Source: an uncultured virus (IMG/VR IMGVR_UViG_2882234885_000004) (taxonomy: Duplodnaviria > Heunggongvirae > Uroviricota > Caudoviricetes). From it: a DNA stretch of 64,000 nucleotides. The notes beneath the pieces are model-generated. The model was not told the DNA's origin, made no database searches, and was given only the letters and a program-made list of their open reading frames with translations. The stretch lies in the IMG/VR virus record IMGVR_UViG_2882234885_000004; one strand, 5' to 3'. The position numbers and the translations under genes were made by a program. Of this stretch, positions 1 through 64,000 are shown one piece after another (the first letter of the stretch is position 1; the number at the start of each line of letters is the position of its first letter).

Positions 1-489
1 GTGCTCAAAGACCAGACATGTTGTTGCATTGGCCCAACGTTTGTTCCAGCAAATGCTCAGATGGACCTGAATATGTGGATAGACAGTACAATTACAAGGT
101 TATATCAGGACTACCACATCTGGTACTTCGGCATTGGTGGCAACCGGGGATTTGAACTGGCTGCGGCAAACGCCATCCTTTTGAAAAGAGCTAGACTCCC
201 GGACTGCAAAATAATTCTGGTAGCGCCTTGTCCTGAGTTTGCAGACCGCTGGCGGGACAAGGATAAGAGTTTGTATGCGAAGGTGACGGGAAGCGCAAAC
301 AAGGTCGTCAGCGTTTCACCTCACTACACGCCGGAATGCATGAGATTGCGGAACAAACACCTCATTGACAACTCCAGTGTATTGATTTGCATGGATGACA
401 GCTTCGGCACAGAAACCAGCCTGGCGATTCAATATGCCAAGGATTGTGGCTTAGAGGTTTTCTGCTTCCGGGCTTCCAATAGGCACTGA
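1..489 (+). CDS. SLOG superfamily (YspA/DUF1273-like) protein, motifs partly degenerate; may be 5'-truncated by the window edge
   Basis: GGNRGFELAAA, CMRLRNKHLIDNSSVLI and AIQYAK match the DUF1273 pattern; the usual TGHR is IGPT. Confidence 0.7.
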   Translation: MLKDQTCCCIGPTFVPANAQMDLNMWIDSTITRLYQDYHIWYFGIGGNRGFELAAANAILLKRARLPDCKIILVAPCPEFADRWRDKDKSLYAKVTGSANKVVSVSPHYTPECMRLRNKHLIDNSSVLICMDDSFGTETSLAIQYAKDCGLEVFCFRASNRH

Positions 490-525
490 CGTTTTTAGAC
501 GCCCCGGCACACATACTTCGATAAC

Positions 526-1347
526 TTAACTCGTCTTTTTGAGGAATACCCGCCGAATTGGCCTGCTGAACGCTTCCGTCTGGACCAGTTCCGCTTCGAC
601 CTGAGGAACGCCCTTGGCGAGGGCGGTGGCCCGATGATTGATTTCAAAGTGGATACCAACCGTCTTACGCTTATCCTCTGTGCTTTTGATAGGAGTATAG
701 GATACCATGATGTCCGTGCAGGCATTGATTTCCTCGACAGCGCCGGAGAGAACAGATTTTGAGAGGCTTTTGAAATCCTTGTAACGGTCGACGCCCGTCT
801 TTGTGTTCAGGAGATTCAGCGACTTCCGCAGGCGTTCCAAGGTGAAATCCACACTGCCGACATAGGCAAAGGAACGAAGTAGATTGTAGAGCTTGATGGC
901 ATAGGACGAACTCAGCGTACTCACAAATCCAAACTGATACTGCGTGAAATTCCGGGTCTGCTGCAGCAGGTACTTGGACAGGTCCTCATTGAATTTGAAG
1001 AGCGCCTTACCGTTTTCGATGTCCCGGTCTATCTGGATGCAGCCGAACCACGGGAACACCGTGATGCGTTCCTTGTTGTAGATATAATAGGACTTCTGAG
1101 CCATATCCTCCAGGAGGTCGGTCAGGTACGCTTTTTTGCCGCCCTTGTTGGAATCGTAGTTGATGATGGCCAGCAGGGTCTTGTAGTCCACTTCGATAGG
1201 GAAGAAGAGCTCATCCTCACGCTCGATACAGCTCATCAGGAAGTAGAGAATTTTGAGCTGATTCATCTTCATGCTGTTAGAAGTCTCCACTATCAGCTCG
1301 TTCCCTTGGACAACGACCGCCTGTTTCTTAGAAACCTGCTCCGTCAT
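526..1347 (-). CDS. Plasmid replication initiator, Rep_3 family
   Basis: N-terminal VVQGNELI, FTQYQ..LSSSYAIKLYNLL, LERLRKSL, YKDFK..VL..AVEEIN; adjacent to iterons; GGGGAGGTG RBS. Confidence 0.9.
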   Translation of the reverse strand: MTEQVSKKQAVVVQGNELIVETSNSMKMNQLKILYFLMSCIEREDELFFPIEVDYKTLLAIINYDSNKGGKKAYLTDLLEDMAQKSYYIYNKERITVFPWFGCIQIDRDIENGKALFKFNEDLSKYLLQQTRNFTQYQFGFVSTLSSSYAIKLYNLLRSFAYVGSVDFTLERLRKSLNLLNTKTGVDRYKDFKSLSKSVLSGAVEEINACTDIMVSYTPIKSTEDKRKTVGIHFEINHRATALAKGVPQVEAELVQTEAFSRPIRRVFLKKTS

Positions 1348-1376
1348 AGAAAAGCACCTCCCCCGGATAGGTAAAT

Positions 1377-1409
1377 AATATTATACCATATAATATTGAA
1401 TTATGCAAT
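1377..1409 (-). promoter_or_regulatory. Sigma-A promoter of rep (member of the repeated promoter family)
   Basis: TTGCAT-17bp-TATAAT with TGG extended -10 on the minus strand. Confidence 0.75.
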
Positions 1410-1544
1410 AAATTAAGTTTGGGGCAATTAAAGACTATCTGAAGCGGTCCAACACATGAGATGTCAGACTGGCCAAAGCGAGGCCGGGGCGGCTGCTTCT
1501 CCCGGCAGAGTGGGGTGGACGGTGGCGGGGCTCAAAAGCACTAC

Positions 1545-1810
1545 AAGTTAATAAAATTAGTTCTAATTTTATAATATTAGTTACTAATTTTATAAAAATC
1601 ATTGGAAAGTGACAAGTTCTCCAACACAAATTGCGAGGTGGGAGCAACGCTCCCACCAGGCTGACTAACAAAGTGTAATTTTCTCTTAGTTGAAACTTCG
1701 GGCAAAAATTTTAAAGTCAATCTAAAATAAAAATTTTCTTCAGTTAAGACTATTTTTCTAATAGAACTAGAAGTTCTAATATTAGTAAGATACTTTTAGA
1801 TATTTAAGGC
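1545..1810. other. AT-rich segment of the putative replication origin (unwinding element)
   Basis: Very AT-rich and non-coding; lies between rep and the iterons; hairpin GGTGGGAGC-AAC-GCTCCCACC at 1637-1657. Confidence 0.6.
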
Positions 1811-1849
1811 CCCCGGAACCCGTTGGGGCGCAACGGGTCTGGCGAGATT

Positions 1850-1936
1850 GGGGGTAAGTTTTTGTCGGGTTGGGGGGTAGTTTTTGTCGGAAAAGGGGGT
1901 AAGTTTTTGTCGGAGTCTGGGGGTAATTTTTGTCGG
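1850..1936 (+). repeat. Iteron array: 4 direct repeats of about GGGGGTAA(G)TTTTTGTCGG
   Basis: Repeats end at 1868, 1890, 1913 and 1936 (22-23 bp period, about two helical turns), next to a Rep_3 gene. Confidence 0.9.
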
Positions 1937-2107
1937 TAGCCCCATTTTTCTGGCCCCGAATGAGGTCAACTTTTCGGTTGATAGATTTTTTCTTATGTGG
2001 CATAACCGATTTTGGTTTCGAAGGAAGCATTTTTTTACTGAACATGATATCGCTGCTACTAATTAACGCTATTTGGTACAGGATAACACGGATTAAGACA
2101 ACATGAG

Positions 2108-2185
2108 AAATAGAGGGGTAATTTTTGTCGGTGACATAGTGGAACCCTTGAAATTAAGGCAAAAATAGAGGGGGACTTTTTGTCG
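2108..2185 (+). repeat. Two outlying iteron copies
   Basis: AAATAGAGGGGTAATTTTTGTCG at 2108 and AAATAGAGGGGGACTTTTTGTCG at 2163. Confidence 0.75.
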
Positions 2186-2381
2186 TATCGAAGAATCTTT
2201 CGTTTTGAACGAATATTCCAGTCCATTTGCGCACAGACCGAATCCATGCTACAATGTTAGTGTTGTAACTGAGGAAGTATCTATCACCTAAGACATCATA
2301 GAGATTTTCGTACGAGCAGGCATCAGGCTGATTTGGCCGGGCCTGCTTTTTTGCTGTCATTTTATCGAGGAGGAGAAGACT

Positions 2382-2831
2382 ATGAAAGTTAAGTTCAAAA
2401 AGGAGTATCCCGACGCCATCATCCCGGACAAGGATACGTCGCAGTCTGCCTGTGTAAACCTATATGCCTACATCATCGACCCCAAACACCGGGGCGAAGG
2501 CATTACCATCAATCCCCATAAGTGCTACCAGTTCGGCAGTGGAATTAGCGTGGAAATTCCCGAAGGATATGTAGGACTTCTGCTGGCCAAAGGGAACTAC
2601 GGCATTATGAGGCAGCTCTCTCCCGCAAACAGTGCCGGAGTCATCGACCCAGACTATCGCGGCGAGGTCATGATTGGCCTTGAAAACGGCGGGAATACAA
2701 AACAGGTGGTTCGCCATGGAGACAAGGTGGCCCAGCTTTGTATCGTGCCTGCCCTTCAGTTTGATATGGAAGAAGCGGAAACGCTGTCTGAAACAGAGCG
2801 TGGCCGCCGGAACTATCGGTATCGATTTTAA
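2382..2831 (+). CDS. dut: Trimeric dUTPase-like protein with degenerate motifs 1, 2 and 5
   Basis: GVIDPDYRGE (motif 3) and GDKVAQL (motif 4) intact; GAGGAG RBS. Confidence 0.85.
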   Translation: MKVKFKKEYPDAIIPDKDTSQSACVNLYAYIIDPKHRGEGITINPHKCYQFGSGISVEIPEGYVGLLLAKGNYGIMRQLSPANSAGVIDPDYRGEVMIGLENGGNTKQVVRHGDKVAQLCIVPALQFDMEEAETLSETERGRRNYRYRF

Positions 2832-2846
2832 TGCAGCAGTTCGTAT

Positions 2847-2874
2847 AAGCCCCCTCATGCGAGGGGGCTTTTTT
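2847..2874 (+). terminator. Intrinsic terminator
   Basis: AAGCCCCCTC-ATGC-GAGGGGGCTT plus T run. Confidence 0.85.
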
Positions 2875-2883
2875 CTTATAAAC

Positions 2884-2912
2884 TTGCGTAATATATTGTT
2901 ATGTGGTATAAT
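2884..2912 (+). promoter_or_regulatory. Sigma-A promoter (repeated family)
   Basis: TTGCGT-17bp-TATAAT, TGG extension. Confidence 0.75.
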
Positions 2913-2941
2913 ATTGCAACAGAGAGCGAGGTGAATTTAAC

Positions 2942-5509
2942 TTGAAACTCATCATTGCAGAGAAACCGATGCTTGTCGCTGCAATCGCTGAAGCAATTCC
3001 TGGCCAGAAAACACTACTGGCTGGGTCTACATATATGACCAAAGGCGAATACACCCTGATTTCTGTGTTTGGCCACCTGCTCACTTTGAAGGAGCCAGAG
3101 GACTATGATGAGAAATATGCTGACCGAAAGGACATCAGTCTCCTGCCCATCTACTTTGATGACTGGCAGATGAAGGTGAAGCCGCCGGATGAGAAGCATA
3201 AGGATTCTCCACCCGAGCAGCGGCTCAATGAGATTGGACGGCTTTTGAAGCAGTGCGAATATGTCATCCATGCCGGAGACCCGGACGAAGAAGGCCAACT
3301 CCTCATTGATGAGGTCCTGCGATGGTTCCACTATACAGGAAAGACCTACCGGCTGGATACTCTCGACACGACGCCGGATGCCATGCGGTATGCTATGGCT
3401 CACCTGCATGACAATAAGAGCTATGAGACCGCAGGCTGGTCCGCCTATGCCAGAAGTGTGGCGGACGCCATGGTCGGGTACAACCTGTCCAGATATTTCT
3501 CCATCCTGAACGCACCGGCGTTCCTGCCTGTTGGGAGGGTCCAAACAGCCACCATGGGTCTGGTTTGCCAGCGAGACCTCTTGATAGAAGGGCACCATAA
3601 AGTGACCTACTATGAGGTTGCCGCAGACCTGAATGTAGATGGAACGGCTCTGACAGCCATGTATGTGCCATCGAAGGACGACCCTAACCTGGATGACGGC
3701 CGGATATTGAATAAAGCCTATGCGGTGTCAAAGGCCGAGATGCTGAAAGATGAAACCCTGGAAGGCGTGAAGGTAACACGGAAGGCGGTGGATGAACCGC
3801 CCCCGCTCCCATTCAACCTGTCCAAGCTGACATCATATTGCGGCTCCAAGTTCGGTTATTCCCCAATGGACGTTATGAATATCACCCAGTCTCTGCGTGA
3901 TAACTATAAAGCCATCTCCTATAACCGGACAGACTGCCAGTACCTGACATCTAGGCAGTATGAGCAGTCCGGCGTCACGATGGATGCTGTCATTCAGAAC
4001 ATCGGATTCAGACCGAAGCTGTTGGATATGTCCATCAAGTCCAGATGCTTCAATGACAAGTACACCACGGAATCCGACGGTGCTCACACGGCCATCATCC
4101 CGCAGGCAATCCATGTCGATATCAATGCGATGACGGAGCGGGAGCGGAATGTCTATCTCGCTATCTGTAAGTACTACATGGCGCAGTTCCTGCCTCCGGC
4201 CAAGAAGGAGAAGTCTCGCCTTGCCGCGCCCCTGAACGACGGCGGGTCTTTGGTCGCCACCGCGACAAAGACCGTTGAGCCAGGCTATCTGACCATCTTC
4301 AAGAAAGACGCTGATGTGGAGCCAGATGATATCAGCCCTCTTTGCAATTTGAAGACAGGAGAATACAGTGCCGATGTGACAGATGCCCATGTGCTGGAAA
4401 AGGAGACCAAGCCGCCAGCACGGTATACCCAATCCACACTTGCCGCAGACATGACCTGTATAGCCAAGTACGTGGATGACCCGACCGCGAAAGCCCTGTT
4501 GCGGGAAAAGGACAAGGAAAAGCCAGACGAGAATGGCTCAATCGGTACACCGGCAACGCGGGCCAGCATCATCGTGGGGCTTATTAAGCATGGGTATTTG
4601 ACGGATGACGGCAAGCACGTCATCTCGACCAAGAAGGCCCGGGAGTTCTACCGCATCTTGCCGGATGAGGTAAAGAAAGCGGATATGACGGCCTACTGGT
4701 GGGCCCTGCAGGAAGATATCCGCACTGGCGCACGAGATTACCATGTACTGACGGACAGTGTGTTGGAGACCGTCACGCGCATCGTGCATACCGATTACCC
4801 GAGGCTCTCTGAGGACCTCTTAAAGGAACTGGCCGCAGGAGATTCAGCAAACCGTCCCAGCCTGGGCAAGTGCCCTCGATGCGGCAGTCCCGTCATTGAA
4901 GGGAAGAAGGGGTACGGCTGTTCAGGCTGGAAGAATGGGTGTAAATTTGTGATTTGGAAGAAATCAAAGCACCCCATGCTTCAGAACTGTTCCATCAGTG
5001 CCAGCAATGTGAAGACATGGCTGTCTGCCCCCTGGAAAGAAGAAGTCGCCGATGGCCAGAATACCGGCAGGCTGGTATCCGGTAAGACCGTTCACTTCAA
5101 AAAGCTCCTGTCTCAGAAGAAAGAGAAGACCTTTGAGGGCGATATATTCCTGGTCGATGACCCTTCCAGCGAGTATGGACCCGGATTTAAGCTGGCTATC
5201 GGCGATGATAAGGCCGTATTGGGGAAGTGCCCACGATGCGGCGGAGATGTCACAGAGTTTTCTTTGGGCTTTTCTTGCAGTAACCATAAATCCGGCTGCG
5301 GCTTTGTGATTTGGAAAAAGTCAAAGCTGAAAACGCTCAGCAAGATTACCTTCACAGCAAGCGATGTAAAAGCGTTCCTCGCGGGAAAGACCGTGAAAAA
5401 GTCCAATCTCGTCAAGCGAGACGGGAGTACATATGCCGCCTCACTGCGGATGAAGGATGACCCAACCAGCCAGTACGGACCGGACTTCGAGCCAGTCTTC
5501 GGAAAGTGA
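2942..5509 (+). CDS. topB: Type IA DNA topoisomerase (topoisomerase III-like) with repeated C-terminal Zn ribbons
   Basis: IIAEKP, AGDPDEEG Toprim, GRVQT, catalytic SYNRTD, GTPATRA, two GKCPRCG ribbons. Confidence 0.95.
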   Translation: MKLIIAEKPMLVAAIAEAIPGQKTLLAGSTYMTKGEYTLISVFGHLLTLKEPEDYDEKYADRKDISLLPIYFDDWQMKVKPPDEKHKDSPPEQRLNEIGRLLKQCEYVIHAGDPDEEGQLLIDEVLRWFHYTGKTYRLDTLDTTPDAMRYAMAHLHDNKSYETAGWSAYARSVADAMVGYNLSRYFSILNAPAFLPVGRVQTATMGLVCQRDLLIEGHHKVTYYEVAADLNVDGTALTAMYVPSKDDPNLDDGRILNKAYAVSKAEMLKDETLEGVKVTRKAVDEPPPLPFNLSKLTSYCGSKFGYSPMDVMNITQSLRDNYKAISYNRTDCQYLTSRQYEQSGVTMDAVIQNIGFRPKLLDMSIKSRCFNDKYTTESDGAHTAIIPQAIHVDINAMTERERNVYLAICKYYMAQFLPPAKKEKSRLAAPLNDGGSLVATATKTVEPGYLTIFKKDADVEPDDISPLCNLKTGEYSADVTDAHVLEKETKPPARYTQSTLAADMTCIAKYVDDPTAKALLREKDKEKPDENGSIGTPATRASIIVGLIKHGYLTDDGKHVISTKKAREFYRILPDEVKKADMTAYWWALQEDIRTGARDYHVLTDSVLETVTRIVHTDYPRLSEDLLKELAAGDSANRPSLGKCPRCGSPVIEGKKGYGCSGWKNGCKFVIWKKSKHPMLQNCSISASNVKTWLSAPWKEEVADGQNTGRLVSGKTVHFKKLLSQKKEKTFEGDIFLVDDPSSEYGPGFKLAIGDDKAVLGKCPRCGGDVTEFSLGFSCSNHKSGCGFVIWKKSKLKTLSKITFTASDVKAFLAGKTVKKSNLVKRDGSTYAASLRMKDDPTSQYGPDFEPVFGK

Positions 5510-6072
5510 GGCTGGTCATGACCTATCGAACACACATCCTTGGCGGCGTTGCAATCGGGGCGGTTGTCACAACTGCCGCAGGGCAGGGGTACTTTGGCCT
5601 GACCCCGCTCTCTACACCGGCTATCTTTGGCACATTCATAGCCGCTATGTTTGGAAGCGTTTTCCCAGACATTGACCAACCTAAGAGCAAAATGGGACAG
5701 CAAATTCCCATTTTATCAAAGCTGATGCGGGGCACGTTCGGGCATCGTGGTTTCTGCCACAGCCTGCTGTTCCTGCTGATTCTGCACTTCCTAGTCGTTC
5801 GCTTCCTTCCATCTATGGCCTTTTACAGCCTTGTTTTCTGCTTGGGAGCCGCGACGCATCTATTCTTTGATATGTTCAATAGTCCTGGAGTCCCTCTTTT
5901 CTGGCCAGTGAAAATTCGGGTACGGATAGCAAAAATCAGAACCGAGTCGCAATTCAACTCTAAAGCGGCCAATCTCCCTGAAAAAATGTTCCGTGGAGTT
6001 GTCTGCGTACTTGATGTTTTACTTGCTGTCAACATGGCTGTGGTGCTGAACGGCGGTTTCCCGGCCATATGA
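5506..6072 (+). CDS. YdjM-like membrane metal-dependent hydrolase
   Basis: RTH, PDID, GHRGFCHS, THLFFD, GVPLFWP motifs with hydrophobic helices. Confidence 0.85.
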   Translation: MRLVMTYRTHILGGVAIGAVVTTAAGQGYFGLTPLSTPAIFGTFIAAMFGSVFPDIDQPKSKMGQQIPILSKLMRGTFGHRGFCHSLLFLLILHFLVVRFLPSMAFYSLVFCLGAATHLFFDMFNSPGVPLFWPVKIRVRIAKIRTESQFNSKAANLPEKMFRGVVCVLDVLLAVNMAVVLNGGFPAI

Positions 6073-6142
6073 AAAGACACAAATAACCCCACCGTGAAAG
6101 GAGGTAGGGGCATAGATTTTCTCAATACGATGCCCGAAGCCT

Positions 6143-6724
6143 ATGACATATGAAGATAAACTGACTGTTTGCAGAATGCGACTGAACGGCTCCAATATTT
6201 CATCTATCGCCGAAGAGCTCGGATGCTCATATCAGACCATCTGCAACTTTTTGAAAAAGCTCCCGAGGGTGGACCGGCAGATTCGGTCCCATCCGAACCG
6301 GAGCAATAAGAAACTGATGGCTGTCTGCGCGGATTATCTGGCGGGTGCGTCCATCGGAAGCCTGGCGAAGACCTACCGCATGTCAGAACCGGAAGTCCTG
6401 GAGATTTTCTCCTATATTGCGGAAAAGAAGCCTATCGCCATTCGCAACTCCCAATACCCGGCGCTGACTGACTGGATGAATCTGAATGGCTACACAGTAC
6501 AGTCCTTTGCGGTCTTACTGGATATACCAGCCAGTAAGTTGAGCCGCATTATCAACGGCCGGACCCACCTTCGGTATGAAACTGCTATGCAAATCAAGGA
6601 TATTACCGGATTGCCGCTGCGGAAGATATATCATCATGTGCTGAATCCCAAGCAGGAAGGGAAGGAGGCTCCGCAGGTGTCGCTGGAGCCTCCCAAAAAG
6701 CAGCAGAAGGAGGCTGTCGTATGA
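6143..6724 (+). CDS. Multi-HTH DNA-binding protein (C-terminal XRE-like)
   Basis: SSIAEELGCSYQTI, SIGSLAKTYRMS, FAVLLDIPASKLSRIING. Confidence 0.7.
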   Translation: MTYEDKLTVCRMRLNGSNISSIAEELGCSYQTICNFLKKLPRVDRQIRSHPNRSNKKLMAVCADYLAGASIGSLAKTYRMSEPEVLEIFSYIAEKKPIAIRNSQYPALTDWMNLNGYTVQSFAVLLDIPASKLSRIINGRTHLRYETAMQIKDITGLPLRKIYHHVLNPKQEGKEAPQVSLEPPKKQQKEAVV

Positions 6725-7854
6725 ACGGAGAGCGGGCAAAGCTCATCATAAAACTGATATTGGGCATTGCGGCTATTGCCGTGTGCTGTCTATTCATCAT
6801 CTTCGTGATGCGGGCGTGTTCTGCTGGTGATGATGACCCAGATGCGAGCAACACGCCATCCATCAGCGATGATGGAGAAAATAGCAGCCCATCTGGCAAC
6901 GGGAGTGGTACGGAAGTTCCCGATGATACTCTTTCTGACTACGCAGATTACGAGGACAACTCTGACTACGAGTCTCTCGGGAACTATATGAACGACCGCA
7001 TCCTCACCTATGACTACGGCTCCGGCACGATATCCATTGGTGTTGACCTTGGCGTTCAGGACTACCTCTATCTCAATCCGGTTTGTTCTGAGGCTTCGGC
7101 CGAGGCAGGAAAGCAAGTCGGCTTTTTCATTACAGCCAGCAGCCCCAGGCTGGATATCAGCTATGCCGAGGGTGCTGCGGCGACAGAGGAGCTGAACGCC
7201 CAGGAGGCTAATCTGGTCATGCTCGGTCAGACCTATGACACGGCGGCCCCTGCCGGGTATAAGTCCGCTGAGAATTTTGGTGTCCGGTGGGAACGGGACA
7301 CAATGGAAATCAATGAAGATGATGGCGGCACAACACTTTATATTCGGGCAGTCAATCTCAGCAGCGGTGAGCTGATTGCCATGTGCAAAGCCACCATCGT
7401 TTATGACGCGGCCACAGACACCCATCACCTGGACACCCTGACATCTTCGGATGTAGTCGATACTGGCGAAATGACCCAGGAAGAAAAATCTGTGCTGGTT
7501 CAGGACGCCATTACCTTCATGCAGGGGACGGGGAATTTCACCCCGCCCAGTGAGGCTGGCTGGACGAACGCTGCGGCTACGGCCAAGGTGGAACACGTGC
7601 CGGAGCCATATTTCACGCAGTTCTCAGATACAGAAGGTCAGCCGGTTCGGTCTTTCGATTTTCCGTATAACCGCTGTGAAATCTGGGCGGTAAACCTGCA
7701 GTTCCCAAGCGGATTTATCACTGTGTACTTTGCGCCGTACCTTCAGACACTTGGCATGGAATCCATGACGGCTCCTGGAGAGACTGACATTGACCTGCGA
7801 CCCATCGGATATGATTGCCTGAATCCATTCACAGAGGATACTATCCTCTGGTAA
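6721..7854 (+). CDS. Membrane-anchored acidic extracytoplasmic protein
   Basis: N-terminal hydrophobic helix, then a Ser/Asp-rich linker; overlaps the upstream stop. Confidence 0.7.
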   Translation: MNGERAKLIIKLILGIAAIAVCCLFIIFVMRACSAGDDDPDASNTPSISDDGENSSPSGNGSGTEVPDDTLSDYADYEDNSDYESLGNYMNDRILTYDYGSGTISIGVDLGVQDYLYLNPVCSEASAEAGKQVGFFITASSPRLDISYAEGAAATEELNAQEANLVMLGQTYDTAAPAGYKSAENFGVRWERDTMEINEDDGGTTLYIRAVNLSSGELIAMCKATIVYDAATDTHHLDTLTSSDVVDTGEMTQEEKSVLVQDAITFMQGTGNFTPPSEAGWTNAAATAKVEHVPEPYFTQFSDTEGQPVRSFDFPYNRCEIWAVNLQFPSGFITVYFAPYLQTLGMESMTAPGETDIDLRPIGYDCLNPFTEDTILW

Positions 7855-7874
7855 ACAATTTGGGAGGACAGATT

Positions 7875-8318
7875 ATGCCTACGATTATTGAAAACACGCA
7901 ACAGGTCAACGCCCTCAATGAGATTGAGGCGGCGCTGGCAATCATCAAGTCCATTAACACCATTATTTCTGCCGGTGATGGTGCGTTGGCCATCGTATAC
8001 AAGCCGGAGAAGGGCCGTAAGGTTCAGGTGGACGTGCCGGATGCTTCCCGCGCCAAAGCAATCGGGATTCTGAGCGCCATAAAGGACCGGCTGGTCAAAG
8101 AGGTGAAGGTCAAGGCAACGAAATTCCATATCGGCCTTGATGAAGCGGACCTAGCCTGCATGAGTGATGTTCCTCAAAGCACTCCTTCAGAAGCTAACGA
8201 GCCTGTGGACGGCCAGGGAGGCGCAGAGACTATACAGGAAGATAACGAACATTCTGGTGGAGAGAATGCTTCTGGGGGACTTGAAGGCGAACTTGGTGAA
8301 GACGAATCCCTGATTTAA
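7875..8318 (+). CDS. Hypothetical protein
   Basis: GGAGGA RBS before ATG 7875; acidic tail. Confidence 0.65.
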   Translation: MPTIIENTQQVNALNEIEAALAIIKSINTIISAGDGALAIVYKPEKGRKVQVDVPDASRAKAIGILSAIKDRLVKEVKVKATKFHIGLDEADLACMSDVPQSTPSEANEPVDGQGGAETIQEDNEHSGGENASGGLEGELGEDESLI

Positions 8319-8346
8319 TCAGCATATCAACTGAAGACGTAGATGT

Positions 8347-8392
8347 AAAAAAGGCAGACAATGCAGAACATAGCATTGTCTGTCTTTCTTTG
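8347..8392. terminator. Bidirectional terminator between convergent operons
   Basis: GGCAGACAATGC/GCATTGTCTGTC stem flanked by A and T runs. Confidence 0.7.
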
Positions 8393-8414
8393 AACCATTT
8401 GCGTGTGGGCGATG

Positions 8415-8819
8415 TTATATAATGTTGATAAAAAAGGGGTTTTGCTTGAATTTCTTTTTTCCTTGGCGTGTCACAATGACACTTTGACATATATCAAAAA
8501 TAGTGTCTTTCAACACAAGGCTTTTGAAAATGTTAGTACCCTGTTCAAGATTTTTTGAGTTACATGCGTAAAATGTTTTGAAATTGTTTTGAATAATTTG
8601 GGGCGTGTCAAGGTTCTCTCCAATAGGAAGAGAGTGCAATTTTTCAATAAATTGCGTAGGGGATAGCAAGGCATACTGTTGGTTTGGAACCAGTATAAAG
8701 TCAAATTTCTGCTTTTTTAGTTTTCGTAAAAGGACTTCCTCTGAATAGGTTGCTGTATATGAAAAGCAGAGGGAAATAAGTGATATGAAAATAGAAAGCA
8801 GCGGGAGAATGTATTCCAC
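8415..8819 (-). CDS. AT-rich hypothetical protein with an N-terminal TM helix
   Basis: GGAGG RBS before GTG 8819; the longer start overlaps a terminator hairpin. Confidence 0.5.
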   Translation of the reverse strand: MEYILPLLSIFISLISLCFSYTATYSEEVLLRKLKKQKFDFILVPNQQYALLSPTQFIEKLHSLPIGENLDTPQIIQNNFKTFYACNSKNLEQGTNIFKSLVLKDTIFDICQSVIVTRQGKKKFKQNPFFINII

Positions 8820-8870
8820 GGAAATTCCTCCAGAAAAAGTCTGTGCCGCAAAAAGCGGCACAGACCTTTT

Positions 8871-9491
8871 TTATAGTTGGTAGTACGCCAGGAGTTGGCT
8901 CGGGTTCCTCTGGTGGTAATAGACCAGATAAGGGCAGCCCGGGAAGAACTCTCCCTTCTTGTCCCGCACCAGGAATCGGTAGTAGGTGGGAACCTCGTCG
9001 GATGTACAGAAGGAAACATAGTAGTCAGAGGATATCCTGGAAGTTTTCTGTACATTGTAGCAAAGCAGAGACAACTCTACGATTTTCCCGTCACGAAAAT
9101 CTAACCGGGATGAAATCCCCATATAGATGAAGAAAGCGGAAAACGCGAGAAGAATCAAGAACTGCGGGGACATGAGGGATATGGACATAACCACTCCAAG
9201 CAGCGCAGAGACAATAGCGGCAAGATACAGCTTGATTTCCCGGTCTGCCAAGGCTGTGGGAAGTTCGATTGCAAGGAGTTTGCGCTCGTCTTCCTTCTCT
9301 TGCTCATGAACGGCAGACTTCACTTCATCGGAAATGGGGTCATCAGGCCCATCGTCTGCGACCTGATATGACTTCTTAGACGGGGAAGGCTCATGTGGGG
9401 GAGCTTCTGCAGCCTGTTTCTCGGCAGCCGCAGAAGTATCTTCCTGGTCAAAACCCGGAAAGTGGATGATTTTCGGCTCTTTATCGACCAT
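8871..9491 (-). CDS. Two-TM membrane protein
   Basis: Acidic N-terminus, two hydrophobic helices, RBS within the end of the upstream gene. Confidence 0.7.
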   Translation of the reverse strand: MVDKEPKIIHFPGFDQEDTSAAAEKQAAEAPPHEPSPSKKSYQVADDGPDDPISDEVKSAVHEQEKEDERKLLAIELPTALADREIKLYLAAIVSALLGVVMSISLMSPQFLILLAFSAFFIYMGISSRLDFRDGKIVELSLLCYNVQKTSRISSDYYVSFCTSDEVPTYYRFLVRDKKGEFFPGCPYLVYYHQRNPSQLLAYYQL

Positions 9492-9496
9492 GGTAA

Positions 9497-10963
9497 TTAC
9501 TCCTCCTGCTGTTCCTGCTGAGCCTGGGCCTGCTGTTGGGCCTCCGCCTGGGCCTGCTGGACGGCCTCCTCATTGAGGGCAATGGCCTGATTGATAGTCT
9601 CATCCAGCGCCCGGGCTTGAGAAGCAAACTCACGTTTGGCATCGGTGGTGACATCGATATCATTCGCATCATGAAGCGCATAGGAAATCGTGATGTTATT
9701 GGAATTGAAATCACCGATTTCCGTTGCAAGGGTTGAGTCGATTTTAACCCGGATATAGGCGGGTGTCAACTTCCGTTCCAGGTCGGCATCCTCCAGAAGT
9801 GCGTCTCGGATATAGTCCAAGCGTTCACCGGCCGGGATAGCCAGATAGGACGAATACTGTGGATAGATGCTTTCCTGGTCTGCGTTCCAGATGTCACAGA
9901 TGATGATAGAGGTGAAAGGATATTTCTTTTCACTGGTGACGGTCGTAATCGTTCCATCCTCCTGCTGGGAGGTCTGGCTGGTGGTCTTCTTGGTCACAGT
10001 AATATCGGCCTTGGCCCCAAAATTGAGCAGGGAAGAGGCGGCTGTCGTCTCATCAAGGGGAAGCGTCACATAAGTCATCCCAGCCTGTTCATTGACCCAA
10101 GGATTTGAAGCAGGAGTGTATGTTGCACTCTCATCACCGGAGGCGATGTACCCGCCTTTCGGGATATACTTGTTGACGACCATGCCAATGAGGTTATTGA
10201 CCGTATCCCACTGGTACAGGATACGTCCATTGGCCCGCAGCAGCTCATAATCTGCGGCGCTGATTTCTGCGGCCTGCACATTGTCCTCGGTAATCGTATC
10301 CCCGGGAATCATGATGTCCTTTACCTGAATGACCTGGATATTGCTGAGTGTCGGGTCAGGCTCACTCGTCTGCGGGTTTTCTCCCCCGGTGCCTTGTTGG
10401 CTTCCAGACGGTGGTGTGACCTCCGTACTGCTTGCAGGCGGTACATCCGGCGGCGCAAAGACGCGATTCACAGCGGGTGTAATGATGAAGACCATCAACA
10501 GAAGGAGAATGACTCCGATAATCACCACATGCATCCATGTCAGCGGCAATCTCTTTGATATGGGGGTGTGGAGCTTCTCCATAATGGGGCTTTCCGCACC
10601 GTCTCCTTTTTTCTTGAGAAAAGAAAACAGTCCCTTCGCCTTATCAGCGAGGGAAGTTGGTGTATCGCCGCCGTCGCTGCTGTCATCTACTGACTCATCC
10701 TCGCTGGGCCCCTCGTCTTCGGGTTCTTCCCCGTCAGGAGGCGGGGGCGGAGGGGGAGGCGTGTTGATGATTGCAAGGCGTCCATTCCATTCGCCATTGG
10801 CGTCTAAGTAATAGAAGCGTCTGGTTTTTTCGTCATATAGGCCGGTCTGCTGCAGATTTCCAATTAGAAATGTACGTTTTGGCAGGCTTTTGATTTTCTC
10901 AACATCTTCTTGCGTGAGCTTTATCGTTGTGGCATTTTCTTGCCCAGTATCGGGAGCAGCCAT
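9497..10963 (-). CDS. Membrane protein with a SAF domain, CpaB/RcpC-like
   Basis: TM helix, then IMIPGDTITEDNV..LIGMVVNKYIPKGGYI (SAF pattern); poly-Pro; AGAAAGGAG RBS before ATG 10963. Confidence 0.6.
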   Translation of the reverse strand: MAAPDTGQENATTIKLTQEDVEKIKSLPKRTFLIGNLQQTGLYDEKTRRFYYLDANGEWNGRLAIINTPPPPPPPPDGEEPEDEGPSEDESVDDSSDGGDTPTSLADKAKGLFSFLKKKGDGAESPIMEKLHTPISKRLPLTWMHVVIIGVILLLLMVFIITPAVNRVFAPPDVPPASSTEVTPPSGSQQGTGGENPQTSEPDPTLSNIQVIQVKDIMIPGDTITEDNVQAAEISAADYELLRANGRILYQWDTVNNLIGMVVNKYIPKGGYIASGDESATYTPASNPWVNEQAGMTYVTLPLDETTAASSLLNFGAKADITVTKKTTSQTSQQEDGTITTVTSEKKYPFTSIIICDIWNADQESIYPQYSSYLAIPAGERLDYIRDALLEDADLERKLTPAYIRVKIDSTLATEIGDFNSNNITISYALHDANDIDVTTDAKREFASQARALDETINQAIALNEEAVQQAQAEAQQQAQAQQEQQEE

Positions 10964-10993
10964 CTGTATCACTCCTTTCTGCCTTTATACAAT

Positions 10994-11121
10994 AATATAC
11001 CATGTAATATTAAAATGGTCAATTTCTAAGGGCTGGACTTTGCTTTAGAGAAGAAATTTCACAATAATTTCAATTTCAATAAGTCTTGATTATTGACTGA
11101 TTTATTATTATGTGGTATAAT
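10994..11121. promoter_or_regulatory. Divergent promoter pair (repeated family)
   Basis: Minus strand TTGACC-17-TATATT (11022 to 10994); plus strand TTGACT-17-TATAAT (11093-11121). Confidence 0.75.
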
Positions 11122-11244
11122 CCATTCATATCAATATCATGAAATTCGATAATTTGTACCACTCCACATCATTCAATATTGCACCATCTGACAAAAATTT
11201 ATGTTCATAATTAGGTAAAATATCAGAAGGGGGCGGAATCAGAC

Positions 11245-12171
11245 GTGGCTAGAAAAGCAATTTCAACTGAGGACAAGACTGAGATGCCAAGGAGAAAAAC
11301 GAAGGCAAAAGCAACGAAGCGAAAAGCGGCAAGCTCTTATAGGGAAAAGGCTCCAGTCCGGCGGGACCTTGAAACTGAAAAATTTCCTGCTGACTATGAA
11401 GATGCCCTTTATACCTATGTAAACGCCTATCTGGATTCCATAAAAGACGATACGGCACGGTATACGAAGAAAGCAGCCGCATTCGCTGATTACCAAGAGA
11501 GACGCAGCACAGTTCCGGTCGGCGGCGGACATGCGAAGACAAGAACTTTGAAAGTGGACTTTAGCGATGACGGTCTAGTCCCTCTCATGGAAATTGCTGA
11601 CCTCAATTACTGCGATTTGTTCGATATTGTATTTGCCTCGTTGATAAAAGAGAAAAGAGAGTCTGCCGGGTACAGTGTGGTCCAGTCCCGCCAAATGACA
11701 CCGGACAAGGAAGAACTCCAGCACATTTGCGATTTTCTCGCCGACGAGGAATTCAAGCGGCTTCAAAAACTGGCCTTTGAAATGTCGCCTGCCTTCTGGA
11801 ATACGCCTCAAGCTCTGAAATGGACTCCAACAGAGAGGACCTGGACAATCGCAGAACGAAAACTGCCTGCCCGCGCTAGGGGGCCGATGCTTCCAATCGA
11901 ATTGAAGACTCCCGGCCTTGAAAAGGCGCTACGTGACAACCATCATGGAACAAGAATTCCTATTGAGGATATCCCAGCGATTGCGGAATACTTTCATGTA
12001 TCCATCCATTGGCTTGTTATGGGTTCTGATAAAATAGCGGCCACAGCCAAAAAGCCAAGAACAGAAAGTGTATTAACGGCTTACTGCTTTATGTCAGAGG
12101 CAGCGAAAAAAGACTTTTTGGCAACGGCAAGGTTTATCGCCGAAAAATCCAGTGCAGGGAAGGAGGCGTGA
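11245..12171 (+). CDS. Putative regulator with XRE-like HTH modules
   Basis: IPIEDIPAIAEYFHVSIHWLVMG; basic N-terminus; similar to the next gene. Confidence 0.55.
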   Translation: MARKAISTEDKTEMPRRKTKAKATKRKAASSYREKAPVRRDLETEKFPADYEDALYTYVNAYLDSIKDDTARYTKKAAAFADYQERRSTVPVGGGHAKTRTLKVDFSDDGLVPLMEIADLNYCDLFDIVFASLIKEKRESAGYSVVQSRQMTPDKEELQHICDFLADEEFKRLQKLAFEMSPAFWNTPQALKWTPTERTWTIAERKLPARARGPMLPIELKTPGLEKALRDNHHGTRIPIEDIPAIAEYFHVSIHWLVMGSDKIAATAKKPRTESVLTAYCFMSEAAKKDFLATARFIAEKSSAGKEA

Positions 12172-12174
12172 GGA

Positions 12175-13197
12175 ATGGAGACTGAAAAGACTCCCCAATT
12201 TACCATAATTATAGCCGATAAGCCAGAAGAGGAAGCTCTGGCTAGTATTGATTCTTCAAGTTCAAGCAAAGCAGCGAAGAAACAGGCTGAAGCAAAACAT
12301 GCGGCAGAGGTTCAAGACAGGGTTAAATCCATCAAGGCTGGGCAGGAAAAAGTATATCCAGTTGATGTCCAGTCTCTATATGCGGAGCCCAATCCAACTC
12401 TTCGCACAAAACTCATCGCTACGGTTCTTGATGCCTGTAGAGGCGAGATTATGCAGCGAACAGATGCTGTTATCAAAGAAAAATACGGTCGCTCCCGGTG
12501 TGCAATAGCGGAAGACTGCGGAATGGACCAGACGGCGCTTGCCCGAACTTTAAATCGCAGGTTTTATCTGCCGATGGATTCTTGCGAGAAGTTCTGCTAT
12601 AAGTACCTGAATAAAAGCATCCACGAACTGTTCTTTGGATTTCCAAAGGCAACGCCCCTTCCACGGCACTTAAATTTTCTCGGCCAGGAGCTGGACAGGC
12701 TGAATGGTTCAGGCAGCGACGGCGCGTACGAACTGTGCTCTTTGTATATGCTCTGCAAAGAAATCTTTGACAGGGATGAAGATAAATTCCAGGGTTCATT
12801 GAATGCTCCTGTTGTGGAGGGAGCAGCCTTTGCCATTTGCAGAGAGCGTCTCTATGAAATCGCGGATGGAGTATTCAGCATCCCGGAAGAAGGCGCTGGG
12901 CGTGTCCTATCGTCCAATGTCCGCGCCTGGATACGGAAAATACAGTACAGTGAGGAAGCAAATGGTACGACGTTTGCCATCATGCACTTGGCGATAGAGT
13001 ATCAAACGACCATGGATTATCTGTTGGTCAGGAACTATGTTCAGGTGGGCGATATCTGCTATCGTGACGAAGACGGCAGCGAAGTCATCATCAAAGACCG
13101 CTATGCGAGGGACATCTTTGGAATGATTTTACAGATGTCCGAAAAAGCCAGAACTGAATTTATCCGTCAGGCGTGGTATCGCCTGCTTTTTAAATAG
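12175..13197 (+). CDS. Putative regulator with XRE-like HTH modules
   Basis: IAEDCGMDQTALARTLN..SIHELFFG and IMHLAIEYQTTMDYLL. Confidence 0.6.
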   Translation: METEKTPQFTIIIADKPEEEALASIDSSSSSKAAKKQAEAKHAAEVQDRVKSIKAGQEKVYPVDVQSLYAEPNPTLRTKLIATVLDACRGEIMQRTDAVIKEKYGRSRCAIAEDCGMDQTALARTLNRRFYLPMDSCEKFCYKYLNKSIHELFFGFPKATPLPRHLNFLGQELDRLNGSGSDGAYELCSLYMLCKEIFDRDEDKFQGSLNAPVVEGAAFAICRERLYEIADGVFSIPEEGAGRVLSSNVRAWIRKIQYSEEANGTTFAIMHLAIEYQTTMDYLLVRNYVQVGDICYRDEDGSEVIIKDRYARDIFGMILQMSEKARTEFIRQAWYRLLFK

Positions 13198-13212
13198 ATA
13201 GCATCCCTTCTT

Positions 13213-13246
13213 TCCCTGCTCTGCTGAAACACAGAGCAGGGATTTT
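13213..13246 (+). terminator. Intrinsic terminator
   Basis: TCCCTGCTCTG/CAGAGCAGGGA plus TTTT. Confidence 0.75.
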
Positions 13247-13265
13247 GCACGCACACTGCTCACGG

Positions 13266-13309
13266 TACTTAGGTGCTTAAACACTTAGGTGCCTAAGTTC
13301 TTGAGTGCT
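13266..13309. repeat. Octamer array A (YTAR-GTGC/RCAC units)
   Basis: TTAG gtgc TTAA acac TTAG gtgc CTAA gttc TTGA gtgc; 8-bp period. Confidence 0.75.
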
Positions 13310-13339
13310 CTTTGAGGATTCTTGTTCAGCCTGCTCAAT

Positions 13340-13470
13340 TTGACTTACTTTCCAGCGCGTGGTAGCATAGTTCTATAAAACAAGGAAGTATCTTAATTTA
13401 ATTATACATTTTCATCGGTATTACAAGGCAGTTGTTCTGGATTTCCAGAGCGGCTGCCTTTTTATATATA
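13340..13470 (+). promoter_or_regulatory. Promoter plus leader with a terminator (attenuator-like), copy A
   Basis: TTGACT-17-TAGCAT; 16-bp stem 13425-13460 followed by TTTATATATA, upstream of the first gene. Confidence 0.7.
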
Positions 13471-13548
13471 CACAAACTTTTAAAGATGCCCGTAAGAACA
13501 TAAGACCCTGTACGAATCCAGGGCAGGCGGGCGAAAGGAGTAAGTATT

Positions 13549-13755
13549 ATGTACGACTATGACTATTTCACAAAACGGATGGGTTATGTTATTGATGACG
13601 TACCCCTCGGCTCCAGAGAAGCAGCTTATGACTATCTGGTCACGAAATGCGGAATGGATGACACGGAAGCGGAGTCCTTCCTGCATCGCATCCGCAGTGA
13701 GTACTTGGCAAGGGTCCGGGCTGCGAAAAAGGCGTTGAAGGAGGTGCGTGGATAA
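13549..13755 (+). CDS. Small hypothetical protein
   Basis: GAAAGGAG RBS; stop overlaps the ATPase start (TAATG). Confidence 0.7.
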   Translation: MYDYDYFTKRMGYVIDDVPLGSREAAYDYLVTKCGMDDTEAESFLHRIRSEYLARVRAAKKALKEVRG

Positions 13756-15545
13756 TGGCGACCCATGCCTTGAATGTTCAGGCTGCGAGTTGGAATTCCG
13801 ACCTTTTCCCGGCGGAAATCTCTACGTGGAGTTCGACTCTGAATGACCCAAACTCGCTGTCTCCTCTTAGAATGAGTCCAAACGGCACAGTAACAGGCGC
13901 ACAACGCACTATTCTGAGCGTCGACGCAGCACGGGCCATCATCGCTTACATCAAAAGAGGCGACGCTGATATGGCCCTTGTGGACACGGGGAACGGCATG
14001 ACCTACTCGGCGGAAAAGACCCTGCCGGATGGGACAACACTCGTTGCAACAGTGAATCGGCCGTCATTCCAAAGCAACACTTTAAATCTCAGGGCCTCTA
14101 TCGTAACGGCAGCGGGTGCGTATACCCCAATCCCGCCTCTTTCCAGGAACTCTACTGTCGATTTATCCCCCGTCTTTCTATGCCTGCTGGCGCACGCAAT
14201 CGAGTCCTATCAAACCGTTTCAGAAGATATCGATTTGCTTGCAGCACACTATGCAACGACAGGAAAGTTTGACGGTGCGGCTGTCAACTTCCGCAGAATT
14301 GCGGATTCGCTGGTATTCATTCTAAATGAAAAACTCTTTGACGTCGCAGTCCCCGGGAGCAATATCGATATGCTGGCACAGCAGTCCGTAACGATGGGCA
14401 GTTTGAACGGAGTCACTATTTGTGGGACTCCTAACATTCTGGCTGAAATCAATGGAGTGAAACGGGCAACTGCAAGAACAATGACTTTTGCAGAGGCGAA
14501 GGCAAAATTCAAGTCTTTTGCTCAGAAGCATGAGTGGAGCGATGAAGAACGGGCACTTATCCCGGTGTTTCCCGAGGACTACAAGGTTCCTCAGGAAGCA
14601 ATCAAAATCGCGGACCTCTATGTGGCTACGCGAAACAGCCGTAGGCCCATGAACAACTTCATGTGGCGTGGCGTTACCTCCTATGGTAAATCCAGCGGTG
14701 TGGAGCTGATGGCGGCATTCCTTGAAATCCCGCTCCTGCGGATGACCTGTTCGACCTCGATGGAGACCCAGGACTTCCTGTCAAACTTTGTCCCGGACAA
14801 TGGCCCTCAAGGAAGCATGGCAGGGGAGCTGCCGTCCTTCACGGAGATTTCCGCAGACCCGGCTACCGCATACCAGATGCTGACCGGCATTGAGGATGAT
14901 AATGCGACCTGCGATATGTGCCTGAAGGCATATGCAGAAGCCGCTGTCGCCCGGGCTGGGAATGGGTCTGCCCGATTCAAGCATGTAGAGAGCAATTTCG
15001 TTAAGGCTCTGACCCGTGGCTATATCGTGGAAATCCAGGAAATCAGCCGAATCAAAGACGCCGGTGTGCTGGTCGGACTCAATGAGTATGACCGGCCAGG
15101 CGCGATTATCCCCCTGGTGGACGGCTCCTTTAAGCGCCGCCACCCGGATGCGATGGTCGTGTACACCGATAACGTCGGCTATGCATCCTGCCGGGCGATT
15201 GACCCGTCAGTCCTGCGCCGGATGTCCATTATCATCGACTCCTACGACATGCCGCGAGAGGACGTTATTGCCCGCGTGCTCTACAATACGGATTTCCCTG
15301 ACAGCTCGATGCTTGACCAAATGTACGACGTCTGGTCCGCAATCCAGGAATACTGCCAGGAGCACGACATCTCTGATGGTACTGTCTCGGTGACAGAACT
15401 GGAGATGTGGGCGCTCGCCGTGAAAGTGGATAACATGAGCAACATCAAGGATTACTGCCGTGACTGCGTTGTTGCAAAAGCGACCTCAGACCGGCAGGAG
15501 CAGGAAGCAATTATGGCGGATGTTGTGGATATCCGTCTGAGTTAA
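13755..15545 (+). CDS. AAA+ ATPase, MoxR/CbbQ/CobS-like, with a long N-terminal extension
   Basis: Walker A GVTSYGKS, Walker B-like IVEIQEI, YTDN, DPSVLRR arginine finger; precedes a vWA gene. Confidence 0.85.
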   Translation: MATHALNVQAASWNSDLFPAEISTWSSTLNDPNSLSPLRMSPNGTVTGAQRTILSVDAARAIIAYIKRGDADMALVDTGNGMTYSAEKTLPDGTTLVATVNRPSFQSNTLNLRASIVTAAGAYTPIPPLSRNSTVDLSPVFLCLLAHAIESYQTVSEDIDLLAAHYATTGKFDGAAVNFRRIADSLVFILNEKLFDVAVPGSNIDMLAQQSVTMGSLNGVTICGTPNILAEINGVKRATARTMTFAEAKAKFKSFAQKHEWSDEERALIPVFPEDYKVPQEAIKIADLYVATRNSRRPMNNFMWRGVTSYGKSSGVELMAAFLEIPLLRMTCSTSMETQDFLSNFVPDNGPQGSMAGELPSFTEISADPATAYQMLTGIEDDNATCDMCLKAYAEAAVARAGNGSARFKHVESNFVKALTRGYIVEIQEISRIKDAGVLVGLNEYDRPGAIIPLVDGSFKRRHPDAMVVYTDNVGYASCRAIDPSVLRRMSIIIDSYDMPREDVIARVLYNTDFPDSSMLDQMYDVWSAIQEYCQEHDISDGTVSVTELEMWALAVKVDNMSNIKDYCRDCVVAKATSDRQEQEAIMADVVDIRLS

Positions 15546-15550
15546 GTTAC

Positions 15551-15581
15551 AAGCGGAGCCTGAAGTTTCAGGCTCCGCTTT
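15551..15581 (+). terminator. Perfect 14-bp hairpin between the AAA+ and vWA genes
   Basis: AAGCGGAGCCTGAA-GT-TTCAGGCTCCGCTT. Confidence 0.65.
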
Positions 15582-15597
15582 CTGAAAGGAGTGCAAT

Positions 15598-17676
15598 ATG
15601 CCAAAAAGAGATATTGCGGCTCGGCTACGTCAGATGACGGCCGAGCAGTGTGCCACCCTGGACCCGCAGGAGATATTTACCTCTCCCGAGTTTGCAGAAC
15701 ACCTGCAGGGCCTGGTGAATGAGACCATGAAGATTGGAGGCAAGGCGACTAGCGAAATCTCCGTCAATGTGGTTACTACGCCGAACTCTCCACCTGGTTG
15801 GACAGACGGCAACGACATCTATGTCAATACCATCAATTCCGTATCCAGCCACTACACCTTGCCTTTGGAACAGTTTATCACACTTCGTGGCATCTGCTTC
15901 CATGAGTGCAGTCATGTACTCTACTTGGACTTCAACGAGGAGAAAAAGGCGCTGAAGTCTATTGGAGATGGCAAATTGTATGGCGAACTTCTTGTCCCAC
16001 AGACTGCGGAAGATGATTTGATGATGCACGAAATGGAGGATGCCTTGGCTGACCCTCTGTACCGTCCTATCTTCCAGCAGGTCTTTTCTGACGTCACTAA
16101 TACGATAGACGACCCCCATGATGAGGGGAAAATCATCCGTCGGTTTGGCGGCATCGTGGAACAGGGCATTGTCTTGGCCCGCGAGTCCCTGCTTCGTTCC
16201 TTCGATTATGCGGAGAACATCGTCGCAGGAAAGGGCTCAGACCTGGAAAAAATATATAGCCTTATGCTGGAGTACGCCCGGTTTGAAACCATCATGATGC
16301 GGGACCAGGACGCCTGCTTGAAAACTCAGCCGCTGGTCCAGTGCGTTGTCTCCCTGGCCAAGCCGATTGCCACCGCCCGTTGGACGGATGACATGAAGGT
16401 GCGGTTCGCGCAAATCAATGAGATTATGCTGAAGCTCTGGCCCTATATTAAGGCTGAGTTGGAAAAGCAGAAACAGCAAAAGAAACAGGAGAAGCAAAAT
16501 CAACAGGGGGACGATGATTCTAAGAATCCGCAGGGCAATCAGTCTGGAGGCAATTCCACGCAGGAAGCGGTACAGAATATTTTGGACCAACTCCAGAAGG
16601 TATCCCAAAATCAGAACGTCTCTGCTCACCCGAACCGGCGCACTTCCTCCACGGAAGCTGTCAAGAATCGGCAGGCCGCTCGGGCTGGGAAGCAACCAGC
16701 CAGTGGGGAGAAGACCCGTCCAGTGAATCAGGACAGTGCAATGAAGTCTGCCCAGGCCGCCTTGGACGCTGTTGCGAAGAAAGTCGCAGAACGGATTGCG
16801 GCGGCAGCCATGGAGCGGGACTTGACATCAAACCTGATGATGGAGATAGACCAGACCGCTATCGGCTCCAGTCACAGCGGCAAAATATGTGCAAAGCGTG
16901 ATTTAGAGGTAGATGCCAGTGACATCAAGTTGTACGAGAGGCAGATGGAGGATGTAAAGGCATACTCCAAGAGGCTCCAGAGACGGATGTCTGATGCTCT
17001 GCGTGACATGCAGGAAGGTGGGGTGGCCCATCACAAGCAGTTTGGCAACCGTATCGAGGCCCAATATGCCTACCGCCCGGACCAGAAGTTCTATGCGAAC
17101 AAAAAACTGCCGCAGGACTGGCCCTCTATGGCAATCTCCATCCTGGTAGACCTCTCCACCTCCATGCGAGGGGAGCGGCTGAACTCTGCAATGAAGGCAA
17201 CGATGCTGCTCTATGACTTCGCCACCGGCTTAGGTATTCCTGTATTTGTAGCTGGACACAATGCCGTGTTTGGTCAGGTCAACTATCAAATCATGGCGGA
17301 CTTTGAGAAGGTGAGTGAGAACGATAAGTACCGGCTTGCGCACATGTACCTGAGCGGGTGCAATCGGGACGGAGCGGCCATTGAGGTCTCTTCGTCGCTA
17401 TTGGCTAAACGGAGCGAAGATGTCAAACTCCTGTTCATTATCTCGGACGGGCAGCCTAACGATGGAAACTATAAGGGAGAAACCGCCAAGAAGGATATCC
17501 AGGACATCCTGACCAAGTACCGCCGCAAGGGTATTACGACCTTTGCCACGGCAATCGGGTCAGACAAGGATAAAATCAAAGCAATCTATGGGGACGGGTA
17601 TCTGGACATCACAGATTTGACTCAATTCCCCAAGCAACTGACCAACATGGTCGTGAAGCGCATCATGCGCTATTGA
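15598..17676 (+). CDS. CobT/NorD-like vWA protein with an N-terminal HExxH motif
   Basis: FHECSH; Gln-rich linker; MIDAS DLSTS..NRDG..ISDGQP. Confidence 0.85.
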   Translation: MPKRDIAARLRQMTAEQCATLDPQEIFTSPEFAEHLQGLVNETMKIGGKATSEISVNVVTTPNSPPGWTDGNDIYVNTINSVSSHYTLPLEQFITLRGICFHECSHVLYLDFNEEKKALKSIGDGKLYGELLVPQTAEDDLMMHEMEDALADPLYRPIFQQVFSDVTNTIDDPHDEGKIIRRFGGIVEQGIVLARESLLRSFDYAENIVAGKGSDLEKIYSLMLEYARFETIMMRDQDACLKTQPLVQCVVSLAKPIATARWTDDMKVRFAQINEIMLKLWPYIKAELEKQKQQKKQEKQNQQGDDDSKNPQGNQSGGNSTQEAVQNILDQLQKVSQNQNVSAHPNRRTSSTEAVKNRQAARAGKQPASGEKTRPVNQDSAMKSAQAALDAVAKKVAERIAAAAMERDLTSNLMMEIDQTAIGSSHSGKICAKRDLEVDASDIKLYERQMEDVKAYSKRLQRRMSDALRDMQEGGVAHHKQFGNRIEAQYAYRPDQKFYANKKLPQDWPSMAISILVDLSTSMRGERLNSAMKATMLLYDFATGLGIPVFVAGHNAVFGQVNYQIMADFEKVSENDKYRLAHMYLSGCNRDGAAIEVSSSLLAKRSEDVKLLFIISDGQPNDGNYKGETAKKDIQDILTKYRRKGITTFATAIGSDKDKIKAIYGDGYLDITDLTQFPKQLTNMVVKRIMRY

Positions 17677-17721
17677 ACATGCAAAGAGGCTCGTACCGCT
17701 ATGCGGTGCGGGCCTCTTCAT

Positions 17722-17765
17722 TTAGGCACTTAGGTGAGTAGGTGCTTAGACACTTAAGCACCTAG
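17722..17765. repeat. Octamer array B
   Basis: TTAG gcac TTAG gtga GTAG gtgc TTAG acac TTAA gcac CTAG. Confidence 0.75.
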
Positions 17766-17810
17766 TGAAAATGGAGTGACCAGTAGAAGAATACCTACCA
17801 TCTCGCAAAA

Positions 17811-17941
17811 TTGACCAATAAATTTTAACGTGGTACAATAATCCTATCAAATAAGGGAGTATCTCATTCACAAAACATCTAAATCATCGAAGATTCAAGA
17901 CAGCTTTCCTAATTACATGGAGGGCTGTCTTTTTATATATA
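17811..17941 (+). promoter_or_regulatory. Promoter plus leader with a terminator (attenuator-like), copy B
   Basis: TTGACC-17-TACAAT; 13-bp stem 17897-17931 followed by TTTATATATA. Confidence 0.7.
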
Positions 17942-17969
17942 TGCCACATCTCAAAAAGGAGGAATTTGA

Positions 17970-18890
17970 ATGGTCAACACCATCATTGCCAAGACGAACG
18001 GCAAGGATAAAGTCATTGACTTTCGAGATTGCCTGAACTTGGCAAACAAGGATGACTATGCAATGATGCATGGCATCGGAGGGAAAGAGCACGCCCGGAC
18101 ATCAGTCATCAAGCTGACTATCTGCGATTACACGGCGGGGAAGGGGGAACTGTCCAAGACGGTTTCTGCCAATATCTCACCCGCCACATGCGAGAAATTG
18201 TTTGAGGTCTGCAAGCGAAACATTGGGACGCTCGTTGTCGATGACAATGTGGCTCCCTTGGTTGAGCAAAGGTCCCACAACAAGAAGCAGAATAAGATTG
18301 CGGATATGCAGTTTGAAGTGCTTCAGCACGTTCTGAAACTCACGAAGGCAATCTATAAGGCGGCGAATCAGAAGCAGATGCCTGGCGTGGAAGTCATTGC
18401 GAACTCGCTGATTTCCATGCTCTCGCAGGCAAAAGACCATGTTTTGGCTCAGGAGGAAGACCCGCCCAGACCGGCCGCGTTTGAAATTCCGTGCCACTGT
18501 GACATCAACTATGTTCAGGACCGGGTTCATGCCAGCAAAGCCGGAGCGGATGGGTATGCCCCGGTCCAGCGGCTCACGATTGCCCATCATACCTACCGGC
18601 AGGATGGCAAACAGAGCATGTATCCCTGGATGGTCAAGGTGGTAAACGGGAATGCCTTTGTGAAGGTCAGTGACATTGGGGCCACGACCTTCGACCCCAA
18701 GACACTCCGTGATACGACTGAGGCATTCATCATGATTTCAGACGACGATATGTTTCGTTGCATGAACAGCGTATTGCATTATATCGACGCCTGGGAAAAG
18801 TTGGCCTGTATCCCGCTTATCAAGGAGGGCTTGAAGAAGCGGCAGGCGGAGTATGAAGCGTATAAGCAGAGTCAGCAGGAAGGAGTGTAA
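17970..18890 (+). CDS. Hypothetical protein
   Basis: AAGGAGG RBS; 306-aa ORF heading the ERF/primase operon. Confidence 0.8.
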   Translation: MVNTIIAKTNGKDKVIDFRDCLNLANKDDYAMMHGIGGKEHARTSVIKLTICDYTAGKGELSKTVSANISPATCEKLFEVCKRNIGTLVVDDNVAPLVEQRSHNKKQNKIADMQFEVLQHVLKLTKAIYKAANQKQMPGVEVIANSLISMLSQAKDHVLAQEEDPPRPAAFEIPCHCDINYVQDRVHASKAGADGYAPVQRLTIAHHTYRQDGKQSMYPWMVKVVNGNAFVKVSDIGATTFDPKTLRDTTEAFIMISDDDMFRCMNSVLHYIDAWEKLACIPLIKEGLKKRQAEYEAYKQSQQEGV

Positions 18891-18896
18891 AAACTA

Positions 18897-19679
18897 ATGG
18901 AACTGGATGAAGTCAAGAAACTGAACATTTTTGAGCGGGTGGCCCTCATTACAGCCGAAATCGGCTCTGTGACAAAAGACCTCAAGGTCGGTGAGGGGGA
19001 GAAGTCCTACCAGGCGACCAGTGAAGGAAGTGTCCTGTCGGCGGTGAAGCCGTTGGAAGAGAAGTACCGTGTCTTTTCCTATGCAGTGACCCGTGAGAAG
19101 GAGACACAAATCATTGAGAAGGAATATACCTGGAACGGACAGCAGCGGAAAATCCGCCTGGTCAAGGTTGACATCACGGCCACTTATCGATTTGTGAACA
19201 TCGATAACCCGAAGGAATACATCGAGACCATTTCCTACGGCACTGGCCTGGATACCGGCGACAAGGCGGCCGGGAAGGCGATGACCTATGCGGATAAGTA
19301 TGCCCTGATGAAGATGTACAAAATTTCGACCGGCAACGCAAATGACCCGGATTCCTACAGTTCGCCCGATGATGGGTACATTTTCGGCCAGTTTGCGGAC
19401 TATCCGAGTGAGGATAACCCGCTGGACTATTCGCCGAGAGAGGAACCAAAAGCAGAGCAAAGTGCTCAAAACGCCAATCCTGAAGGGGGCCGCATGAGCC
19501 TTGATGAGGCCAAAGCAGTCATTCTCCCGATTGGTGAGCATAAGGGCCACACCATGGGTGAAGTTCTTGCTATCAAGCCGGGACTCATCGATTTCTATGC
19601 CAGCCAGAAATTCAATTCCGGCAAGTATCCGTATTTAAAGGAAGCGGCTCAGGTCATTCTTGAGAACCAAGGTGCTTAA
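18897..19679 (+). CDS. ERF-family single-strand annealing protein
   Basis: GTGLDTGDKAAGKAMTYADKYAL; C-terminal LPIGEHKGHTMGEV module. Confidence 0.85.
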   Translation: MELDEVKKLNIFERVALITAEIGSVTKDLKVGEGEKSYQATSEGSVLSAVKPLEEKYRVFSYAVTREKETQIIEKEYTWNGQQRKIRLVKVDITATYRFVNIDNPKEYIETISYGTGLDTGDKAAGKAMTYADKYALMKMYKISTGNANDPDSYSSPDDGYIFGQFADYPSEDNPLDYSPREEPKAEQSAQNANPEGGRMSLDEAKAVILPIGEHKGHTMGEVLAIKPGLIDFYASQKFNSGKYPYLKEAAQVILENQGA

Positions 19680-19684
19680 GCACC
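19671..19684. repeat. Octamer site C, perfect palindrome
   Basis: GGTGCTTAAGCACC over the ERF stop codon. Confidence 0.65.
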
Positions 19685-19708
19685 AAAAGAAAGGAGGCAG
19701 CCTCGGCG

Positions 19709-21163
19709 ATGTACAGCCAGCCCAAAATTGACATCCGCGAGGTTGTCAACCTACTGGGGCTTAAAGTTGACCCAAAGTGCTCCATAAACTCTGATACGTT
19801 CAATGTACAATGTCCTTTTTGCCGCGACAAAAAGTATCACATGAATATCAACGCTGAGAAGAACGTGTATTCATGTGTGCTTTGCAGCAAAGAGAAGGGG
19901 CAGGGCGCTTTGGACCTATACAGCAGAGTTGTGCATGGAGAGCGATGCGTCAAGGGGCAAAATTCCAAAAAAATCTTTATGGAACTCTGTGATGCTTTGC
20001 ACCTCGGAGGACCATCAGAACGAAAGACGGAGGTGAAAGAGCGGCCATCGTTGCCGAGAATTCTTCGGGCAGATGATGACACGGTAGGGAAGACTTATGC
20101 GGCGCTTCTTGCTTTCGAGCCCCTTGCTCTTACAGAGCAGCATCGGGAGAATTTGAAGCGGCGTGGGTTTTCAGATGAGACGATTGACCGGAATGAGTAC
20201 CGCTCCTTGGGCCAGAACTATGACTGGCTCGGCGAGTACTCAGATAGCAGAAGTCTCTATCGCAGGCTCAGGTCAGCCATCAAGGAAAATAAAAAATTAA
20301 GACATAAAAGGGAGGATGAAATTGTCGCTGGTCTGGCTCTGGCACAGCACTTACTCAAACTTGGGTGTACTCTAGCAGGCGTTCCTGGTTTTTATAAAAT
20401 CGGTGACTCCTGGAGCTTCAACATCACGCCCGGAATGCTTGTCCCAACCCGAAACATGAAGGGTCAGGTAGTTGCCCTACAAGTCCGGCGGGATAAACCG
20501 GAGAATTGGGAGACAAAAAACAAGGACCGCAAGTTTCTGCGGTATATGACTGTTTCCTCGAAGGGATTGCCTGCTGGCGTTACCGAGGGAATCAGCCGAG
20601 CACATTTCCCCCTGGCGAATCCACCTCTTTCCAAGGATGTGCATGTGTGTGTCACAGAGGGGCCACTGAAGGCAGACGCCGCAAGTGAACTGCTGGGGTC
20701 CGATGCAAAGGTGTTTTTCATCGCGCTTCATGGAACCATGAACACGAAGGAGCTCCCTGGTTTCTTTAAACTGTGCAAGGAAAAGGGAATCGAGCGTATT
20801 GAAAATGCGTTCGATATGGATAAGACCACAAATTTCCATGTCGCGGAGGCCGGAAAAGGCGTCTGGAAAAAGGCAAAAGCTGCTGGCCTCTCCGTCGCGG
20901 TGCGTTGCTGGGATGAGGACTTCGCAAAGAAGAAATATCGTGAGTTGGGTATTCTGTGTGCCAATCACGATATCTTTGTACCGACTTCTCTCAACGTTTT
21001 CGTCGATGTCGCGGCCATGGCAAGAGCGCTGGAAGCCGCAGGTGTGGAGCATAGTGTTGAGACTTTACCAGACGGAACAGAAGTCAAACACTACTGGGAT
21101 GATGCTACTAAGGGCATAGATGATTACCTGCTTACGCAAAAGCAGCAGAAGACTAACTCCTAA
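19709..21163 (+). CDS. Primase-like protein (Zn finger plus Toprim, DUF3854-like)
   Basis: CPFC..CVLC; VTEGPLKAD; AFDMD; KGIDDYL. Confidence 0.8.
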   Translation: MYSQPKIDIREVVNLLGLKVDPKCSINSDTFNVQCPFCRDKKYHMNINAEKNVYSCVLCSKEKGQGALDLYSRVVHGERCVKGQNSKKIFMELCDALHLGGPSERKTEVKERPSLPRILRADDDTVGKTYAALLAFEPLALTEQHRENLKRRGFSDETIDRNEYRSLGQNYDWLGEYSDSRSLYRRLRSAIKENKKLRHKREDEIVAGLALAQHLLKLGCTLAGVPGFYKIGDSWSFNITPGMLVPTRNMKGQVVALQVRRDKPENWETKNKDRKFLRYMTVSSKGLPAGVTEGISRAHFPLANPPLSKDVHVCVTEGPLKADAASELLGSDAKVFFIALHGTMNTKELPGFFKLCKEKGIERIENAFDMDKTTNFHVAEAGKGVWKKAKAAGLSVAVRCWDEDFAKKKYRELGILCANHDIFVPTSLNVFVDVAAMARALEAAGVEHSVETLPDGTEVKHYWDDATKGIDDYLLTQKQQKTNS

Positions 21164-21195
21164 GAGCAGGACCCTATTATGGGTCCTGCTCTTTT
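21162..21195 (+). terminator. Intrinsic terminator
   Basis: AAGAGCAGGACCC/GGGTCCTGCTCTT plus T run. Confidence 0.85.
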
Positions 21196-21214
21196 GCTTT
21201 CTCAAATCATAAAA

Positions 21215-21243
21215 TTGACTAATAAAATACAAAATGGTAAAAT
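21215..21243 (+). promoter_or_regulatory. Promoter of the pilin operon (repeated family)
   Basis: TTGACT-17-TAAAAT with TGG extension. Confidence 0.7.
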
Positions 21244-21249
21244 ATTAAA

Positions 21250-21390
21250 CGAAGAAGCAAAGCGCGTCGCGCTTCTGAACTCGCAGCGTCGAGAGGCGTA
21301 CTCCACAGTCCGTCTTTTGGCGGGTGCCAGCATTATGTGGGTAGTGTGAGTACCCGCCCGACGGACTGTAAGTTACTTTGACGCGGGAAA
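21250..21390 (+). ncRNA. Structured 5' leader of the conjugation operon
   Basis: Nested stems 21286-94/21377-84, 21305-14/21360-69 and 21319-27/21350-58. Confidence 0.6.
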
Positions 21391-21396
21391 GGATGT

Positions 21397-21819
21397 GTGT
21401 TAGAAATGCCCACCGGCCTGATGATTCCGCAAATCGGCAGTCTGACACAGAAGCAGAAGAGGGTCATTGTCCTGCTGTGCTTCGCCGCAGTAGTTCTGTT
21501 TCTGCTAATGATGCCTGCTTTTGCGCAGAGCACGACTACTACGATTGAGACCGAAATCAAGAAGGGTACTCAGAGCATTTATGACCTGTTCAAGGCAATC
21601 CTTGCCCCTATCGCAGTTGTCATGGTGGTCTGGAACGTCTACAAGGCTCTATTCCTTGGTGACAAGGGTATGGAATCCGCAAAGAAGGGCGTCCTGATTA
21701 TCCTGTGCATCGTGGCTGTCGTGTACCTTGCCCCCGTTATCGTTACGACTGTTCGGGATTGGTTCTCCGGCATTGGCAACCAGGGTGTGTTCACCACTGG
21801 TACAGGTACAACGCCATAA
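21397..21819 (+). CDS. VirB2/TrbC-like pilin precursor 1 (start could be ATG 21406)
   Basis: Signal peptide ending PAFA, then two hydrophobic helices joined by a short charged loop. Confidence 0.7.
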   Translation: MLEMPTGLMIPQIGSLTQKQKRVIVLLCFAAVVLFLLMMPAFAQSTTTTIETEIKKGTQSIYDLFKAILAPIAVVMVVWNVYKALFLGDKGMESAKKGVLIILCIVAVVYLAPVIVTTVRDWFSGIGNQGVFTTGTGTTP

Positions 21820-21988
21820 GCTCCGCAGGGAACACTACGCAACATTATCCAGTCACAAAAAGGAGCTGGCCGTCCGGCCCACACCGGATTGGCCATGCCC
21901 CTTTTTTGTTGGCCTATGGAGCAGGAATAATCTGCTCCATAGGCGAGCAATCATTGCCCGCTCAATTAGAAAAGAGGTGAATTCTATT

Positions 21989-22396
21989 ATGTATAGGAGC
22001 CTGATTGGAAGAGAACGAGGGCGCTGGATAATTTGCACTTTGATAAGCGGTGTAATTTTGGCCCTTTGCTTATCATCTCCTGCTTTTGCGAGTAATGTAT
22101 GGTCTGGTACGCACGCCAATGATAATTGGAACTTGACGGGCTTTTTGGACCGGATTATGGATGTCTACAACTTAATCAAAGCAATTTGCGCTCCCTTGGC
22201 TGTTTGCTCTATTGCTGGTGGTGGGTTTGAAGTTTTGTTTGGAAATGAGCAGGAACAGTCAAAAGGAATTGCTCGCATCAAGTACACGCTCATGGCTGTG
22301 GCTGCTATCTTTCTTCTCCCGGCTGTCATCAATATTGGCTACGATTTGGCAAAGAACTTCATGTGGGACCCCAATAATCCAGACTACGTTCCGTGA
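21989..22396 (+). CDS. VirB2/TrbC-like pilin precursor 2
   Basis: GAGGTG RBS; signal peptide ending PAFA; same layout as pilin 1. Confidence 0.7.
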   Translation: MYRSLIGRERGRWIICTLISGVILALCLSSPAFASNVWSGTHANDNWNLTGFLDRIMDVYNLIKAICAPLAVCSIAGGGFEVLFGNEQEQSKGIARIKYTLMAVAAIFLLPAVINIGYDLAKNFMWDPNNPDYVP

Positions 22397-22420
22397 TGCA
22401 GAAAGGAGGTAGATTGTTTT

Positions 22421-24589
22421 ATGATAGAAACCATCCTGAGTTGGATTCTCACAGCGGTTGGGGAAGGGCTCGAAGCCATGATGGATTATCTGTTCGGACT
22501 TCTTGACCTTAGTCTCAGCACAATAGTCAGTTATTTCCCGTTCCTTGTTGCAGCATATCAAGTTCTGCAAGCCTGTGCTCTTGGACTAATCCTGGCGATT
22601 GCGGGATGGAATTTGGTGAAATTCTTCGGTGGGCGGCTTGCAAACGTACAAGATACTCCGATACAAATACTGATTCGAAGTGGCATCGCAGCCGTGCTGG
22701 TCTTTAGCGGAGGGTATCTCCTGACTACCATTGTAGACATAGCAAAGCAACCTTATGATGCCTTGCGGAGTATGGATGCAGTTGGACAGCAACTGGCCCC
22801 ACCGGCCCTTGGTGCATCTGACTTTGTAGCGCTTGGTGTGGGGCCTGCAGCAACACTGCTGATTGCTCTAATTTTTTCGATACTGATAGCATGGAACCTC
22901 ATCAAGCTCTTTATTGAGATTGTGGAGCGATACCTATTGGTTGGAGTGCTGGCATACACATCCCCAATTTTCTATCCATTTTTGTGCTCGACTTCGATGT
23001 CCCAAGTCTTTTCAAAGTTTATAGGGATGTTCGTTGGGCAATGTGCGATGATGACGGTATCCGTTCTATTCACAAATCTCATTTGCTCTATATTTACTGT
23101 CTCTGACTCAGACCCAGACGCCATGTTGAAGTTACTCTTTGGGCTTGCCATGTGTAAGGTCGCTCAACGAGCAGATGCCTACCTCCAACAACTAGGAATC
23201 GGTGTCGCAACGACGGGAGGCAACCTGCTGGGCGATGTCGTCTCTCTTGGTTTGATGGCCAGCCGTGGACTTCGTGATGGATTTACCGGCGGTGGAAGCG
23301 GCGGCGAGTCTGGCGGCAGTAACAGCCGGAAGACAGTGCTGGGCTCTAAAGCAGGTGGTTTCGGCGGCATAGCTGGATTTGCTGCAGGCAGTTACAAAGC
23401 GTATAAGGATGGTGCGACTGGTGCTGACATCTTTAAGCAAGGGGCTAAGACTGCTCATGAGAATGGCGTTAGTTCAATGAATCCTTTCCGCTTTGTCAGA
23501 AATGCGCAGCAGGCCCGTCGGGAGAATATTGCCAGAGTTTCCGTTGAGAATGAGACCAAATTCAATGAGCGCTCTAAATACTGGAACGACCAGCATAAGC
23601 GTTCTTCCACTACTGGTGGCGCGGTCTCCACAAAGAACTACGCAGATTTGGCCAAGGGCGCAGGTATGACCGACCAGCAATACTGGCGCACGATGTATAA
23701 GATGAACGGTGCTGGCAGCGCAGTAGTGGCTCCGTCCAGTGACGGGAAAGGGCAGTCTGGAGCCTTTGAACTTGATAATGCTTCGCAGGCTGCTGGTATG
23801 ATGGTCTCTGATGTCAATTACCAAGGAAAGGGCGCAAATACCGGAGAACCTTTGGAAGGGAAGACCATGCTGACCGGCCCAGACCAGGTTGTAGCAGCCC
23901 ACATCAGAGAGAACTATCAGAAGGCCCAGACTGGTCTGGTGGATGGCAAAGGTAATGTGGACGAGGAGGCCACCAGTTCTTATCAGGACGCAATGGTCAA
24001 CACGATTCAGTATGGCGCTCCTGTGGTAGCCGAAGACGTACTCTTTGGAAGCGATAAAACGCTTGAAGGGAATGATGCGGTTGGGCAGGCCGCTATCAAA
24101 GCCACGTTTGGCAACAAAATCGTTCCTGAGTCAGAAAACGGCTTGCAGAACATCAAGGCCGAGACCGCTCCTGTTGTCAAAAACAGTGACGGTCAGATTA
24201 TCTCCGGCGGCGGCCGTACTATTACCGCCACCTATGAAACTCCTGTCTATGACAAATCTGGCGCGGTTCAGAAAGTTGTGGAGAACGGCGTTGAGAAAAA
24301 TAAGACCACGACCCATCAAATGGTCATTATGGACGATGTGGCTTATTCACAGATGGACCAGAGCGAGCAGTGGAAGATGCAGGCCATTCAGTCCGAGGGC
24401 GGCGGAACCTACTATGTCCGGCGCGCAGAGGTTTCTCAGTATGATGTCAAAAAGGACGATTCGGGTGGTTCTTCGACAGAGCGGGATACTGATGCTTCGC
24501 AAACTGGAAGCCGACGCCAGAGCAGTCCTTTTGGTAAGCGGCCCGGCAGACGCACCTTTAGACGTACCAACAATCGTGATGCAGAATAA
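22421..24589 (+). CDS. VirB6/TrbL-like polytopic conjugation protein with a long Gly-rich tail
   Basis: Multiple TM helices with ERYLLVGVL..SP; located in the transfer cluster. Confidence 0.75.
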   Translation: MIETILSWILTAVGEGLEAMMDYLFGLLDLSLSTIVSYFPFLVAAYQVLQACALGLILAIAGWNLVKFFGGRLANVQDTPIQILIRSGIAAVLVFSGGYLLTTIVDIAKQPYDALRSMDAVGQQLAPPALGASDFVALGVGPAATLLIALIFSILIAWNLIKLFIEIVERYLLVGVLAYTSPIFYPFLCSTSMSQVFSKFIGMFVGQCAMMTVSVLFTNLICSIFTVSDSDPDAMLKLLFGLAMCKVAQRADAYLQQLGIGVATTGGNLLGDVVSLGLMASRGLRDGFTGGGSGGESGGSNSRKTVLGSKAGGFGGIAGFAAGSYKAYKDGATGADIFKQGAKTAHENGVSSMNPFRFVRNAQQARRENIARVSVENETKFNERSKYWNDQHKRSSTTGGAVSTKNYADLAKGAGMTDQQYWRTMYKMNGAGSAVVAPSSDGKGQSGAFELDNASQAAGMMVSDVNYQGKGANTGEPLEGKTMLTGPDQVVAAHIRENYQKAQTGLVDGKGNVDEEATSSYQDAMVNTIQYGAPVVAEDVLFGSDKTLEGNDAVGQAAIKATFGNKIVPESENGLQNIKAETAPVVKNSDGQIISGGGRTITATYETPVYDKSGAVQKVVENGVEKNKTTTHQMVIMDDVAYSQMDQSEQWKMQAIQSEGGGTYYVRRAEVSQYDVKKDDSGGSSTERDTDASQTGSRRQSSPFGKRPGRRTFRRTNNRDAE

Positions 24590-24602
24590 AACCCAACGCA
24601 TA

Positions 24603-24664
24603 AACGGGGTGCCTGTACATGGGCATCCCGTTTTATTGATTATTTTATTGTTAAATGGTATAAT
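24603..24664 (+). promoter_or_regulatory. Terminator immediately followed by a promoter (repeated family)
   Basis: AACGGGGTGCC/GGCATCCCGTT hairpin, then TTGATT-17-TATAAT (24636-24664). Confidence 0.7.
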
Positions 24665-24709
24665 ATTGTAGCTTTATTAGCTGAATATTTTTCAAAGGAG
24701 GTTGTAGAT

Positions 24710-26056
24710 GTGGCTGACAGCAATCAGGAAAATACACTTGAATCTGCGCAGAGAGATATCTCAAATGCAGTCAAGATGGGCGCAAATGCGGCTAAAACGG
24801 CAAAGACTGTTGGTAAAGTCGCCGCCCAAGCGGCATCCGGGAACGTCGCCGGAGCAGCCGTTACTTTATTGAAAGACCCACAAACTCTGAAGAAGATTCT
24901 CATAATTGCGTTACTTCCTGTGTTCTTTGTTGTGTGCCTTGGGGTTTTCTTTCTGTACGCTTTGCCCACCGCTATTTTCGAGGCAGTTACCTCTTACTTC
25001 CAGGGTGTCGGTCAAGAATGGGAGGAAGGCGTTTACAGCGCAGAAGGCGGAATTATCCTTGCAGGAATCTTTGAGACGATAAAGGCAGGTGGGCGAATAA
25101 TTGGGGATGCGGTAGGAGGCGCGCTGGATTTCGTAAAAGGAATCTGGGACGGCCTGACATCCTGGTTTACCTCCGACAGTTCAAGCGATGACGGAAGCGG
25201 AGCCCGTGTCGACGACGGGACAGAGACTATTACCGAAGATGGGACCGAAATCTATGTTACCCATGAAGAAGCAGCAGAAAAGGAGACTCTTTTGAACAAG
25301 ATTGAGTCATGCCAAAAGAAAATCGAAGTGCGGGCGGACCAAATAAAGCAGGCAATCATGGACCAGCATTCAGCGATTGACCAAGTATTCCGAAGCCGCT
25401 TTGCTGGTACATACGACGTCTGGGACGGAACGACCATCAATGTTGTGTACAATGATATTTCCCAGTCTGAGGCCATTCGTTTGTTATCAGCCTTTACGGT
25501 TATCCATGGTGCCTCGCTTGAAGACATGAATCTTTCAGACTTCTTGAAATGGCTTGGTTATTACCGTGAGCTTTCTGGTGCTCACACAGAGTTCAATCTT
25601 GGCGGTGACAGCATCGGGGTCACAGCCAAGGTCAAGACATGGTGCGGGACCTTTATGCCTCAGTATCTCCAAGAACAGATGGAGCAGGACATTGAGGCTA
25701 AAGAGCGCGAGATTGCGGAAAATGGCGGGGATGAAAGCCAGATGGAGGCTGCCCGCAAGTCTATTAAAACCAGTTATGAACAGTACCAGGGGCCTGCTGC
25801 GGATTTGCTCTTGGTTGTGGACTGCCCGAACTTCGAGGATGTCCAGCCCATTTACAGGACGGAAATCACCGAAGATGGAAGCGAAATCATTCATTGCTCC
25901 GTATCCTTCTCTGTTGCCATCAAAACCCGGTCTGTGGACACTCTTTCTACGGAGATTATTGGATTCTGGGATAAAGACCTGGAAGGCGCTATGGCTGACG
26001 GGCAAGTTGCCGACCAAACTGATACAGACGATGATGCACTCGAACCGGCAGCTTAA
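24710..26056 (+). CDS. Membrane-anchored conjugation-associated protein
   Basis: Ala/Lys-rich N-terminus and a TM helix; precedes the cell-wall hydrolase. Confidence 0.65.
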   Translation: MADSNQENTLESAQRDISNAVKMGANAAKTAKTVGKVAAQAASGNVAGAAVTLLKDPQTLKKILIIALLPVFFVVCLGVFFLYALPTAIFEAVTSYFQGVGQEWEEGVYSAEGGIILAGIFETIKAGGRIIGDAVGGALDFVKGIWDGLTSWFTSDSSSDDGSGARVDDGTETITEDGTEIYVTHEEAAEKETLLNKIESCQKKIEVRADQIKQAIMDQHSAIDQVFRSRFAGTYDVWDGTTINVVYNDISQSEAIRLLSAFTVIHGASLEDMNLSDFLKWLGYYRELSGAHTEFNLGGDSIGVTAKVKTWCGTFMPQYLQEQMEQDIEAKEREIAENGGDESQMEAARKSIKTSYEQYQGPAADLLLVVDCPNFEDVQPIYRTEITEDGSEIIHCSVSFSVAIKTRSVDTLSTEIIGFWDKDLEGAMADGQVADQTDTDDDALEPAA

Positions 26057-26090
26057 GATGTCTGCGCTATGCTAAGGAGATGATGCAGTT

Positions 26091-27419
26091 TTGAGACAGA
26101 AAACGAGGCGAAAAATCAGCTCCATTCTGATGGCACTGATGCTGATGCTTTGCCTGCCGACGACCGCATATGCGGCGATTTCTCCGCATGGTGTAGAGGA
26201 TGCCTTCAACCCGGAGTGGAGCGAGTCTGCGGGTTCTTACGCTGATTCCTTTGGTTGGAACACCGACAACATCATGTCCTTCCAGTGGACTGACGAAGAC
26301 GGGGACTCCTACGAACGGCAGACTGGATGGCAGCAGGATTTCTACGAGAATAATGTCCTGACGACCATGCAGTACCTTGGCATCAATGATGGCGGTATAG
26401 GAGGTGTTGGAGGTACAGGGGGCTCCGGCGGCAATATTGTTGCCGTTGCTCTGGGCGAACTCGGCAAAGAGGACTCTCTGGAAGTTCCACCTGGCTCTAA
26501 TAAGTGTAAGTACAATGATTGGTACTGGGGTGAAGGTTCTGCTCAGGAATGGTGTGCGGCGTTTGTATGCTGGTGCGCGAACGAATGCGGTTATTTGGGC
26601 AGCATCATACCGAAAACAGCCAGTTGTTCAACTATGTTTGACTTACTGACCAATGATTACGGCTATTCCTATTATCCAGTCCTGTCCACAACGCCATTCG
26701 GAGGTTCCTCCTACACGCCCGTACCAGGCGACCTGATGTTTTTCTCAGAAACAGGCGACCTGAGTCTCTATAAACCATTCGAGCACATCGGAATTATCGT
26801 CGAGGTAGAGGAAAACGGTTGGTACACCGTCGAGGGCAATACGACCGGCGGCGGTCAAATTCCTGGCGGCGGTGTTGCAAATAACCATTTTACATCATCC
26901 ACGACCCAAGCGCGTGTCCGCAACGGATATGTCGTTCATGTAGAATATCCCGGCCTTGTCGGCAGCGATAATATTGAGCAGGCTTATAACTTCCTGACTG
27001 GTGTCATGGAATTCAATTCTGCGGCCGCCTGTGGCATCCTGGCCAATATGAATGCCGAGTCCACCGGCCTTGTTCCTGACCAGGAGGAAATCGGTGGTGG
27101 CGGTGGCTACGGCATCTGCCAGTGGACCGATACCCGCAGGGATGACCTCGTAGAGTGGTGTGAAAATAACGGTTATGACTATACGACCTTGGAGGGACAG
27201 CTTTGGTTCTTCCGCTACGAAATCTCAGCAATTACTCCCGGCCTCGTCTCAACATTGAAGTCTATCCCCAATACAGCAGAAGGGGCTTATGATGCCGCAG
27301 TAGCCTTCTGTAAGCAATATGAGATACCAAAAGATACAGAGACTGCAGCAGTTATCCGGGGGCAATCAGCTAAGTCGGATTTCTGGCCAACCTACGGGAA
27401 CCGAGAACCTGAGACGTAA
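26091..27419 (+). CDS. Secreted cell-wall hydrolase: CHAP plus phage-tail-lysozyme domain (VirB1 analogue)
   Basis: Signal peptide AYA; WCAAFVCWC, HIGII, VEGNT; AACGILANMNAES, GYGICQWT. Confidence 0.85.
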   Translation: MRQKTRRKISSILMALMLMLCLPTTAYAAISPHGVEDAFNPEWSESAGSYADSFGWNTDNIMSFQWTDEDGDSYERQTGWQQDFYENNVLTTMQYLGINDGGIGGVGGTGGSGGNIVAVALGELGKEDSLEVPPGSNKCKYNDWYWGEGSAQEWCAAFVCWCANECGYLGSIIPKTASCSTMFDLLTNDYGYSYYPVLSTTPFGGSSYTPVPGDLMFFSETGDLSLYKPFEHIGIIVEVEENGWYTVEGNTTGGGQIPGGGVANNHFTSSTTQARVRNGYVVHVEYPGLVGSDNIEQAYNFLTGVMEFNSAAACGILANMNAESTGLVPDQEEIGGGGGYGICQWTDTRRDDLVEWCENNGYDYTTLEGQLWFFRYEISAITPGLVSTLKSIPNTAEGAYDAAVAFCKQYEIPKDTETAAVIRGQSAKSDFWPTYGNREPET

Positions 27420-27438
27420 GGAAAGTGGGTGAAATTTT

Positions 27439-29841
27439 ATGACAGAACAACAAAAGAAAATGATAGGGAAGCTGGGCATTGCACTTGTGATATGCATTAC
27501 GGCGAGCCTGTACATCTGCGGCATTTTTGAGGGAGTCCAATCTTTACAGCCAACGCTGAATCCTGCAACCATGCTGGCGCGATTCGTCACGGACGGGTTC
27601 CCGCTATCCAGCTTCCTGTGGACATTCTTCCTGACTTTCATCATCAGCGTCCTCCTCATGGCCCGGTCTTATTCCAACCTGTCTACTTATGATAAGATGG
27701 GAAGACTCTTCAAAATGACGAAGGGTACGAAGACCTATGGTGAGGCCCATTTTGAGGACCCGGAAGAATATAAGACAGTGGCTGTCGTCCAGAGGGAGGA
27801 AGATTCGGTCGGCACGATTCTGGGGCAGCTTGATGAAAGCGGGAAATACCCAATCGTGTTCCGGGAGGATAAAGAGAACCGTCTGAACCGCCACATTGCC
27901 ATTGTAGGTGCCTCCGGTTCCGGTAAGACCTATACCTTCTCCAAAAACTATGTGTTCCAGGCTGTGAAGCGCCGCGAGTCGGTCATCCTTACGGACCCGG
28001 ATGGCGGCCTGTTTGCAGATATGGCAGGTTATTTCGAGGACCGAGGCTATATCGTCCGACGGTTCGACCTGGCCAATCTGGACAAGAGTGACGGCTGGAA
28101 CTGCATGAAAATCCTCACAAACGACCTGGACCGTATCGAGGAAAACGCGGAGATATTCTCTGAAATCATCATCTCCAATATCTCCGGCCCAGCCTCCAAG
28201 AGTATGCCGATTTTCAAAGACGGCCCGAAGTCTTTGCTTAAGGCCCTGCTTCTCCGTGTGGCGCTCGGCCATGACTTCAAGCCGGAAGAAAAGAACATCG
28301 GGTCAGTTTACCAACTGCTCCAAAATCCGCTGGGCGAGGAATTTCTGGACTCGATGTTTGACGCGGATACCTTGACACCAGAAGAGAAGCCTTGCCTGGG
28401 TCCCTACCTGTCGTTTAAGCAGGCGTCTCCCAATCTCCGGGGAAATCTGATGGTGAACCTGGCGGCCAACTTGAATGTGCTGCAGACAAAAAAGGTTCGG
28501 ACTGTCCTATCCACAGACTGCATCGACTTATCTCTTCCAGGCAAGCAGCCCTGCGCTTATTTCTGCATTTTCCCGGACAGCCATTCAACTTATAAGTTCA
28601 TCGTGTCCCTGTTTTTCTCCATGTTATTTGTGACGCTCACAAATGACGCTGACTCCCGCCGTTCTAGGAAGTTGGACACTCCGGTAGACTTCCTGCTGGA
28701 CGAGTTCCCATCCATCGGCGTGATACCTGACTTTGCCAGAAAGATGGCCACTATCCGAAAGCGTATGATGAATGTCTGCATGATTTTCCAGGATATCACA
28801 CAACTTCGTCAGAACTATTTGGACTCTTGGACGACTGTTTTAGGCAACTGCGCTACCTTTATTGACCTGGGCATCAATGACGCGGATAGTGCCGACCTGG
28901 TTACAAAGCGAATCGGTGATACAACGGTGCAAGTCGAAACAGTGAAGCATAATCCGATGGAGATAATTTTCAATAACCAGAATATTTTCCATCAGCGAAA
29001 TACTGGTGAAGGTAAGCGGGCGCTGGTCAGCTTTTCTGAATTGTTCAGCGGTATGAAGGAAAATGACAGCATTATCATGTTCCAGTACCATAACCCTATC
29101 CTGGCAAAAAAGTATCCCTATGTCCTGCATTCCGAGGCCAAATATCTTCGGCCTATCTACCCTGATGAAATTCCTTCGATAGACGACGAGGCGGGGAGAG
29201 CAGCCTACTATGCGGAGCAGGAGCGCATCTATAAAGACTTCATGGAAAAACACCCGCATATCAACGAAATCGACCGCACCTATCAAGGGCGCTGCGAGTC
29301 TGTTGCAGTTAAGAGTGTGTGGGAAGAAGGCTCTGATGCTATAAAAGCCTTTGCGAAAGAAGTCAAAAATAAGCCTAAGAAAGATTCTCCTGGCCAGGAT
29401 GTTGCTGAAGTCTCCTGCCAAGAAGACAGCGACACTTCCTTCGAGACAGTAGAGGCTGTTGAGGCTACCCCAGTCATCGTTCAGGCCCAGATTGAGCAGG
29501 AGACTGAATCTTCTGATGGGCCGGATGAGGAGCTTTTCCCGGATGATGATAGCGACACCGGGAGACAAGAAACTGCCAAACCAGACAGTGCGGTGCCGGG
29601 CGAAGATGGTGTCCCACAGGCCGTCAGAGAGGCCCAGGAGCGTGCCACAGCCAAGGCAATGGCAGATGCCGCGCACAAGAAAAAACACGGTGGTGATGGC
29701 GTAAAATCGCCAGAAGAAGAGGCGTTTGAATCAGAGGTTGGTCTCCACTTCAATCCCACGACGATACCATCCAAACGCGGTGAAACGAAACCGTTTACCT
29801 CCTGTGCATCTGCTCCACCGCAAAAGAGAAAAAAGCCATAA
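27439..29841 (+). CDS. virD4: Type IV coupling protein VirD4/TraG
   Basis: Two N-terminal TM helices, TYGEAHF, Walker A GASGSGKT, TDPDG, Walker B LLDEFPSIG. Confidence 0.92.
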   Translation: MTEQQKKMIGKLGIALVICITASLYICGIFEGVQSLQPTLNPATMLARFVTDGFPLSSFLWTFFLTFIISVLLMARSYSNLSTYDKMGRLFKMTKGTKTYGEAHFEDPEEYKTVAVVQREEDSVGTILGQLDESGKYPIVFREDKENRLNRHIAIVGASGSGKTYTFSKNYVFQAVKRRESVILTDPDGGLFADMAGYFEDRGYIVRRFDLANLDKSDGWNCMKILTNDLDRIEENAEIFSEIIISNISGPASKSMPIFKDGPKSLLKALLLRVALGHDFKPEEKNIGSVYQLLQNPLGEEFLDSMFDADTLTPEEKPCLGPYLSFKQASPNLRGNLMVNLAANLNVLQTKKVRTVLSTDCIDLSLPGKQPCAYFCIFPDSHSTYKFIVSLFFSMLFVTLTNDADSRRSRKLDTPVDFLLDEFPSIGVIPDFARKMATIRKRMMNVCMIFQDITQLRQNYLDSWTTVLGNCATFIDLGINDADSADLVTKRIGDTTVQVETVKHNPMEIIFNNQNIFHQRNTGEGKRALVSFSELFSGMKENDSIIMFQYHNPILAKKYPYVLHSEAKYLRPIYPDEIPSIDDEAGRAAYYAEQERIYKDFMEKHPHINEIDRTYQGRCESVAVKSVWEEGSDAIKAFAKEVKNKPKKDSPGQDVAEVSCQEDSDTSFETVEAVEATPVIVQAQIEQETESSDGPDEELFPDDDSDTGRQETAKPDSAVPGEDGVPQAVREAQERATAKAMADAAHKKKHGGDGVKSPEEEAFESEVGLHFNPTTIPSKRGETKPFTSCASAPPQKRKKP

Positions 29842-29883
29842 TACAGCGGGCGGCTCGAATTATTCGCGCCGCCCGCTTTTATA

Positions 29884-29912
29884 TTGACTAATATAATATT
29901 ATGTGGTATAAT
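29884..29912 (+). promoter_or_regulatory. Promoter (repeated family), preceded by terminator 29846-29880
   Basis: TTGACT-17-TATAAT. Confidence 0.75.
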
Positions 29913-29941
29913 ATTGTTAGATTGAAAGAGGGGAGGACTCT

Positions 29942-30520
29942 ATGACTGAATTGAACAAGAAGAAAAAAGATACTGGAGTGCGTTTGAACGGTGTTCACAT
30001 CGACGAGTCCTGGCCTAAGTGGAAGCAGTTTTACACTGCCTATTACCCGCTGCTGCGTGATATGTGCGCAGTTTTGCTGATATGTTTCGTCCTATTCGGG
30101 ATGATTTTTAATATCCATACAGTAAGTGGTTCCTCGATGGAGCCGACTTTTGATAGCGGAACTATTATCATCGGGAACCATATTGCGCCAGACCTGGAAC
30201 GAGGTAACATTGTCGTTTGCAAACCTTCGAATCACGATAAAATCATCATCAAGCGTATTATCGGTGTCCCCGGTGATGTCATTGATATCGACTATGAAAA
30301 TGGCATCGTATATCGTAACGGAGTCGCACTGGAAGAGGACTATGTGAAGGCTCCTACACGAGCTGACCTGGGTCTGGAACTTCCAATTACCGTCGAGGAC
30401 GACTGTTATTTTGTCATGGGAGATAACCGCAACAACAGCCTGGACAGCCGCTATCCGCAGATTGGCCTCATCCATAGGGATGAAATCATCAGCACCTATC
30501 TATTTACTGTATTTGGTTAA
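29942..30520 (+). CDS. lepB: Signal peptidase I
   Basis: GSSMEPTF, IIKRIIGVPGD, GDNRNNSLDSR. Confidence 0.93.
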   Translation: MTELNKKKKDTGVRLNGVHIDESWPKWKQFYTAYYPLLRDMCAVLLICFVLFGMIFNIHTVSGSSMEPTFDSGTIIIGNHIAPDLERGNIVVCKPSNHDKIIIKRIIGVPGDVIDIDYENGIVYRNGVALEEDYVKAPTRADLGLELPITVEDDCYFVMGDNRNNSLDSRYPQIGLIHRDEIISTYLFTVFG

Positions 30521-30714
30521 TTTTCAGCAGGAATTTTCTTTTTGCCAGCCGAGAAATCGGCTGGCTTTTTTTCATGCTCATTTTGCCGCAGTACATTTCT
30601 TGAAAACAAATTATTAAATTTTTTCTGAAAACTGAAGTTTAGAGACCTTAAAACTATGCTCCAGCCCGCTTAGGAACAGGCATCCAGAGAAAAAAGGATG
30701 GTCCGCCTCTAAAA

Positions 30715-30743
30715 TTGACCAAAATAATGTAAAATGGTACAAT
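30715..30743 (+). promoter_or_regulatory. Promoter (repeated family)
   Basis: TTGACC-17-TACAAT with TGG extension. Confidence 0.7.
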
Positions 30744-30790
30744 ATTGTACCGGGATATATAGCCCGGAAAATAAAAAGGAGGTCAAGAAC

Positions 30791-32164
30791 ATGGCTGATT
30801 CTATGGAAGTCCATGCAGAGGAAGTCGGGCAGCCTGCCGATGAACTGGTCGTACAAGACCCTGATTTCAATGGTGAGAACGAGGAAATCAATGCTGCCGA
30901 TGCGGAAAACGAAGCAGCCTCTGCTGGCTCTGCTCCGTCTGGTGACGGCCAGGATAGTCCCCAGGAAGCCCAGCCTGAAGAGAAGCCGAAGCGCCGCCGG
31001 GCAAAGCAGACTACAGCAAAGGATGCTTCTGACGGCGAAGGAGAATCTGAGCCTGCAGAAGCCGGGCCTACGCGCCGTAGGACGAAGATGGAGGCTGCTG
31101 GCGATTCCGGTATGAGCCGTGCAGAAGTTCTCAGAGATGCCCGGCAGCGTGAAGCGGAGCGGCTGATTGCCCGTCAGGAGCGTGAGCGTTTCCTGGCAGG
31201 CTGGTCGGCTCTGAAGACCGCTATGCGCCGCCACAGCATTGTCAACGGCGTTGTGTCCAGCGTCGAAATCAGGCACGTTGGAGGTCCTGATGAAGTGACT
31301 GAAGACCTTGTTCTGCTGGCTGTCATGCTGGACGGAGGGTACAAGGTCCTGGTGCCTTTGGAGGAGTTTTATCAGGAGAATCCGGTCGACATGCGTACAG
31401 CGACTGACCTGGATACCGCCGAAGGTCAGAGAGAGCTTACACGCCGTAAGAGAGCCCTGGCAGAAAAGCTCTATGAGCTTCAGATTCCTCTCATCATCAC
31501 CGATATGGAGATGAACGACCGGGACGAGACCGGGGCCTATGATTATGCCATCGTTGGTTCCCGGCGCAAGGCGCTTGACATCATTGAGATGCAGAACTTT
31601 GGCGCTGGCCGTGGCGGGAATCAGGCAATCAATGAGGGTGACATGGTGCCCGCCACCATTACCTCTGTGTCAATTCATGGCGTTGCGGTCGTGGTAGGCG
31701 GCGTGGATACTCGTATTCCCATGCGCCTTCTGACATTCCGGTATCTGTTGGATGCCCGGACTGCATACCACGTTGGGCAGGAACTTTTGGTCTACGTGAA
31801 CAAGATTGAGACCCTTCCGAATGGGCGGCACGAGATTGAGGTCAGTGCGAAGCAAGCTGAGCTCCAATCTGCCCGGATGCGGCAGAAGCTGCTCCCTGTC
31901 GGAACCTCAACTTTGGGCGTTATTACGTCAGTTCGTCCTGCGCCCTCGCGTCCTGATATCCCCGCCGGAACGCTGAATATCACAGCGTATTTGAAGATGT
32001 ATGACATGCCTGCGATTGTCCGTGGCCTTCCGGTGGCATACCTTGGGCGGCCGCCTATCGCTGGTGATGAGGTGCGTCTGGTCGTCCTCGGCTTCACGCC
32101 TGCGGGGTTTGTTGTGGCTGACTGCCGCAGCTTTAATGGCGCACCCGGGTTGCTGAATCACTAA
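30791..32164 (+). CDS. S1/OB-fold nucleic-acid-binding protein with an acidic disordered N-terminus
   Basis: EGDMVPATITSVSIHGVAVVVGGVDTRIP..YHVGQELLVYV..IEVSAKQ; GSRRKA; AAGGAGG RBS. Confidence 0.7.
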   Translation: MADSMEVHAEEVGQPADELVVQDPDFNGENEEINAADAENEAASAGSAPSGDGQDSPQEAQPEEKPKRRRAKQTTAKDASDGEGESEPAEAGPTRRRTKMEAAGDSGMSRAEVLRDARQREAERLIARQERERFLAGWSALKTAMRRHSIVNGVVSSVEIRHVGGPDEVTEDLVLLAVMLDGGYKVLVPLEEFYQENPVDMRTATDLDTAEGQRELTRRKRALAEKLYELQIPLIITDMEMNDRDETGAYDYAIVGSRRKALDIIEMQNFGAGRGGNQAINEGDMVPATITSVSIHGVAVVVGGVDTRIPMRLLTFRYLLDARTAYHVGQELLVYVNKIETLPNGRHEIEVSAKQAELQSARMRQKLLPVGTSTLGVITSVRPAPSRPDIPAGTLNITAYLKMYDMPAIVRGLPVAYLGRPPIAGDEVRLVVLGFTPAGFVVADCRSFNGAPGLLNH

Positions 32165-32193
32165 TAGCAACCCCCAGAGGCTGGTGATTTCAC

Positions 32194-33033
32194 ATGGCAA
32201 AAGTTGATATGGAGCGGGTAAATGAGTACCTGATTCCGATGAACTTTATCGATGAGTCCAGGTTCCTGAACGGTATTTTTAAAACGAGAAACTTCGTAGA
32301 GGGGTCCATCATGGGCGGCACTGTCGGCATCATTTTTTGGGCTCTGATATCCGCCCCCTTTGAAGCGAAGCTCTCTCTTATTATCGGCATTGCATTCCCG
32401 TTCTTTATGCTTGGACTCAGTGGTATCAACGGCGACGCTTTCTCCACTTTCGTTTTTAATGCGTTGACTTGGGTGAGGACTCGCGGCACCATGCTCTACA
32501 ACAATGAGACGCGGGCCCTTGCCCAAGCTCCTCTGGCCACGATGATGGAAGAAGAGGGGATGAACGACAAAATCCTCGATATTCTGGATTCGTTTAAGGA
32601 GCGCTCGCAGAAAAAACGTGCGAATACTCCCTTGGTGGAAGGTCGAGATTTTGTATTCGCAGAAGATACAGCGTTAGCCGGGAATTACTTGGATGAAATC
32701 GATGACGAGGATGCAGCACCCAAAGGTAAGCGGCGGAAGACTTCCTCTAAAGATGTCGATACTGAGCCAGAGTCCAAAACAAGCAGTACCCCTATTTTTG
32801 CTGTTGAGGTGCAAGAGGTCGACGTATCCGTAGAACCCGTTCGCATTACATCTAACGTCGACAAAACAGGCGATGATTCCCTTGAATTATTCAGCGCTGA
32901 GCCGCCAGAGCCGCCTGTGGAAGAACAGGAGGGACCGGCTCCCCCAGAGCTAGATAAGAGCGATGGGGAAAAAGAGCCTACAATTCCCGATGATACGGAT
33001 GAATCTGGCGACGAGGAGGATGAACTGTTTTGA
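32194..33033 (+). CDS. PrgI/VirB3-like membrane protein with an acidic tail
   Basis: YLIPMNF, RNFVEG, two TM helices; overlaps the VirB4 start. Confidence 0.65.
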   Translation: MAKVDMERVNEYLIPMNFIDESRFLNGIFKTRNFVEGSIMGGTVGIIFWALISAPFEAKLSLIIGIAFPFFMLGLSGINGDAFSTFVFNALTWVRTRGTMLYNNETRALAQAPLATMMEEEGMNDKILDILDSFKERSQKKRANTPLVEGRDFVFAEDTALAGNYLDEIDDEDAAPKGKRRKTSSKDVDTEPESKTSSTPIFAVEVQEVDVSVEPVRITSNVDKTGDDSLELFSAEPPEPPVEEQEGPAPPELDKSDGEKEPTIPDDTDESGDEEDELF

Positions 33034-35522
33034 AGCAGAAAAAATTAAAGAAAATTATAAGCTGTCAATCCTTCTCACCGATTAAGGATATCCGTGATGG
33101 CATCATTGTAACAAAGAAAGGGAATTTTGTGAAGCTGATGGAATTTGCTCCAATCAACTTCTCTCTGCGCTCCGCTTCAGAGCGAAACCTCATCATTTCA
33201 CAGTATCAAGCGGCCATTCGCACTTTCCCTCGGACGGTACAGTTCAAAGTCGTTTCCAGACGGGCTGACGTTGGCAGGTATCTGACTGGAATTATGTCCG
33301 ACATGGAAAAGGAGACGAATCCTGGGGCGAAGGAACTGATGGTCGAGCAGATGAAAATGATTGGCGATATAGGCGCTCATCAGGGTGTAACGCGCCGTTT
33401 TTTCCTTGCTTTCCCCTACGAGAATGAAGGGGGCCTAACCAGGTCTCCCTCATTCCGTGAAATCCGTTCTACGATAGACCGGCAAGCGGAAGGCATCCGT
33501 CAGACGATGGCGCTTTGCGGCAATGAGATGATTTCCAAGGAGAATGATGACCAGTATATCTTGGAAGCCCTTTATAGCATCATGTCCCGTGCGCAAAGTG
33601 AGGAACGCCCATTTGAGCAGCGGCAAGCAGATGTAGTGGCGAGGTATGCTGGTGCCGACAACATCGACTTTCTGGCCCACCCCAACATCCAGTTGCCGGT
33701 CAATGATTTCATTGCGCCGGAGTACATCGACACCGAGGCAAGCCCCAAATACATCGTGATTGATGGTACGTATTATCTGTTCTGCTACCTGCCCAGCGAC
33801 GCATATCCGGTTAGAGCGATTGCCGGTTGGATGCAGCTTTTCGTTGGTATGGGGGAGGGCATTGATGTTGATTTATGGCTCCATAAGGAGGACCCGGGAC
33901 GTACACAGACGAAGCTGCAGTACAAGCTCCGCTGGAACAAAATCAAAATGAAACAGACTGACGATACGAGCCAGGACTTCGACGATTTACAATCCGCGAT
34001 TGATTCCGGCTTCTATCTGAAGCAGGGTCTTTCCTCTGGCGATGAGTTCGCTTATATGGCGACCATGCTGACGATTACCGGCAAAAGCGTCAAGGAAATT
34101 GAGTACAAGTTTTCAGAAGTGAAGAGAATTTGCGCCCAATCTGATATGAAAATCAAACAGTGCCTTTTCCAGCAAGAAGCTGCGTTCCAATCCTCTATCC
34201 CTATCTGTGAATACAACGCCAACATCTTTCGAAAGAGTCGCCGTAACATCCTGACTTCTGATTTCGGAAGCACCTATCTATTCGTTTCCTCTGAGCTGAA
34301 TGACGAGGGCGGTATCCTGATGGGCGTTGATAGCCAGTATAAATCTCAGGTCTTTGTCAACGTCTTTGACAGCAGGAAGTACCCAAACGCGAATGTTGCA
34401 ATTTTGGGTTCCTCAGGTGCAGGAAAGACCTACACACTGGAAACTATGGCCCTTCGGATGAGGCAAAATCAGACGCAGGTATTCATCATTGCTCCGTTAA
34501 AAGGCTGGGAATTTGAACGGGCCTGCAACCAGGTCGGAGGCAGCTATGTGAAGATTGCCCCAGGGTCCGGCCAGAACATCAACATCATGGAAATCCGCAG
34601 ACGGGATACTTCAGCAAACCGGAAAATTGATGGAAGTACAGGTGGTTCTGGCTCCATTCTGATGGCAAAAATTCAGCAACTGCACATCTTTTTTTCCTTG
34701 CTCGTTCAGGATATTACGGTTGAAGAGCGGCAGTATCTGGACGAAGCGCTGATGAAAACCTATGCTAGATTTGGAATTACGAATAAGAACAAGAGCCTGT
34801 TTGACCCCGCTGACCACACGAAGTACCGGAAGATGCCGATACTATCTGACCTGCATGAAGAACTAAAAAAATGCGGGCCTGGGGCGAAGCGGCTGTACCA
34901 AATCCTCACTAGATATGTGAGCGGTTCCGCTTCATCGTTTAACTCCCAAACCAATGTGGACCTGACGGAAAAATACATTGTGTTGGATGTTTCCACCCTT
35001 TCCAGGGAGATGCTTCCTCTCGGAATGTTCATTGCTCTGGACTATGTGTGGGATAAAATCCAAGAGGATATCACCGCCAGGAAGACCGTTTTTATTGACG
35101 AGGCTTGGCGTCTGATTGGCCCCGGCGCTTCGAAACAGGCGGCCGACTTCGTGGTTGAGATATTCAAAACCATAAGAGGCATGGGTGGCAGTGCCGTTGC
35201 CGCAACGCAGGATTTGAACGACTTTTTTGCACTAGATAACGGCAGTTATGGTACTGCTATTATCAGTAACTCCAAAATCAAATTACTTATGAAATGTGAG
35301 CCCAAGGAGGCCGCTGCGATAGCCGAATCCATGGAACTCACAAAGGCAGAAGTCGACAAGATTCAGACGATGAAGCGAGGGACCTGCCTCCTAGTCGCCA
35401 ACCAAAACCACATCTTTATTGATGTGAAAGCTACTCCCATGGAGCATGACCTCATTACGACAGACCGCGAGGATTTGCAGCGGATTGCGCGGAAAAACGC
35501 TGAGGCCAGGGTATTCCAGTGA
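33030..35522 (+). CDS. virB4: VirB4-family conjugative ATPase
   Basis: PINFSL, Walker A GSSGAGKT, FIDEAW, ATQD. Confidence 0.93.
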   Translation: MKQKKLKKIISCQSFSPIKDIRDGIIVTKKGNFVKLMEFAPINFSLRSASERNLIISQYQAAIRTFPRTVQFKVVSRRADVGRYLTGIMSDMEKETNPGAKELMVEQMKMIGDIGAHQGVTRRFFLAFPYENEGGLTRSPSFREIRSTIDRQAEGIRQTMALCGNEMISKENDDQYILEALYSIMSRAQSEERPFEQRQADVVARYAGADNIDFLAHPNIQLPVNDFIAPEYIDTEASPKYIVIDGTYYLFCYLPSDAYPVRAIAGWMQLFVGMGEGIDVDLWLHKEDPGRTQTKLQYKLRWNKIKMKQTDDTSQDFDDLQSAIDSGFYLKQGLSSGDEFAYMATMLTITGKSVKEIEYKFSEVKRICAQSDMKIKQCLFQQEAAFQSSIPICEYNANIFRKSRRNILTSDFGSTYLFVSSELNDEGGILMGVDSQYKSQVFVNVFDSRKYPNANVAILGSSGAGKTYTLETMALRMRQNQTQVFIIAPLKGWEFERACNQVGGSYVKIAPGSGQNINIMEIRRRDTSANRKIDGSTGGSGSILMAKIQQLHIFFSLLVQDITVEERQYLDEALMKTYARFGITNKNKSLFDPADHTKYRKMPILSDLHEELKKCGPGAKRLYQILTRYVSGSASSFNSQTNVDLTEKYIVLDVSTLSREMLPLGMFIALDYVWDKIQEDITARKTVFIDEAWRLIGPGASKQAADFVVEIFKTIRGMGGSAVAATQDLNDFFALDNGSYGTAIISNSKIKLLMKCEPKEAAAIAESMELTKAEVDKIQTMKRGTCLLVANQNHIFIDVKATPMEHDLITTDREDLQRIARKNAEARVFQ

Positions 35523-35526
35523 TGCT

Positions 35527-35578
35527 GAAATGGCTGTTGCCGCTCTGCTGTGGTGGCACCGGCAACAGCCGTTTCTTT
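35527..35578 (+). terminator. Terminator-like hairpin after virB4
   Basis: GAAATGGCTGTTGCCG/CGGCAACAGCCGTTTC plus TTT. Confidence 0.65.
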
Positions 35579-35628
35579 AAAAAAATTCATTTTTATTTCT
35601 AATACCCATCTTAAAGGAGCTGATTCGC

Positions 35629-36192
35629 GTGATTTATGAGGCAACCGTAGACAACCTTCAAGCGCTGATGCGTGCCTGTATCGTTCTTGATAGGACTCAG
35701 ATTTACAGATTCTTTTCAGCGCATCATGACCAAAGTAGGATTGACTTTTTCATTGACTTTTTGATTAAGGAGCGCGTGCTGGATGCCGACGAAACGAAGA
35801 AGAATCGTGTCTGGCTCCGGCGGCAGGCACGCCCTATCTCGCGGCCAAAAGAGGCCGTCATAGCGTCCCGGATTAAGGCGTTCTGGGTGATTGCCAGCTT
35901 TGGGTGTGACAACATTGCCGACGTCGCTCTCCTGGAGTATCCGGCCCAATTCATGTTCGTTACAACGAATAATGAAATCTACGACCTGACGGTCTGTGAT
36001 ACGCCGCAGGTTGCCGCAGTAGCGGCACATAAGAGAGCACTGTATGCACTACACGATACAAAGTATGACGATGATGTGAACCATATCGCCATTGTAAGTG
36101 ATGAAAAAACGGGCCTTGCTATCGGCGGTTATGGGTTCGATAGTTTCTGTATTTTGGATGCGAACAAGATTCCGAGGTATCAGCAATGGTAA
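35629..36192 (+). CDS. Hypothetical protein (possibly DUF5697-like, winged-helix N-terminus)
   Basis: AAAGGAG RBS; the family call is a weak recollection. Confidence 0.55.
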   Translation: MIYEATVDNLQALMRACIVLDRTQIYRFFSAHHDQSRIDFFIDFLIKERVLDADETKKNRVWLRRQARPISRPKEAVIASRIKAFWVIASFGCDNIADVALLEYPAQFMFVTTNNEIYDLTVCDTPQVAAVAAHKRALYALHDTKYDDDVNHIAIVSDEKTGLAIGGYGFDSFCILDANKIPRYQQW

Positions 36193-36980
36193 ATGAGAAT
36201 CTCCCACGTTCGCAAGCTACCAGGTGCGCTCTCCAAGCGTCTGAGTTGGAGGAGCAGGCCAGCACAATGATGCGTGAATCGGCGGCGATATATAAATTGG
36301 CAAAGCGCGGCTCGGAGGCGTGCGCAAAGCTAAAAGAAGTCCTTTCAGACCCTCTATGCGGACCAGAAGTTATCCAGCAGGCCATGGATAATTTCAATCA
36401 ATTCTATGCCTCAGCGTTAAGCCGGACACATGCCCTCTATGAGGCCGTTACAAAGCCGAATATAGCCTGCGGTTTGTGCAATCCGAGGGATGTCCAACGG
36501 GAAAATTACGATGCGTTTGCGGGGGAGATAGAGGGGGTTTTTTCTTTCGTCGAAGACGGAAAATTGTTTATAAAACTGCCCCTTCTTCCTGCAAAAGTCA
36601 ACCACGGTGTTCGTGGCAAACAGCAGGGAAACACTGAGAAGTACTACTACTTTTTTAACCGTTCCCTGGACGAAAGCCTTAACAAAATCGAAGCGCAAGT
36701 CCCTCATTTTGAACAGCAGAATATAGCGTACTTTTCAGTTTTTTCTGTCTCATCGAAGACAATTCCTGATGCAGAAAATATAGACACGAAAAGCGTGACG
36801 GACATCATCTGTCTGCATACCATGTGTGATGATTCGTTTGAAAAGACCAGCTTTTTCTATGCCGGATTTTGCGATGATTCAGTCCCTCCAGGAACTTATA
36901 TTTGCGTGTCCAATCGGAGATTTCAGGTCCCTAATATTTCCCATATTTTAGGAAAATTTCGAGGCAGGAAAACATATTAA
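36186..36980 (+). CDS. Hypothetical protein with a RusA-like acidic motif (DUF6100-like)
   Basis: DAENIDTKSVTDII....DDS resembles RusA DxDNxxKxxxD..DD. Confidence 0.5.
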   Translation: MVNENLPRSQATRCALQASELEEQASTMMRESAAIYKLAKRGSEACAKLKEVLSDPLCGPEVIQQAMDNFNQFYASALSRTHALYEAVTKPNIACGLCNPRDVQRENYDAFAGEIEGVFSFVEDGKLFIKLPLLPAKVNHGVRGKQQGNTEKYYYFFNRSLDESLNKIEAQVPHFEQQNIAYFSVFSVSSKTIPDAENIDTKSVTDIICLHTMCDDSFEKTSFFYAGFCDDSVPPGTYICVSNRRFQVPNISHILGKFRGRKTY

Positions 36981-37199
36981 AAAAACGTCAATTATTCTCG
37001 CACCAGTTTTTATAGGTTTTCTGGTTGCCTATTCTGTTGTGGCACAACGGGTTCCGGCCTGGCTGTACGCCCCAAAAACGGCGGGCTGGAGCTTCTTCGC
37101 CGCAACTGACACTAAACAAGGACTATTCAACTGAATCTTTCAGGGCACATTATGATAAAAAATGAGCTATGAAAAGATTATGAAGAGAGGTGTTATTTC

Positions 37200-38618
37200 T
37201 TGAAGTCGCGGATGTCCTGTTATGACACCATCTTATTCACTCTTCTGTGTTTCAATTATGCTACAAGAAAATCTCTGATGCTACTGAACTTTTCTGACAT
37301 CACAATCTACTACGCCATTCAACGTGGACTGAGTGAAAAAACAATCAGCACATCCTCTATTCGGTACAGGAAAGATAAGGGGGAGAGAAAACATAAGCTG
37401 ACCTATCTCACTATTACACGAACTGGCATTCATTATCTGGCAACTCAATGTGCTCGGCATGTGGAGTGGCTGAAATATTTGCCTAACGATTTAGCAAAGG
37501 TCCGCATCCGGGGAGTCCGATGTGCGATGGCACAAGTTGAGCGATTTACCAGGATGTCAATAGCGGCACAAGCTGCAAACTCAATCGGCGCGTCCGTAAA
37601 ACCAATGTATCTCACAGTAGACAAGGACGCACTCGTTGAACATGATACCTTGGAACGGGCAGAGTCTGTAACCGGGGCCATGAATTCTGACAACACGGGC
37701 ACCTGGTGGATGGACGAATCCTTTATGGATGCCTCCATTGACGACTTCTTTCTGGGCGAAGACGGCGAGCCGGATGAACAAAGCGAGGTCTTACTTGAAG
37801 ACGACACCACCGATGAAGTAGATGACCGGGAACCCCAGATGCTCCTTTCGACGATAGTGTACAACGCCATGAGAGAAGCAGAGGCTAAGAACAGATATCC
37901 AAATGAGAAAGCAGATATTATATTCCATTCATCGAGAGAGATTAAATCTATTCTGAATGCGAACATCAAGTCCGCAAACAGTACACTGGCATCACGGGAC
38001 TTGATGATTTGCCGGTACTCAGGTCTTTTAGAAAGCTGTTCCAACTCCCTGTTGCTGTATGTGCCCAATGCGATGGGGATGGACTGGAGAGAACGAATCG
38101 TACGGAAAGAGGTTGCAACCCATACGGCCTTTGCGAAGCTGTTCTCAAAATTTGGCCCTATCCGGTATGACCGGCAACATGGAGCGGTACTTGTTCAGAA
38201 CGAAAAAATGCTGGGAGACATTTTCTTTGACAGGCAACACCGGCGTGGTGATAACGAGGTCCTTGGGAGGTCGTTCAATAAATTCTACGTCATCCCACTG
38301 GACAAGGGTGGGATGGATGACCTGCGCACAATCATGACGAAGGATTTAGACAAAATGAGGAAGCAGCTCTTGGAAGCGGCAATAAGAAGCGGGGTCTATC
38401 AGAGAAATGATAAGTTGAGCACAGAGCTTTTCCCACTGCAGAATCAGGAGGGAACCCTGATAGCCGATGGGACAATCATGGATTTAGTCCAGATAAATGC
38501 CATAGAGACGCTGGCCTCGCATATTCCTGACCTTCAATACGGAGTGTTATGTCGGAAGCGCCATCTCCCATATTATCAACGCATCATGCCGAGAGCATGT
38601 TTCATGTTAGTCGAGTGA
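37200..38618 (+). CDS. Hypothetical protein, possible replication-relaxation-type DNA-processing enzyme
   Basis: Winged-helix-like YLTITRTGIHYL; last gene of the transfer region; no HUH motif seen. Confidence 0.35.
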   Translation: MKSRMSCYDTILFTLLCFNYATRKSLMLLNFSDITIYYAIQRGLSEKTISTSSIRYRKDKGERKHKLTYLTITRTGIHYLATQCARHVEWLKYLPNDLAKVRIRGVRCAMAQVERFTRMSIAAQAANSIGASVKPMYLTVDKDALVEHDTLERAESVTGAMNSDNTGTWWMDESFMDASIDDFFLGEDGEPDEQSEVLLEDDTTDEVDDREPQMLLSTIVYNAMREAEAKNRYPNEKADIIFHSSREIKSILNANIKSANSTLASRDLMICRYSGLLESCSNSLLLYVPNAMGMDWRERIVRKEVATHTAFAKLFSKFGPIRYDRQHGAVLVQNEKMLGDIFFDRQHRRGDNEVLGRSFNKFYVIPLDKGGMDDLRTIMTKDLDKMRKQLLEAAIRSGVYQRNDKLSTELFPLQNQEGTLIADGTIMDLVQINAIETLASHIPDLQYGVLCRKRHLPYYQRIMPRACFMLVE

Positions 38619-38671
38619 CTTGTAAGAAGGTTAAAATTCCATTGTAGCGAAGCTCGACGCAAATGAAAATA

Positions 38672-38700
38672 TTGCACTATTTATTATTATATGGTACAAT
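38672..38700 (+). promoter_or_regulatory. Promoter (repeated family)
   Basis: TTGCAC-17-TACAAT. Confidence 0.7.
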
Positions 38701-38729
38701 ATGATTAAACTGAGAGAGGAGGCTTCCGC

Positions 38730-39185
38730 ATGTACGACATTACACTCAACGGAATTACACGGAGCGCGGAATTCGTCATGGACCTGGAAAACCACATTCT
38801 GACGAGAACACAGCTCATCATAGAAGACGGAGCGGATAACGAGAACGCCGACGTGCTGGAGGTACATATCCGTGACAGAGATAGCCCATCCAACATGACA
38901 GTCGCATGGATGGTCCTGTATGGAGACAAAGGTGCCATCATTGACGCCATCAAGGATAAATTCCCGATGGCGAAGCTGGAGACAGAGGCCATCTTCAATG
39001 CGTTTGCGCAGGACGAGCTTGAGGTGAGCGTATGCTATACCTATCCTCTCGACGGCGAGCTGACCCGCATCATGAAGAACTCCAAAACCTATCGTGCCTT
39101 GTGTGCAGCACAACTAGGTATCGTTGCAAACATGTGGGGGCTTGAGCAAAACCAAGTCCGCGTATTGGAACATACGAATAGCTGA
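38730..39185 (+). CDS. Hypothetical protein
   Basis: GAGGAGG RBS, own promoter and a downstream hairpin. Confidence 0.75.
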   Translation: MYDITLNGITRSAEFVMDLENHILTRTQLIIEDGADNENADVLEVHIRDRDSPSNMTVAWMVLYGDKGAIIDAIKDKFPMAKLETEAIFNAFAQDELEVSVCYTYPLDGELTRIMKNSKTYRALCAAQLGIVANMWGLEQNQVRVLEHTNS

Positions 39186-39310
39186 TAATAGAGAGCGCAT
39201 TGCATGAATGGGAACCTGCCCAGTTATGTGTGCGCTCTCTTCTCGTCTTGACTATGAGCGGGCGGCATGATAAAAATATAGCATAGAAACTAAATGAGGA
39301 GAGGTCGCTC

Positions 39311-39646
39311 GTGGTTTACACATTGGAAGAGATTAGCCGCCTAGTGCAGCCAGTCGCAGAGAAATATCATCTCAAAACTGTGTACATCTTCGGCTCCTAT
39401 GCTCGCGGCGAAGCTCAGGATAATAGCGACATTGATTTGCTGGTGGATTTAACAGGCGCAGACCTGTCTGAATTCTTTGCGGTGGGCGGCCTCTACAATG
39501 ACTTGGAGGACGCACTGCAAAAGCACATCAACTTCATGACAACCGGCTCATTGAACCAGATGTGTCTCAAGAGGAGCGACCGCCTCCTGCGTAATGCAAT
39601 CCAGGCCGAGATGAAGGAAATCTATACTTCCAAGAGGGGAGAATGA
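39311..39646 (+). CDS. Minimal nucleotidyltransferase (MNT antitoxin-like)
   Basis: IFGSYARGEA..SDIDLLVD. Confidence 0.9.
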   Translation: MVYTLEEISRLVQPVAEKYHLKTVYIFGSYARGEAQDNSDIDLLVDLTGADLSEFFAVGGLYNDLEDALQKHINFMTTGSLNQMCLKRSDRLLRNAIQAEMKEIYTSKRGE

Positions 39647-39650
39647 TAAT

Positions 39651-41213
39651 GTGTCAATCTTTGATTCGAAAAGAGATGTCCGGCGCGATGTGAAACCGCA
39701 GTATATCAAACTATGGCTTCCGTGTGGGATTCTTGCAGTAATTGGAACGCTTATCAATTCGGAATTCATATTTCCACTACTGGTTGTTGGCACATGGGCG
39801 CTCGCTGCGGGGATGAACAGTGAATTGATTAAAAGTTGGGAACAGGTCCGCGACGATAAACTATACGCCGATGTCGCGGACCAAGACAAGTTCATTCAAT
39901 TCACCCTCGGTGGGAACCTTGTGACTCACATTGCCTTCGAATGTGGGGTCATTGCAGTAGCCGCAATTCTGTGTTCGCCTATTTTTAATCATACCGGCAT
40001 CGGTAGTGTCGGCTTCATTGGGGCAGCTTTGTTTTTCTTGATTCTGACCGTGAGCCAGTATTATTTCTTCATGGTTGGACGGGCGATTTTCCGGGATGTT
40101 GAAGGCAAGAATCACTACCCGGACGGGAGCGATTACATCCCAGGAGTGACTTTTGCAGAAGCATATAAACAGTACCGTCAAGAGCAAGAGGAATCCACAA
40201 AACGGTGGCAGGAAAACCAGGCTAAGAAAGCGGCCGAAGAAGCGCGGAAGGCAGAGGAAGAGAAAAGAGCCGATGAGGAACTGCAAAAAGCACGTGAGGC
40301 CAGTGAATCGGCACGGGCTGCGCATATTGCAGAGTATGAGCGCGATAAGGGGCCTGGCCGGAAAAAGGTCTGGGAGTGGCTGAACATCGGATGGAATCTT
40401 GATTTCCCAGATGAGGTCTGCGATATTATTGCTGACTATACTTATGGCCGTACAGAGGGCATTACAGGGCGAAGGATAAAGATGCTGCTGTCAGGTGTCG
40501 TGCCCGATAATGAAGCCGCACAGTATGCACGGAAATTTGACTCCATGAATTTCGCTGTTCGTAAGCTGCGCAGTGAGGAAGAAGACCGCGAAGCCATCGC
40601 AGCCCAGCAGAATCCGCTCGGGGTAGAGGGAGAGGCCAATGTCAACTACATGCTGAAATGGTGGCTCAGTTCTCATCCTGGCTACATCATGGTAGCCAGT
40701 GACTGCTTCAGTCAGTACAGCGCAAGTTGTATCCGACTCGCTGCATGGGACTTCATGCGGGAACCTCAGGAAATCGACCATCTTCTGGTTGGCCCGGCAG
40801 GTGTCATCCACATTGAGACGAAGGATTACATCGGCAGCATTGATGTGCAGACCACAACCTACTGGCGGCGGGATAAAGGGAACAATGGCCAGTCTGTTCC
40901 CTTCAACAGCCCGGCGTTCCAGGTCAACCGGCATGATGCGGTGATAAAGCACATCGTGGGCCCTGATGTTCCTGTCCATGCAGTCATCTGCCTAGCGAAC
41001 AAAAACGTGGAGCTGCTCCACGCAGAGAAAAGCGAAATCCCTATCGTATGTCTCCGCGATATGGAGACCTACCTCAACAACCTGGATAGCGGCGAAGCCA
41101 ACCGGCTCGACGATGCGACGGTGAAGAAGGTCTATCAGCAGATTGAAGACGCCAAGGTGCGGAATTCCAAGAAGCGAGCGGAATATGAAAAAACTCGCGC
41201 CGACAAGCGATGA
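39651..41213 (+). CDS. Membrane protein with a coiled coil and a C-terminal NERD nuclease-related domain
   Basis: About 4 TM helices; GVEGE, EIDHLLVGPAGVIHIETK, SPAFQ. Confidence 0.8.
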   Translation: MSIFDSKRDVRRDVKPQYIKLWLPCGILAVIGTLINSEFIFPLLVVGTWALAAGMNSELIKSWEQVRDDKLYADVADQDKFIQFTLGGNLVTHIAFECGVIAVAAILCSPIFNHTGIGSVGFIGAALFFLILTVSQYYFFMVGRAIFRDVEGKNHYPDGSDYIPGVTFAEAYKQYRQEQEESTKRWQENQAKKAAEEARKAEEEKRADEELQKAREASESARAAHIAEYERDKGPGRKKVWEWLNIGWNLDFPDEVCDIIADYTYGRTEGITGRRIKMLLSGVVPDNEAAQYARKFDSMNFAVRKLRSEEEDREAIAAQQNPLGVEGEANVNYMLKWWLSSHPGYIMVASDCFSQYSASCIRLAAWDFMREPQEIDHLLVGPAGVIHIETKDYIGSIDVQTTTYWRRDKGNNGQSVPFNSPAFQVNRHDAVIKHIVGPDVPVHAVICLANKNVELLHAEKSEIPIVCLRDMETYLNNLDSGEANRLDDATVKKVYQQIEDAKVRNSKKRAEYEKTRADKR

Positions 41214-41279
41214 TTTTACAAGCCCAGTGTACACGATTCCATGTACACTGGGTTCTTTTATCAAAATTCTCGCCTAATA

Positions 41280-41308
41280 TTGATTATTTTAGCGTTATAT
41301 GGTATAAT
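41280..41308 (+). promoter_or_regulatory. Promoter (repeated family), preceded by terminator 41223-41260
   Basis: TTGATT-17-TATAAT. Confidence 0.75.
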
Positions 41309-41361
41309 ATTATTATAGATTTTCTATGGATTTGTACTGCTTTCCGGTGGAGGGAAAATGT

Positions 41362-41538
41362 ATGGGAGCGACCAGAATAGCAAGCAGGAAAGTATTCGAG
41401 CAATGCAAAACTTGTCCGCAGTACAATCCAAATAGCTATACCTGCAAGTCAGGATTTCAAACATACTACTACCGACGAAGCAAAGCGCTTCCATGCAGAA
41501 AGAGCGCGCAAAGGAGTGATACGAACCATGGATGTTAG
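41362..41538 (+). CDS. Small Cys-rich hypothetical protein
   Basis: GGAGGG RBS; CKTC motif. Confidence 0.4.
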   Translation: MGATRIASRKVFEQCKTCPQYNPNSYTCKSGFQTYYYRRSKALPCRKSAQRSDTNHGC

Positions 41539-41986
41539 GCTAATCAATGCTAACTCACTTCACAAAGTCATCAGTGAATGGCCGGAGCCTGTTATGTACA
41601 AAGACTGGGTGCAATCCGCCATCGCTTACGAACCCACAATTCCAGTTACAGTGCCTATCTCGCCATGTGCGTCATGCGGATATCATGGAGAGCACCTGGA
41701 AGCGCCTCCATGTACCAACTGCCCTGCACATCCAAAACAGACTTCGACTCATCAGCCGCTGCTGCTGTCCAGGCTCCAACGGATGGACGGTAAGCCGATT
41801 TGGTATGTGGACCTCAAGACAGGCCACTGCGAGTGGTGCATCCTGCGGGTCATCCACCCGGATTGCTTTGGCCAGGCTGGCGGGTCTAACAAGTGCAGTG
41901 TGAGTTACCAGACCTATGGGGTCACATGGCTTGCCTACCAGTACGAGGTCTATCCCGCGAAAGGTGGTGCATCGGGCAATGCATGA
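41528..41986 (+). CDS. Phage-like hypothetical protein
   Basis: RLINANSL N-terminus, CxxC pairs, YGVTWLAY. Confidence 0.65.
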   Translation: MDVRLINANSLHKVISEWPEPVMYKDWVQSAIAYEPTIPVTVPISPCASCGYHGEHLEAPPCTNCPAHPKQTSTHQPLLLSRLQRMDGKPIWYVDLKTGHCEWCILRVIHPDCFGQAGGSNKCSVSYQTYGVTWLAYQYEVYPAKGGASGNA

Positions 41987-42185
41987 GCTCCTCTGTTCAA
42001 AGTGCCGGAGGCGAATCGTGCTCCCGGCCTTTTCAAAGGGCATCTGTAAGCGATGCGGCGCATCTCTGGTTTGCGCCAACACACCGCCGGATGTCCTCTG
42101 TCCAGAATGTGCAAATAGAGAGAACCGCTGCATTCATTGCGGCGCAAAATTGACGGAGGGTGGAGATGGCAACATATCCGATTGA
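41979..42185 (+). CDS. Small Zn-finger protein (four CxxC)
   Basis: CSKC, CKRC, CPEC, CIHC. Confidence 0.65.
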   Translation: MHELLCSKCRRRIVLPAFSKGICKRCGASLVCANTPPDVLCPECANRENRCIHCGAKLTEGGDGNISD

Positions 42186-42546
42186 TGCATATGCGCTCAG
42201 GAAGAAGCTGATAGATAAATATGGGCTCCGTCTGGACCTTGATGGCCAGGAAGTCCTGAAAGGTGCTATCGCCGAGATTCGCAGTATGCCTGCGCTCAAA
42301 GGCTATCACAATTCAAAACTCAGCATAAGCGACCTTCGACACCTGCCCGATGGAAAATGGGTGTGGATTGAGCGCATTGACCAGTGTGGTGATTGGCCGT
42401 CCGCGTACTATCAGAAAGAGCCGGATTTCACGAGAGGGCGGGCATTCTGCTGTGGCTACCCCAATCATTCTTTCTCCTTCGATTGCAGGGATTACGGCCA
42501 CACCTGGACAGCATACCAGTTCGAACCGCAGAAGGGGGATGCCTAA
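42166..42546 (+). CDS. Phage-like hypothetical protein, paralogous to 41528
   Basis: PIDAYAL; DGKWVW; YGHTWTAY. Confidence 0.65.
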   Translation: MATYPIDAYALRKKLIDKYGLRLDLDGQEVLKGAIAEIRSMPALKGYHNSKLSISDLRHLPDGKWVWIERIDQCGDWPSAYYQKEPDFTRGRAFCCGYPNHSFSFDCRDYGHTWTAYQFEPQKGDA

Positions 42547-43184
42547 TGGAAAAGCCAATCATCATTCAGGAAGATATGATTCCGGCCATCCCTGCAAAAA
42601 TCAAGGTCACGACCCGGCAGGTTGTAAAGGCGGCGGACTGGAACAATGCGCCCACAGACACATCTCCATTCCGCATCGATAACCTGCACTGGGTCTGGCA
42701 GTCTAAAGACAAGACAAAATCCGTTGGTGTGGTCCAGCCAGTACAGCCTGGGGATATCCTCTGGGTCAAGGAAGCCTGGCGGCCGGTAGAGGCGTCTTCC
42801 GCCGGGTGGTGCAAAATCGAGTACAAGGATGGGGCCATTCTGTCCTATGATGAAGTCATCGGATTACCCAGCAAGGAAGGAGCGTGGCGTTCACCGCTCA
42901 TGATGCCCCGGAAAATCGCACGGTATCTGCTCCGTGTGACCGAGGTGACGCCGGAGCGGCTGCAGAAAATCAACGCCATCGGCGCTTACGATGAAGGGGC
43001 AGTCAGAGGGCCGCACTTTGTCAGCTATGGTGGCGAACGGTGCCTGGCCCTACATAGCCGCTACCGGGACGACTTTGCCGCAGCCTGGAACCGGAATGTA
43101 CCGGAGATGCTGATGGATACCTGCGGCTGGGATGCGGACCCGTGGGTGTGGGTCATCCGCTTTGAGTTGTGTGATGGCCTATGA
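42546..43184 (+). CDS. ASCH/PUA-like phage protein
   Basis: KVTTRQ, GDILWVKE, WRSPLMMPR, ERLQKI, PWVWVIRF. Confidence 0.7.
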   Translation: MEKPIIIQEDMIPAIPAKIKVTTRQVVKAADWNNAPTDTSPFRIDNLHWVWQSKDKTKSVGVVQPVQPGDILWVKEAWRPVEASSAGWCKIEYKDGAILSYDEVIGLPSKEGAWRSPLMMPRKIARYLLRVTEVTPERLQKINAIGAYDEGAVRGPHFVSYGGERCLALHSRYRDDFAAAWNRNVPEMLMDTCGWDADPWVWVIRFELCDGL

Positions 43185-43813
43185 AGACGGACCTGACGCT
43201 CAAGCTGGAGCGGGAGATATGGCTGGCCACAGTCAAGCAGGGAGTATTTGGCTGCTATGAGGTCACTATCGGACAATATGGCCGCGAGCGGGTGGACTTC
43301 ATGACCATGGACACCAAGGGCATTTTCCGGTGCTACGAAATCAAAATCAGCAAGAGCGACTTCCACAGCTCCGCCGCACAGACCTTCTGCGGCCACTACA
43401 ACTACTTTGTCATGCCCCGGGCTCTCTATGAACAGGTCAAGGCAGAGATTCCAAAGGACATCGGCGTGTTCTGCGAAGCCAGGTTCCGTGATGGCACTGC
43501 GTATGAGCAGGCCCCATGTGTCTGTGTGAAGCGGGCGCAACGCCGGGAACTGACCGTATCTGTTGATGTGCTCAAGGACAGCCTCATCCGCTCCCTATCC
43601 CGGGATGTAGGCAAGCAGGTACACAGCGGCAGCCCGACTCTCATAGAGCTGTACAATAGAGAGCTGGCGGAGGAACGGCACTTGTCCGAGTATTACCGGA
43701 AGCAGTGCGATATACTGCGTGGCCAGTACGAGAATCTGTACAAGGTCGTCGCTCAGACCTATGGGGAGCAGTGGGAGAGCGGCCCGGGTAAAGATTTTGC
43801 AGACAGCATTTGA
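43181..43813 (+). CDS. PD-(D/E)xK nuclease-like protein (MmcB-like)
   Basis: EVTI..RVDFM..YEIKISKSDF..YNYFVMP. Confidence 0.7.
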   Translation: MKTDLTLKLEREIWLATVKQGVFGCYEVTIGQYGRERVDFMTMDTKGIFRCYEIKISKSDFHSSAAQTFCGHYNYFVMPRALYEQVKAEIPKDIGVFCEARFRDGTAYEQAPCVCVKRAQRRELTVSVDVLKDSLIRSLSRDVGKQVHSGSPTLIELYNRELAEERHLSEYYRKQCDILRGQYENLYKVVAQTYGEQWESGPGKDFADSI

Positions 43814-43863
43814 TACTTCGTAAAACGGATGTTCGGTTTTGATTTAGGGGGTATGTAGTAGAG

Positions 43864-44061
43864 ATGCCGGATGAGCGCTATGTAGTCACACAACATGCAA
43901 ACCTATCCAGGCCACACGACACGCGCTATGTCGTGTTTGACCTCGAAGATTTTAAAATTATAGACGATGCCAATGGATACGGATACAAGTCTGTGCAGGA
44001 AGCCCACGCTGCACTTGTCCGCATGAGGAGGTCTGCGCTGAAAAGAGGGGATAGTGCGTGA
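43864..44061 (+). CDS. Small hypothetical protein
   Basis: IIDDANGYGYKS; stop overlaps the next start. Confidence 0.55.
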   Translation: MPDERYVVTQHANLSRPHDTRYVVFDLEDFKIIDDANGYGYKSVQEAHAALVRMRRSALKRGDSA

Positions 44062-44429
44062 AATGTGAAAAGTGTTCGAAGAATATCTTTCCGGCATATG
44101 CGGTCATCTTGGATGTATCGGTGAGCAGCAGACAGTATCTGTCTGGTAATCCTGGGGCATCCCGCCGCAGCTCTGTCACCTTGTGCCCACAGTGCGCTGC
44201 TTCAATAACGAGTAACCTGGAGTCTCTGTCGGGTTCTATCCAGGCGCTGATTCTTGGCAGAAATTTGCCGGAAATGGCCGCGATGAAGGAGCGCATCGAA
44301 CTGCTCCGCCAGGAGCGGGACGACGCCCGAGCGCAGTTTGACATGTACGGCGGTGACGAGGGTATCACAGCTATGCTGGAAGAACTGGAGGTGTTGCGGA
44401 AGACACATCCATCCACGCCAGACAAATAG
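44058..44429 (+). CDS. Hypothetical protein with a Zn ribbon and coiled coil
   Basis: CEKC..CPQC; coupled start. Confidence 0.55.
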   Translation: MKCEKCSKNIFPAYAVILDVSVSSRQYLSGNPGASRRSSVTLCPQCAASITSNLESLSGSIQALILGRNLPEMAAMKERIELLRQERDDARAQFDMYGGDEGITAMLEELEVLRKTHPSTPDK

Positions 44430-44440
44430 GGGAGGGGCAT

Positions 44441-45226
44441 ATGGAGAAGAAAAAGCACTCAATACTCATCGTCCTCGTCCCGGTTCTACTCATTGGTGCA
44501 GTCATTGCCGGGTGGTACTACCTGCGGACCTGGCCGCTGCGGTTCCAGGGGCAACTGGACGATTTCTTTGGAAAGGACAACTGGGACATCTCTGAGGATA
44601 CCAAAGAAAGCCTGATGTACGATAAGAACATCACCATTCGGGATGCCGCATGGTCATCTGAAGAGATTCCTGGCAAATTCCATGAGTGGGATATCTCCTT
44701 CACGAACCGGAACGGCGATACGGAAGTCTGGACCATCTCAGACCATACAATGAAGATAAATCACGATAAATACTGGCTCCTAAGCCCTGACCGCTACTCT
44801 GCAAAGCAGTCCCTTGGCCAGGAATTGATGGACATATCCTTCTCCATGGCAGGGGAGCAGGTCCATAAAAAAATCCTCCAGGCTCTATTGCCAGGCGTTG
44901 AAGCAGACTGCGTTGTTGTGGACATCTCCTACCGGGGCGGTAGGCCGGACCCGGAACTGTATGACGAACTGCTGGATGCACCATGGTTCACCGCGAACGA
45001 TGTGACTGCAGAGGATTTCCTCCGCAGCGACCTCAATGACTTCTACCTCGACATCTACGCCTATGACTATCGGGTAGACAAGTTGTCCTCCGATGAACGC
45101 AGGCACCTTCTCGGGAGCCTGACGGATATCGAAAACCTGCTGAAAGACACCTACGGAGACTATGTGGACTACGAAATTTACTTGGGCGACGGGTGTCGAG
45201 CGGAATATAGGGGACCCAAGGGCTGA
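44441..45226 (+). CDS. Membrane-anchored acidic protein
   Basis: N-terminal TM helix; GGGGAGG RBS. Confidence 0.7.
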   Translation: MEKKKHSILIVLVPVLLIGAVIAGWYYLRTWPLRFQGQLDDFFGKDNWDISEDTKESLMYDKNITIRDAAWSSEEIPGKFHEWDISFTNRNGDTEVWTISDHTMKINHDKYWLLSPDRYSAKQSLGQELMDISFSMAGEQVHKKILQALLPGVEADCVVVDISYRGGRPDPELYDELLDAPWFTANDVTAEDFLRSDLNDFYLDIYAYDYRVDKLSSDERRHLLGSLTDIENLLKDTYGDYVDYEIYLGDGCRAEYRGPKG

Positions 45227-45390
45227 TTTTCGCAGTCAATAAGCTGACAGTGCGAGGAGGGGCCGCCAGCAGGCGGTTTTCTCCCCGCTCTTTTCTGCCT
45301 CTCTCGGTGTTCGCCAGATGGCCCCAAAAATCAAATTTCCTCTATCCAGACAAATGTGTTATAATGCACAGCACACGGGGGTGGTCTCAT

Positions 45391-45912
45391 ATGCTCATCT
45401 ATCTCTCCATGATTGAGAGTGAAGCCGATAAATCACTGTTTGAGCAACTCTATATCCGGTACAAAGGGCTGATGTACCACATCGCGTATCGGATTTTACA
45501 GAACCGGGAGGACGCAGAAGATGCCGTCCACCAGGCTTTCGTGTCTCTTGCGAAAAATATTAAAAAAATTACAGAGGTCGACTGTCCGAAAACCTATGGT
45601 TACATCGTTACTATTATTGAGAGGAAATCTATTGACAGTCTAAGAGCGAATAAGCACATTGTCAGCACGGATTTTGAAGAGTCTGAACCTGGCATAGAAA
45701 TCCCACCGCCGGGAGAGGGAGGTCTTGCAGATGCCATAGCAAAATTGAATCCCCGCTACCGGGAAGTCATCCTGCTTCACTATGCCTATGGGTACAAGAC
45801 CAGCGAGTTGGCCGACATGCTGGACATGAAGCAGGACTCCGTTCGCAGATTACTTTGGCGTGCAAAGGAGGCTCTTAGAAAGAACTTAGAGGAAGGAGGT
45901 ATTCCAGTATGA
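45391..45912 (+). CDS. ECF RNA polymerase sigma factor
   Basis: DAEDAVHQAF (region 2); LNPRYREVILLHY..ELADML..VRRLLWRAK (region 4). Confidence 0.9.
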   Translation: MLIYLSMIESEADKSLFEQLYIRYKGLMYHIAYRILQNREDAEDAVHQAFVSLAKNIKKITEVDCPKTYGYIVTIIERKSIDSLRANKHIVSTDFEESEPGIEIPPPGEGGLADAIAKLNPRYREVILLHYAYGYKTSELADMLDMKQDSVRRLLWRAKEALRKNLEEGGIPV

Positions 45913-46601
45913 GAGACCAACTGACAGATGAGATGTTGACTCAGGCGGCAAAGCAAGTCGCGGTATCCATGAAAGCGTCCCTGCCGGTCCCCGAAGAATG
46001 CCACCATGAATTTCCTCCCGAATTCGAGCGTGATATGAAACGGCTCATTGCCCAGACGGAGCGAAGGCGTATTATGCGCAGATATCTCCAGAGAGTCGTT
46101 GCGGCCTGCCTAGCTGTGGTCATCAGCCTGAGCGCCTGGCTGGCCGTTGATGCAGAGGCCCGGGCGGCCTTTGTTCAGTGGGTCAAAACTGTCTATGAGC
46201 AGTCTGTTGTCTACGAGTTCTTCCATTCTGGAGTTGAACAGGCTGATACCAGCTACAGACTTGGTTGGGTGCCGGAAGGCTACACCATGGAAAATGAGGT
46301 GAGTGGAGATGTCATTACCACTCTCATTTATCTCAGCGGTGAGGATGCTATCTACTTCACTTACGAACAGGCAGAGGATGGTGCTCAAACCAAGCTATTC
46401 ACTGATGATGCAAATACGGAACCTGTTATGGTCCATGGAGTAGAGGGAGAATTCTATTTGTCTCAAGACAACGCTGAATCCAATAGCCTAGTATGGTTTG
46501 ATGGAGAAAACAACATCCTGTTTTCTATCTCTGGCTTCATAGACAAGGAGACAATGATAAAAATGGCAGAGTCTGTTGAAATCATAGAACCGTCAAATTA
46601 G
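45909..46601 (+). CDS. Membrane anti-sigma factor, DUF4367-like
   Basis: HEFPPEFE, TM helix, WVPEGY, LVW..ISG..MIKMAESV; coupled to the sigma gene. Confidence 0.8.
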   Translation: MRDQLTDEMLTQAAKQVAVSMKASLPVPEECHHEFPPEFERDMKRLIAQTERRRIMRRYLQRVVAACLAVVISLSAWLAVDAEARAAFVQWVKTVYEQSVVYEFFHSGVEQADTSYRLGWVPEGYTMENEVSGDVITTLIYLSGEDAIYFTYEQAEDGAQTKLFTDDANTEPVMVHGVEGEFYLSQDNAESNSLVWFDGENNILFSISGFIDKETMIKMAESVEIIEPSN

Positions 46602-46721
46602 ATAAAAACTGGCTCCAATTTTATGCTTAATGACGAAAAACAAAAGTTGAAGTCGAGGACTGTCCGATATCACCTCTTTGTGACGTTTCTCCTAGTAGAA
46701 CGTCACAAGGAGGTGAATTTT

Positions 46722-47084
46722 TTGAAGAAGCGACTTCTGCCTTTGGGACTTGCAGTAGTGCTTGCTATCGGAATGACTATCTGTGCCTCGGCCGCTGAAC
46801 CTCAGATTGAGCCTCGGCTCCTTCAGGTCCACTCCGCTTTGACCTTTTCGGGGACAACTGCTAATTGTGAAGCAATGATTACCAGTGCCTCTGATAGTAT
46901 TAAGGCCACTATGACGCTGAAGCAGGGGAACAGAGTTGTCGATTCCTGGTCCGGTTCCGGCACTGGCATAGTCTTTCTGGAGGGCGATTGTAAAGTCACC
47001 AAGGGTGTGACCTACACGCTCACAGTTGAAGGAACTCGGAATGGAGTTGCTTTTGAACCAGCAACAGTTACCAGAACCTGCTGA
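46722..47084 (+). CDS. Small secreted beta-rich protein
   Basis: AAGGAGGTG RBS, TTG start, signal peptide ending ASA. Confidence 0.75.
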   Translation: MKKRLLPLGLAVVLAIGMTICASAAEPQIEPRLLQVHSALTFSGTTANCEAMITSASDSIKATMTLKQGNRVVDSWSGSGTGIVFLEGDCKVTKGVTYTLTVEGTRNGVAFEPATVTRTC

Positions 47085-47257
47085 TTCCAGGTTCAGCGCA
47101 GATTTAATCTGGAAAAGGACATATTTCATATGGTCAATATGAGATATGGCAGGTACAGGATTTTTGTACTAACGAAGTGTGTTTCATGGATTAACGAAGA
47201 TTTGCAATCCTTTCCACAGAGAAAACCTGCAAACAAACAAGAAAGGATGCAAGTAAA

Positions 47258-48235
47258 ATGGCGGTTTATGAAATTATCAATGTCGGCGCAAACAAGGCCC
47301 TTAATATTTCTGGGTCTAATCTGAAAGGAACGAGTTTATATAATAACCAGGGGATTACCCTTTGGTCTCGTTCTGGTTCCAGCGAGCAATCCTGGATTTT
47401 CACAACTACGAGCAAACCAGCGTGTATCAGAAGCTATCTGAACCGTGAATTTGGGCTTAATGCACGCAAAAATAGCTCTACAAAATATAAGTGTGACATC
47501 CACGAGATAGATGGAAACGAGACAGATACGGCCGTTGGCGTTGAACATATTAGCACTGGTGACAGAATCAAGCTGCTGAACTATGACTTATATCTTACGG
47601 CTGACGGTACAGGCAATGGAGCTACTGTCTCTTGGGCACCAGAGAGTTCGAGCAATCTCCAGCTTTGGAAGTTAAATGAGAAAGATGTTATTACACATGG
47701 GAAGACAACGACACTGTATGGCCCTGTAGGAAACTATAAGACTGGTAACTTGTTAGAGAGCCAGCGCAAAACTAACGCAAAATATATTTATGATTTTCTC
47801 ATTGATAACGGTTTCACTAAAGAAGCTGCCTGTGCAGTTCTTGGAAATTGTGAACAAGAAAGCACCTTTAATCCCTCTGTGTGGCAGACATTAAATGACC
47901 TCGACTTAGGATATGGCATCGTACAGTGGAGTCCTGCCACGAAATTCCTTCAGTGGGCAGTGGACATTGGCTTGATTGCTTCAGTCAGCGCTGCTATAAT
48001 CAATACCCTGGCCAAAAGCTCTGTTCAGAAACTTATGGATGCAGAGCTGACATATTTTATTTTTACTGCAGCACTGTCTGGGGATTATTTTTCCGGTAAT
48101 TCTTTTGAGACGTTCAAAAACTCAACCGATTCTGTGACCGAACTTGCAAAGACCTTCGTTTTGACCTACGAAAAAACCACCAGCGAAATCGCAAAGCGGC
48201 AAGAATACGCTCAGAACTGGTACGAGTATTTTTAA
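47258..48235 (+). CDS. Ricin-type lectin plus phage-tail-lysozyme domain protein
   Basis: QSW/QLW lectin repeats; AACAVLGNCEQES, GYGIVQWSP, FVLTYEK. Confidence 0.8.
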   Translation: MAVYEIINVGANKALNISGSNLKGTSLYNNQGITLWSRSGSSEQSWIFTTTSKPACIRSYLNREFGLNARKNSSTKYKCDIHEIDGNETDTAVGVEHISTGDRIKLLNYDLYLTADGTGNGATVSWAPESSSNLQLWKLNEKDVITHGKTTTLYGPVGNYKTGNLLESQRKTNAKYIYDFLIDNGFTKEAACAVLGNCEQESTFNPSVWQTLNDLDLGYGIVQWSPATKFLQWAVDIGLIASVSAAIINTLAKSSVQKLMDAELTYFIFTAALSGDYFSGNSFETFKNSTDSVTELAKTFVLTYEKTTSEIAKRQEYAQNWYEYF

Positions 48236-48325
48236 CTGAGTTGTAATGTTGTACCATGTATTAGTACGCGGGGACTGTTCTCAGCCTCCGCGTACTAATA
48301 AATTTTGTTATTGAGGTGGATAAGA

Positions 48326-49135
48326 ATGGTGAATAAGACTTCGGGATGGAAAATGTCTATTGCATGTACAGCTTTTCTGATGATGTGTTCGCTTGTGCTC
48401 TCAGCGTGCAGTGTGGGCAGCATACCAAAGCAAGAAGAGAACTGTGATACAAGCACAACACCGGATGTATGCGAGACAGCGGCAGGAAGCCAGGAAACCA
48501 CACCTCAAGTCAATAATGAAATAATAGATATGGCAATGGCTGCGTATCGTGACGTGCTCCTCGGAAAAAGTAATTACTTCGATGCTCCGACAGCAGAAAA
48601 TCTAAACATCAACCAGTTATACGATATTGATAGTATTTTCCCAGCGACTCCAACGCAATTCGTTCTGCAAGATTTGGATGATGATGGTCTTCCAGAAGTC
48701 ATTGTTCAAATGGATATGAACGGCATAGAAAATTTTGGGAGTCTAATACTACATTATGAAGATGGCCAAGTTGTTGGATACTGCCTGTGGAGACGAGCGT
48801 TCGGAGACTTAAAAACAGACAATACTTTTTATACATCCGGTGGCGCATTTGACCATGGCTATTCCCGCATTGACTTTTCTGCTTTCGATAATACGGCAGA
48901 TGCTCCGAGTAATACAATTATACATCCAGTATGTTATTGCTCATCCAGCGCAGGCTATGATGAAGACGGCGAGCTTATCGAAAAATATTATAACGATGGC
49001 GTGGAAATAACTGCTGAAGAATTTGAACGAGAGCAAGAAAGACAATTTGCAAAAGAGAATGTGCAATGGATGGAGTTCACATCAGATAACATCAAAAACT
49101 CTATTGCACAATTTCAAAATTCATCCAATAGGTAG
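48326..49135 (+). CDS. Acidic lipoprotein (candidate immunity protein)
   Basis: Lipobox LSAC; DLDDDGLPE motif. Confidence 0.7.
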   Translation: MVNKTSGWKMSIACTAFLMMCSLVLSACSVGSIPKQEENCDTSTTPDVCETAAGSQETTPQVNNEIIDMAMAAYRDVLLGKSNYFDAPTAENLNINQLYDIDSIFPATPTQFVLQDLDDDGLPEVIVQMDMNGIENFGSLILHYEDGQVVGYCLWRRAFGDLKTDNTFYTSGGAFDHGYSRIDFSAFDNTADAPSNTIIHPVCYCSSSAGYDEDGELIEKYYNDGVEITAEEFEREQERQFAKENVQWMEFTSDNIKNSIAQFQNSSNR

Positions 49136-49796
49136 CAATAGATATTCTGAAGAGCAAATCTCAATTTTGAAGGAATATGATGGCAGTCCCATTGAAGACA
49201 ATCCTCAACTGAGGGGTATATTTGCCAATATAAATGGCCGCTTACGGCTTAGAAGCCAAGACGATGATAGTGTTTGCGTTAAGTTCGAATGGGACTGGGA
49301 TGGACTTCCAATGTTGTCCGGGTACGCAGTCACAGATGTTGTTACATGTGCTTGGTTAGGAGTAGACTCTAATAATAAAGGTCATGCGTTGCGGCTTGTT
49401 GAAGATGAGTCCGAATGCAAAGTCTATTACTATTCAAGAGACGATTTTAATTACGAATACAGTGAAATGGTAGAGATTGATGACACGAATCCTGACGAGA
49501 GTGCAGAGGCTAGAATTCAAGTTGGGTCAGACAATCCAAACCATATGGATACATTTGCTATGTCGGGTGAAATGGAGATTACACTTGAAGAACCAGTTAC
49601 TGTCAATGATTTGCAATATTGCACACTCGTGTTTGGGTATGGACATACGGTTCTGACATTCGATGCCAGCTTCAGTGTTTCTATTAGCGGCATCAGTGTT
49701 AGCATATCTCCTACGATGGGAACTGAAGCGATGTTTAATGGCTCTATCTCAGTTTGGTCAGATGGAAGCGTTGATTATGGTGGAGATGCAGCTTAA
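49136..49796 (+). pseudogene. Probable 5'-truncated acidic protein gene
   Basis: Open frame with no credible start or RBS; the only upstream start overlaps the lipoprotein gene by over 100 bp. Confidence 0.45.
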
Positions 49797-49821
49797 AGCC
49801 GTTTTGCGTTGGGGTGTGTGA

Positions 49822-50010
49822 ATGGCATACTTAATTCTGGGATTATTGTGCATCGTTGGCGCACTGGTAGCACCATTTCTTTTTTACAGAATAGTTAGAA
49901 AGGCAGTCAGCAACAAAGCGCCATATATCGAATGCGGAGTATTGGCACTCTTTGGGGTAGCCTTTGTCCTTTGGCTCGTCAGTGTTTTTGGCTCGCTACC
50001 AACTGCATAA
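49822..50010 (+). CDS. Small two-TM protein
   Basis: Two hydrophobic helices; terminator at 50051-50081. Confidence 0.6.
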   Translation: MAYLILGLLCIVGALVAPFLFYRIVRKAVSNKAPYIECGVLALFGVAFVLWLVSVFGSLPTA

Positions 50011-50094
50011 TCATTAAGCCCTATCATCCTGGATAAAACTATTCCACTGAATAGGCCCGGCATTACGCCGGGCCTATTTTTATCCCTCACAATA

Positions 50095-50123
50095 TTGATT
50101 ATTTTAACTTTATATGGTATAAT
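50095..50123 (+). promoter_or_regulatory. Promoter (repeated family)
   Basis: TTGATT-17-TATAAT. Confidence 0.75.
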
Positions 50124-50172
50124 ATTATAAATTTAGCAATGTACATATCTGCAGTGAGGTGAGACGATAACC

Positions 50173-50760
50173 ATGGAAATCAATAAAAACGCTAACATTT
50201 CCGATACCCAGTGGTTTTTGTACCCCAATGGATACGACTCAAATATCAACCTGCTTATCACCGACGCCAGCAAACGTATCCTGGCCGCCACAATACTGGG
50301 CTGCACTAGCAGAGTGATTCTGCAGTCTATCCCTATGGTCCTGGTCTGTGACAAGGGCAGTACAATTCCTGCGATACAGTATGCTGAAGCCAGGGGCTAC
50401 AATATTCACCGCGCAGAGCCAAACTCCAGTGCGGGCGAGTTACTGGAGCCTGGTGATGCACAAGGACCTGCAGCCACCATTGTGGAAACAGGGGATGGTG
50501 GCCTGCCCCTTACGCGGGCTGGCATTATCTTGGGCCGCATCCTGGAGTATGTCTGCTATGCGACCAACCATCCATACCTGGCCATTCTCATTGACGACCT
50601 GCCCTCCCTGGGTCAGGTGCCGCATATCGAGAATGTCCTGGCCATGTCCAGCAAAATCAATGTCCGGTTTTGTATGACCGCAGAGCACATGAGCGAGGTC
50701 GCCGCCGCCTACCCGGCAACGCACATCAAAATCATCGAGAACTGCAAGGTATTTTTCTAA
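50173..50760 (+). CDS. Miniature VirD4/TraG-like protein lacking Walker A, the TM anchor and the all-alpha domain
   Basis: Aligns by eye to two segments of the VirD4 in this window (see findings). Confidence 0.65.
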   Translation: MEINKNANISDTQWFLYPNGYDSNINLLITDASKRILAATILGCTSRVILQSIPMVLVCDKGSTIPAIQYAEARGYNIHRAEPNSSAGELLEPGDAQGPAATIVETGDGGLPLTRAGIILGRILEYVCYATNHPYLAILIDDLPSLGQVPHIENVLAMSSKINVRFCMTAEHMSEVAAAYPATHIKIIENCKVFF

Positions 50761-50793
50761 AATGCCAGAGTCTGCTCAAAAGGGGGAAATAAC

Positions 50794-51327
50794 ATGCAAG
50801 GTATCAGAGCCGGAGGAAGCACCGGCTCGAAAATGAGTTTCTACTGCGGATGTGTCTTCAGCGTTGTTGGCGTGATTTTCATTATCACCTTTTTGCTGGT
50901 CATGTCTCATTGGGAAACAGTGGTCATAAATGGTCGTGGCGCGGTGTGGCTCATCCCGGTGGCGTTTGGCCTGATGAGTGTAATAATGCTTGTCATTGGG
51001 TTCTTTCTCCTCCGTTTGTACGGCAACGAACAGAAAAAGATTCGCCGCTTGCTGGAACGTGGAGAGTATGTCATGGCAGACATCACGGGCTTCCCGATAA
51101 ACTACCACAACAGAATAAACGGAATCCCAACCTACTTCGTCAAGTGTACCTATCAGGACCCAGCCACCGGGACCATTCATGTGTTTAGAAGCCGGTATAT
51201 AAGCATTGCATTGCTTCCACAAAAAATCAAAGCGGACACTGTGAGGGTGTATGTAGACAGAAGCAAAGGATACCAAGACTACTATGTGGACGTGGACAGC
51301 ATCCTGCCCCACGTAGTGCGGCATTAA
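50794..51327 (+). CDS. Two-TM membrane protein (DUF3592-like)
   Basis: Two TM helices, LLERGEYVMA, VRVYVD..YYVD. Confidence 0.65.
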   Translation: MQGIRAGGSTGSKMSFYCGCVFSVVGVIFIITFLLVMSHWETVVINGRGAVWLIPVAFGLMSVIMLVIGFFLLRLYGNEQKKIRRLLERGEYVMADITGFPINYHNRINGIPTYFVKCTYQDPATGTIHVFRSRYISIALLPQKIKADTVRVYVDRSKGYQDYYVDVDSILPHVVRH

Positions 51328-51336
51328 GGAGGACCA

Positions 51337-52005
51337 ATGAAACAGACATTTTTCAATCACAGAAAGACAGCGGCATTTCTGAGCACAGTCCTGTGCCTTT
51401 CAGTACTGACCGGGTGCGGGACTCCCAGCAATCAGCCTGCGCAGTCAGAAGGCCCCCAGCAGTCTGAGCAACAGATGGAGTTCCCCTATGAGCTGACCAT
51501 CGGCGGCGTGGGCTATTCCTTCGCTTTCTCCTATGACGACCTGACCTTTCTGGGTTGGGAGTCCCAGTCAGTGAAGACGGAGGACGCTGAAAAGGTCCTG
51601 GTGCCCGCCGGGGAGACCAGTGAATCGTCTGAGGACGATGCAGTGTACTACAAGAACGGCGATATCCGGGGCGCACGGCCTATTTTCTATAACAGCGACG
51701 CCGAAAATCAGTTTGTGACTGAGTGCGAGGTCGTAGGCTTTGTATTCGATGACAGCTATAACTACAGCTATCCCGCCGGTGAGGTTGCGGTCAGCGGACC
51801 GGATGGAACGGTGGAGCTGGGTATCTCTACATACGACGAGGCTTTGGCAGCCCTGGGGACGCCGGTGAGCGACGACGGTACGACCATCCTGTATACAGGG
51901 AACGGGGAGGAGACCTGCACCAAGTATCTGAAACTGGAATTTGACGACACCGGAGTGCTTGAGTTCCTAAGCATTCAGTCGTATACTGCTGATACAGAGG
52001 ACTGA
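51337..52005 (+). CDS. Acidic lipoprotein
   Basis: Lipobox LTGC; AAGGAGG RBS. Confidence 0.75.
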   Translation: MKQTFFNHRKTAAFLSTVLCLSVLTGCGTPSNQPAQSEGPQQSEQQMEFPYELTIGGVGYSFAFSYDDLTFLGWESQSVKTEDAEKVLVPAGETSESSEDDAVYYKNGDIRGARPIFYNSDAENQFVTECEVVGFVFDDSYNYSYPAGEVAVSGPDGTVELGISTYDEALAALGTPVSDDGTTILYTGNGEETCTKYLKLEFDDTGVLEFLSIQSYTADTED

Positions 52006-52031
52006 GGGACATCACACTGGGGGGATAGAAT

Positions 52032-52526
52032 ATGCAGATTGAAAACAGAAAGCACTGGATAGACCAGATTATGGACAACGTGTCGGATTACGAGCTGACC
52101 GCGATGTTCGCGGACCTCACAGAGTTCCGGCGGACTGCGCTGCTGAAGCCGGAAAGCACTGTCCGGGCTTTGGACAGAATTTTTCGGAAGCAGTGCGGGC
52201 AAAGCGATACCATGCTGCGGGTAGTGGAGGATGCGGTGCTCTATGAGATGGCCCGGCGGTACAACAATGCCAACGAAGATAACAGGGCCGCAGCCATTGA
52301 GAGATGGAAGACTCAGGGATTTAGGGAGGTCTTGCTCTACAAGGACGAGGCGAGCACCCCAATTTTGACGTACTGGGTCTTTGCAGATAACGCGGACAAC
52401 CTCACCCTGGGACACTTTGACAGCGAAGAGGCCGCTCGGGAATTCATCCGTCAGAATGGATACACCTACGGAAACGATGGCTCCGTTATCATCGCCTCGG
52501 ACGAGGGCGGCGCAGAGGACGAATAG
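52032..52526 (+). CDS. Hypothetical protein
   Basis: ORF within the co-oriented operon. Confidence 0.65.
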   Translation: MQIENRKHWIDQIMDNVSDYELTAMFADLTEFRRTALLKPESTVRALDRIFRKQCGQSDTMLRVVEDAVLYEMARRYNNANEDNRAAAIERWKTQGFREVLLYKDEASTPILTYWVFADNADNLTLGHFDSEEAAREFIRQNGYTYGNDGSVIIASDEGGAEDE

Positions 52527-52579
52527 CCAAAAGTTTCTGTCAGACTCGGAAAGTACCCGCAGGGAGGAGGGATGAGCAG

Positions 52580-53137
52580 GTGCAGACAATTTGTTACTGG
52601 ACAAAACGGCCGGAGTTATCGCAAAAGGCCGAGAGCTTTGCGAAGGAGAAGGTCAATCACGACACACGAATTTACAGGCGAAACCGGGTATTCACGATTG
52701 CTGCGGTCACATTTCTGTCCATAAGCGGCGTGTTCATGGCCGGTTGCCTTCTGCGAATGATTGCTCACATTATGGCGGGTGTACCGGATGATGACCCTCA
52801 GTTCTATATCTGGCGGCTCTTTCTCAGCTTATCTACGCTTGCGATAGGTCTCATCCTTTTTCGGGTTCGTCCGGTACTGGAAGAGCTGCCTTGGCCAGAC
52901 TGGTATGCGCAGTATATGCTGGACGAGACCCGCCTACAAATCCTTCTCCCTGGGAAGCCTGTCCGGGTCAGCGGCATGGTCGACAGGTTCGGCCGCCGCC
53001 TCCCGGAATGTGAGGCATACCGAGGTATTGCCGATTTCGACTCCAGAAAGTTGTTTCTCCTCTTTCAGGCCGGTCCTGACAGGAAGTTCTGTGTTATAAC
53101 CTCTCTGGACGACATGACATTCATCCCATACGGATAG
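52580..53137 (+). CDS. Two-TM membrane protein
   Basis: GGAGGAGG RBS; followed by terminator 53143-53174. Confidence 0.6.
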   Translation: MQTICYWTKRPELSQKAESFAKEKVNHDTRIYRRNRVFTIAAVTFLSISGVFMAGCLLRMIAHIMAGVPDDDPQFYIWRLFLSLSTLAIGLILFRVRPVLEELPWPDWYAQYMLDETRLQILLPGKPVRVSGMVDRFGRRLPECEAYRGIADFDSRKLFLLFQAGPDRKFCVITSLDDMTFIPYG

Positions 53138-53172
53138 GCTCAAAGCCATGTACCTTCCCGGGTACATGGCTT

Positions 53173-53345
53173 TTGACATGTAAGAAAAAATCGAGGATAA
53201 TATGGCAGCGGGAGGCGATAACTGTCCGGCAGTGCCAGGTAGTGCTCTGACTTCTCATTGCATTGCCGCAACTCGCCGGAAGTGCCGGATAGTTCCCTGG
53301 CTGCCAGGCAGTTGCGGCAACACTCGTTGCTCCTTCTGCCTGTTT
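53173..53345 (+). ncRNA. Candidate structured RNA or ssDNA element with its own promoter
   Basis: TTGACA-17-GATAAT, then crossing stems 53220-31/53283-94 and 53263-73/53310-20. Confidence 0.5.
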
Positions 53346-53390
53346 ATTGGACGTGGCGGTGAAATAGCAGTCACATGGAGCCTTAAAATA

Positions 53391-53419
53391 TTGACTAATT
53401 TATTATTATATGGTATAAT
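53391..53419 (+). promoter_or_regulatory. Promoter (repeated family)
   Basis: TTGACT-17-TATAAT. Confidence 0.75.
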
Positions 53420-53448
53420 ATTGTTACAGAAAACGGGAGGTCTGTCCT

Positions 53449-54195
53449 ATGGAAGCACCTAAGCTCTTAAGCACTCAATACCCCGGCCTTATGAGTACCT
53501 ACCACACACCGCATGTCTGCGGCCAGTGCGGCGCTCACATTGCCGACGACTGGTCATTCTGCCCGGAATGTGGGACAGCGACCGGCCTTACACAGGAGGA
53601 CTTCGAAGAGTCGGCCCGGTGGCTGGATGCGGTGCAGAAGGCTGGCACCTGTACGCCAATGGATACCAAACAGAGGCCCAGATGTGCCCGTTGCAGGAAC
53701 CACCACTACGATGTGGAGCAGAAGTTCTCCTGCAGGCTCGGCCACCAAGATACTTTTTCCATGAAAGAGGACATGGGCGAGTGCCCAGACTTCAAGAGCC
53801 GGTATCTGGAGTTCCCACTGACTGTGCAGGGGATTGAGATAAAGGAATGCTTGCCACCAATGCGGCAGGTTGGCAAGCTGGTTCGGGTTCAGCTCTGCGG
53901 GGATGAAAAGACATACCTGGGGATTTACCTCGGTGAACTTGTTTGTGACTCTTTCGTATACACCCGCTCGGATAGCCAAGAGCTGTTTGTAATGCCTTAT
54001 CAGAATCCGGCTCTATACGTCCCGGCCTTGTCCCGCATCGTATGGGGGAATGAGAGCTGGTGGAGCATTATCAGGACCAGTAAGGACCTGGACAATATCG
54101 CTGACGACGACTTCGCAACTCAATGGTATAACCAGTTAATAAATGCGCTCTACACTGTGGGAGAGCTAGAAAACAGGAGGAAGGAGGAATCCTGA
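53449..54195 (+). CDS. Zn-ribbon hypothetical protein
   Basis: CGQCG..FCPECG; TYLGIYLGE..NPA..IVWGNESWW. Confidence 0.7.
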   Translation: MEAPKLLSTQYPGLMSTYHTPHVCGQCGAHIADDWSFCPECGTATGLTQEDFEESARWLDAVQKAGTCTPMDTKQRPRCARCRNHHYDVEQKFSCRLGHQDTFSMKEDMGECPDFKSRYLEFPLTVQGIEIKECLPPMRQVGKLVRVQLCGDEKTYLGIYLGELVCDSFVYTRSDSQELFVMPYQNPALYVPALSRIVWGNESWWSIIRTSKDLDNIADDDFATQWYNQLINALYTVGELENRRKEES

Positions 54196-54196
54196 A

Positions 54197-55099
54197 ATGT
54201 TGCTCAATAAAGAAACTGCCGTCGGCGGACTTGTCCAGGAGCTGAACCGATGGCTGAAGGTCAAATGGCTGCACGCGGACTACAACAAGCAGTTGCCAAA
54301 TGCCCGGGATGTTCTCGATTACTTCAAACGGCTATTCGAGTCCGCCGAGCGGGAATACGGTGGTGCAGTCTGCAATGCACACGCAGACTTCTACAAGGAG
54401 CTGGGAAAGGAACAGCCGGACCAGTGCTGCGACTTCGACACTCTGACACTGCTGGACACATCTGTTCAGGGGAATGACCTGGTTCTTTTCACTTGGCTGG
54501 GTGGAGAGCAAATCCCTATCCTTGTGTTCCATATGGACATCCAGCACATTGCATTGGATGACGACACCTGTGAGGCAGTCCAGGGTGTTTCCTGCGATGA
54601 TGACGCTGAAACCAAACTCGTAGATATCCTGTGCTCAGTCGTCCGTAAGCAGGACGCCACCGAGGTAGATATCATCCAGCGATGGCAGTTGGCATCGGAC
54701 TTTTACCGGGAGAAGCATCCCATCTGCCCAGTCTGTGGAAATGGGAATGTCCGCATCGTCCCGAATGACGATTGGAGCAGCAGTGGCCCAGGGCGGTATG
54801 TCTGTGACTACTGCGACTGGGAGTCCCACGGAAAGCAGTACTATTACAAGAGCGACCTGGGAGATAAGGACGCTTTTCAGAAAGAGGTCAAATACCTCAA
54901 AAAGGTCCGTGACTGCAAAGACGGCGTTCGGACGGCAGATGACACCTTCAAAGCAGCAGTTGAGCTGCTGACCGCCACGCGGGATAAGGCGTTGAAGGGG
55001 AAGGTTGAAGTCTACGTACTTCAGCAGACCCTGGAGAGCTGGTCCAAGCAGCTTGAGCGGCTGACCGCTGAATGGAAAGGAAATAAAAATGGGCGCTGA
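54197..55099 (+). CDS. Hypothetical protein with a Zn ribbon
   Basis: CPVCG..CDYC; AAGGAGG RBS. Confidence 0.7.
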   Translation: MLLNKETAVGGLVQELNRWLKVKWLHADYNKQLPNARDVLDYFKRLFESAEREYGGAVCNAHADFYKELGKEQPDQCCDFDTLTLLDTSVQGNDLVLFTWLGGEQIPILVFHMDIQHIALDDDTCEAVQGVSCDDDAETKLVDILCSVVRKQDATEVDIIQRWQLASDFYREKHPICPVCGNGNVRIVPNDDWSSSGPGRYVCDYCDWESHGKQYYYKSDLGDKDAFQKEVKYLKKVRDCKDGVRTADDTFKAAVELLTATRDKALKGKVEVYVLQQTLESWSKQLERLTAEWKGNKNGR

Positions 55100-55388
55100 C
55101 AGCGGGTATCCTGTGGCAGAGGAAGTTCGGTTGGCCACTCAAGGCGATAAGGAGGCGGCAGGGCGGTTGGCCCAAGCCGGTATTCTCCTGCCGTGCCCCT
55201 TCTGCAAGTCCAATTTGGAACACAAACGCTTCCTCGGCCACTGGTACTGGCTGCACCCGGTTACAGCGTGTCCGCTCATCTGGTGTGCCGAGGACTCCCA
55301 GTATGGGTTTCTGGACGCAGAGAAGAACAACACCATGTGGAACACGCGAAACCTATCCGATTTTGAAAGCGAGGAAGAAAAATGCTGA
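55089..55388 (+). CDS. Lar-like (restriction alleviation) Zn-ribbon protein
   Basis: LLPCPFC...WNTR. Confidence 0.55.
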   Translation: MGADSGYPVAEEVRLATQGDKEAAGRLAQAGILLPCPFCKSNLEHKRFLGHWYWLHPVTACPLIWCAEDSQYGFLDAEKNNTMWNTRNLSDFESEEEKC

Positions 55389-55723
55389 AATATTACGACC
55401 CCAACTTTAGGGGCGTCCATATTGTGCGGGCCACATTCATGGCCTGGGACTATGTAGGGCATGTGGCATGGCCTATCGGCGGGAACTGCCGTGGCGCTGC
55501 AATGCTGGATACGGACTTTCTGGAGTGCGACACCCAGGAAGATATCGACCGCTATGTGGAGAACGACTGCCAATTCTCCTTTGACGAGGAGAGCGAGACC
55601 TACTCCGCCGTCCTTCACCGGGAAGATGGCGATACACTGGAGTACTCTGGCGACGAGGATGAGTTCAAGAGCATTCTGATTTCCATGGAAATCAGCGAGT
55701 GCCGGGAACAGAAGACCCATTGA
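55382..55723 (+). CDS. Acidic hypothetical protein
   Basis: GAGGA RBS; very Asp/Glu-rich. Confidence 0.65.
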   Translation: MLKYYDPNFRGVHIVRATFMAWDYVGHVAWPIGGNCRGAAMLDTDFLECDTQEDIDRYVENDCQFSFDEESETYSAVLHREDGDTLEYSGDEDEFKSILISMEISECREQKTH

Positions 55724-55744
55724 TGGCAGGGAGGGAGACGCATT

Positions 55745-56560
55745 TTGAAAGCAGCTATCCTCGCGCTGGCGGTTGTACTGGCCCTATCCGGGGTCCAGTC
55801 AACCCCGGCGGCGGCCGTGGAAGCCCCGGCCATCAAGTCCGGGCCCGCCTATGTTGTGGAGCACGGGACTGAGTACATCCTCCACGCCGGTGGCGTAACT
55901 CCGGCTGGCGCTGTTGGCAGTAATAGCCTGGAGGCCCTGGACTACTCCTATCAACGGGGCTACCGGGCCATGGAGATGGATTTCTTTTGGACGACTGACG
56001 GCCAACTGGTCTGCGTCCATGATTGGGATGCCTATTACGCCCACAGCCTGGGCAAAGAGGCCCTGACGCTCCAAGAGTTTGAGTCTGTGAACGGCTCCTA
56101 TGGGTTTACCTCCATGACTATCGACAGCCTGACCCAGTGGATAACTCAACACGACGATGTTGTCATCGTCACCGACATCAAAGAGAACTGTGCGGAGGGC
56201 GCGAAGCTGATTGCGGAGCGGTATCCCCAGTTGCGGGACCGATTCTACATCCAAATCTACAACACCCAGGACTATGAGGCGGTATCCGCGCTGGGCTTTC
56301 AGAACATCATCCTGACGGTCTACCAGATGACCTGGGCGGAAAAGGCAGATGTCAATGCCCTGGTGGCCTTCGCCAGCAGTCATACGCTGGCAGGCATTAC
56401 ATTTCCTATCGACCTGGTAGACCTCATCCCTGGGTATCTTGAGACCCTGGTGGCCTCCGGCACTCCAGTTTTTGTCCACACCGTCAATGACGCTGAAACG
56501 CAACAGATGCTCTTTGACGCCGGAGTGGCAGGAGTCTACACAGATGGGATGCTTCAGTGA
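55745..56560 (+). CDS. Secreted glycerophosphodiester phosphodiesterase-like protein
   Basis: LHAGG, NSLEA, EMD..TTDGQLVCVHD, TDIK, HTVND, GVYTD. Confidence 0.85.
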   Translation: MKAAILALAVVLALSGVQSTPAAAVEAPAIKSGPAYVVEHGTEYILHAGGVTPAGAVGSNSLEALDYSYQRGYRAMEMDFFWTTDGQLVCVHDWDAYYAHSLGKEALTLQEFESVNGSYGFTSMTIDSLTQWITQHDDVVIVTDIKENCAEGAKLIAERYPQLRDRFYIQIYNTQDYEAVSALGFQNIILTVYQMTWAEKADVNALVAFASSHTLAGITFPIDLVDLIPGYLETLVASGTPVFVHTVNDAETQQMLFDAGVAGVYTDGMLQ

Positions 56561-56578
56561 GCAAGGGGGGTACAATCC

Positions 56579-56749
56579 ATGGATGAAACACTGATTTGCC
56601 CCTATTGCGGGCAGGAACAGTACGGCCACGAGCCAGACGAAATTACGGCTTTCATGTGCTCTACTCAGTGTGAGCACTGCGGCAAAATGTTCTCGTACTC
56701 CGTTACTGTTACCAGAGAATACAACGCCACAAAGGATGAGGCCGATTAG
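56579..56749 (+). CDS. 56-aa Zn-ribbon protein missing from the ORF track
   Basis: MDETLICPYCG...CEHCGKMFSY...; AAGGGGGG RBS. Confidence 0.7.
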   Translation: MDETLICPYCGQEQYGHEPDEITAFMCSTQCEHCGKMFSYSVTVTREYNATKDEAD

Positions 56750-56804
56750 ACCTCATCCTCAAAAAAGACGAGACCTGTGTGCGTCAGCCAAGAGGGGGAT
56801 GACG

Positions 56805-59126
56805 ATGGAGAGAAAATTCAACACAAATGGGACCGCAAGGTTCACCAATATCAAAGTTCTGACGGCATGGCTCGAAAATCTCAGCGCAGAGGCCGCTGGG
56901 GAGACCTGTGACCGTCTTCTGGCCGTCCGTAAGGGTCAGTTACCGCACGGCCGCTCTGACGCCATACAGGACGTTATAAGCGCGTCCTTTCAGGTGACAG
57001 GCTATGTGCTCTCGAAACCGGACTGGGCGACCAATTTGGGTCCCAGCAAAGAAGAGAAGTGGGCCATGCAGCGCTCAGCCCTCAGTGAGCGCCTGCAGAA
57101 GTTCTATAACTATTGCGCAGAGTTCGGCCAGACCCCCAATGTCGGCTTTTGGGCGGATGGGGAGTATGCCTTTCTGTATCTCGGGAACCCCAGCTCCGGT
57201 ATCATTGTGCCGGAGCCGGAAAAGTATCTGGAGTACATCCCACCGAAGGACTATTCCGCTATGACCCCGCTCCAGGTACGAAAGCAACTCGGTGTCGGCA
57301 TATCTCAGGAAGACGGCGATATCCAATCTCTGGTCTCCGCAGAGGTCGAGGCCAGTCTAACAGGTGCGGACCTCAAGAAAAGTCTGGACGACCAGAATCA
57401 AGCGATTGCGGATATCGAGCAGGAAATGAAAGATACTCGGGAGGCCAAGACCGGAGAACTGGCAGAACTCCGCATGGAACTGGAACGTATCCAGGCGGAA
57501 CTGGATGCCAAGAAGTCCGCGCTCATGGCAGAACTGGAACAGAAGAAGCGGTATATGGAGCAGATGAAGGAACAGATGGAAAACCAAATCTATCTGCTGG
57601 ACTCTCAAATCTATGCCATCCGCTGCTTCGCCGGAGAGGTCGTCCAGTTTGCCCGCATCCGGTCCGGCCGAAATGCCCCTATCACCGAGCCTATCGTCAT
57701 TCATCAGAAACTCCGGTTCCTGGATGAAGACCTGGGCCGCCTAGCGTCTCTCTACGAAATCCAGTGGGAGAGACTGGACCTGTTTGAACAGTTCCTCCGG
57801 CACTCGCCGCTGGCCTTGGATACCTTCGCTCCCAACGAGCGTTGCGTTGTCCTAGTCCGCCTGAGCCGTACCGGCACACAGCAGGGAAGGGACAACATCC
57901 GCCTCTATACGAATCTCTTCAAGAACTATGAGTATTACCACGGGAAGACCGTGGGCATCATCATCCGAAATGGGGAGAACCTGTATCTGGGTTGGACGGA
58001 AGAGGATAGAGTTCATATCGAGGATGACCTGCTTATCTCCAAGGTGGTCACGGAAGTGACGCCGGGAGAAGAACCAGAATTCATGTTTGAATCGGAGCGT
58101 GAGTGGTACGAGCAACAACAAAAAGCTGAGCGTCGCCGCCTGGTGGATGGGCTGGTCTCCCGCTCCTTCGTTTACAACATCCTGCAGGGCATCGTGGAGC
58201 ACACCGATATGCTCCCGCTCCCGGAGGGCGTGGCGCTGAATAAGCCCTCGGAGTATGTCATCTACTCTGTGGCGGACAAATGGCTGGTAGACAACCGCTT
58301 TGGTTCCTTCAACGAAATCGTTGAAAAGTCCAATGAACGGGTCACAGAAGGTGATATGCTATTGACAGTCCAGCACCTTATCCCAGAGCGTAGCTCCTGG
58401 GGCGGAAACTACAGCCCCCGCTGGGACAATGTGCGCGGCAGAGGCGACCGAAACCGGACCCATGACTGCCATGTGGATGACTGCAAAATATATCCCGCCA
58501 ATCTGGTTGAATATGATGAACCTGTCAGCAAGACACGTTTCAAGCGCCTGGTGCCGCCTGGGTACTTCGAACTCCAGAAGAACCCAGACGCGAAGCCCAC
58601 TTGGCGGGAGTTCGTCGAGTACACTGACAGGTATGAGCCGCTCCACAACGAGGATGGTTCCGAGGTCCCGCCAGATGAGCAGGACCAAATTATCGATGTG
58701 TTCGATTACCGTAGACAGCATGTCTATGTCTCTGTGCCGAAAATGTTCAGCTACGCTGATGCTCGTTCAAATTTTGAACTACAGCCGGAAGAATATATCA
58801 ATCTGACCTACCTCAACAGTGTTTGGCTGGAGTGGGCTGTGACCACCAAGAACCTGGGTGGATGGACGGTGGGCAGTAAGGAAGTGACCTACGCCTATGC
58901 CATCAAGTACATCAAGACGGCCCTGGACTTCATTCGGAAGCGGGAAGCGGAGGAAAAAGCGAACCTGGATGCCGTGGACAGCACCATTACCCAGGACCCG
59001 GATTGGCCGCTGCGGCTGAGCGAATGGAAGCTGGCGAAGGGGGTGCGGCAAATCACGCCATATCAGGCAAAGCGGTTCGCCAAATATTACAAAGAGCGGG
59101 GAGTGGTAAGTAATGGAGCGGGATGA
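56805..59126 (+). CDS. Large hypothetical protein with a long coiled coil
   Basis: GAGGGGG RBS; about 80-aa heptad region. Confidence 0.8.
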   Translation: MERKFNTNGTARFTNIKVLTAWLENLSAEAAGETCDRLLAVRKGQLPHGRSDAIQDVISASFQVTGYVLSKPDWATNLGPSKEEKWAMQRSALSERLQKFYNYCAEFGQTPNVGFWADGEYAFLYLGNPSSGIIVPEPEKYLEYIPPKDYSAMTPLQVRKQLGVGISQEDGDIQSLVSAEVEASLTGADLKKSLDDQNQAIADIEQEMKDTREAKTGELAELRMELERIQAELDAKKSALMAELEQKKRYMEQMKEQMENQIYLLDSQIYAIRCFAGEVVQFARIRSGRNAPITEPIVIHQKLRFLDEDLGRLASLYEIQWERLDLFEQFLRHSPLALDTFAPNERCVVLVRLSRTGTQQGRDNIRLYTNLFKNYEYYHGKTVGIIIRNGENLYLGWTEEDRVHIEDDLLISKVVTEVTPGEEPEFMFESEREWYEQQQKAERRRLVDGLVSRSFVYNILQGIVEHTDMLPLPEGVALNKPSEYVIYSVADKWLVDNRFGSFNEIVEKSNERVTEGDMLLTVQHLIPERSSWGGNYSPRWDNVRGRGDRNRTHDCHVDDCKIYPANLVEYDEPVSKTRFKRLVPPGYFELQKNPDAKPTWREFVEYTDRYEPLHNEDGSEVPPDEQDQIIDVFDYRRQHVYVSVPKMFSYADARSNFELQPEEYINLTYLNSVWLEWAVTTKNLGGWTVGSKEVTYAYAIKYIKTALDFIRKREAEEKANLDAVDSTITQDPDWPLRLSEWKLAKGVRQITPYQAKRFAKYYKERGVVSNGAG

Positions 59127-59517
59127 CCTCATCCTTCGGAGGGTCGCGGCCGCCTACTTCGCGGGGGATGAGGTCATCCCCTGCGGAGAGGCCCGGGCTG
59201 CGATAGAGATGTGTCCGGCGGCAGAACTTCCGCCAGACTGGCTCAGCAGGGAAGCCGTCCAGTTGGCCGTAAGAGAAGCCTATACTGGCTGTATGGATTC
59301 GACCGTCTATGCGCCAAGGGATTTCCTCCGTCTGCTGGACATAGTTCCGTCAGTCCGGCAGCATGAGCAAAATTTCGGTCACTGGATACGCCGGGATGTG
59401 GCAGGGGAGGACCCGTGGGAGTGCAGTGAGTGCGGCAATTCCGTTCCGGTCTATGGATATCATTTCTGTCCAAACTGTGGGTTTCCGATGAGATTGGGAA
59501 AGAAGGCGGGTAAATGA
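59113..59517 (+). CDS. Phage-like protein with a C-terminal Zn ribbon
   Basis: GHW..CSECG..FCPNCG. Confidence 0.7.
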   Translation: MERDDLILRRVAAAYFAGDEVIPCGEARAAIEMCPAAELPPDWLSREAVQLAVREAYTGCMDSTVYAPRDFLRLLDIVPSVRQHEQNFGHWIRRDVAGEDPWECSECGNSVPVYGYHFCPNCGFPMRLGKKAGK

Positions 59518-60062
59518 AACCTGAAAGTTGCATTCGCAAACTGCCGATTTATCAAGGCAATATCCTCGAAATATCCCATCCGGCTCCGACCTTTATCGTC
59601 CAGCAGGTCAACTGTAAGGGCGTGATGGGTGCTGGTCTGGCAAGGCAAATTCGGGCGAAATGGCCCGGTATCTATGCGCCATATGTAGAAATCTGTCGGA
59701 ACAAGGGTGTACAGGCACTGGGCACAATGTTTCCCTATGTGACACCAGATAATGGTCCCGTTATCTGCAACTGCTTTGCCCAAGACGACTATGGCCGCGA
59801 TAGGCAATATACCTCATATCCGCACCTCCATAAAAGTCTTTGTCAAGTAAGGGCGTATGCGGAAAGCCATTTCAAAGATTATCTTGGTACAAAAACGCCA
59901 GTCTCTATTGCAATCCCCTATGGGTTGGGATGCGGCCTGGCCGGAGGCGATTGGAACACGGTTTATGGCATCCTTAACGAGGTGTTCTTTGACTGCAATA
60001 ACAACTATCTGCACGTTTACATTTGCAAATTGCCCGAGCGGCGGAAGGAGGAACTGAAATGA
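59514..60062 (+). CDS. Macro domain protein (ADP-ribose processing)
   Basis: QQVNCKGVMGAGLA; IAIPYGLGCGLAGGDW. Confidence 0.88.
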   Translation: MKPESCIRKLPIYQGNILEISHPAPTFIVQQVNCKGVMGAGLARQIRAKWPGIYAPYVEICRNKGVQALGTMFPYVTPDNGPVICNCFAQDDYGRDRQYTSYPHLHKSLCQVRAYAESHFKDYLGTKTPVSIAIPYGLGCGLAGGDWNTVYGILNEVFFDCNNNYLHVYICKLPERRKEELK

Positions 60063-60688
60063 GCACTGTCCCGAGAAGCCCGTATCCAGATGGAGACCGC
60101 AGCATCCTGGCCTGTCCATCCTGCGGAAGCGGTGAATACCTGTGGAACGAGGACGGAAACCGCAACCATTTCTGCGGCCAGTGCGGTCAGGCTATTGATT
60201 GGGGGGATGAAGCGCCCAGGAAGGACCTGCGGGTCGCCTGTTATTGCCGTGTGGCCACCAGGGAGCAGGCGGAGGAAACTGACATGGAGACGCAACGTGA
60301 GCTGCTTGCAAGGGAAATCAAGAACGGAAAGTTCGGTCCCAACTGCTATATCCTGAACCCGCAGGAAGACCCCGCCGCCGTCAAGGCGCTCCGGGCCTAT
60401 GCCGCCGCGACTGACAACGGGGAACTGGGCATGAGCCTACTGGCTACCATCAAGCCGTTGGAGCGGCCGGAGGAATGCCCATTCGACCAAAGCACCAAAA
60501 CACTTCAGTGCCTGTTCGATGAGGCGTGGAAGCTGAACACTTCCGCAGAAACCAGAAGCCAATTTACCCAGATGGTCACGGACCAGCTCTCCGGCATCAT
60601 GCAGGATTTCAATTTCCTGGTGGAGAACTGGAAGCTGATGACTGGATTCGCGGATTTCCCGCAGGACAAGGAGGACAACGAAACATGA
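60059..60688 (+). CDS. Mosaic hypothetical protein (Zn ribbon plus serine-recombinase-like fragment)
   Basis: CPSCG..FCGQCGQAIDW, then RVACYCRVATREQ. Confidence 0.6.
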   Translation: MSTVPRSPYPDGDRSILACPSCGSGEYLWNEDGNRNHFCGQCGQAIDWGDEAPRKDLRVACYCRVATREQAEETDMETQRELLAREIKNGKFGPNCYILNPQEDPAAVKALRAYAAATDNGELGMSLLATIKPLERPEECPFDQSTKTLQCLFDEAWKLNTSAETRSQFTQMVTDQLSGIMQDFNFLVENWKLMTGFADFPQDKEDNET

Positions 60689-60876
60689 AAACCTACAAGC
60701 TGGTTCTGGGCGGCTTGGATATGCTTGCGGCAGCCGCATCCCTGGCTTTGGCCATCAAAAAGAAGAGCAGCCTGCAGTACGGGTTTGCGGTCGGATTTGC
60801 TCTGATGGGCGCACTCAATCTGCTGGACGCCGCCCAGGACGACAAGTACCCCGACATCTATGGTGGCCGGGCATGA
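60685..60876 (+). CDS. Small membrane protein
   Basis: AAGGAGG RBS; two hydrophobic stretches. Confidence 0.6.
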   Translation: MKTYKLVLGGLDMLAAAASLALAIKKKSSLQYGFAVGFALMGALNLLDAAQDDKYPDIYGGRA

Positions 60877-61298
60877 CCTGCGTCATCTGCTTGGAGGATA
60901 GGGGAGGGGTGATGTTCAATCACCGCCGGGTCAGCCGGGATGCGGCCGTCACAGACCGTATCCTGAAACTCGCCGCCGAGTACGGCCCGCTGAATATCAC
61001 CCCATATACCCTCCGCCTCCTGCCACAGGAAAATATCCCCTCATGCGTAGCCCATATCTGCGACCACCCGATTACTGAGGAAAAAGGCACCTGCTGGTTG
61101 GAGGATACCGTTGGAGAACTGCGGCCTGACGCCGCAGACAGGCTAATTCTCTTCCGTTGGAACCGAACATATCCGGCAGACACGCTCTTTGACCGCGAGG
61201 CATTCTTTTCCGGGGGCAACTGGAAGCTGACAAGCCAAGAGGAATTCCCCGGGAAATCTCACGAAAAAATCACTATGGAGGTATACCACCGTGCTTAG
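60873..61298 (+). CDS. Hypothetical protein, possible DHFR-like fold
   Basis: GVMFNHRRVSRD, WNRTYPAD, FPGKSHEKIT. Confidence 0.55.
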   Translation: MTCVICLEDRGGVMFNHRRVSRDAAVTDRILKLAAEYGPLNITPYTLRLLPQENIPSCVAHICDHPITEEKGTCWLEDTVGELRPDAADRLILFRWNRTYPADTLFDREAFFSGGNWKLTSQEEFPGKSHEKITMEVYHRA

Positions 61299-62106
61299 AC
61301 AGAAAATTTTAGCGATTGGCACCGCCCTGCTTCTCACCTTTTCCCTTGCCGGGTGCGGCGGGGAGGCCACTCTGGGCGATATCTATGATGGGCTCAGCGA
61401 TATTCCGGTCGAGGATATCGTGGATGGGGCCTCCGGTCTGCTGGATGGAGCGATTCAGGACGCCACGGATGCCTGGAACGAAGGTACATCCCAGAGCGCC
61501 GGGCAGAGCACCAGCGCTGTATCCTTGGACGACATCCCCGAGTTCAGCGACAGTCCTTATGTTACAGTGAATGACAATATCCCGTACTTTACAAAAGATG
61601 ACCTGACCACGGAGGCGTTTGAGACCTATTCTGAGTTGGATGACCTGGGCCGCTGCGGCGTCGCATACGCCAATGTGTGTCAGGAACTGATGCCCACCGA
61701 GGACCGGGGCGAAATCGGCCAGGTGAAGCCGACCGGCTGGCACACTGTCAAGTATGATTTTATCAGCGGCAAGTACCTGTACAACCGCTGCCATCTGCTG
61801 GGGTATCAGCTCACAGCGGAGAATGCCAACGAACAGAACCTCATCACAGGCACCAGATACCTCAATGTAGAGGGGATGCTCCCGTTCGAGAACATGGTCG
61901 CCGACTATGTGGAGGAAACAGATAACCATGTGCTCTACCGTGTGACTCCTATCTTCCAGGACGACGAACTGGTGGCCCGGGGCGTCCTCATGGAGGCCCT
62001 ATCGGTTGAGGACGACGGCGAGGGTATTTGCTTCAATGTCTACTGCTACAACAACCAGCCCGGCGTCATCATCGACTATGCGACAGGGGAGAGCCAGGCT
62101 GCTTGA
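61291..62106 (+). CDS. Lipoprotein DNA/RNA non-specific endonuclease
   Basis: Lipobox LAGC; LDDLGRC, PTGW, YNRCHL, NLITGTRYLN, YRVTP. Confidence 0.9.
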   Translation: MLRQKILAIGTALLLTFSLAGCGGEATLGDIYDGLSDIPVEDIVDGASGLLDGAIQDATDAWNEGTSQSAGQSTSAVSLDDIPEFSDSPYVTVNDNIPYFTKDDLTTEAFETYSELDDLGRCGVAYANVCQELMPTEDRGEIGQVKPTGWHTVKYDFISGKYLYNRCHLLGYQLTAENANEQNLITGTRYLNVEGMLPFENMVADYVEETDNHVLYRVTPIFQDDELVARGVLMEALSVEDDGEGICFNVYCYNNQPGVIIDYATGESQAA

Positions 62107-62121
62107 TAGAGAGGACCAGTT

Positions 62122-62565
62122 ATGATATATACCGTTTTAACTAACAAGGCAATACAGATTGCTTATGAGGCCCATCAGGGGCAGGTCGACAAAGCGGGAC
62201 TCCCGTACATCTTCCATCCATTCCATCTAGCCGAGCAGATGACGGATGAAATCTCGACCTGTGTGGCCCTGCTCCACGATGTGGCGGAGGATACCGATGT
62301 GTCGCTGGACGACCTGGCCGGGGAGTTTCCCCCAGAGGTCATGGAACCGCTGCGGAAGCTCACCCACCAGACTGGGGTGTCCTATGCTGACTACATCATC
62401 GGCCTACGGGATGACCCGGTGGCCAAGAAGGTCAAAATGGCTGACATCCGGCACAACTCGGACATGAGCCGATTCTCCGGGGGAAAGCCTATCTCGCCTC
62501 GGGATGCTGCCAGACTGGGCGAAAAGTATAAGATGGCTTTGGCCCTTCTCTCAGAAGGACACTAA
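62122..62565 (+). CDS. HD-domain small alarmone hydrolase-like protein (RelA/SpoT hydrolase, Mesh1-like)
   Basis: AHQGQVDKAGLPYIFHP, LLHDVAED, VKMADIRHN. Confidence 0.85.
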   Translation: MIYTVLTNKAIQIAYEAHQGQVDKAGLPYIFHPFHLAEQMTDEISTCVALLHDVAEDTDVSLDDLAGEFPPEVMEPLRKLTHQTGVSYADYIIGLRDDPVAKKVKMADIRHNSDMSRFSGGKPISPRDAARLGEKYKMALALLSEGH

Positions 62566-62589
62566 AATTTCGATAGGAGGTTTTCTGCT

Positions 62590-62814
62590 ATGAAGCATAA
62601 GCGAGCATTTACTGTCCTTGTGGGCATTGCTATCGGCGGCGCGGTCGCCGCCATCGTCCATCAGCTCCGTAAGCCGGTCACATACAATCTTCGTGACAGC
62701 AGCGGGAAAGTGGCGGCCACCGGCACGACGAAGGATGGAAAGGTCACAGTCGACGGGTCGCTTCCCTATGGAACATACACCATTCGGGAGGAAGACCCGG
62801 CCGCCGCTGAGTGA
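62590..62814 (+). CDS. Small membrane-anchored protein with a partial SpaA/Cna-B-like domain
   Basis: TM helix, then TTKDGKVTV..LPYGTYTIRE. Confidence 0.55.
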   Translation: MKHKRAFTVLVGIAIGGAVAAIVHQLRKPVTYNLRDSSGKVAATGTTKDGKVTVDGSLPYGTYTIREEDPAAAE

Positions 62815-62826
62815 GGGTGATGCAGT

Positions 62827-63384
62827 ATGATTCTGGCTTTTACAGGGGCCGGTATCTCCCAGGCATCCGATGTCCCCACATTTGCTGAACAGCCGGGTAT
62901 CCGGGACTGCCTCACCCGCAGTTATGCTATCCAGCACCCGGCGGAGTATAGGGAGGTCATCGCTGAGATGCAGGCGGCATGTGATGCCGCTGCTCCCAAT
63001 GACGCTCATCTCGCCCTCGCAGAGTATGATGTTCCGGTCATTACTATGAATGTCGACGGGCTTCACCAGAGGGCCAGGAGCCGCCACATTCTGGCTATCC
63101 ACGGTACTCTGCCGGACATCGTGCTCTATGACGACCCGGCACCGCTGTACGAAGTGGCTCACAACTGGGTGTTCCAGTTGAGGGAGGGGGACTTTTTCCT
63201 GATAGTGGGAACATCCTACTACACCAACATCTCTGTGCAGCTCAAACGGGAGGCGCTCAGAAGGGGAGCAGATGTGTTCGAAATCGACCACGATGCGGAG
63301 CATCTGGTCCGAGACTTCCTCCAGAAGGCGGATACTCCGGCCTGCACATTTGAGCAATTTTTGGCAAGAAGCCCATATGTATGA
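62827..63384 (+). CDS. Compact Sir2-family NAD-dependent deacylase
   Basis: FTGAGIS..SDVPTF, NVDGLHQRA, IHG, VGTS. Confidence 0.88.
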   Translation: MILAFTGAGISQASDVPTFAEQPGIRDCLTRSYAIQHPAEYREVIAEMQAACDAAAPNDAHLALAEYDVPVITMNVDGLHQRARSRHILAIHGTLPDIVLYDDPAPLYEVAHNWVFQLREGDFFLIVGTSYYTNISVQLKREALRRGADVFEIDHDAEHLVRDFLQKADTPACTFEQFLARSPYV

Positions 63385-63388
63385 AAAC

Positions 63389-63424
63389 AGCCTGCGGCTC
63401 TAAAATCCTGCCGCAGGCTTTTTC
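63389..63424 (+). terminator. Intrinsic terminator
   Basis: AGCCTGCGGC/GCCGCAGGCT plus T run. Confidence 0.8.
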
Positions 63425-63541
63425 TCATGTTCTCCGGTAAATTGGACAAACAGAAATACTGTGTCTATTCACCTAGTATTAAGCAAGAAAGAATGCTAAA
63501 AATGGCCTGCGTCCATATTGTATGGGCGCAGGCTGGCTTTT

Positions 63542-63976
63542 TTATCCAATAATACTCGATACATAAATTTCACTCTGCTCAGGAAACTCGGCCTGATAGC
63601 GAAAGCCCCTTCCTTTTGGTATTGGAAGTTCTGGGAGAGGGGGAAGTTCCTTCTCTACGGGCCCTGGCTCCGCAGCGGCAGTCTTATGGTAGGTATCTCG
63701 GCGTTGACCTGCCTGCGGGACCGCCTTTATCCCAACAGGGTATCCGCTCTGAATGACGGAACACGGAGCGAGGCAAACGCTGTCTAGGACCTGGGAGGCA
63801 TACAGCATCACAATCAGGTCCCGGAGATATGTGTAGGGCAGAATAAAATCTGACTCAATTGTGACCGAATAGAAAAATGTTGCCTCTACATCATAATATC
63901 CGTCAAGGCTTCCAAAAGGGGTATCCACCCGATAGAGGCAGTATTTGCGGCCCTGAAATTCAGTCTCTTTGAGCAA
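63542..63976 (-). CDS. Hypothetical protein
   Basis: GGAGG upstream; convergent with the Sir2 gene; hairpin at 63505-63530. Confidence 0.55.
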   Translation of the reverse strand: MLKETEFQGRKYCLYRVDTPFGSLDGYYDVEATFFYSVTIESDFILPYTYLRDLIVMLYASQVLDSVCLAPCSVIQSGYPVGIKAVPQAGQRRDTYHKTAAAEPGPVEKELPPLPELPIPKGRGFRYQAEFPEQSEIYVSSIIG

Positions 63977-64000
63977 TACCCCTGTCAGTTCCTCCGTCGG

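Follow-up and report, generated by a model that had tools for sequence, protein, structure and literature searches.

Two operons for DNA metabolism in the 64,000-nt stretch of viral-record DNA analysed here (the window) stand behind the same series of elements, which raises the question of what this shared arrangement regulates and by what means. A first-pass annotation had described it as a duplicated module, a plasmid attenuation or antitermination switch of no recognised family. Both modules were found in the proposed regions, complete with octamer arrays, extended -10 promoters, leaders and stems; the 21-nt leader motif was confirmed at 13373 and 17844, and the stems have the arms claimed for them, the U-tract, and the tail. 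The analysis was computational throughout and compared two clades, one of which is that of the genome G000 (C20, its contig).

2227..2352, + strand: third copy in the window, with promoter, box (2271-2281), stem and U-tract, without tail
13264..13308: octamer array 1, direct and inverted 8-bp repeats, putative site of the element's ParA partner
13340..13368, + strand: leader-class promoter 1 (-35, 17 nt, TG, -10), predicted +1 at 13375
13382..13392, + strand: invariant 5' box 1, core AGGRAGTAT, beginning at about +8, kept in the diverged clade
13427..13463, + strand: terminator-like stem 1 (stem itself 13427-13458) with U5 tract
13465..13477, + strand: 13-nt tail, exact complement of the seed of a trans RNA (G000:C20:479570-479582)
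13549..13755, + strand: first gene, 68 aa, predicted antisense target
13755..17676, + strand: AAA+-like ATPase (596 aa) and vWA protein (692 aa)
17684..17720, + strand: hairpin closing the AAA+/vWA operon
17722..17767: octamer array 2
17811..17839, + strand: leader-class promoter 2, predicted +1 at 17846
17853..17863, + strand: 5' box, copy 2
17899..17948, + strand: stem 2 (stem itself 17899-17929), U5 tract and degenerate tail
17970..21163, + strand: 306-aa protein, ERF annealing protein and primase-like protein

The duplication is real and far above chance; however, the two modules are not a pair but members of a family of 31 copies, including the third one in the window, which had been missed. 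The copies lie inside a conjugative element of 252 kb that has inserted into spoIVA, and the supposed plasmid with its two-operon switch is instead an integrated element with a 31-operon regulon. Searching with the 21-nt motif gave 5 exact copies and 17 in the element at up to 5 mismatches, whereas the combination of promoter and box gave 29, to which 2 further copies were added. The module runs from the promoter through the invariant box (about +8 to +18) and the stem with its U-tract to the RBS. An A found seven bases past the -10 in 26 of 29 copies is the basis of the predicted +1, and the box offset is fixed (+6 to +9 in 29/29). The leader is AT-rich, measures about 130 bp with its own promoter, and nearly always lies about 40 nt upstream of an RBS; for the copy at C20:289429, the nearest gene is more than 290 nt away. 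By eye, the TCATCG put forward as a shared leader feature is present in 2 of 25 aligned copies and so is not family-wide, and a leader peptide was sought in the leaders and none was found. The regulon comprises genes for primase, ERF, YqaJ, RecD2, UvrD, an SSB-like protein, Dcm, NADAR, and many small unknown proteins, in an element of about 290 genes mostly without known function; the T4SS genes of the window sit behind promoters without the box. The third window copy precedes a gene (2382-2831) that is dUTPase-like by eye, and the 68-aa first gene has a homolog behind the same leader in G771/G772. A promoter-plus-box match was present in 7 of 400 family genomes, one match each and several in none, and distant homologous operons in G024, G265, and G058 showed no such leaders in the 66-80 kb of each contig. 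The window had no Rfam match at gathering, nor positions 13200-18000 at E up to 1, and the leader was upheld as no Rfam family and as none of EGeRS1, conAn, or cATT of pLS20.

Selection on the stems at the RNA level was borne out. Stem positions 6-9, which lie outside the selection rule, were paired in 95% of cases within a copy versus 52% across copies, and the pairs of these 25 copies included 35 G-U against 2 A-C, the G-U pairs being those of the RNA strand. Covariation was scored as a stem-anchored count, since RNAalifold and pair counts on a MAFFT alignment were uninformative. The stem formed with a pair probability of 0.99-1.0 in 25/25 leaders, and the terminator-like character of the leader was upheld; the stem probably terminates transcription incompletely. 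Contigs from RNA libraries (gut, one study) extend through both window stems into the operons, which are therefore probably not fully off; runs X1, X4, X5, and X10 were left out for their flat, DNA-like depth. The attenuation half of the proposed switch was not supported in cis. No alternative antiterminator fold was found in the 25 leaders, so the leader is not a classical attenuator of the cATT or riboswitch type, and a leader's own 5' part paired with the stem arms no better than did the 5' parts of other leaders (rank 0.55-0.58).

The conserved tail is explained by a predicted trans-encoded antisense RNA, which the first-pass annotation had missed. The 13-mer behind the stem has 15 exact occurrences, all on the + strand and every one at a leader, and its exact complement is found once in the 3.1-Mb genome (chance would give about 0.003 in the element), inside a predicted RNA of about 310 nt at C20:479313-479625, the seed lying about 77.5 kb beyond the window end. 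This predicted RNA is conserved and separately promoted, has its own terminator, and folds with a z of -6.1. It holds a tRNA-like domain, a cloverleaf ending in ACCA with acceptor stem and T-arm, and an anti-SD segment adjoining the seed. The G401 copy differs at 2 positions, the flanking 5.5 kb being 93% identical; G402 is without the RNA, its fragment stopping 3.8 kb short of the locus. By sequence, this is a separately encoded RNA complementary to translation-initiation regions, as expected of a trans-encoded antisense sRNA.

The target site tracks the SD/RBS and not the terminator; at C20:432749 and at about 429800 it stands apart from the stem, and the strongest duplex in the element (-25.8) lies before an internal gene without a leader. 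A net cofold energy of -13 kcal/mol or lower was obtained for 14/24 targets versus 0/269 other genes, with the SD covered in 9/24 of the predicted complexes and left free in 15/24. At leader 1, a local stem makes the tail-to-SD distance shorter; leader 2 is predicted to pair weakly (-7.3 kcal/mol net, the SD contributing most). A second G000 spacer is exactly complementary, over 14 nt, to the deviant tail found at C20:443990, and spacers A and B showed no group-level enrichment (p 0.2 and 0.09). Even a wobble-compatible site is absent from 12 of 30 plus-strand leaders, the wobble-compatible pattern has a second minus-strand match at C20:294804, and site substitutions are only mostly of the wobble type (2/3 in the element itself, 4/6 in relatives). 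Pattern scans of IMG/VR for the G000 RNA gave 3 unrelated matches in one and 0 in another, and protein scans found nothing.

A diverged element, G772 (about 55% protein identity), keeps the box and stem (20 promoter-linked boxes, 17 of them with a stem), but what is conserved as the target there runs from SD to AUG and is not the G000-type tail. This motif was present at 17/19 first genes versus 11/99 controls in G772, and at 0/24 and 0/165, respectively, in G000. A syntenic RNA, which nhmmer detected at E 6e-5 and which has no match among phages, contains three tRNA-like repeats (22 bits against the tRNA model, below gathering) with pyrimidine spacers that pair straight over the SD and AUG; neither RNA nor the leader had a match in PLSDB. 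In a 2x2 test, the G000 seed was enriched on its own first genes (p 3e-10) versus p 0.75 on those of G772, while G772 spacers s1 and s2 gave p 0.005 and 0.002 on their own and p 0.99 and 0.96 on G000; enrichment was thus confined to matched RNA/target sets. Four of the six G772 spacers were without enrichment, and for the best of six, 0/19 first genes lay beyond the control 5th percentile (p 0.028). The comparison modestly suggests, less strongly than in G000, an equivalent pairing written in other letters. A conserved protein of 79 aa looks like a membrane protein.

The best reading of this locus is multi-layer negative control in which a trans antisense RNA blocks translation. Since the RNA is complementary to the RBS regions of most of the 31 operons, one RNA likely silences the regulon. 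That the pairing is real we hold to be highly probable, and repression is its likely outcome; on balance we favour the full model, in which one tRNA-like RNA binds the leaders' RBS sites and blocks first-gene translation, with the stem as a leaky terminator. The single-stranded seed would serve as a toehold on the leader tail, pairing could then spread to the neighbouring anti-SD segment and so mask the SD, and host RNase P may cut the tRNA-like domains into mature or protected antisense units. A candidate factor at the box RNA might set read-through of the stem. Neither RNA nor protein travels with the transferred DNA, so the regulon would be transiently released on induction or once the element reaches a new host. 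The first-pass idea of operons kept off until such entry is plausible, and new-host entry has somewhat less than an even chance of being the main signal. A bolder version, which we put forward tentatively and judge unlikely, is a programmable antisense array in which the host's tRNA-processing enzymes cut the tRNA-like repeats and the spacers silence sets of RBSs, an RNA master repressor of about 30 operons left behind at transfer and coupled to a conserved +8 box that would tune leader termination through a putative factor, with CRISPR-like repeat-spacer logic and no Cas.

The box is likely recognised at the RNA level, by a candidate factor setting read-through. In the leader of the SSB-like gene, it is hidden in an 8-bp cis stem in both clades with differing letters, which points to an RNA site. 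Antitermination at the box, the other half of the first-pass proposal, is accordingly possible, with no factor found. As the main switch, a factor of the N, Q, or LoaP kind would load at the box and the stem would be read through, the RNA mopping up the leak; the regulon would be induced as a programme for excision, replication, and transfer, which the element's own sigma factor may start. The hidden box, its fixed offset, its retention across clades although the tail changed, the box-to-stem linker of 19-21 nt in 17/17 G772 stems, the lack of a cis switch, and the G772 leader promoters (poor -35, different extended -10, with a sigma differing in region 3.0) agree with such a factor. However, neither a NusG paralog (host NusG only) nor Q nor any candidate in PHROGs was found, although most element proteins are unannotated, and the tail would be left unexplained; we consider this improbable. 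RNA complementary to the box was sought and none was found, the best candidates falling inside ORFs and the one at C20:334323 being a minus-strand copy of the leader.

Very unlikely is the converse of RNA repression, that the RNA activates or stabilises its targets by opening or protecting the RBS or by recruiting ribosomes via its tRNA-like domain. The operons are present in the gut RNA-library contigs, and the G000 seed lies upstream of an SD that mostly stays free; yet blocking the tail barely altered predicted SD accessibility in 6/7 leaders computed, the anti-SD adjoins the G000 seed, and the G772 spacers cover SD and AUG. A shade less likely still, the box could be a DNA operator or a STAB-SD stabiliser (a 5'-proximal SD mimic without a start codon that retains anti-SD pairing, in passages of PMC4113751), the stems ordinary leaky terminators, and the reversed tail a functionless, decayed inverted leader. 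For the G000 boxes, pairing to the host anti-SD averages -7.9 kcal/mol and no start codon stands at the spacing of an SD, and the minus strand of the RNA 3' end reads stem, tail, and SD-like sequence, as an inverted leader would. Against this, anti-SD pairing weakens to between -2.5 and -3.0 in 8/20 G772 boxes, the G-U pairs, promoter, and U-tract of the RNA are on the + strand while the minus strand has no box, the RNA is near-invariant in G401, and RNA and target changed together in G772; an inverted-copy origin of the 3' end is compatible with present function. A reading in which the operons matter less than the terminated 80-95-nt RNAs themselves, as 31 CsrB-like decoys titrating a host RNA-binding protein, would suit the strong promoters, short terminated RNAs, GGA in the box, and the gene-less copy, but can practically be set aside with no CsrA in this 99%-complete genome and nearly all copies placed before an RBS.

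To our knowledge, few systems exist for brief on/off control of establishment and DNA-metabolism genes (a protein repressor, ssDNA promoters, and EGeRS1), and the leader/RNA system had no match in Rfam or in searches of an open-access paper library. If true, repression of a regulon of 20-30 operons by an RNA would add a further way of controlling establishment transiently. The leader marks regulon members among the mostly unknown genes, a short list for anti-defence screens, and, if processed as predicted, a tRNA-like array with exchangeable anti-RBS spacers would offer compact multiplex silencing for Firmicutes. For the C4 and P4 CI RNAs, a cloverleaf fold, a translational block, and CI-induced termination are known. 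Like C4 of phages P1/P7 (RF01695) and P4 CI RNA, the predicted RNA belongs to a mobile element and would act in trans on short repeated sites. Unlike in C4, each seed belongs to a single-stranded spacer on the 3' side of a tRNA-like unit, and the seeds are arrayed and address about 20 operons of a Firmicutes conjugative element; the C4 covariance model (RF01695, c4-2) matched neither the G000 RNA at E up to 10 nor the G772 RNA at E up to 1. In the passages concerned, the C4 precursor is an RNase P substrate (PMC4919922) and the C4 antisense RNA motif is listed (PMC2864571).

The conAn and cATT elements of pLS20, in passages of PMC8191782 and PMC13401043, likewise exert terminator-based control in a Gram-positive conjugative element; those are single, long, and head the conjugation operon, whereas here short multi-copy leaders precede non-T4SS operons. 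In the PMC13401043 passages, cATT has a cis antiterminator, unlike the present leaders, and conAn, a single large RNA element plus protein at the head of the conjugation operon, does not fit the 31 short copies and the box-less T4SS promoters of the window. EGeRS1 of pLS20 is also a conserved sequence before several operons where read-through is blocked, but it is described in passages of PMC8708921 as 420-750 bp long, GC-rich, and without a sigma-A promoter, unlike the short AT-rich leader.

In G772, every one of the 20 leaders has an octamer array directly against its -35 region, with at least two octamers in 20/20 versus 12% of random windows. In G000, octamers are present in 17/30 leaders versus 2/25 other element promoters (one being that of parA), and the arrays lie further upstream than in G772. 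The arrays are probably binding sites of the ParA partner (C20:248618-249094), which would add a second, DNA-level layer of control. A low-confidence model of this protein (pLDDT 57) has a strand-helix-helix C-terminus; Atlas leads scored 0.85-0.87, Foldseek gave no match, and the fold search was uninformative. The strong extended -10 promoters and multi-operon regulon, and in G772 the tandem short repeats immediately upstream of the -35, resemble EGeRS2/Reg576 of p576 in passages of PMC6294495 and PMC8708921, according to which that system is released when DNA, not repressor, enters the recipient. Unlike EGeRS2, the octamer is unrelated to the TTATCCC heptamer, 31 operons are involved versus four promoters, and box, stem, and antisense RNA are present, which do not appear in those passages. 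Contiguous direct and inverted repeats at promoters including that of parA, and a small ParA partner with an unstructured N-terminus, also recall omega2/parS of pSM19035 in passages of PMC3074150; the unit here is 8 bp versus 7 bp, the partner may have a ribbon-helix-helix fold, and there are about 20 arrays. The parA promoter bears the same octamer arrays in both clades.

The window maps to G000:C20:337810-401809, within a 252,229-bp conjugative element of the host genome (52% GC versus ~61% in the host) that carries Rep3, type IV secretion genes, ParA, a large serine recombinase, its own sigma-70 protein and 24 tRNA calls. A duplicated regulatory module had been proposed for this DNA in the first-pass annotation, and both copies are present as described:

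13266-13470, window leader 1, before the AAA+/vWA operon
17722-17941, window leader 2, before the ERF/primase operon

Each leader combines a promoter, a 5' box (core AGGRAGTAT), a stem with a U-tract and an RBS. A promoter-plus-box search of the whole genome gave 34 rows, 29 in the element and 5 in the host, the latter with poorer boxes and without the 13-mer tail that follows the U-tract. Two further element copies had a variant -35: the first lies in the window at 2271, the other on the minus strand, where it points the same way as its genes. The core occurred 36 times in the element, 31 times behind a promoter and 5 times within ORFs, and the box started at +6 to +9 relative to the predicted start (+8 in 20 of 29). 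Stem analysis covered 25 leaders, with four variant copies and the two just mentioned left out; linkers measured 25-37 nt, stems 8-17 bp and U runs 4-7. Because the choice of stems rested on pairing in their first six positions, positions 6-9 were the fair test; they were paired in 95% of cases within a copy versus 52% across copies. G-U pairs numbered 35 versus 2 A-C pairs, and linker and stem identity between copies had a median of 50%. The fragment G402 has an ortholog of window leader 1 that differed in the promoter spacer and kept the -35, the TG-10 and the box at an unchanged offset. Two variant leaders (L006:9558-9656 and C20:336279) share an alternative two-hairpin structure after the box; the genes behind them are GNAT-like (by eye) and YhgA-like.

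The stem and U run would act as a terminator, which the annotation had read as part of an attenuation or antitermination switch. A switch in cis was not supported: the stem was predicted in all 25 full leaders with a probability of 0.99-1.0, and pairing of the stem arms with the 5' part of the same leader was no better than with the 5' parts of other leaders. Control must therefore act in trans. The 13-mer tail occurred 15 times on the plus strand, every time at a leader, and its reverse complement only once in 3.1 Mb, at C20:479570 (chance expectation in the element about 0.003). This complement, the seed, lies between genes, in a unit of about 310 nt (C20:479313-479625; fold z -6.1) that has its own promoter and terminator and from which a trans RNA would be expressed and processed. 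The RNA includes an 82-nt tRNA-like domain with an ACCA end, which ARAGORN did not call, and had no Rfam match at gathering. In the copy in G401, two positions were changed, in surroundings 93% identical. The seed was predicted to be partly single-stranded, and directly 5' of it an anti-SD is held in a hairpin.

The pairing site goes with the RBS rather than the stem: at C20:432749 and about 429800 it was displaced to the SD, and the element's strongest duplex lay ahead of an internal gene, C20:465657, that has no leader. Duplexes of -16 kcal/mol or below were found at 18 of 24 first genes, versus 7/269 other element genes and 18/2500 host RBS windows (2500 of 2558 windows formed this control). 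The 24 cofold targets were 23 first genes and the internal gene; 14 of them reached net values of -13 or below, versus 0/269 controls, and the SD was covered in 9 of the 24 predicted complexes. We infer that pairing represses translation and answers to a signal. A second spacer was complementary over 14 nt to the deviant tail at C20:443990 and a third matched an SD type shared by five RBSs, of which two follow tail-less leaders; neither showed group-level enrichment. Related contigs from the gut held 35 distinct leaders, 24 of which paired with the RNA at -16 or better. Two observations count against the pairing model: a wobble-compatible site was absent from 12 of 30 plus-strand leaders, and window leader 2 had weak predicted pairing.

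The same two operons, with homologous leaders ahead, were found in two diverged IMG/VR records, G771 and G772 (AAA+ identity about 55%; close to each other). G772 had 20 promoter-plus-box sites; at 17 of them a stem followed the box at a distance of 19-21 nt. Neither the G000 13-mer nor the seed was found in G772. An SD-to-AUG motif stood at 17 of 19 G772 first genes (one leader with no RBS within 200 nt left out) versus 11/99 controls, and at 0/24 and 0/165 in G000. The syntenic RNA, located through its tRNA-like domain (E 6e-5) between an HD gene and a tRNA cluster, is an array of three 54-nt tRNA-like repeats that lack the anticodon arm; a pyrimidine spacer comes after each of them, and another small repeat lies in between. 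In both clades the regulatory RNA stands at the head of one tRNA cluster. The G000 seed reached -16.4 on its own first genes versus -7.2 for the control (p 3e-10), and was not enriched on G772 genes (-7.2 versus -7.4). G772 spacers 1 and 2 reached -18.5 and -19.2 on their own genes versus -15.0 and -16.2 (p 0.005 and 0.002), and were not enriched on G000 genes. Only matched RNA and target sets were thus enriched, and crossed sets were not. Since an anti-SD spacer can pair with any SD, the effect in G772 was modest; 0/19 first genes lay beyond the control 5th percentile, and 4 of 6 spacers were without enrichment.

Copy number, leader geometry, stem covariation and the complementarity, with its matched change between clades, are shown by the sequences. 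Judged against PMC8708921, PMC6294495, PMC3074150, PMC4113751, PMC4919922, PMC2864571, PMC5737381, PMC8191782 and PMC13401043, the system would resemble a C4-type antisense RNA that controls an EGeRS2-type regulon, yet it belongs to neither group. Searches of open-access literature returned no paper whose title points to such a system; supplements may hold unlisted motifs.

Eight runs were compared, all as contigs, which show neither starts nor levels; four, from one study, had uneven, RNA-like cover, and the other four looked like DNA. All four RNA-like runs had a contig starting at 13384-13391 and crossing stem 1. Stem 2 was crossed by a contig starting at 17857-17858 in two of them, and in the other two the contig came into the leader 2 region from upstream. 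These contigs from a single study at most hint at stem read-through in the gut.

The box was the most conserved part of the leader. A search for its partner found no NusG paralog, Q or CsrA and no RNA complementary to it. Its pairing with the anti-SD of the host (mean -7.9 kcal/mol) makes it SD-like, but 8 of 20 G772 boxes lacked that pairing. In the leader of the SSB-like gene of either clade, the box is part of a cis stem of 8 bp whose letters differ between the two, which suggests that it acts as RNA. An S1-domain protein within the T4SS cluster (window 30734-32164) and a ProQ C-terminal-like domain protein (L009:18018-18371), both kept in G771/G772, are a candidate RNA-binding factor and a possible RNA chaperone.

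In G772, the -35 of the leader promoters was poor and their extended -10 differed. Because both the promoters and region 3.0 of the element sigma differ between clades, this sigma may read the leader promoters; its own gene (L007:14658-16034) stands behind a promoter without a box in G000 and in the diverged clade. Transfer and surface genes follow a second class of promoters, which are box-less, have a conserved AT-rich spacer and possibly share an operator; 25 were found by pattern across the element, and those noted in the window number 10:

2880, 11089, 21211, 24632, 29880, 30711, 38668, 41276, 50091 and 53387, box-less promoters

Two stand-alone RNA polymerase alpha-CTD-like proteins (L004:12472-12843 and L008:13618-14124) adjoin leaders, with no match in G771/G772 at E 1e-8.

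At least two octamers in fixed 8-bp phase lay directly upstream of the -35 region in 20/20 G772 leaders, compared with 12% of random windows. In G000, octamers were present in 17 of 30 leaders, lying further upstream than in G772, compared with 2 of 25 promoters without a box, parA's among them; the G772 parA promoter also has them, and nine arrays are situated elsewhere. The gene directly after parA is kept in both clades. Its product, with a C-terminal strand-helix-helix in a low-confidence model, had no Foldseek match, and an Atlas search gave leads only; by analogy, it could have an omega-like role as the octamer binder.

The element splits the only spoIVA gene of the host, whose halves sum to 493 codons, and has inverted-repeat arms around a 2-bp core, with the serine recombinase at its right end:

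G000:C20:236830-237272, spoIVA half at the left end
G000:C20:489502-490537, spoIVA half at the right end

Spore-coat assembly would require excision from spoIVA. In G772, the recombinase runs directly into the left-end genes, as expected of a circle. Iteron-like repeats (window 1828-2185) adjoin the Rep3 gene, and the integrated element retains a plasmid-type replicon. A near-identical stretch was found in a MAG labelled Intestinimonas, and related DNA in chicken-gut and other gut runs. The stretch L002:1314-7420 holds type I-C cas5-cas8c-cas7 and a repeat array of about 36 degenerate units, with cas3, cas1 and cas2 absent among the scanned proteins; a leader copy begins directly after the last repeat. 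The tRNA calls lie at L003:16510-19472, L007:16404 and L011:1931-7384, two clusters being interrupted by TnpB-like genes or ORFs. An SLH-domain protein with a weak ATLF-domain match (L004:2753-3910; E 4e-7) probably has a surface metalloprotease-like fold.

Follow-up and report, generated by a model that had tools for sequence, protein, structure and literature searches.

Here we describe mini-VirD4, a soluble VirD4 remnant that has lost Walker A, has been reduced to a bare RecA-like core and is kept by selection in one family of very large conjugative elements. The gene is real and selected, and we found no description of it in the literature searched. It lies in the window, the whole 64,000-nucleotide stretch of DNA analysed here, which falls within a low-GC island of contig C20 and belongs to an ICE of about 252 kb (G000:C20, about 237,270-489,500). 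The same element encodes an active VirD4 and, newly recognised here, a second membrane-less VirD4 that has lost Walker A and is also under selection. While the anatomy of mini-VirD4 and the existence of this trio are solid, its function as a decoy is put forward as a hypothesis. How coupling-protein rings assemble and are switched off is an open question, and their oligomeric state in vivo is disputed (PMC7434980). Soluble, under selection and with one face of the subunit retained, this 21-kDa core would be a ready probe of ring assembly and a possible template for conjugation inhibitors. More generally, the case shows that a VirD4 match which is short or lacks Walker A, and which ICE annotation would usually set aside as a remnant, can represent a functional gene.

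The features on which the analysis rests are the following.

50049..50079, plus strand: terminator-like 13-bp hairpin followed by a T run (folding against shuffles).
50095..50123, plus strand: sigma-70-type promoter of the element family, TTGATT-17-TGGTATAAT (consensus scan).
50156..50161, plus strand: Shine-Dalgarno-like GAGGTG, 11 nt upstream of the mini-VirD4 ATG (from sequence).
50173..50760, plus strand: mini-VirD4 (P0001), open frame of 195 aa, T4CP RecA-like core.
50248..50418, plus strand: N-terminal half of the core, residues 26-82 (weak by sequence, backed by structure).
50578..50754, plus strand: most conserved block, residues 136-194 (alignments, dN/dS).
50794..51327, plus strand: operon gene 2, 177 aa, of no known family, with two membrane helices predicted near the N-terminus.
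51337..52005, plus strand: operon gene 3, 222 aa, lipoprotein-like signal read from sequence, no family.
52032..53137, plus strand: two more co-oriented ORFs of 164 aa and 185 aa, preceding the promoter near 53390.
27439..29841, plus strand: active VirD4 of the element, 800 aa, with TM, GASGSGKT and DE.
L021:9732-11960 (G000:C20, about 450.7-453.0 kb), outside the window and about 63 kb beyond mini-VirD4: second VirD4-like gene P0077, 712 aa counted from the start common to its relatives.
1388, 2904, 11113, 17831, 21235, 24656, 29904, 30735, 38692, 41300, 50115 and 53411: family promoters of the window.

A first-pass annotation had read this gene as an ATPase-dead VirD4 paralogue heading an operon, with frame, ribosome-binding site and family promoter intact, and this reading stands. 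The TTGA and TGGTATAATATT parts of the promoter are invariant in all seven aligned loci, so that its core is kept despite differing surrounding DNA. Downstream, the next family promoter lies near 53390, and the four genes in between are co-oriented with the mini; the 222-aa gene has a dN/dS of 0.09-0.17. Upstream, the hairpin at 50049..50079 (-24.9 kcal/mol, z -6.4, matched by 0 of 200 shuffles), which the consensus scan did not list, closes the preceding unit and sets mini-VirD4 apart from a variable cassette. The content of the slot directly 5′ of the gene differs among loci, and the slot looks like an exchangeable cassette, possibly of a hydrolase and its immunity function. In the window (45250-49796) and in L001 and L004-L012 it is preceded by genes for an ECF sigma factor, a DUF4367 anti-sigma-like product and a secreted protein of 153 aa; the slot itself holds a ricin-lectin/phage-lysozyme protein with a lipoprotein-like gene, or other secreted proteins.

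The likeness to VirD4 is faint and lies mainly in the C-terminal part of the protein. No Pfam family matches mini-VirD4 at E 0.01, and the CD1115 VirD4 model (NF045973) matches at E 3e-4, below its cut-off. Across the family, TrwB_AAD_bind is matched by 18 of 18 members and TraG-D_C by 17 of 18, all below curated cut-offs. The top Atlas match (0.96) is a 191-aa TraG-D_C cluster that may be the protein's own. In the first-pass annotation the protein had been aligned to the window's VirD4 in two blocks. The C-terminal one is confirmed by BLASTP (residues 138-194 against VirD4 418-474, 25 % identity, pairwise E 3e-6) and by profiles: against a profile of this block from long VirD4s the mini scores 35 bits, which none of 200 shuffles reached, and with an all-VirD4 profile the count was again 0 of 200 for each of ten minis tested. 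The N-terminal block, aligned by eye in that annotation, is missed by BLASTP and hhalign and is not significant by sequence, with 6 of 200 shuffles scoring as well. Its support is indirect: the corresponding block is significant in the distant relative P0028 (residues 23-76, 0 of 200 shuffles), and the predicted model matches T4CPs over residues 11-195, with a RecA-like nucleotide-binding fold closest to TrwB. The first-pass annotation had named the lack of such a structural match as grounds for refutation; Foldseek alone did not rank T4CPs at the top.

What is left of the protein can be read along these two blocks. Residues 26-82 comprise the Walker A strand with a destroyed P-loop, the next helix and a GY motif, and residues 136-194 the Walker B strand, the arginine-finger helix and the Y..T..I..NC helices. 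The loss of Walker A holds throughout: GxxxxGK[ST] occurs in 0 of 29 mini family proteins versus 7 of 7 active VirD4s checked, and the close family retains neither the glycines nor the lysine of the P-loop, whose sequence varies without constraint. The earlier claim that Walker B has changed from DE to DD is true of most close relatives but not of five distant ones, which read EE, ED or DE; acidic residues are kept in nearly all minis. The all-alpha domain and the membrane segment are missing as described: some 15 residues link the two halves versus about 150 in VirD4, and no 19-residue window exceeds a hydropathy of 1.8 in the four minis checked. The position of the trans arginine finger, presumably, from the alignment, that of R375 in TrwB, is not conserved (R in 7, S in 6 and G in 5 of 18 minis), and the C-terminal part of the nucleotide-binding domain, with its barrel strands, is absent too. 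VirD4/TraG/TrwB T4CPs (PF02534, PF12696, PF10412; NF045973) are 600-900 aa long; the 195-aa mini falls below every curated cut-off and shares with them the core fold, as modelled, together with an alignable Walker B strand and downstream motifs. Mini-VirD4 is best classed as a derivative of the VirD4 family: a functional member would need Walker A, the all-alpha domain and the membrane anchor, and all three were looked for and are absent.

Despite these losses the gene is maintained. Relatives comprise 23 proteins at 61-99 % local identity, drawn from 240 candidates, and five full-length distant minis at 24-30 % identity from profile searches. Homologues had been singled out for a check on frameshifts and neutral drift, and they prove mostly intact and under purifying selection: dN/dS is 0.14-0.24 in 10 of 10 pairs among five loci, similar to neighbouring genes, and 0.01-0.10 in nine of the ten pairs for residues 131-195. 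Against the 147-kb record G401 this segment is 95 % identical (dS 0.69, dN/dS 0.03), the rest 67-70 %. The gene is also mosaic: between the window and L007, dS is 1.37 over the first half but 0.10 over the second. That mini-VirD4 is a decaying pseudogene or a neutral relic of a VirD4 duplication is extremely improbable. Such decay would account for the five of 29 proteins that are truncated, fused, frameshifted or extended and for the broken copy at L012; it is largely refuted by a dN/dS far below 1 at dS near 1, and is at odds with a conserved promoter and with a size that is unchanged at 24 % identity (24 of the 29 are 187-212 aa). Among 11 loci from other records the frame is intact in nine and cut by a contig end in one, and the copy at L012 is broken along with many broken neighbours, which points to an assembly error. 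Searches of 400 family and 400 order genomes and of plasmid and phage collections did not find the mini, which therefore seems confined to this element family, where it occupies one fixed position.

The window's active VirD4, used for comparison in the first-pass annotation, is related to the mini, but the closest relative is P0077. This protein is 31 % identical to the active VirD4, has no membrane anchor and has lost Walker A through a two-residue deletion; Walker B reads FLLHE. The barrel hairpin is mostly lost, the all-alpha domain and the RKR motif are kept, and the C-terminus is a highly conserved domain of about 200 aa from no known family, the start of which resembles a ribbon-helix-helix by eye. 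Walker A is present in 0 of 8 long dead proteins of this type, whose dN/dS is 0.10. P0077 has its own family promoter, and a TraX gene lies two ORFs downstream.

Several lines of evidence tie the mini to this lineage. The mini profile scores E 6e-9 on P0077 versus 0.01 on the active VirD4, and minis and P0077 share the motif ALA.S.K.NV.FCMTA where active VirD4s read MATIRKR.MNVCMIFQ. In a tree of 27 rows and 171 columns, minis and dead long proteins are joined at 100/100 on long branches; the alternative to this grouping is not rejected (p-AU 0.086), and one distant mini, P0026, has its higher score with the profile of active VirD4s and not with that of the dead proteins. One sequence, P0086 (560 aa), is a dead long VirD4 in which a short linker replaces the all-alpha domain as in minis while the C-terminal domain of the dead long proteins is kept; it looks like an intermediate state, or else a parallel loss. 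Most likely, the mini descends from a dead, membrane-less VirD4 lineage, and we infer that the all-alpha domain and all sequence past the core were deleted as it arose. G401 also holds all three genes, active, dead long and mini, and our data suggest that the trio co-occurs in distant members as well. No description of such a trio was found in the literature searched.

We favour, tentatively and at somewhat less than even probability, the reading that mini-VirD4 acts as a one-sided cap, binding the VirD4-family proteins of its own element and limiting ring assembly. Without a P-loop the mini would use no ATP, and without the all-alpha domain it should recruit no substrate, so that a binding surface is what would remain. 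Walker A mutants of T4CPs are reported to be inactive and transfer-dead (PMC7434980, PMC13463995), and TraJ lacking the all-alpha domain to be stable yet transfer-dead (PMC13463995). The conserved half of the mini, from Walker B to the arginine finger, is the half that faces the neighbour's nucleotide pocket in RecA-type rings, where the arginine finger (R375 in TrwB) acts at the neighbour's site (PMC9886983); the P-loop half is the eroded one. A mini docked on the element's own VirD4 or on the dead 712-aa paralogue would supply no reliable arginine finger, would offer the next subunit no site, and could limit or time ring assembly and transfer. The mini is possibly a built-in brake on the element's own spread. 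A broader reading, possible though somewhat doubtful, is that this family of giant gut ICEs has turned copies of its coupling protein into regulators, so that an active pump stands beside a dead paralogue that keeps the full core and has gained a C-terminal domain, and beside a bare-core ring terminator. On that reading the mini would be a natural conjugation inhibitor derived from the very protein it inhibits, no smaller T4CP fold would be under selection, and the steps of its erosion would still be visible in living relatives.

Several observations count against a cap, the Foldseek ranking noted above among them. The active VirD4s of this element and G401 are 97 % identical and the minis 73 %, which is loose for a dedicated partner, and the gene lies 21 kb from virD4 amid unrelated membrane and secreted genes. 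The conserved block includes partly buried core strands, so its conservation may partly reflect folding. The entry into T4CP hexamers that the first-pass annotation proposed is weakened by the losses, since the missing parts (membrane anchor, all-alpha domain, barrel strands) are those that published work links to oligomerisation. The anchor is needed for oligomerisation of TrwB and TraD (PMC7434980), and barrel strands stabilise the Cag-beta ring (PMC9886983); the equivalent strands fall beyond the end of the mini, and its affinity for a ring may therefore be low. The dominant-negative case reported in the literature is a chimera with a membrane anchor (PMC7431656).

It is rather unlikely, in our assessment, that the core has given up contact with VirD4 and been co-opted to work, on the cytoplasmic side, with the membrane protein and the lipoprotein that its operon encodes, serving as an adaptor or sensor, for example in the exclusion of incoming elements or in envelope-protein cassette control. 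The 222-aa lipoprotein-like gene follows the mini in eight of 11 other loci, the remaining three ending too soon, the 177-aa membrane gene is 84-88 % identical in three other loci, and the mini lies far from virD4 and diverges faster than it. However, the residues that minis keep are T4CP family motifs, and the linkage is seen within one close clade only.

Alternatively, the mini might act in fertility inhibition, poisoning the coupling proteins of co-resident ICEs or plasmids and not its own. The host genome does contain rivals, with at least five other full-length VirD4 genes and a split one; PifC and Osa are known to act on T4CPs (PMC5696584); and the allelic divergence and mosaicism of the mini would fit an arms race. 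Yet the best match is the element's own dead paralogue and not the rival VirD4s (E 0.004 or worse), and a gene that keeps a single position within one family of elements contrasts with the fast-moving accessory genes known to act in this way (PMC5696584), which makes this explanation distinctly unlikely. We regard it as very unlikely that the mini is a sensor module with a non-canonical ligand site, holding nucleotide or phosphate through the acidic Walker B strand. Degenerate RecA-type domains act as regulatory modules elsewhere, and the persistence of the acidic residues would agree with such a site, but the vanished P-loop residues and the free variation of the loop do not.

Among known systems, a dead but conserved paralogue of a T4SS ATPase has its nearest precedent in RvhB4-II of Rickettsiales, reported as a VirB4 paralogue with a defective active site that evolves faster and lies away from the main locus (PMC4676284). 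RvhB4-II is full-sized, whereas here two coupling-protein copies are dead and one is cut to a quarter. If our favoured reading of the mini as a cap holds, it would work at most like a ring blocker of the type of Helicobacter pylori CagZ, which is likewise proposed to hold a coupling protein out of the ring; CagZ is not homologous to coupling proteins and uses its tail to bind the all-alpha domain (PMC9886983). PifC and Osa also act at the coupling-protein step, but are recently acquired, mobile accessory genes (PMC5696584) where the mini is fixed; no family match of the PifC/Osa type was found for the mini in Pfam or NCBIfam, which does not exclude such a role. TcpB differs again in ancestry. 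It is a short paralogue of the FtsK-type coupling protein TcpA and adjoins tcpA, though often absent, whereas the mini is VirD4-type and under measured selection. On pCW3, tcpB belongs to a Firmicutes conjugation locus in which it is reported to be dispensable (PMC3181468, PMC6137059). Neither a 2025 T4SS review (PMC12857230) nor a Faecalibacterium ICE survey (PMC12084326) mentioned, in the passages searched, coupling proteins that are truncated or duplicated.

The host element deserves attention in its own right, as a member of an undescribed family of spoIVA-splitting elements of about 250 kb with three VirD4-family proteins. The ICE splits spoIVA and carries a large serine recombinase at its right end; excision would be needed to restore the gene, and from spoIVA we infer a spore-forming Firmicute as host. 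Two related loci are labelled human gut metagenome. The window encodes Rep3, topoisomerase, pilin-like, VirB6-like, CHAP, VirD4, PrgI and VirB4 proteins, and ParA, type I-C cas genes, a sortase and large surface proteins occur in the rest of the ICE, where 144 of 188 ORFs were examined. Domain searches of the window and these 144 ORFs recognised no canonical relaxase. An anaerobic ribonucleotide reductase, a DNA ligase and RecJ/RecG/RecD2/UvrD are also present. Features in common with Hodor megaplasmids (PMC12934698, preprint) are Rep_3, ParA, type I-C cas, sortase, phage-lysozyme domains and VirB4/B6/D4, and in neither is a canonical relaxase recognised. Unlike these conjugative megaplasmids, the present element is integrated, and its longest frame has 2652 codons, as against a giant protein of over 7300 aa in Hodor; the Hodor supplement, as searched, lists a single VirD4 family for each group and, beyond these, one rare additional family (PMC12934698). 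G401 (locus L001), classed as viral in IMG/VR, matches the transfer region 20000-39500 at 93 % identity; it is probably no virus but a fragment of an element from this conjugative family.

The family promoter (TTGA/TTGC ... TGGTATAATATT with an AT-rich spacer) fronts most operons of the element, its pattern matching 53 times within the 252 kb versus 11 times in the other 2.87 Mb. Since it fronts about 50 sites, it does not single out transfer genes, a further point against the cap reading. AATATTG, repeated at both ends, may be the site of a master regulator. The ICE also encodes two stand-alone RNA polymerase alpha C-terminal-domain proteins (L017:4313-4840 and L020:12621-13235) and an extra sigma-70-like factor (L019:12831-14222). 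Split VirD4s (G000:C11:268-7294, in pieces about 5 kb apart; L029, a C-terminal piece in G435) are ordinary broken copies that keep the canonical motifs where checked. Genes with Macro-like, HD, SIR2 and NADAR domains, in the window (59514-63384) and at L018:2563-3486, form a possible NAD/ADP-ribose handling or counter-defence set.
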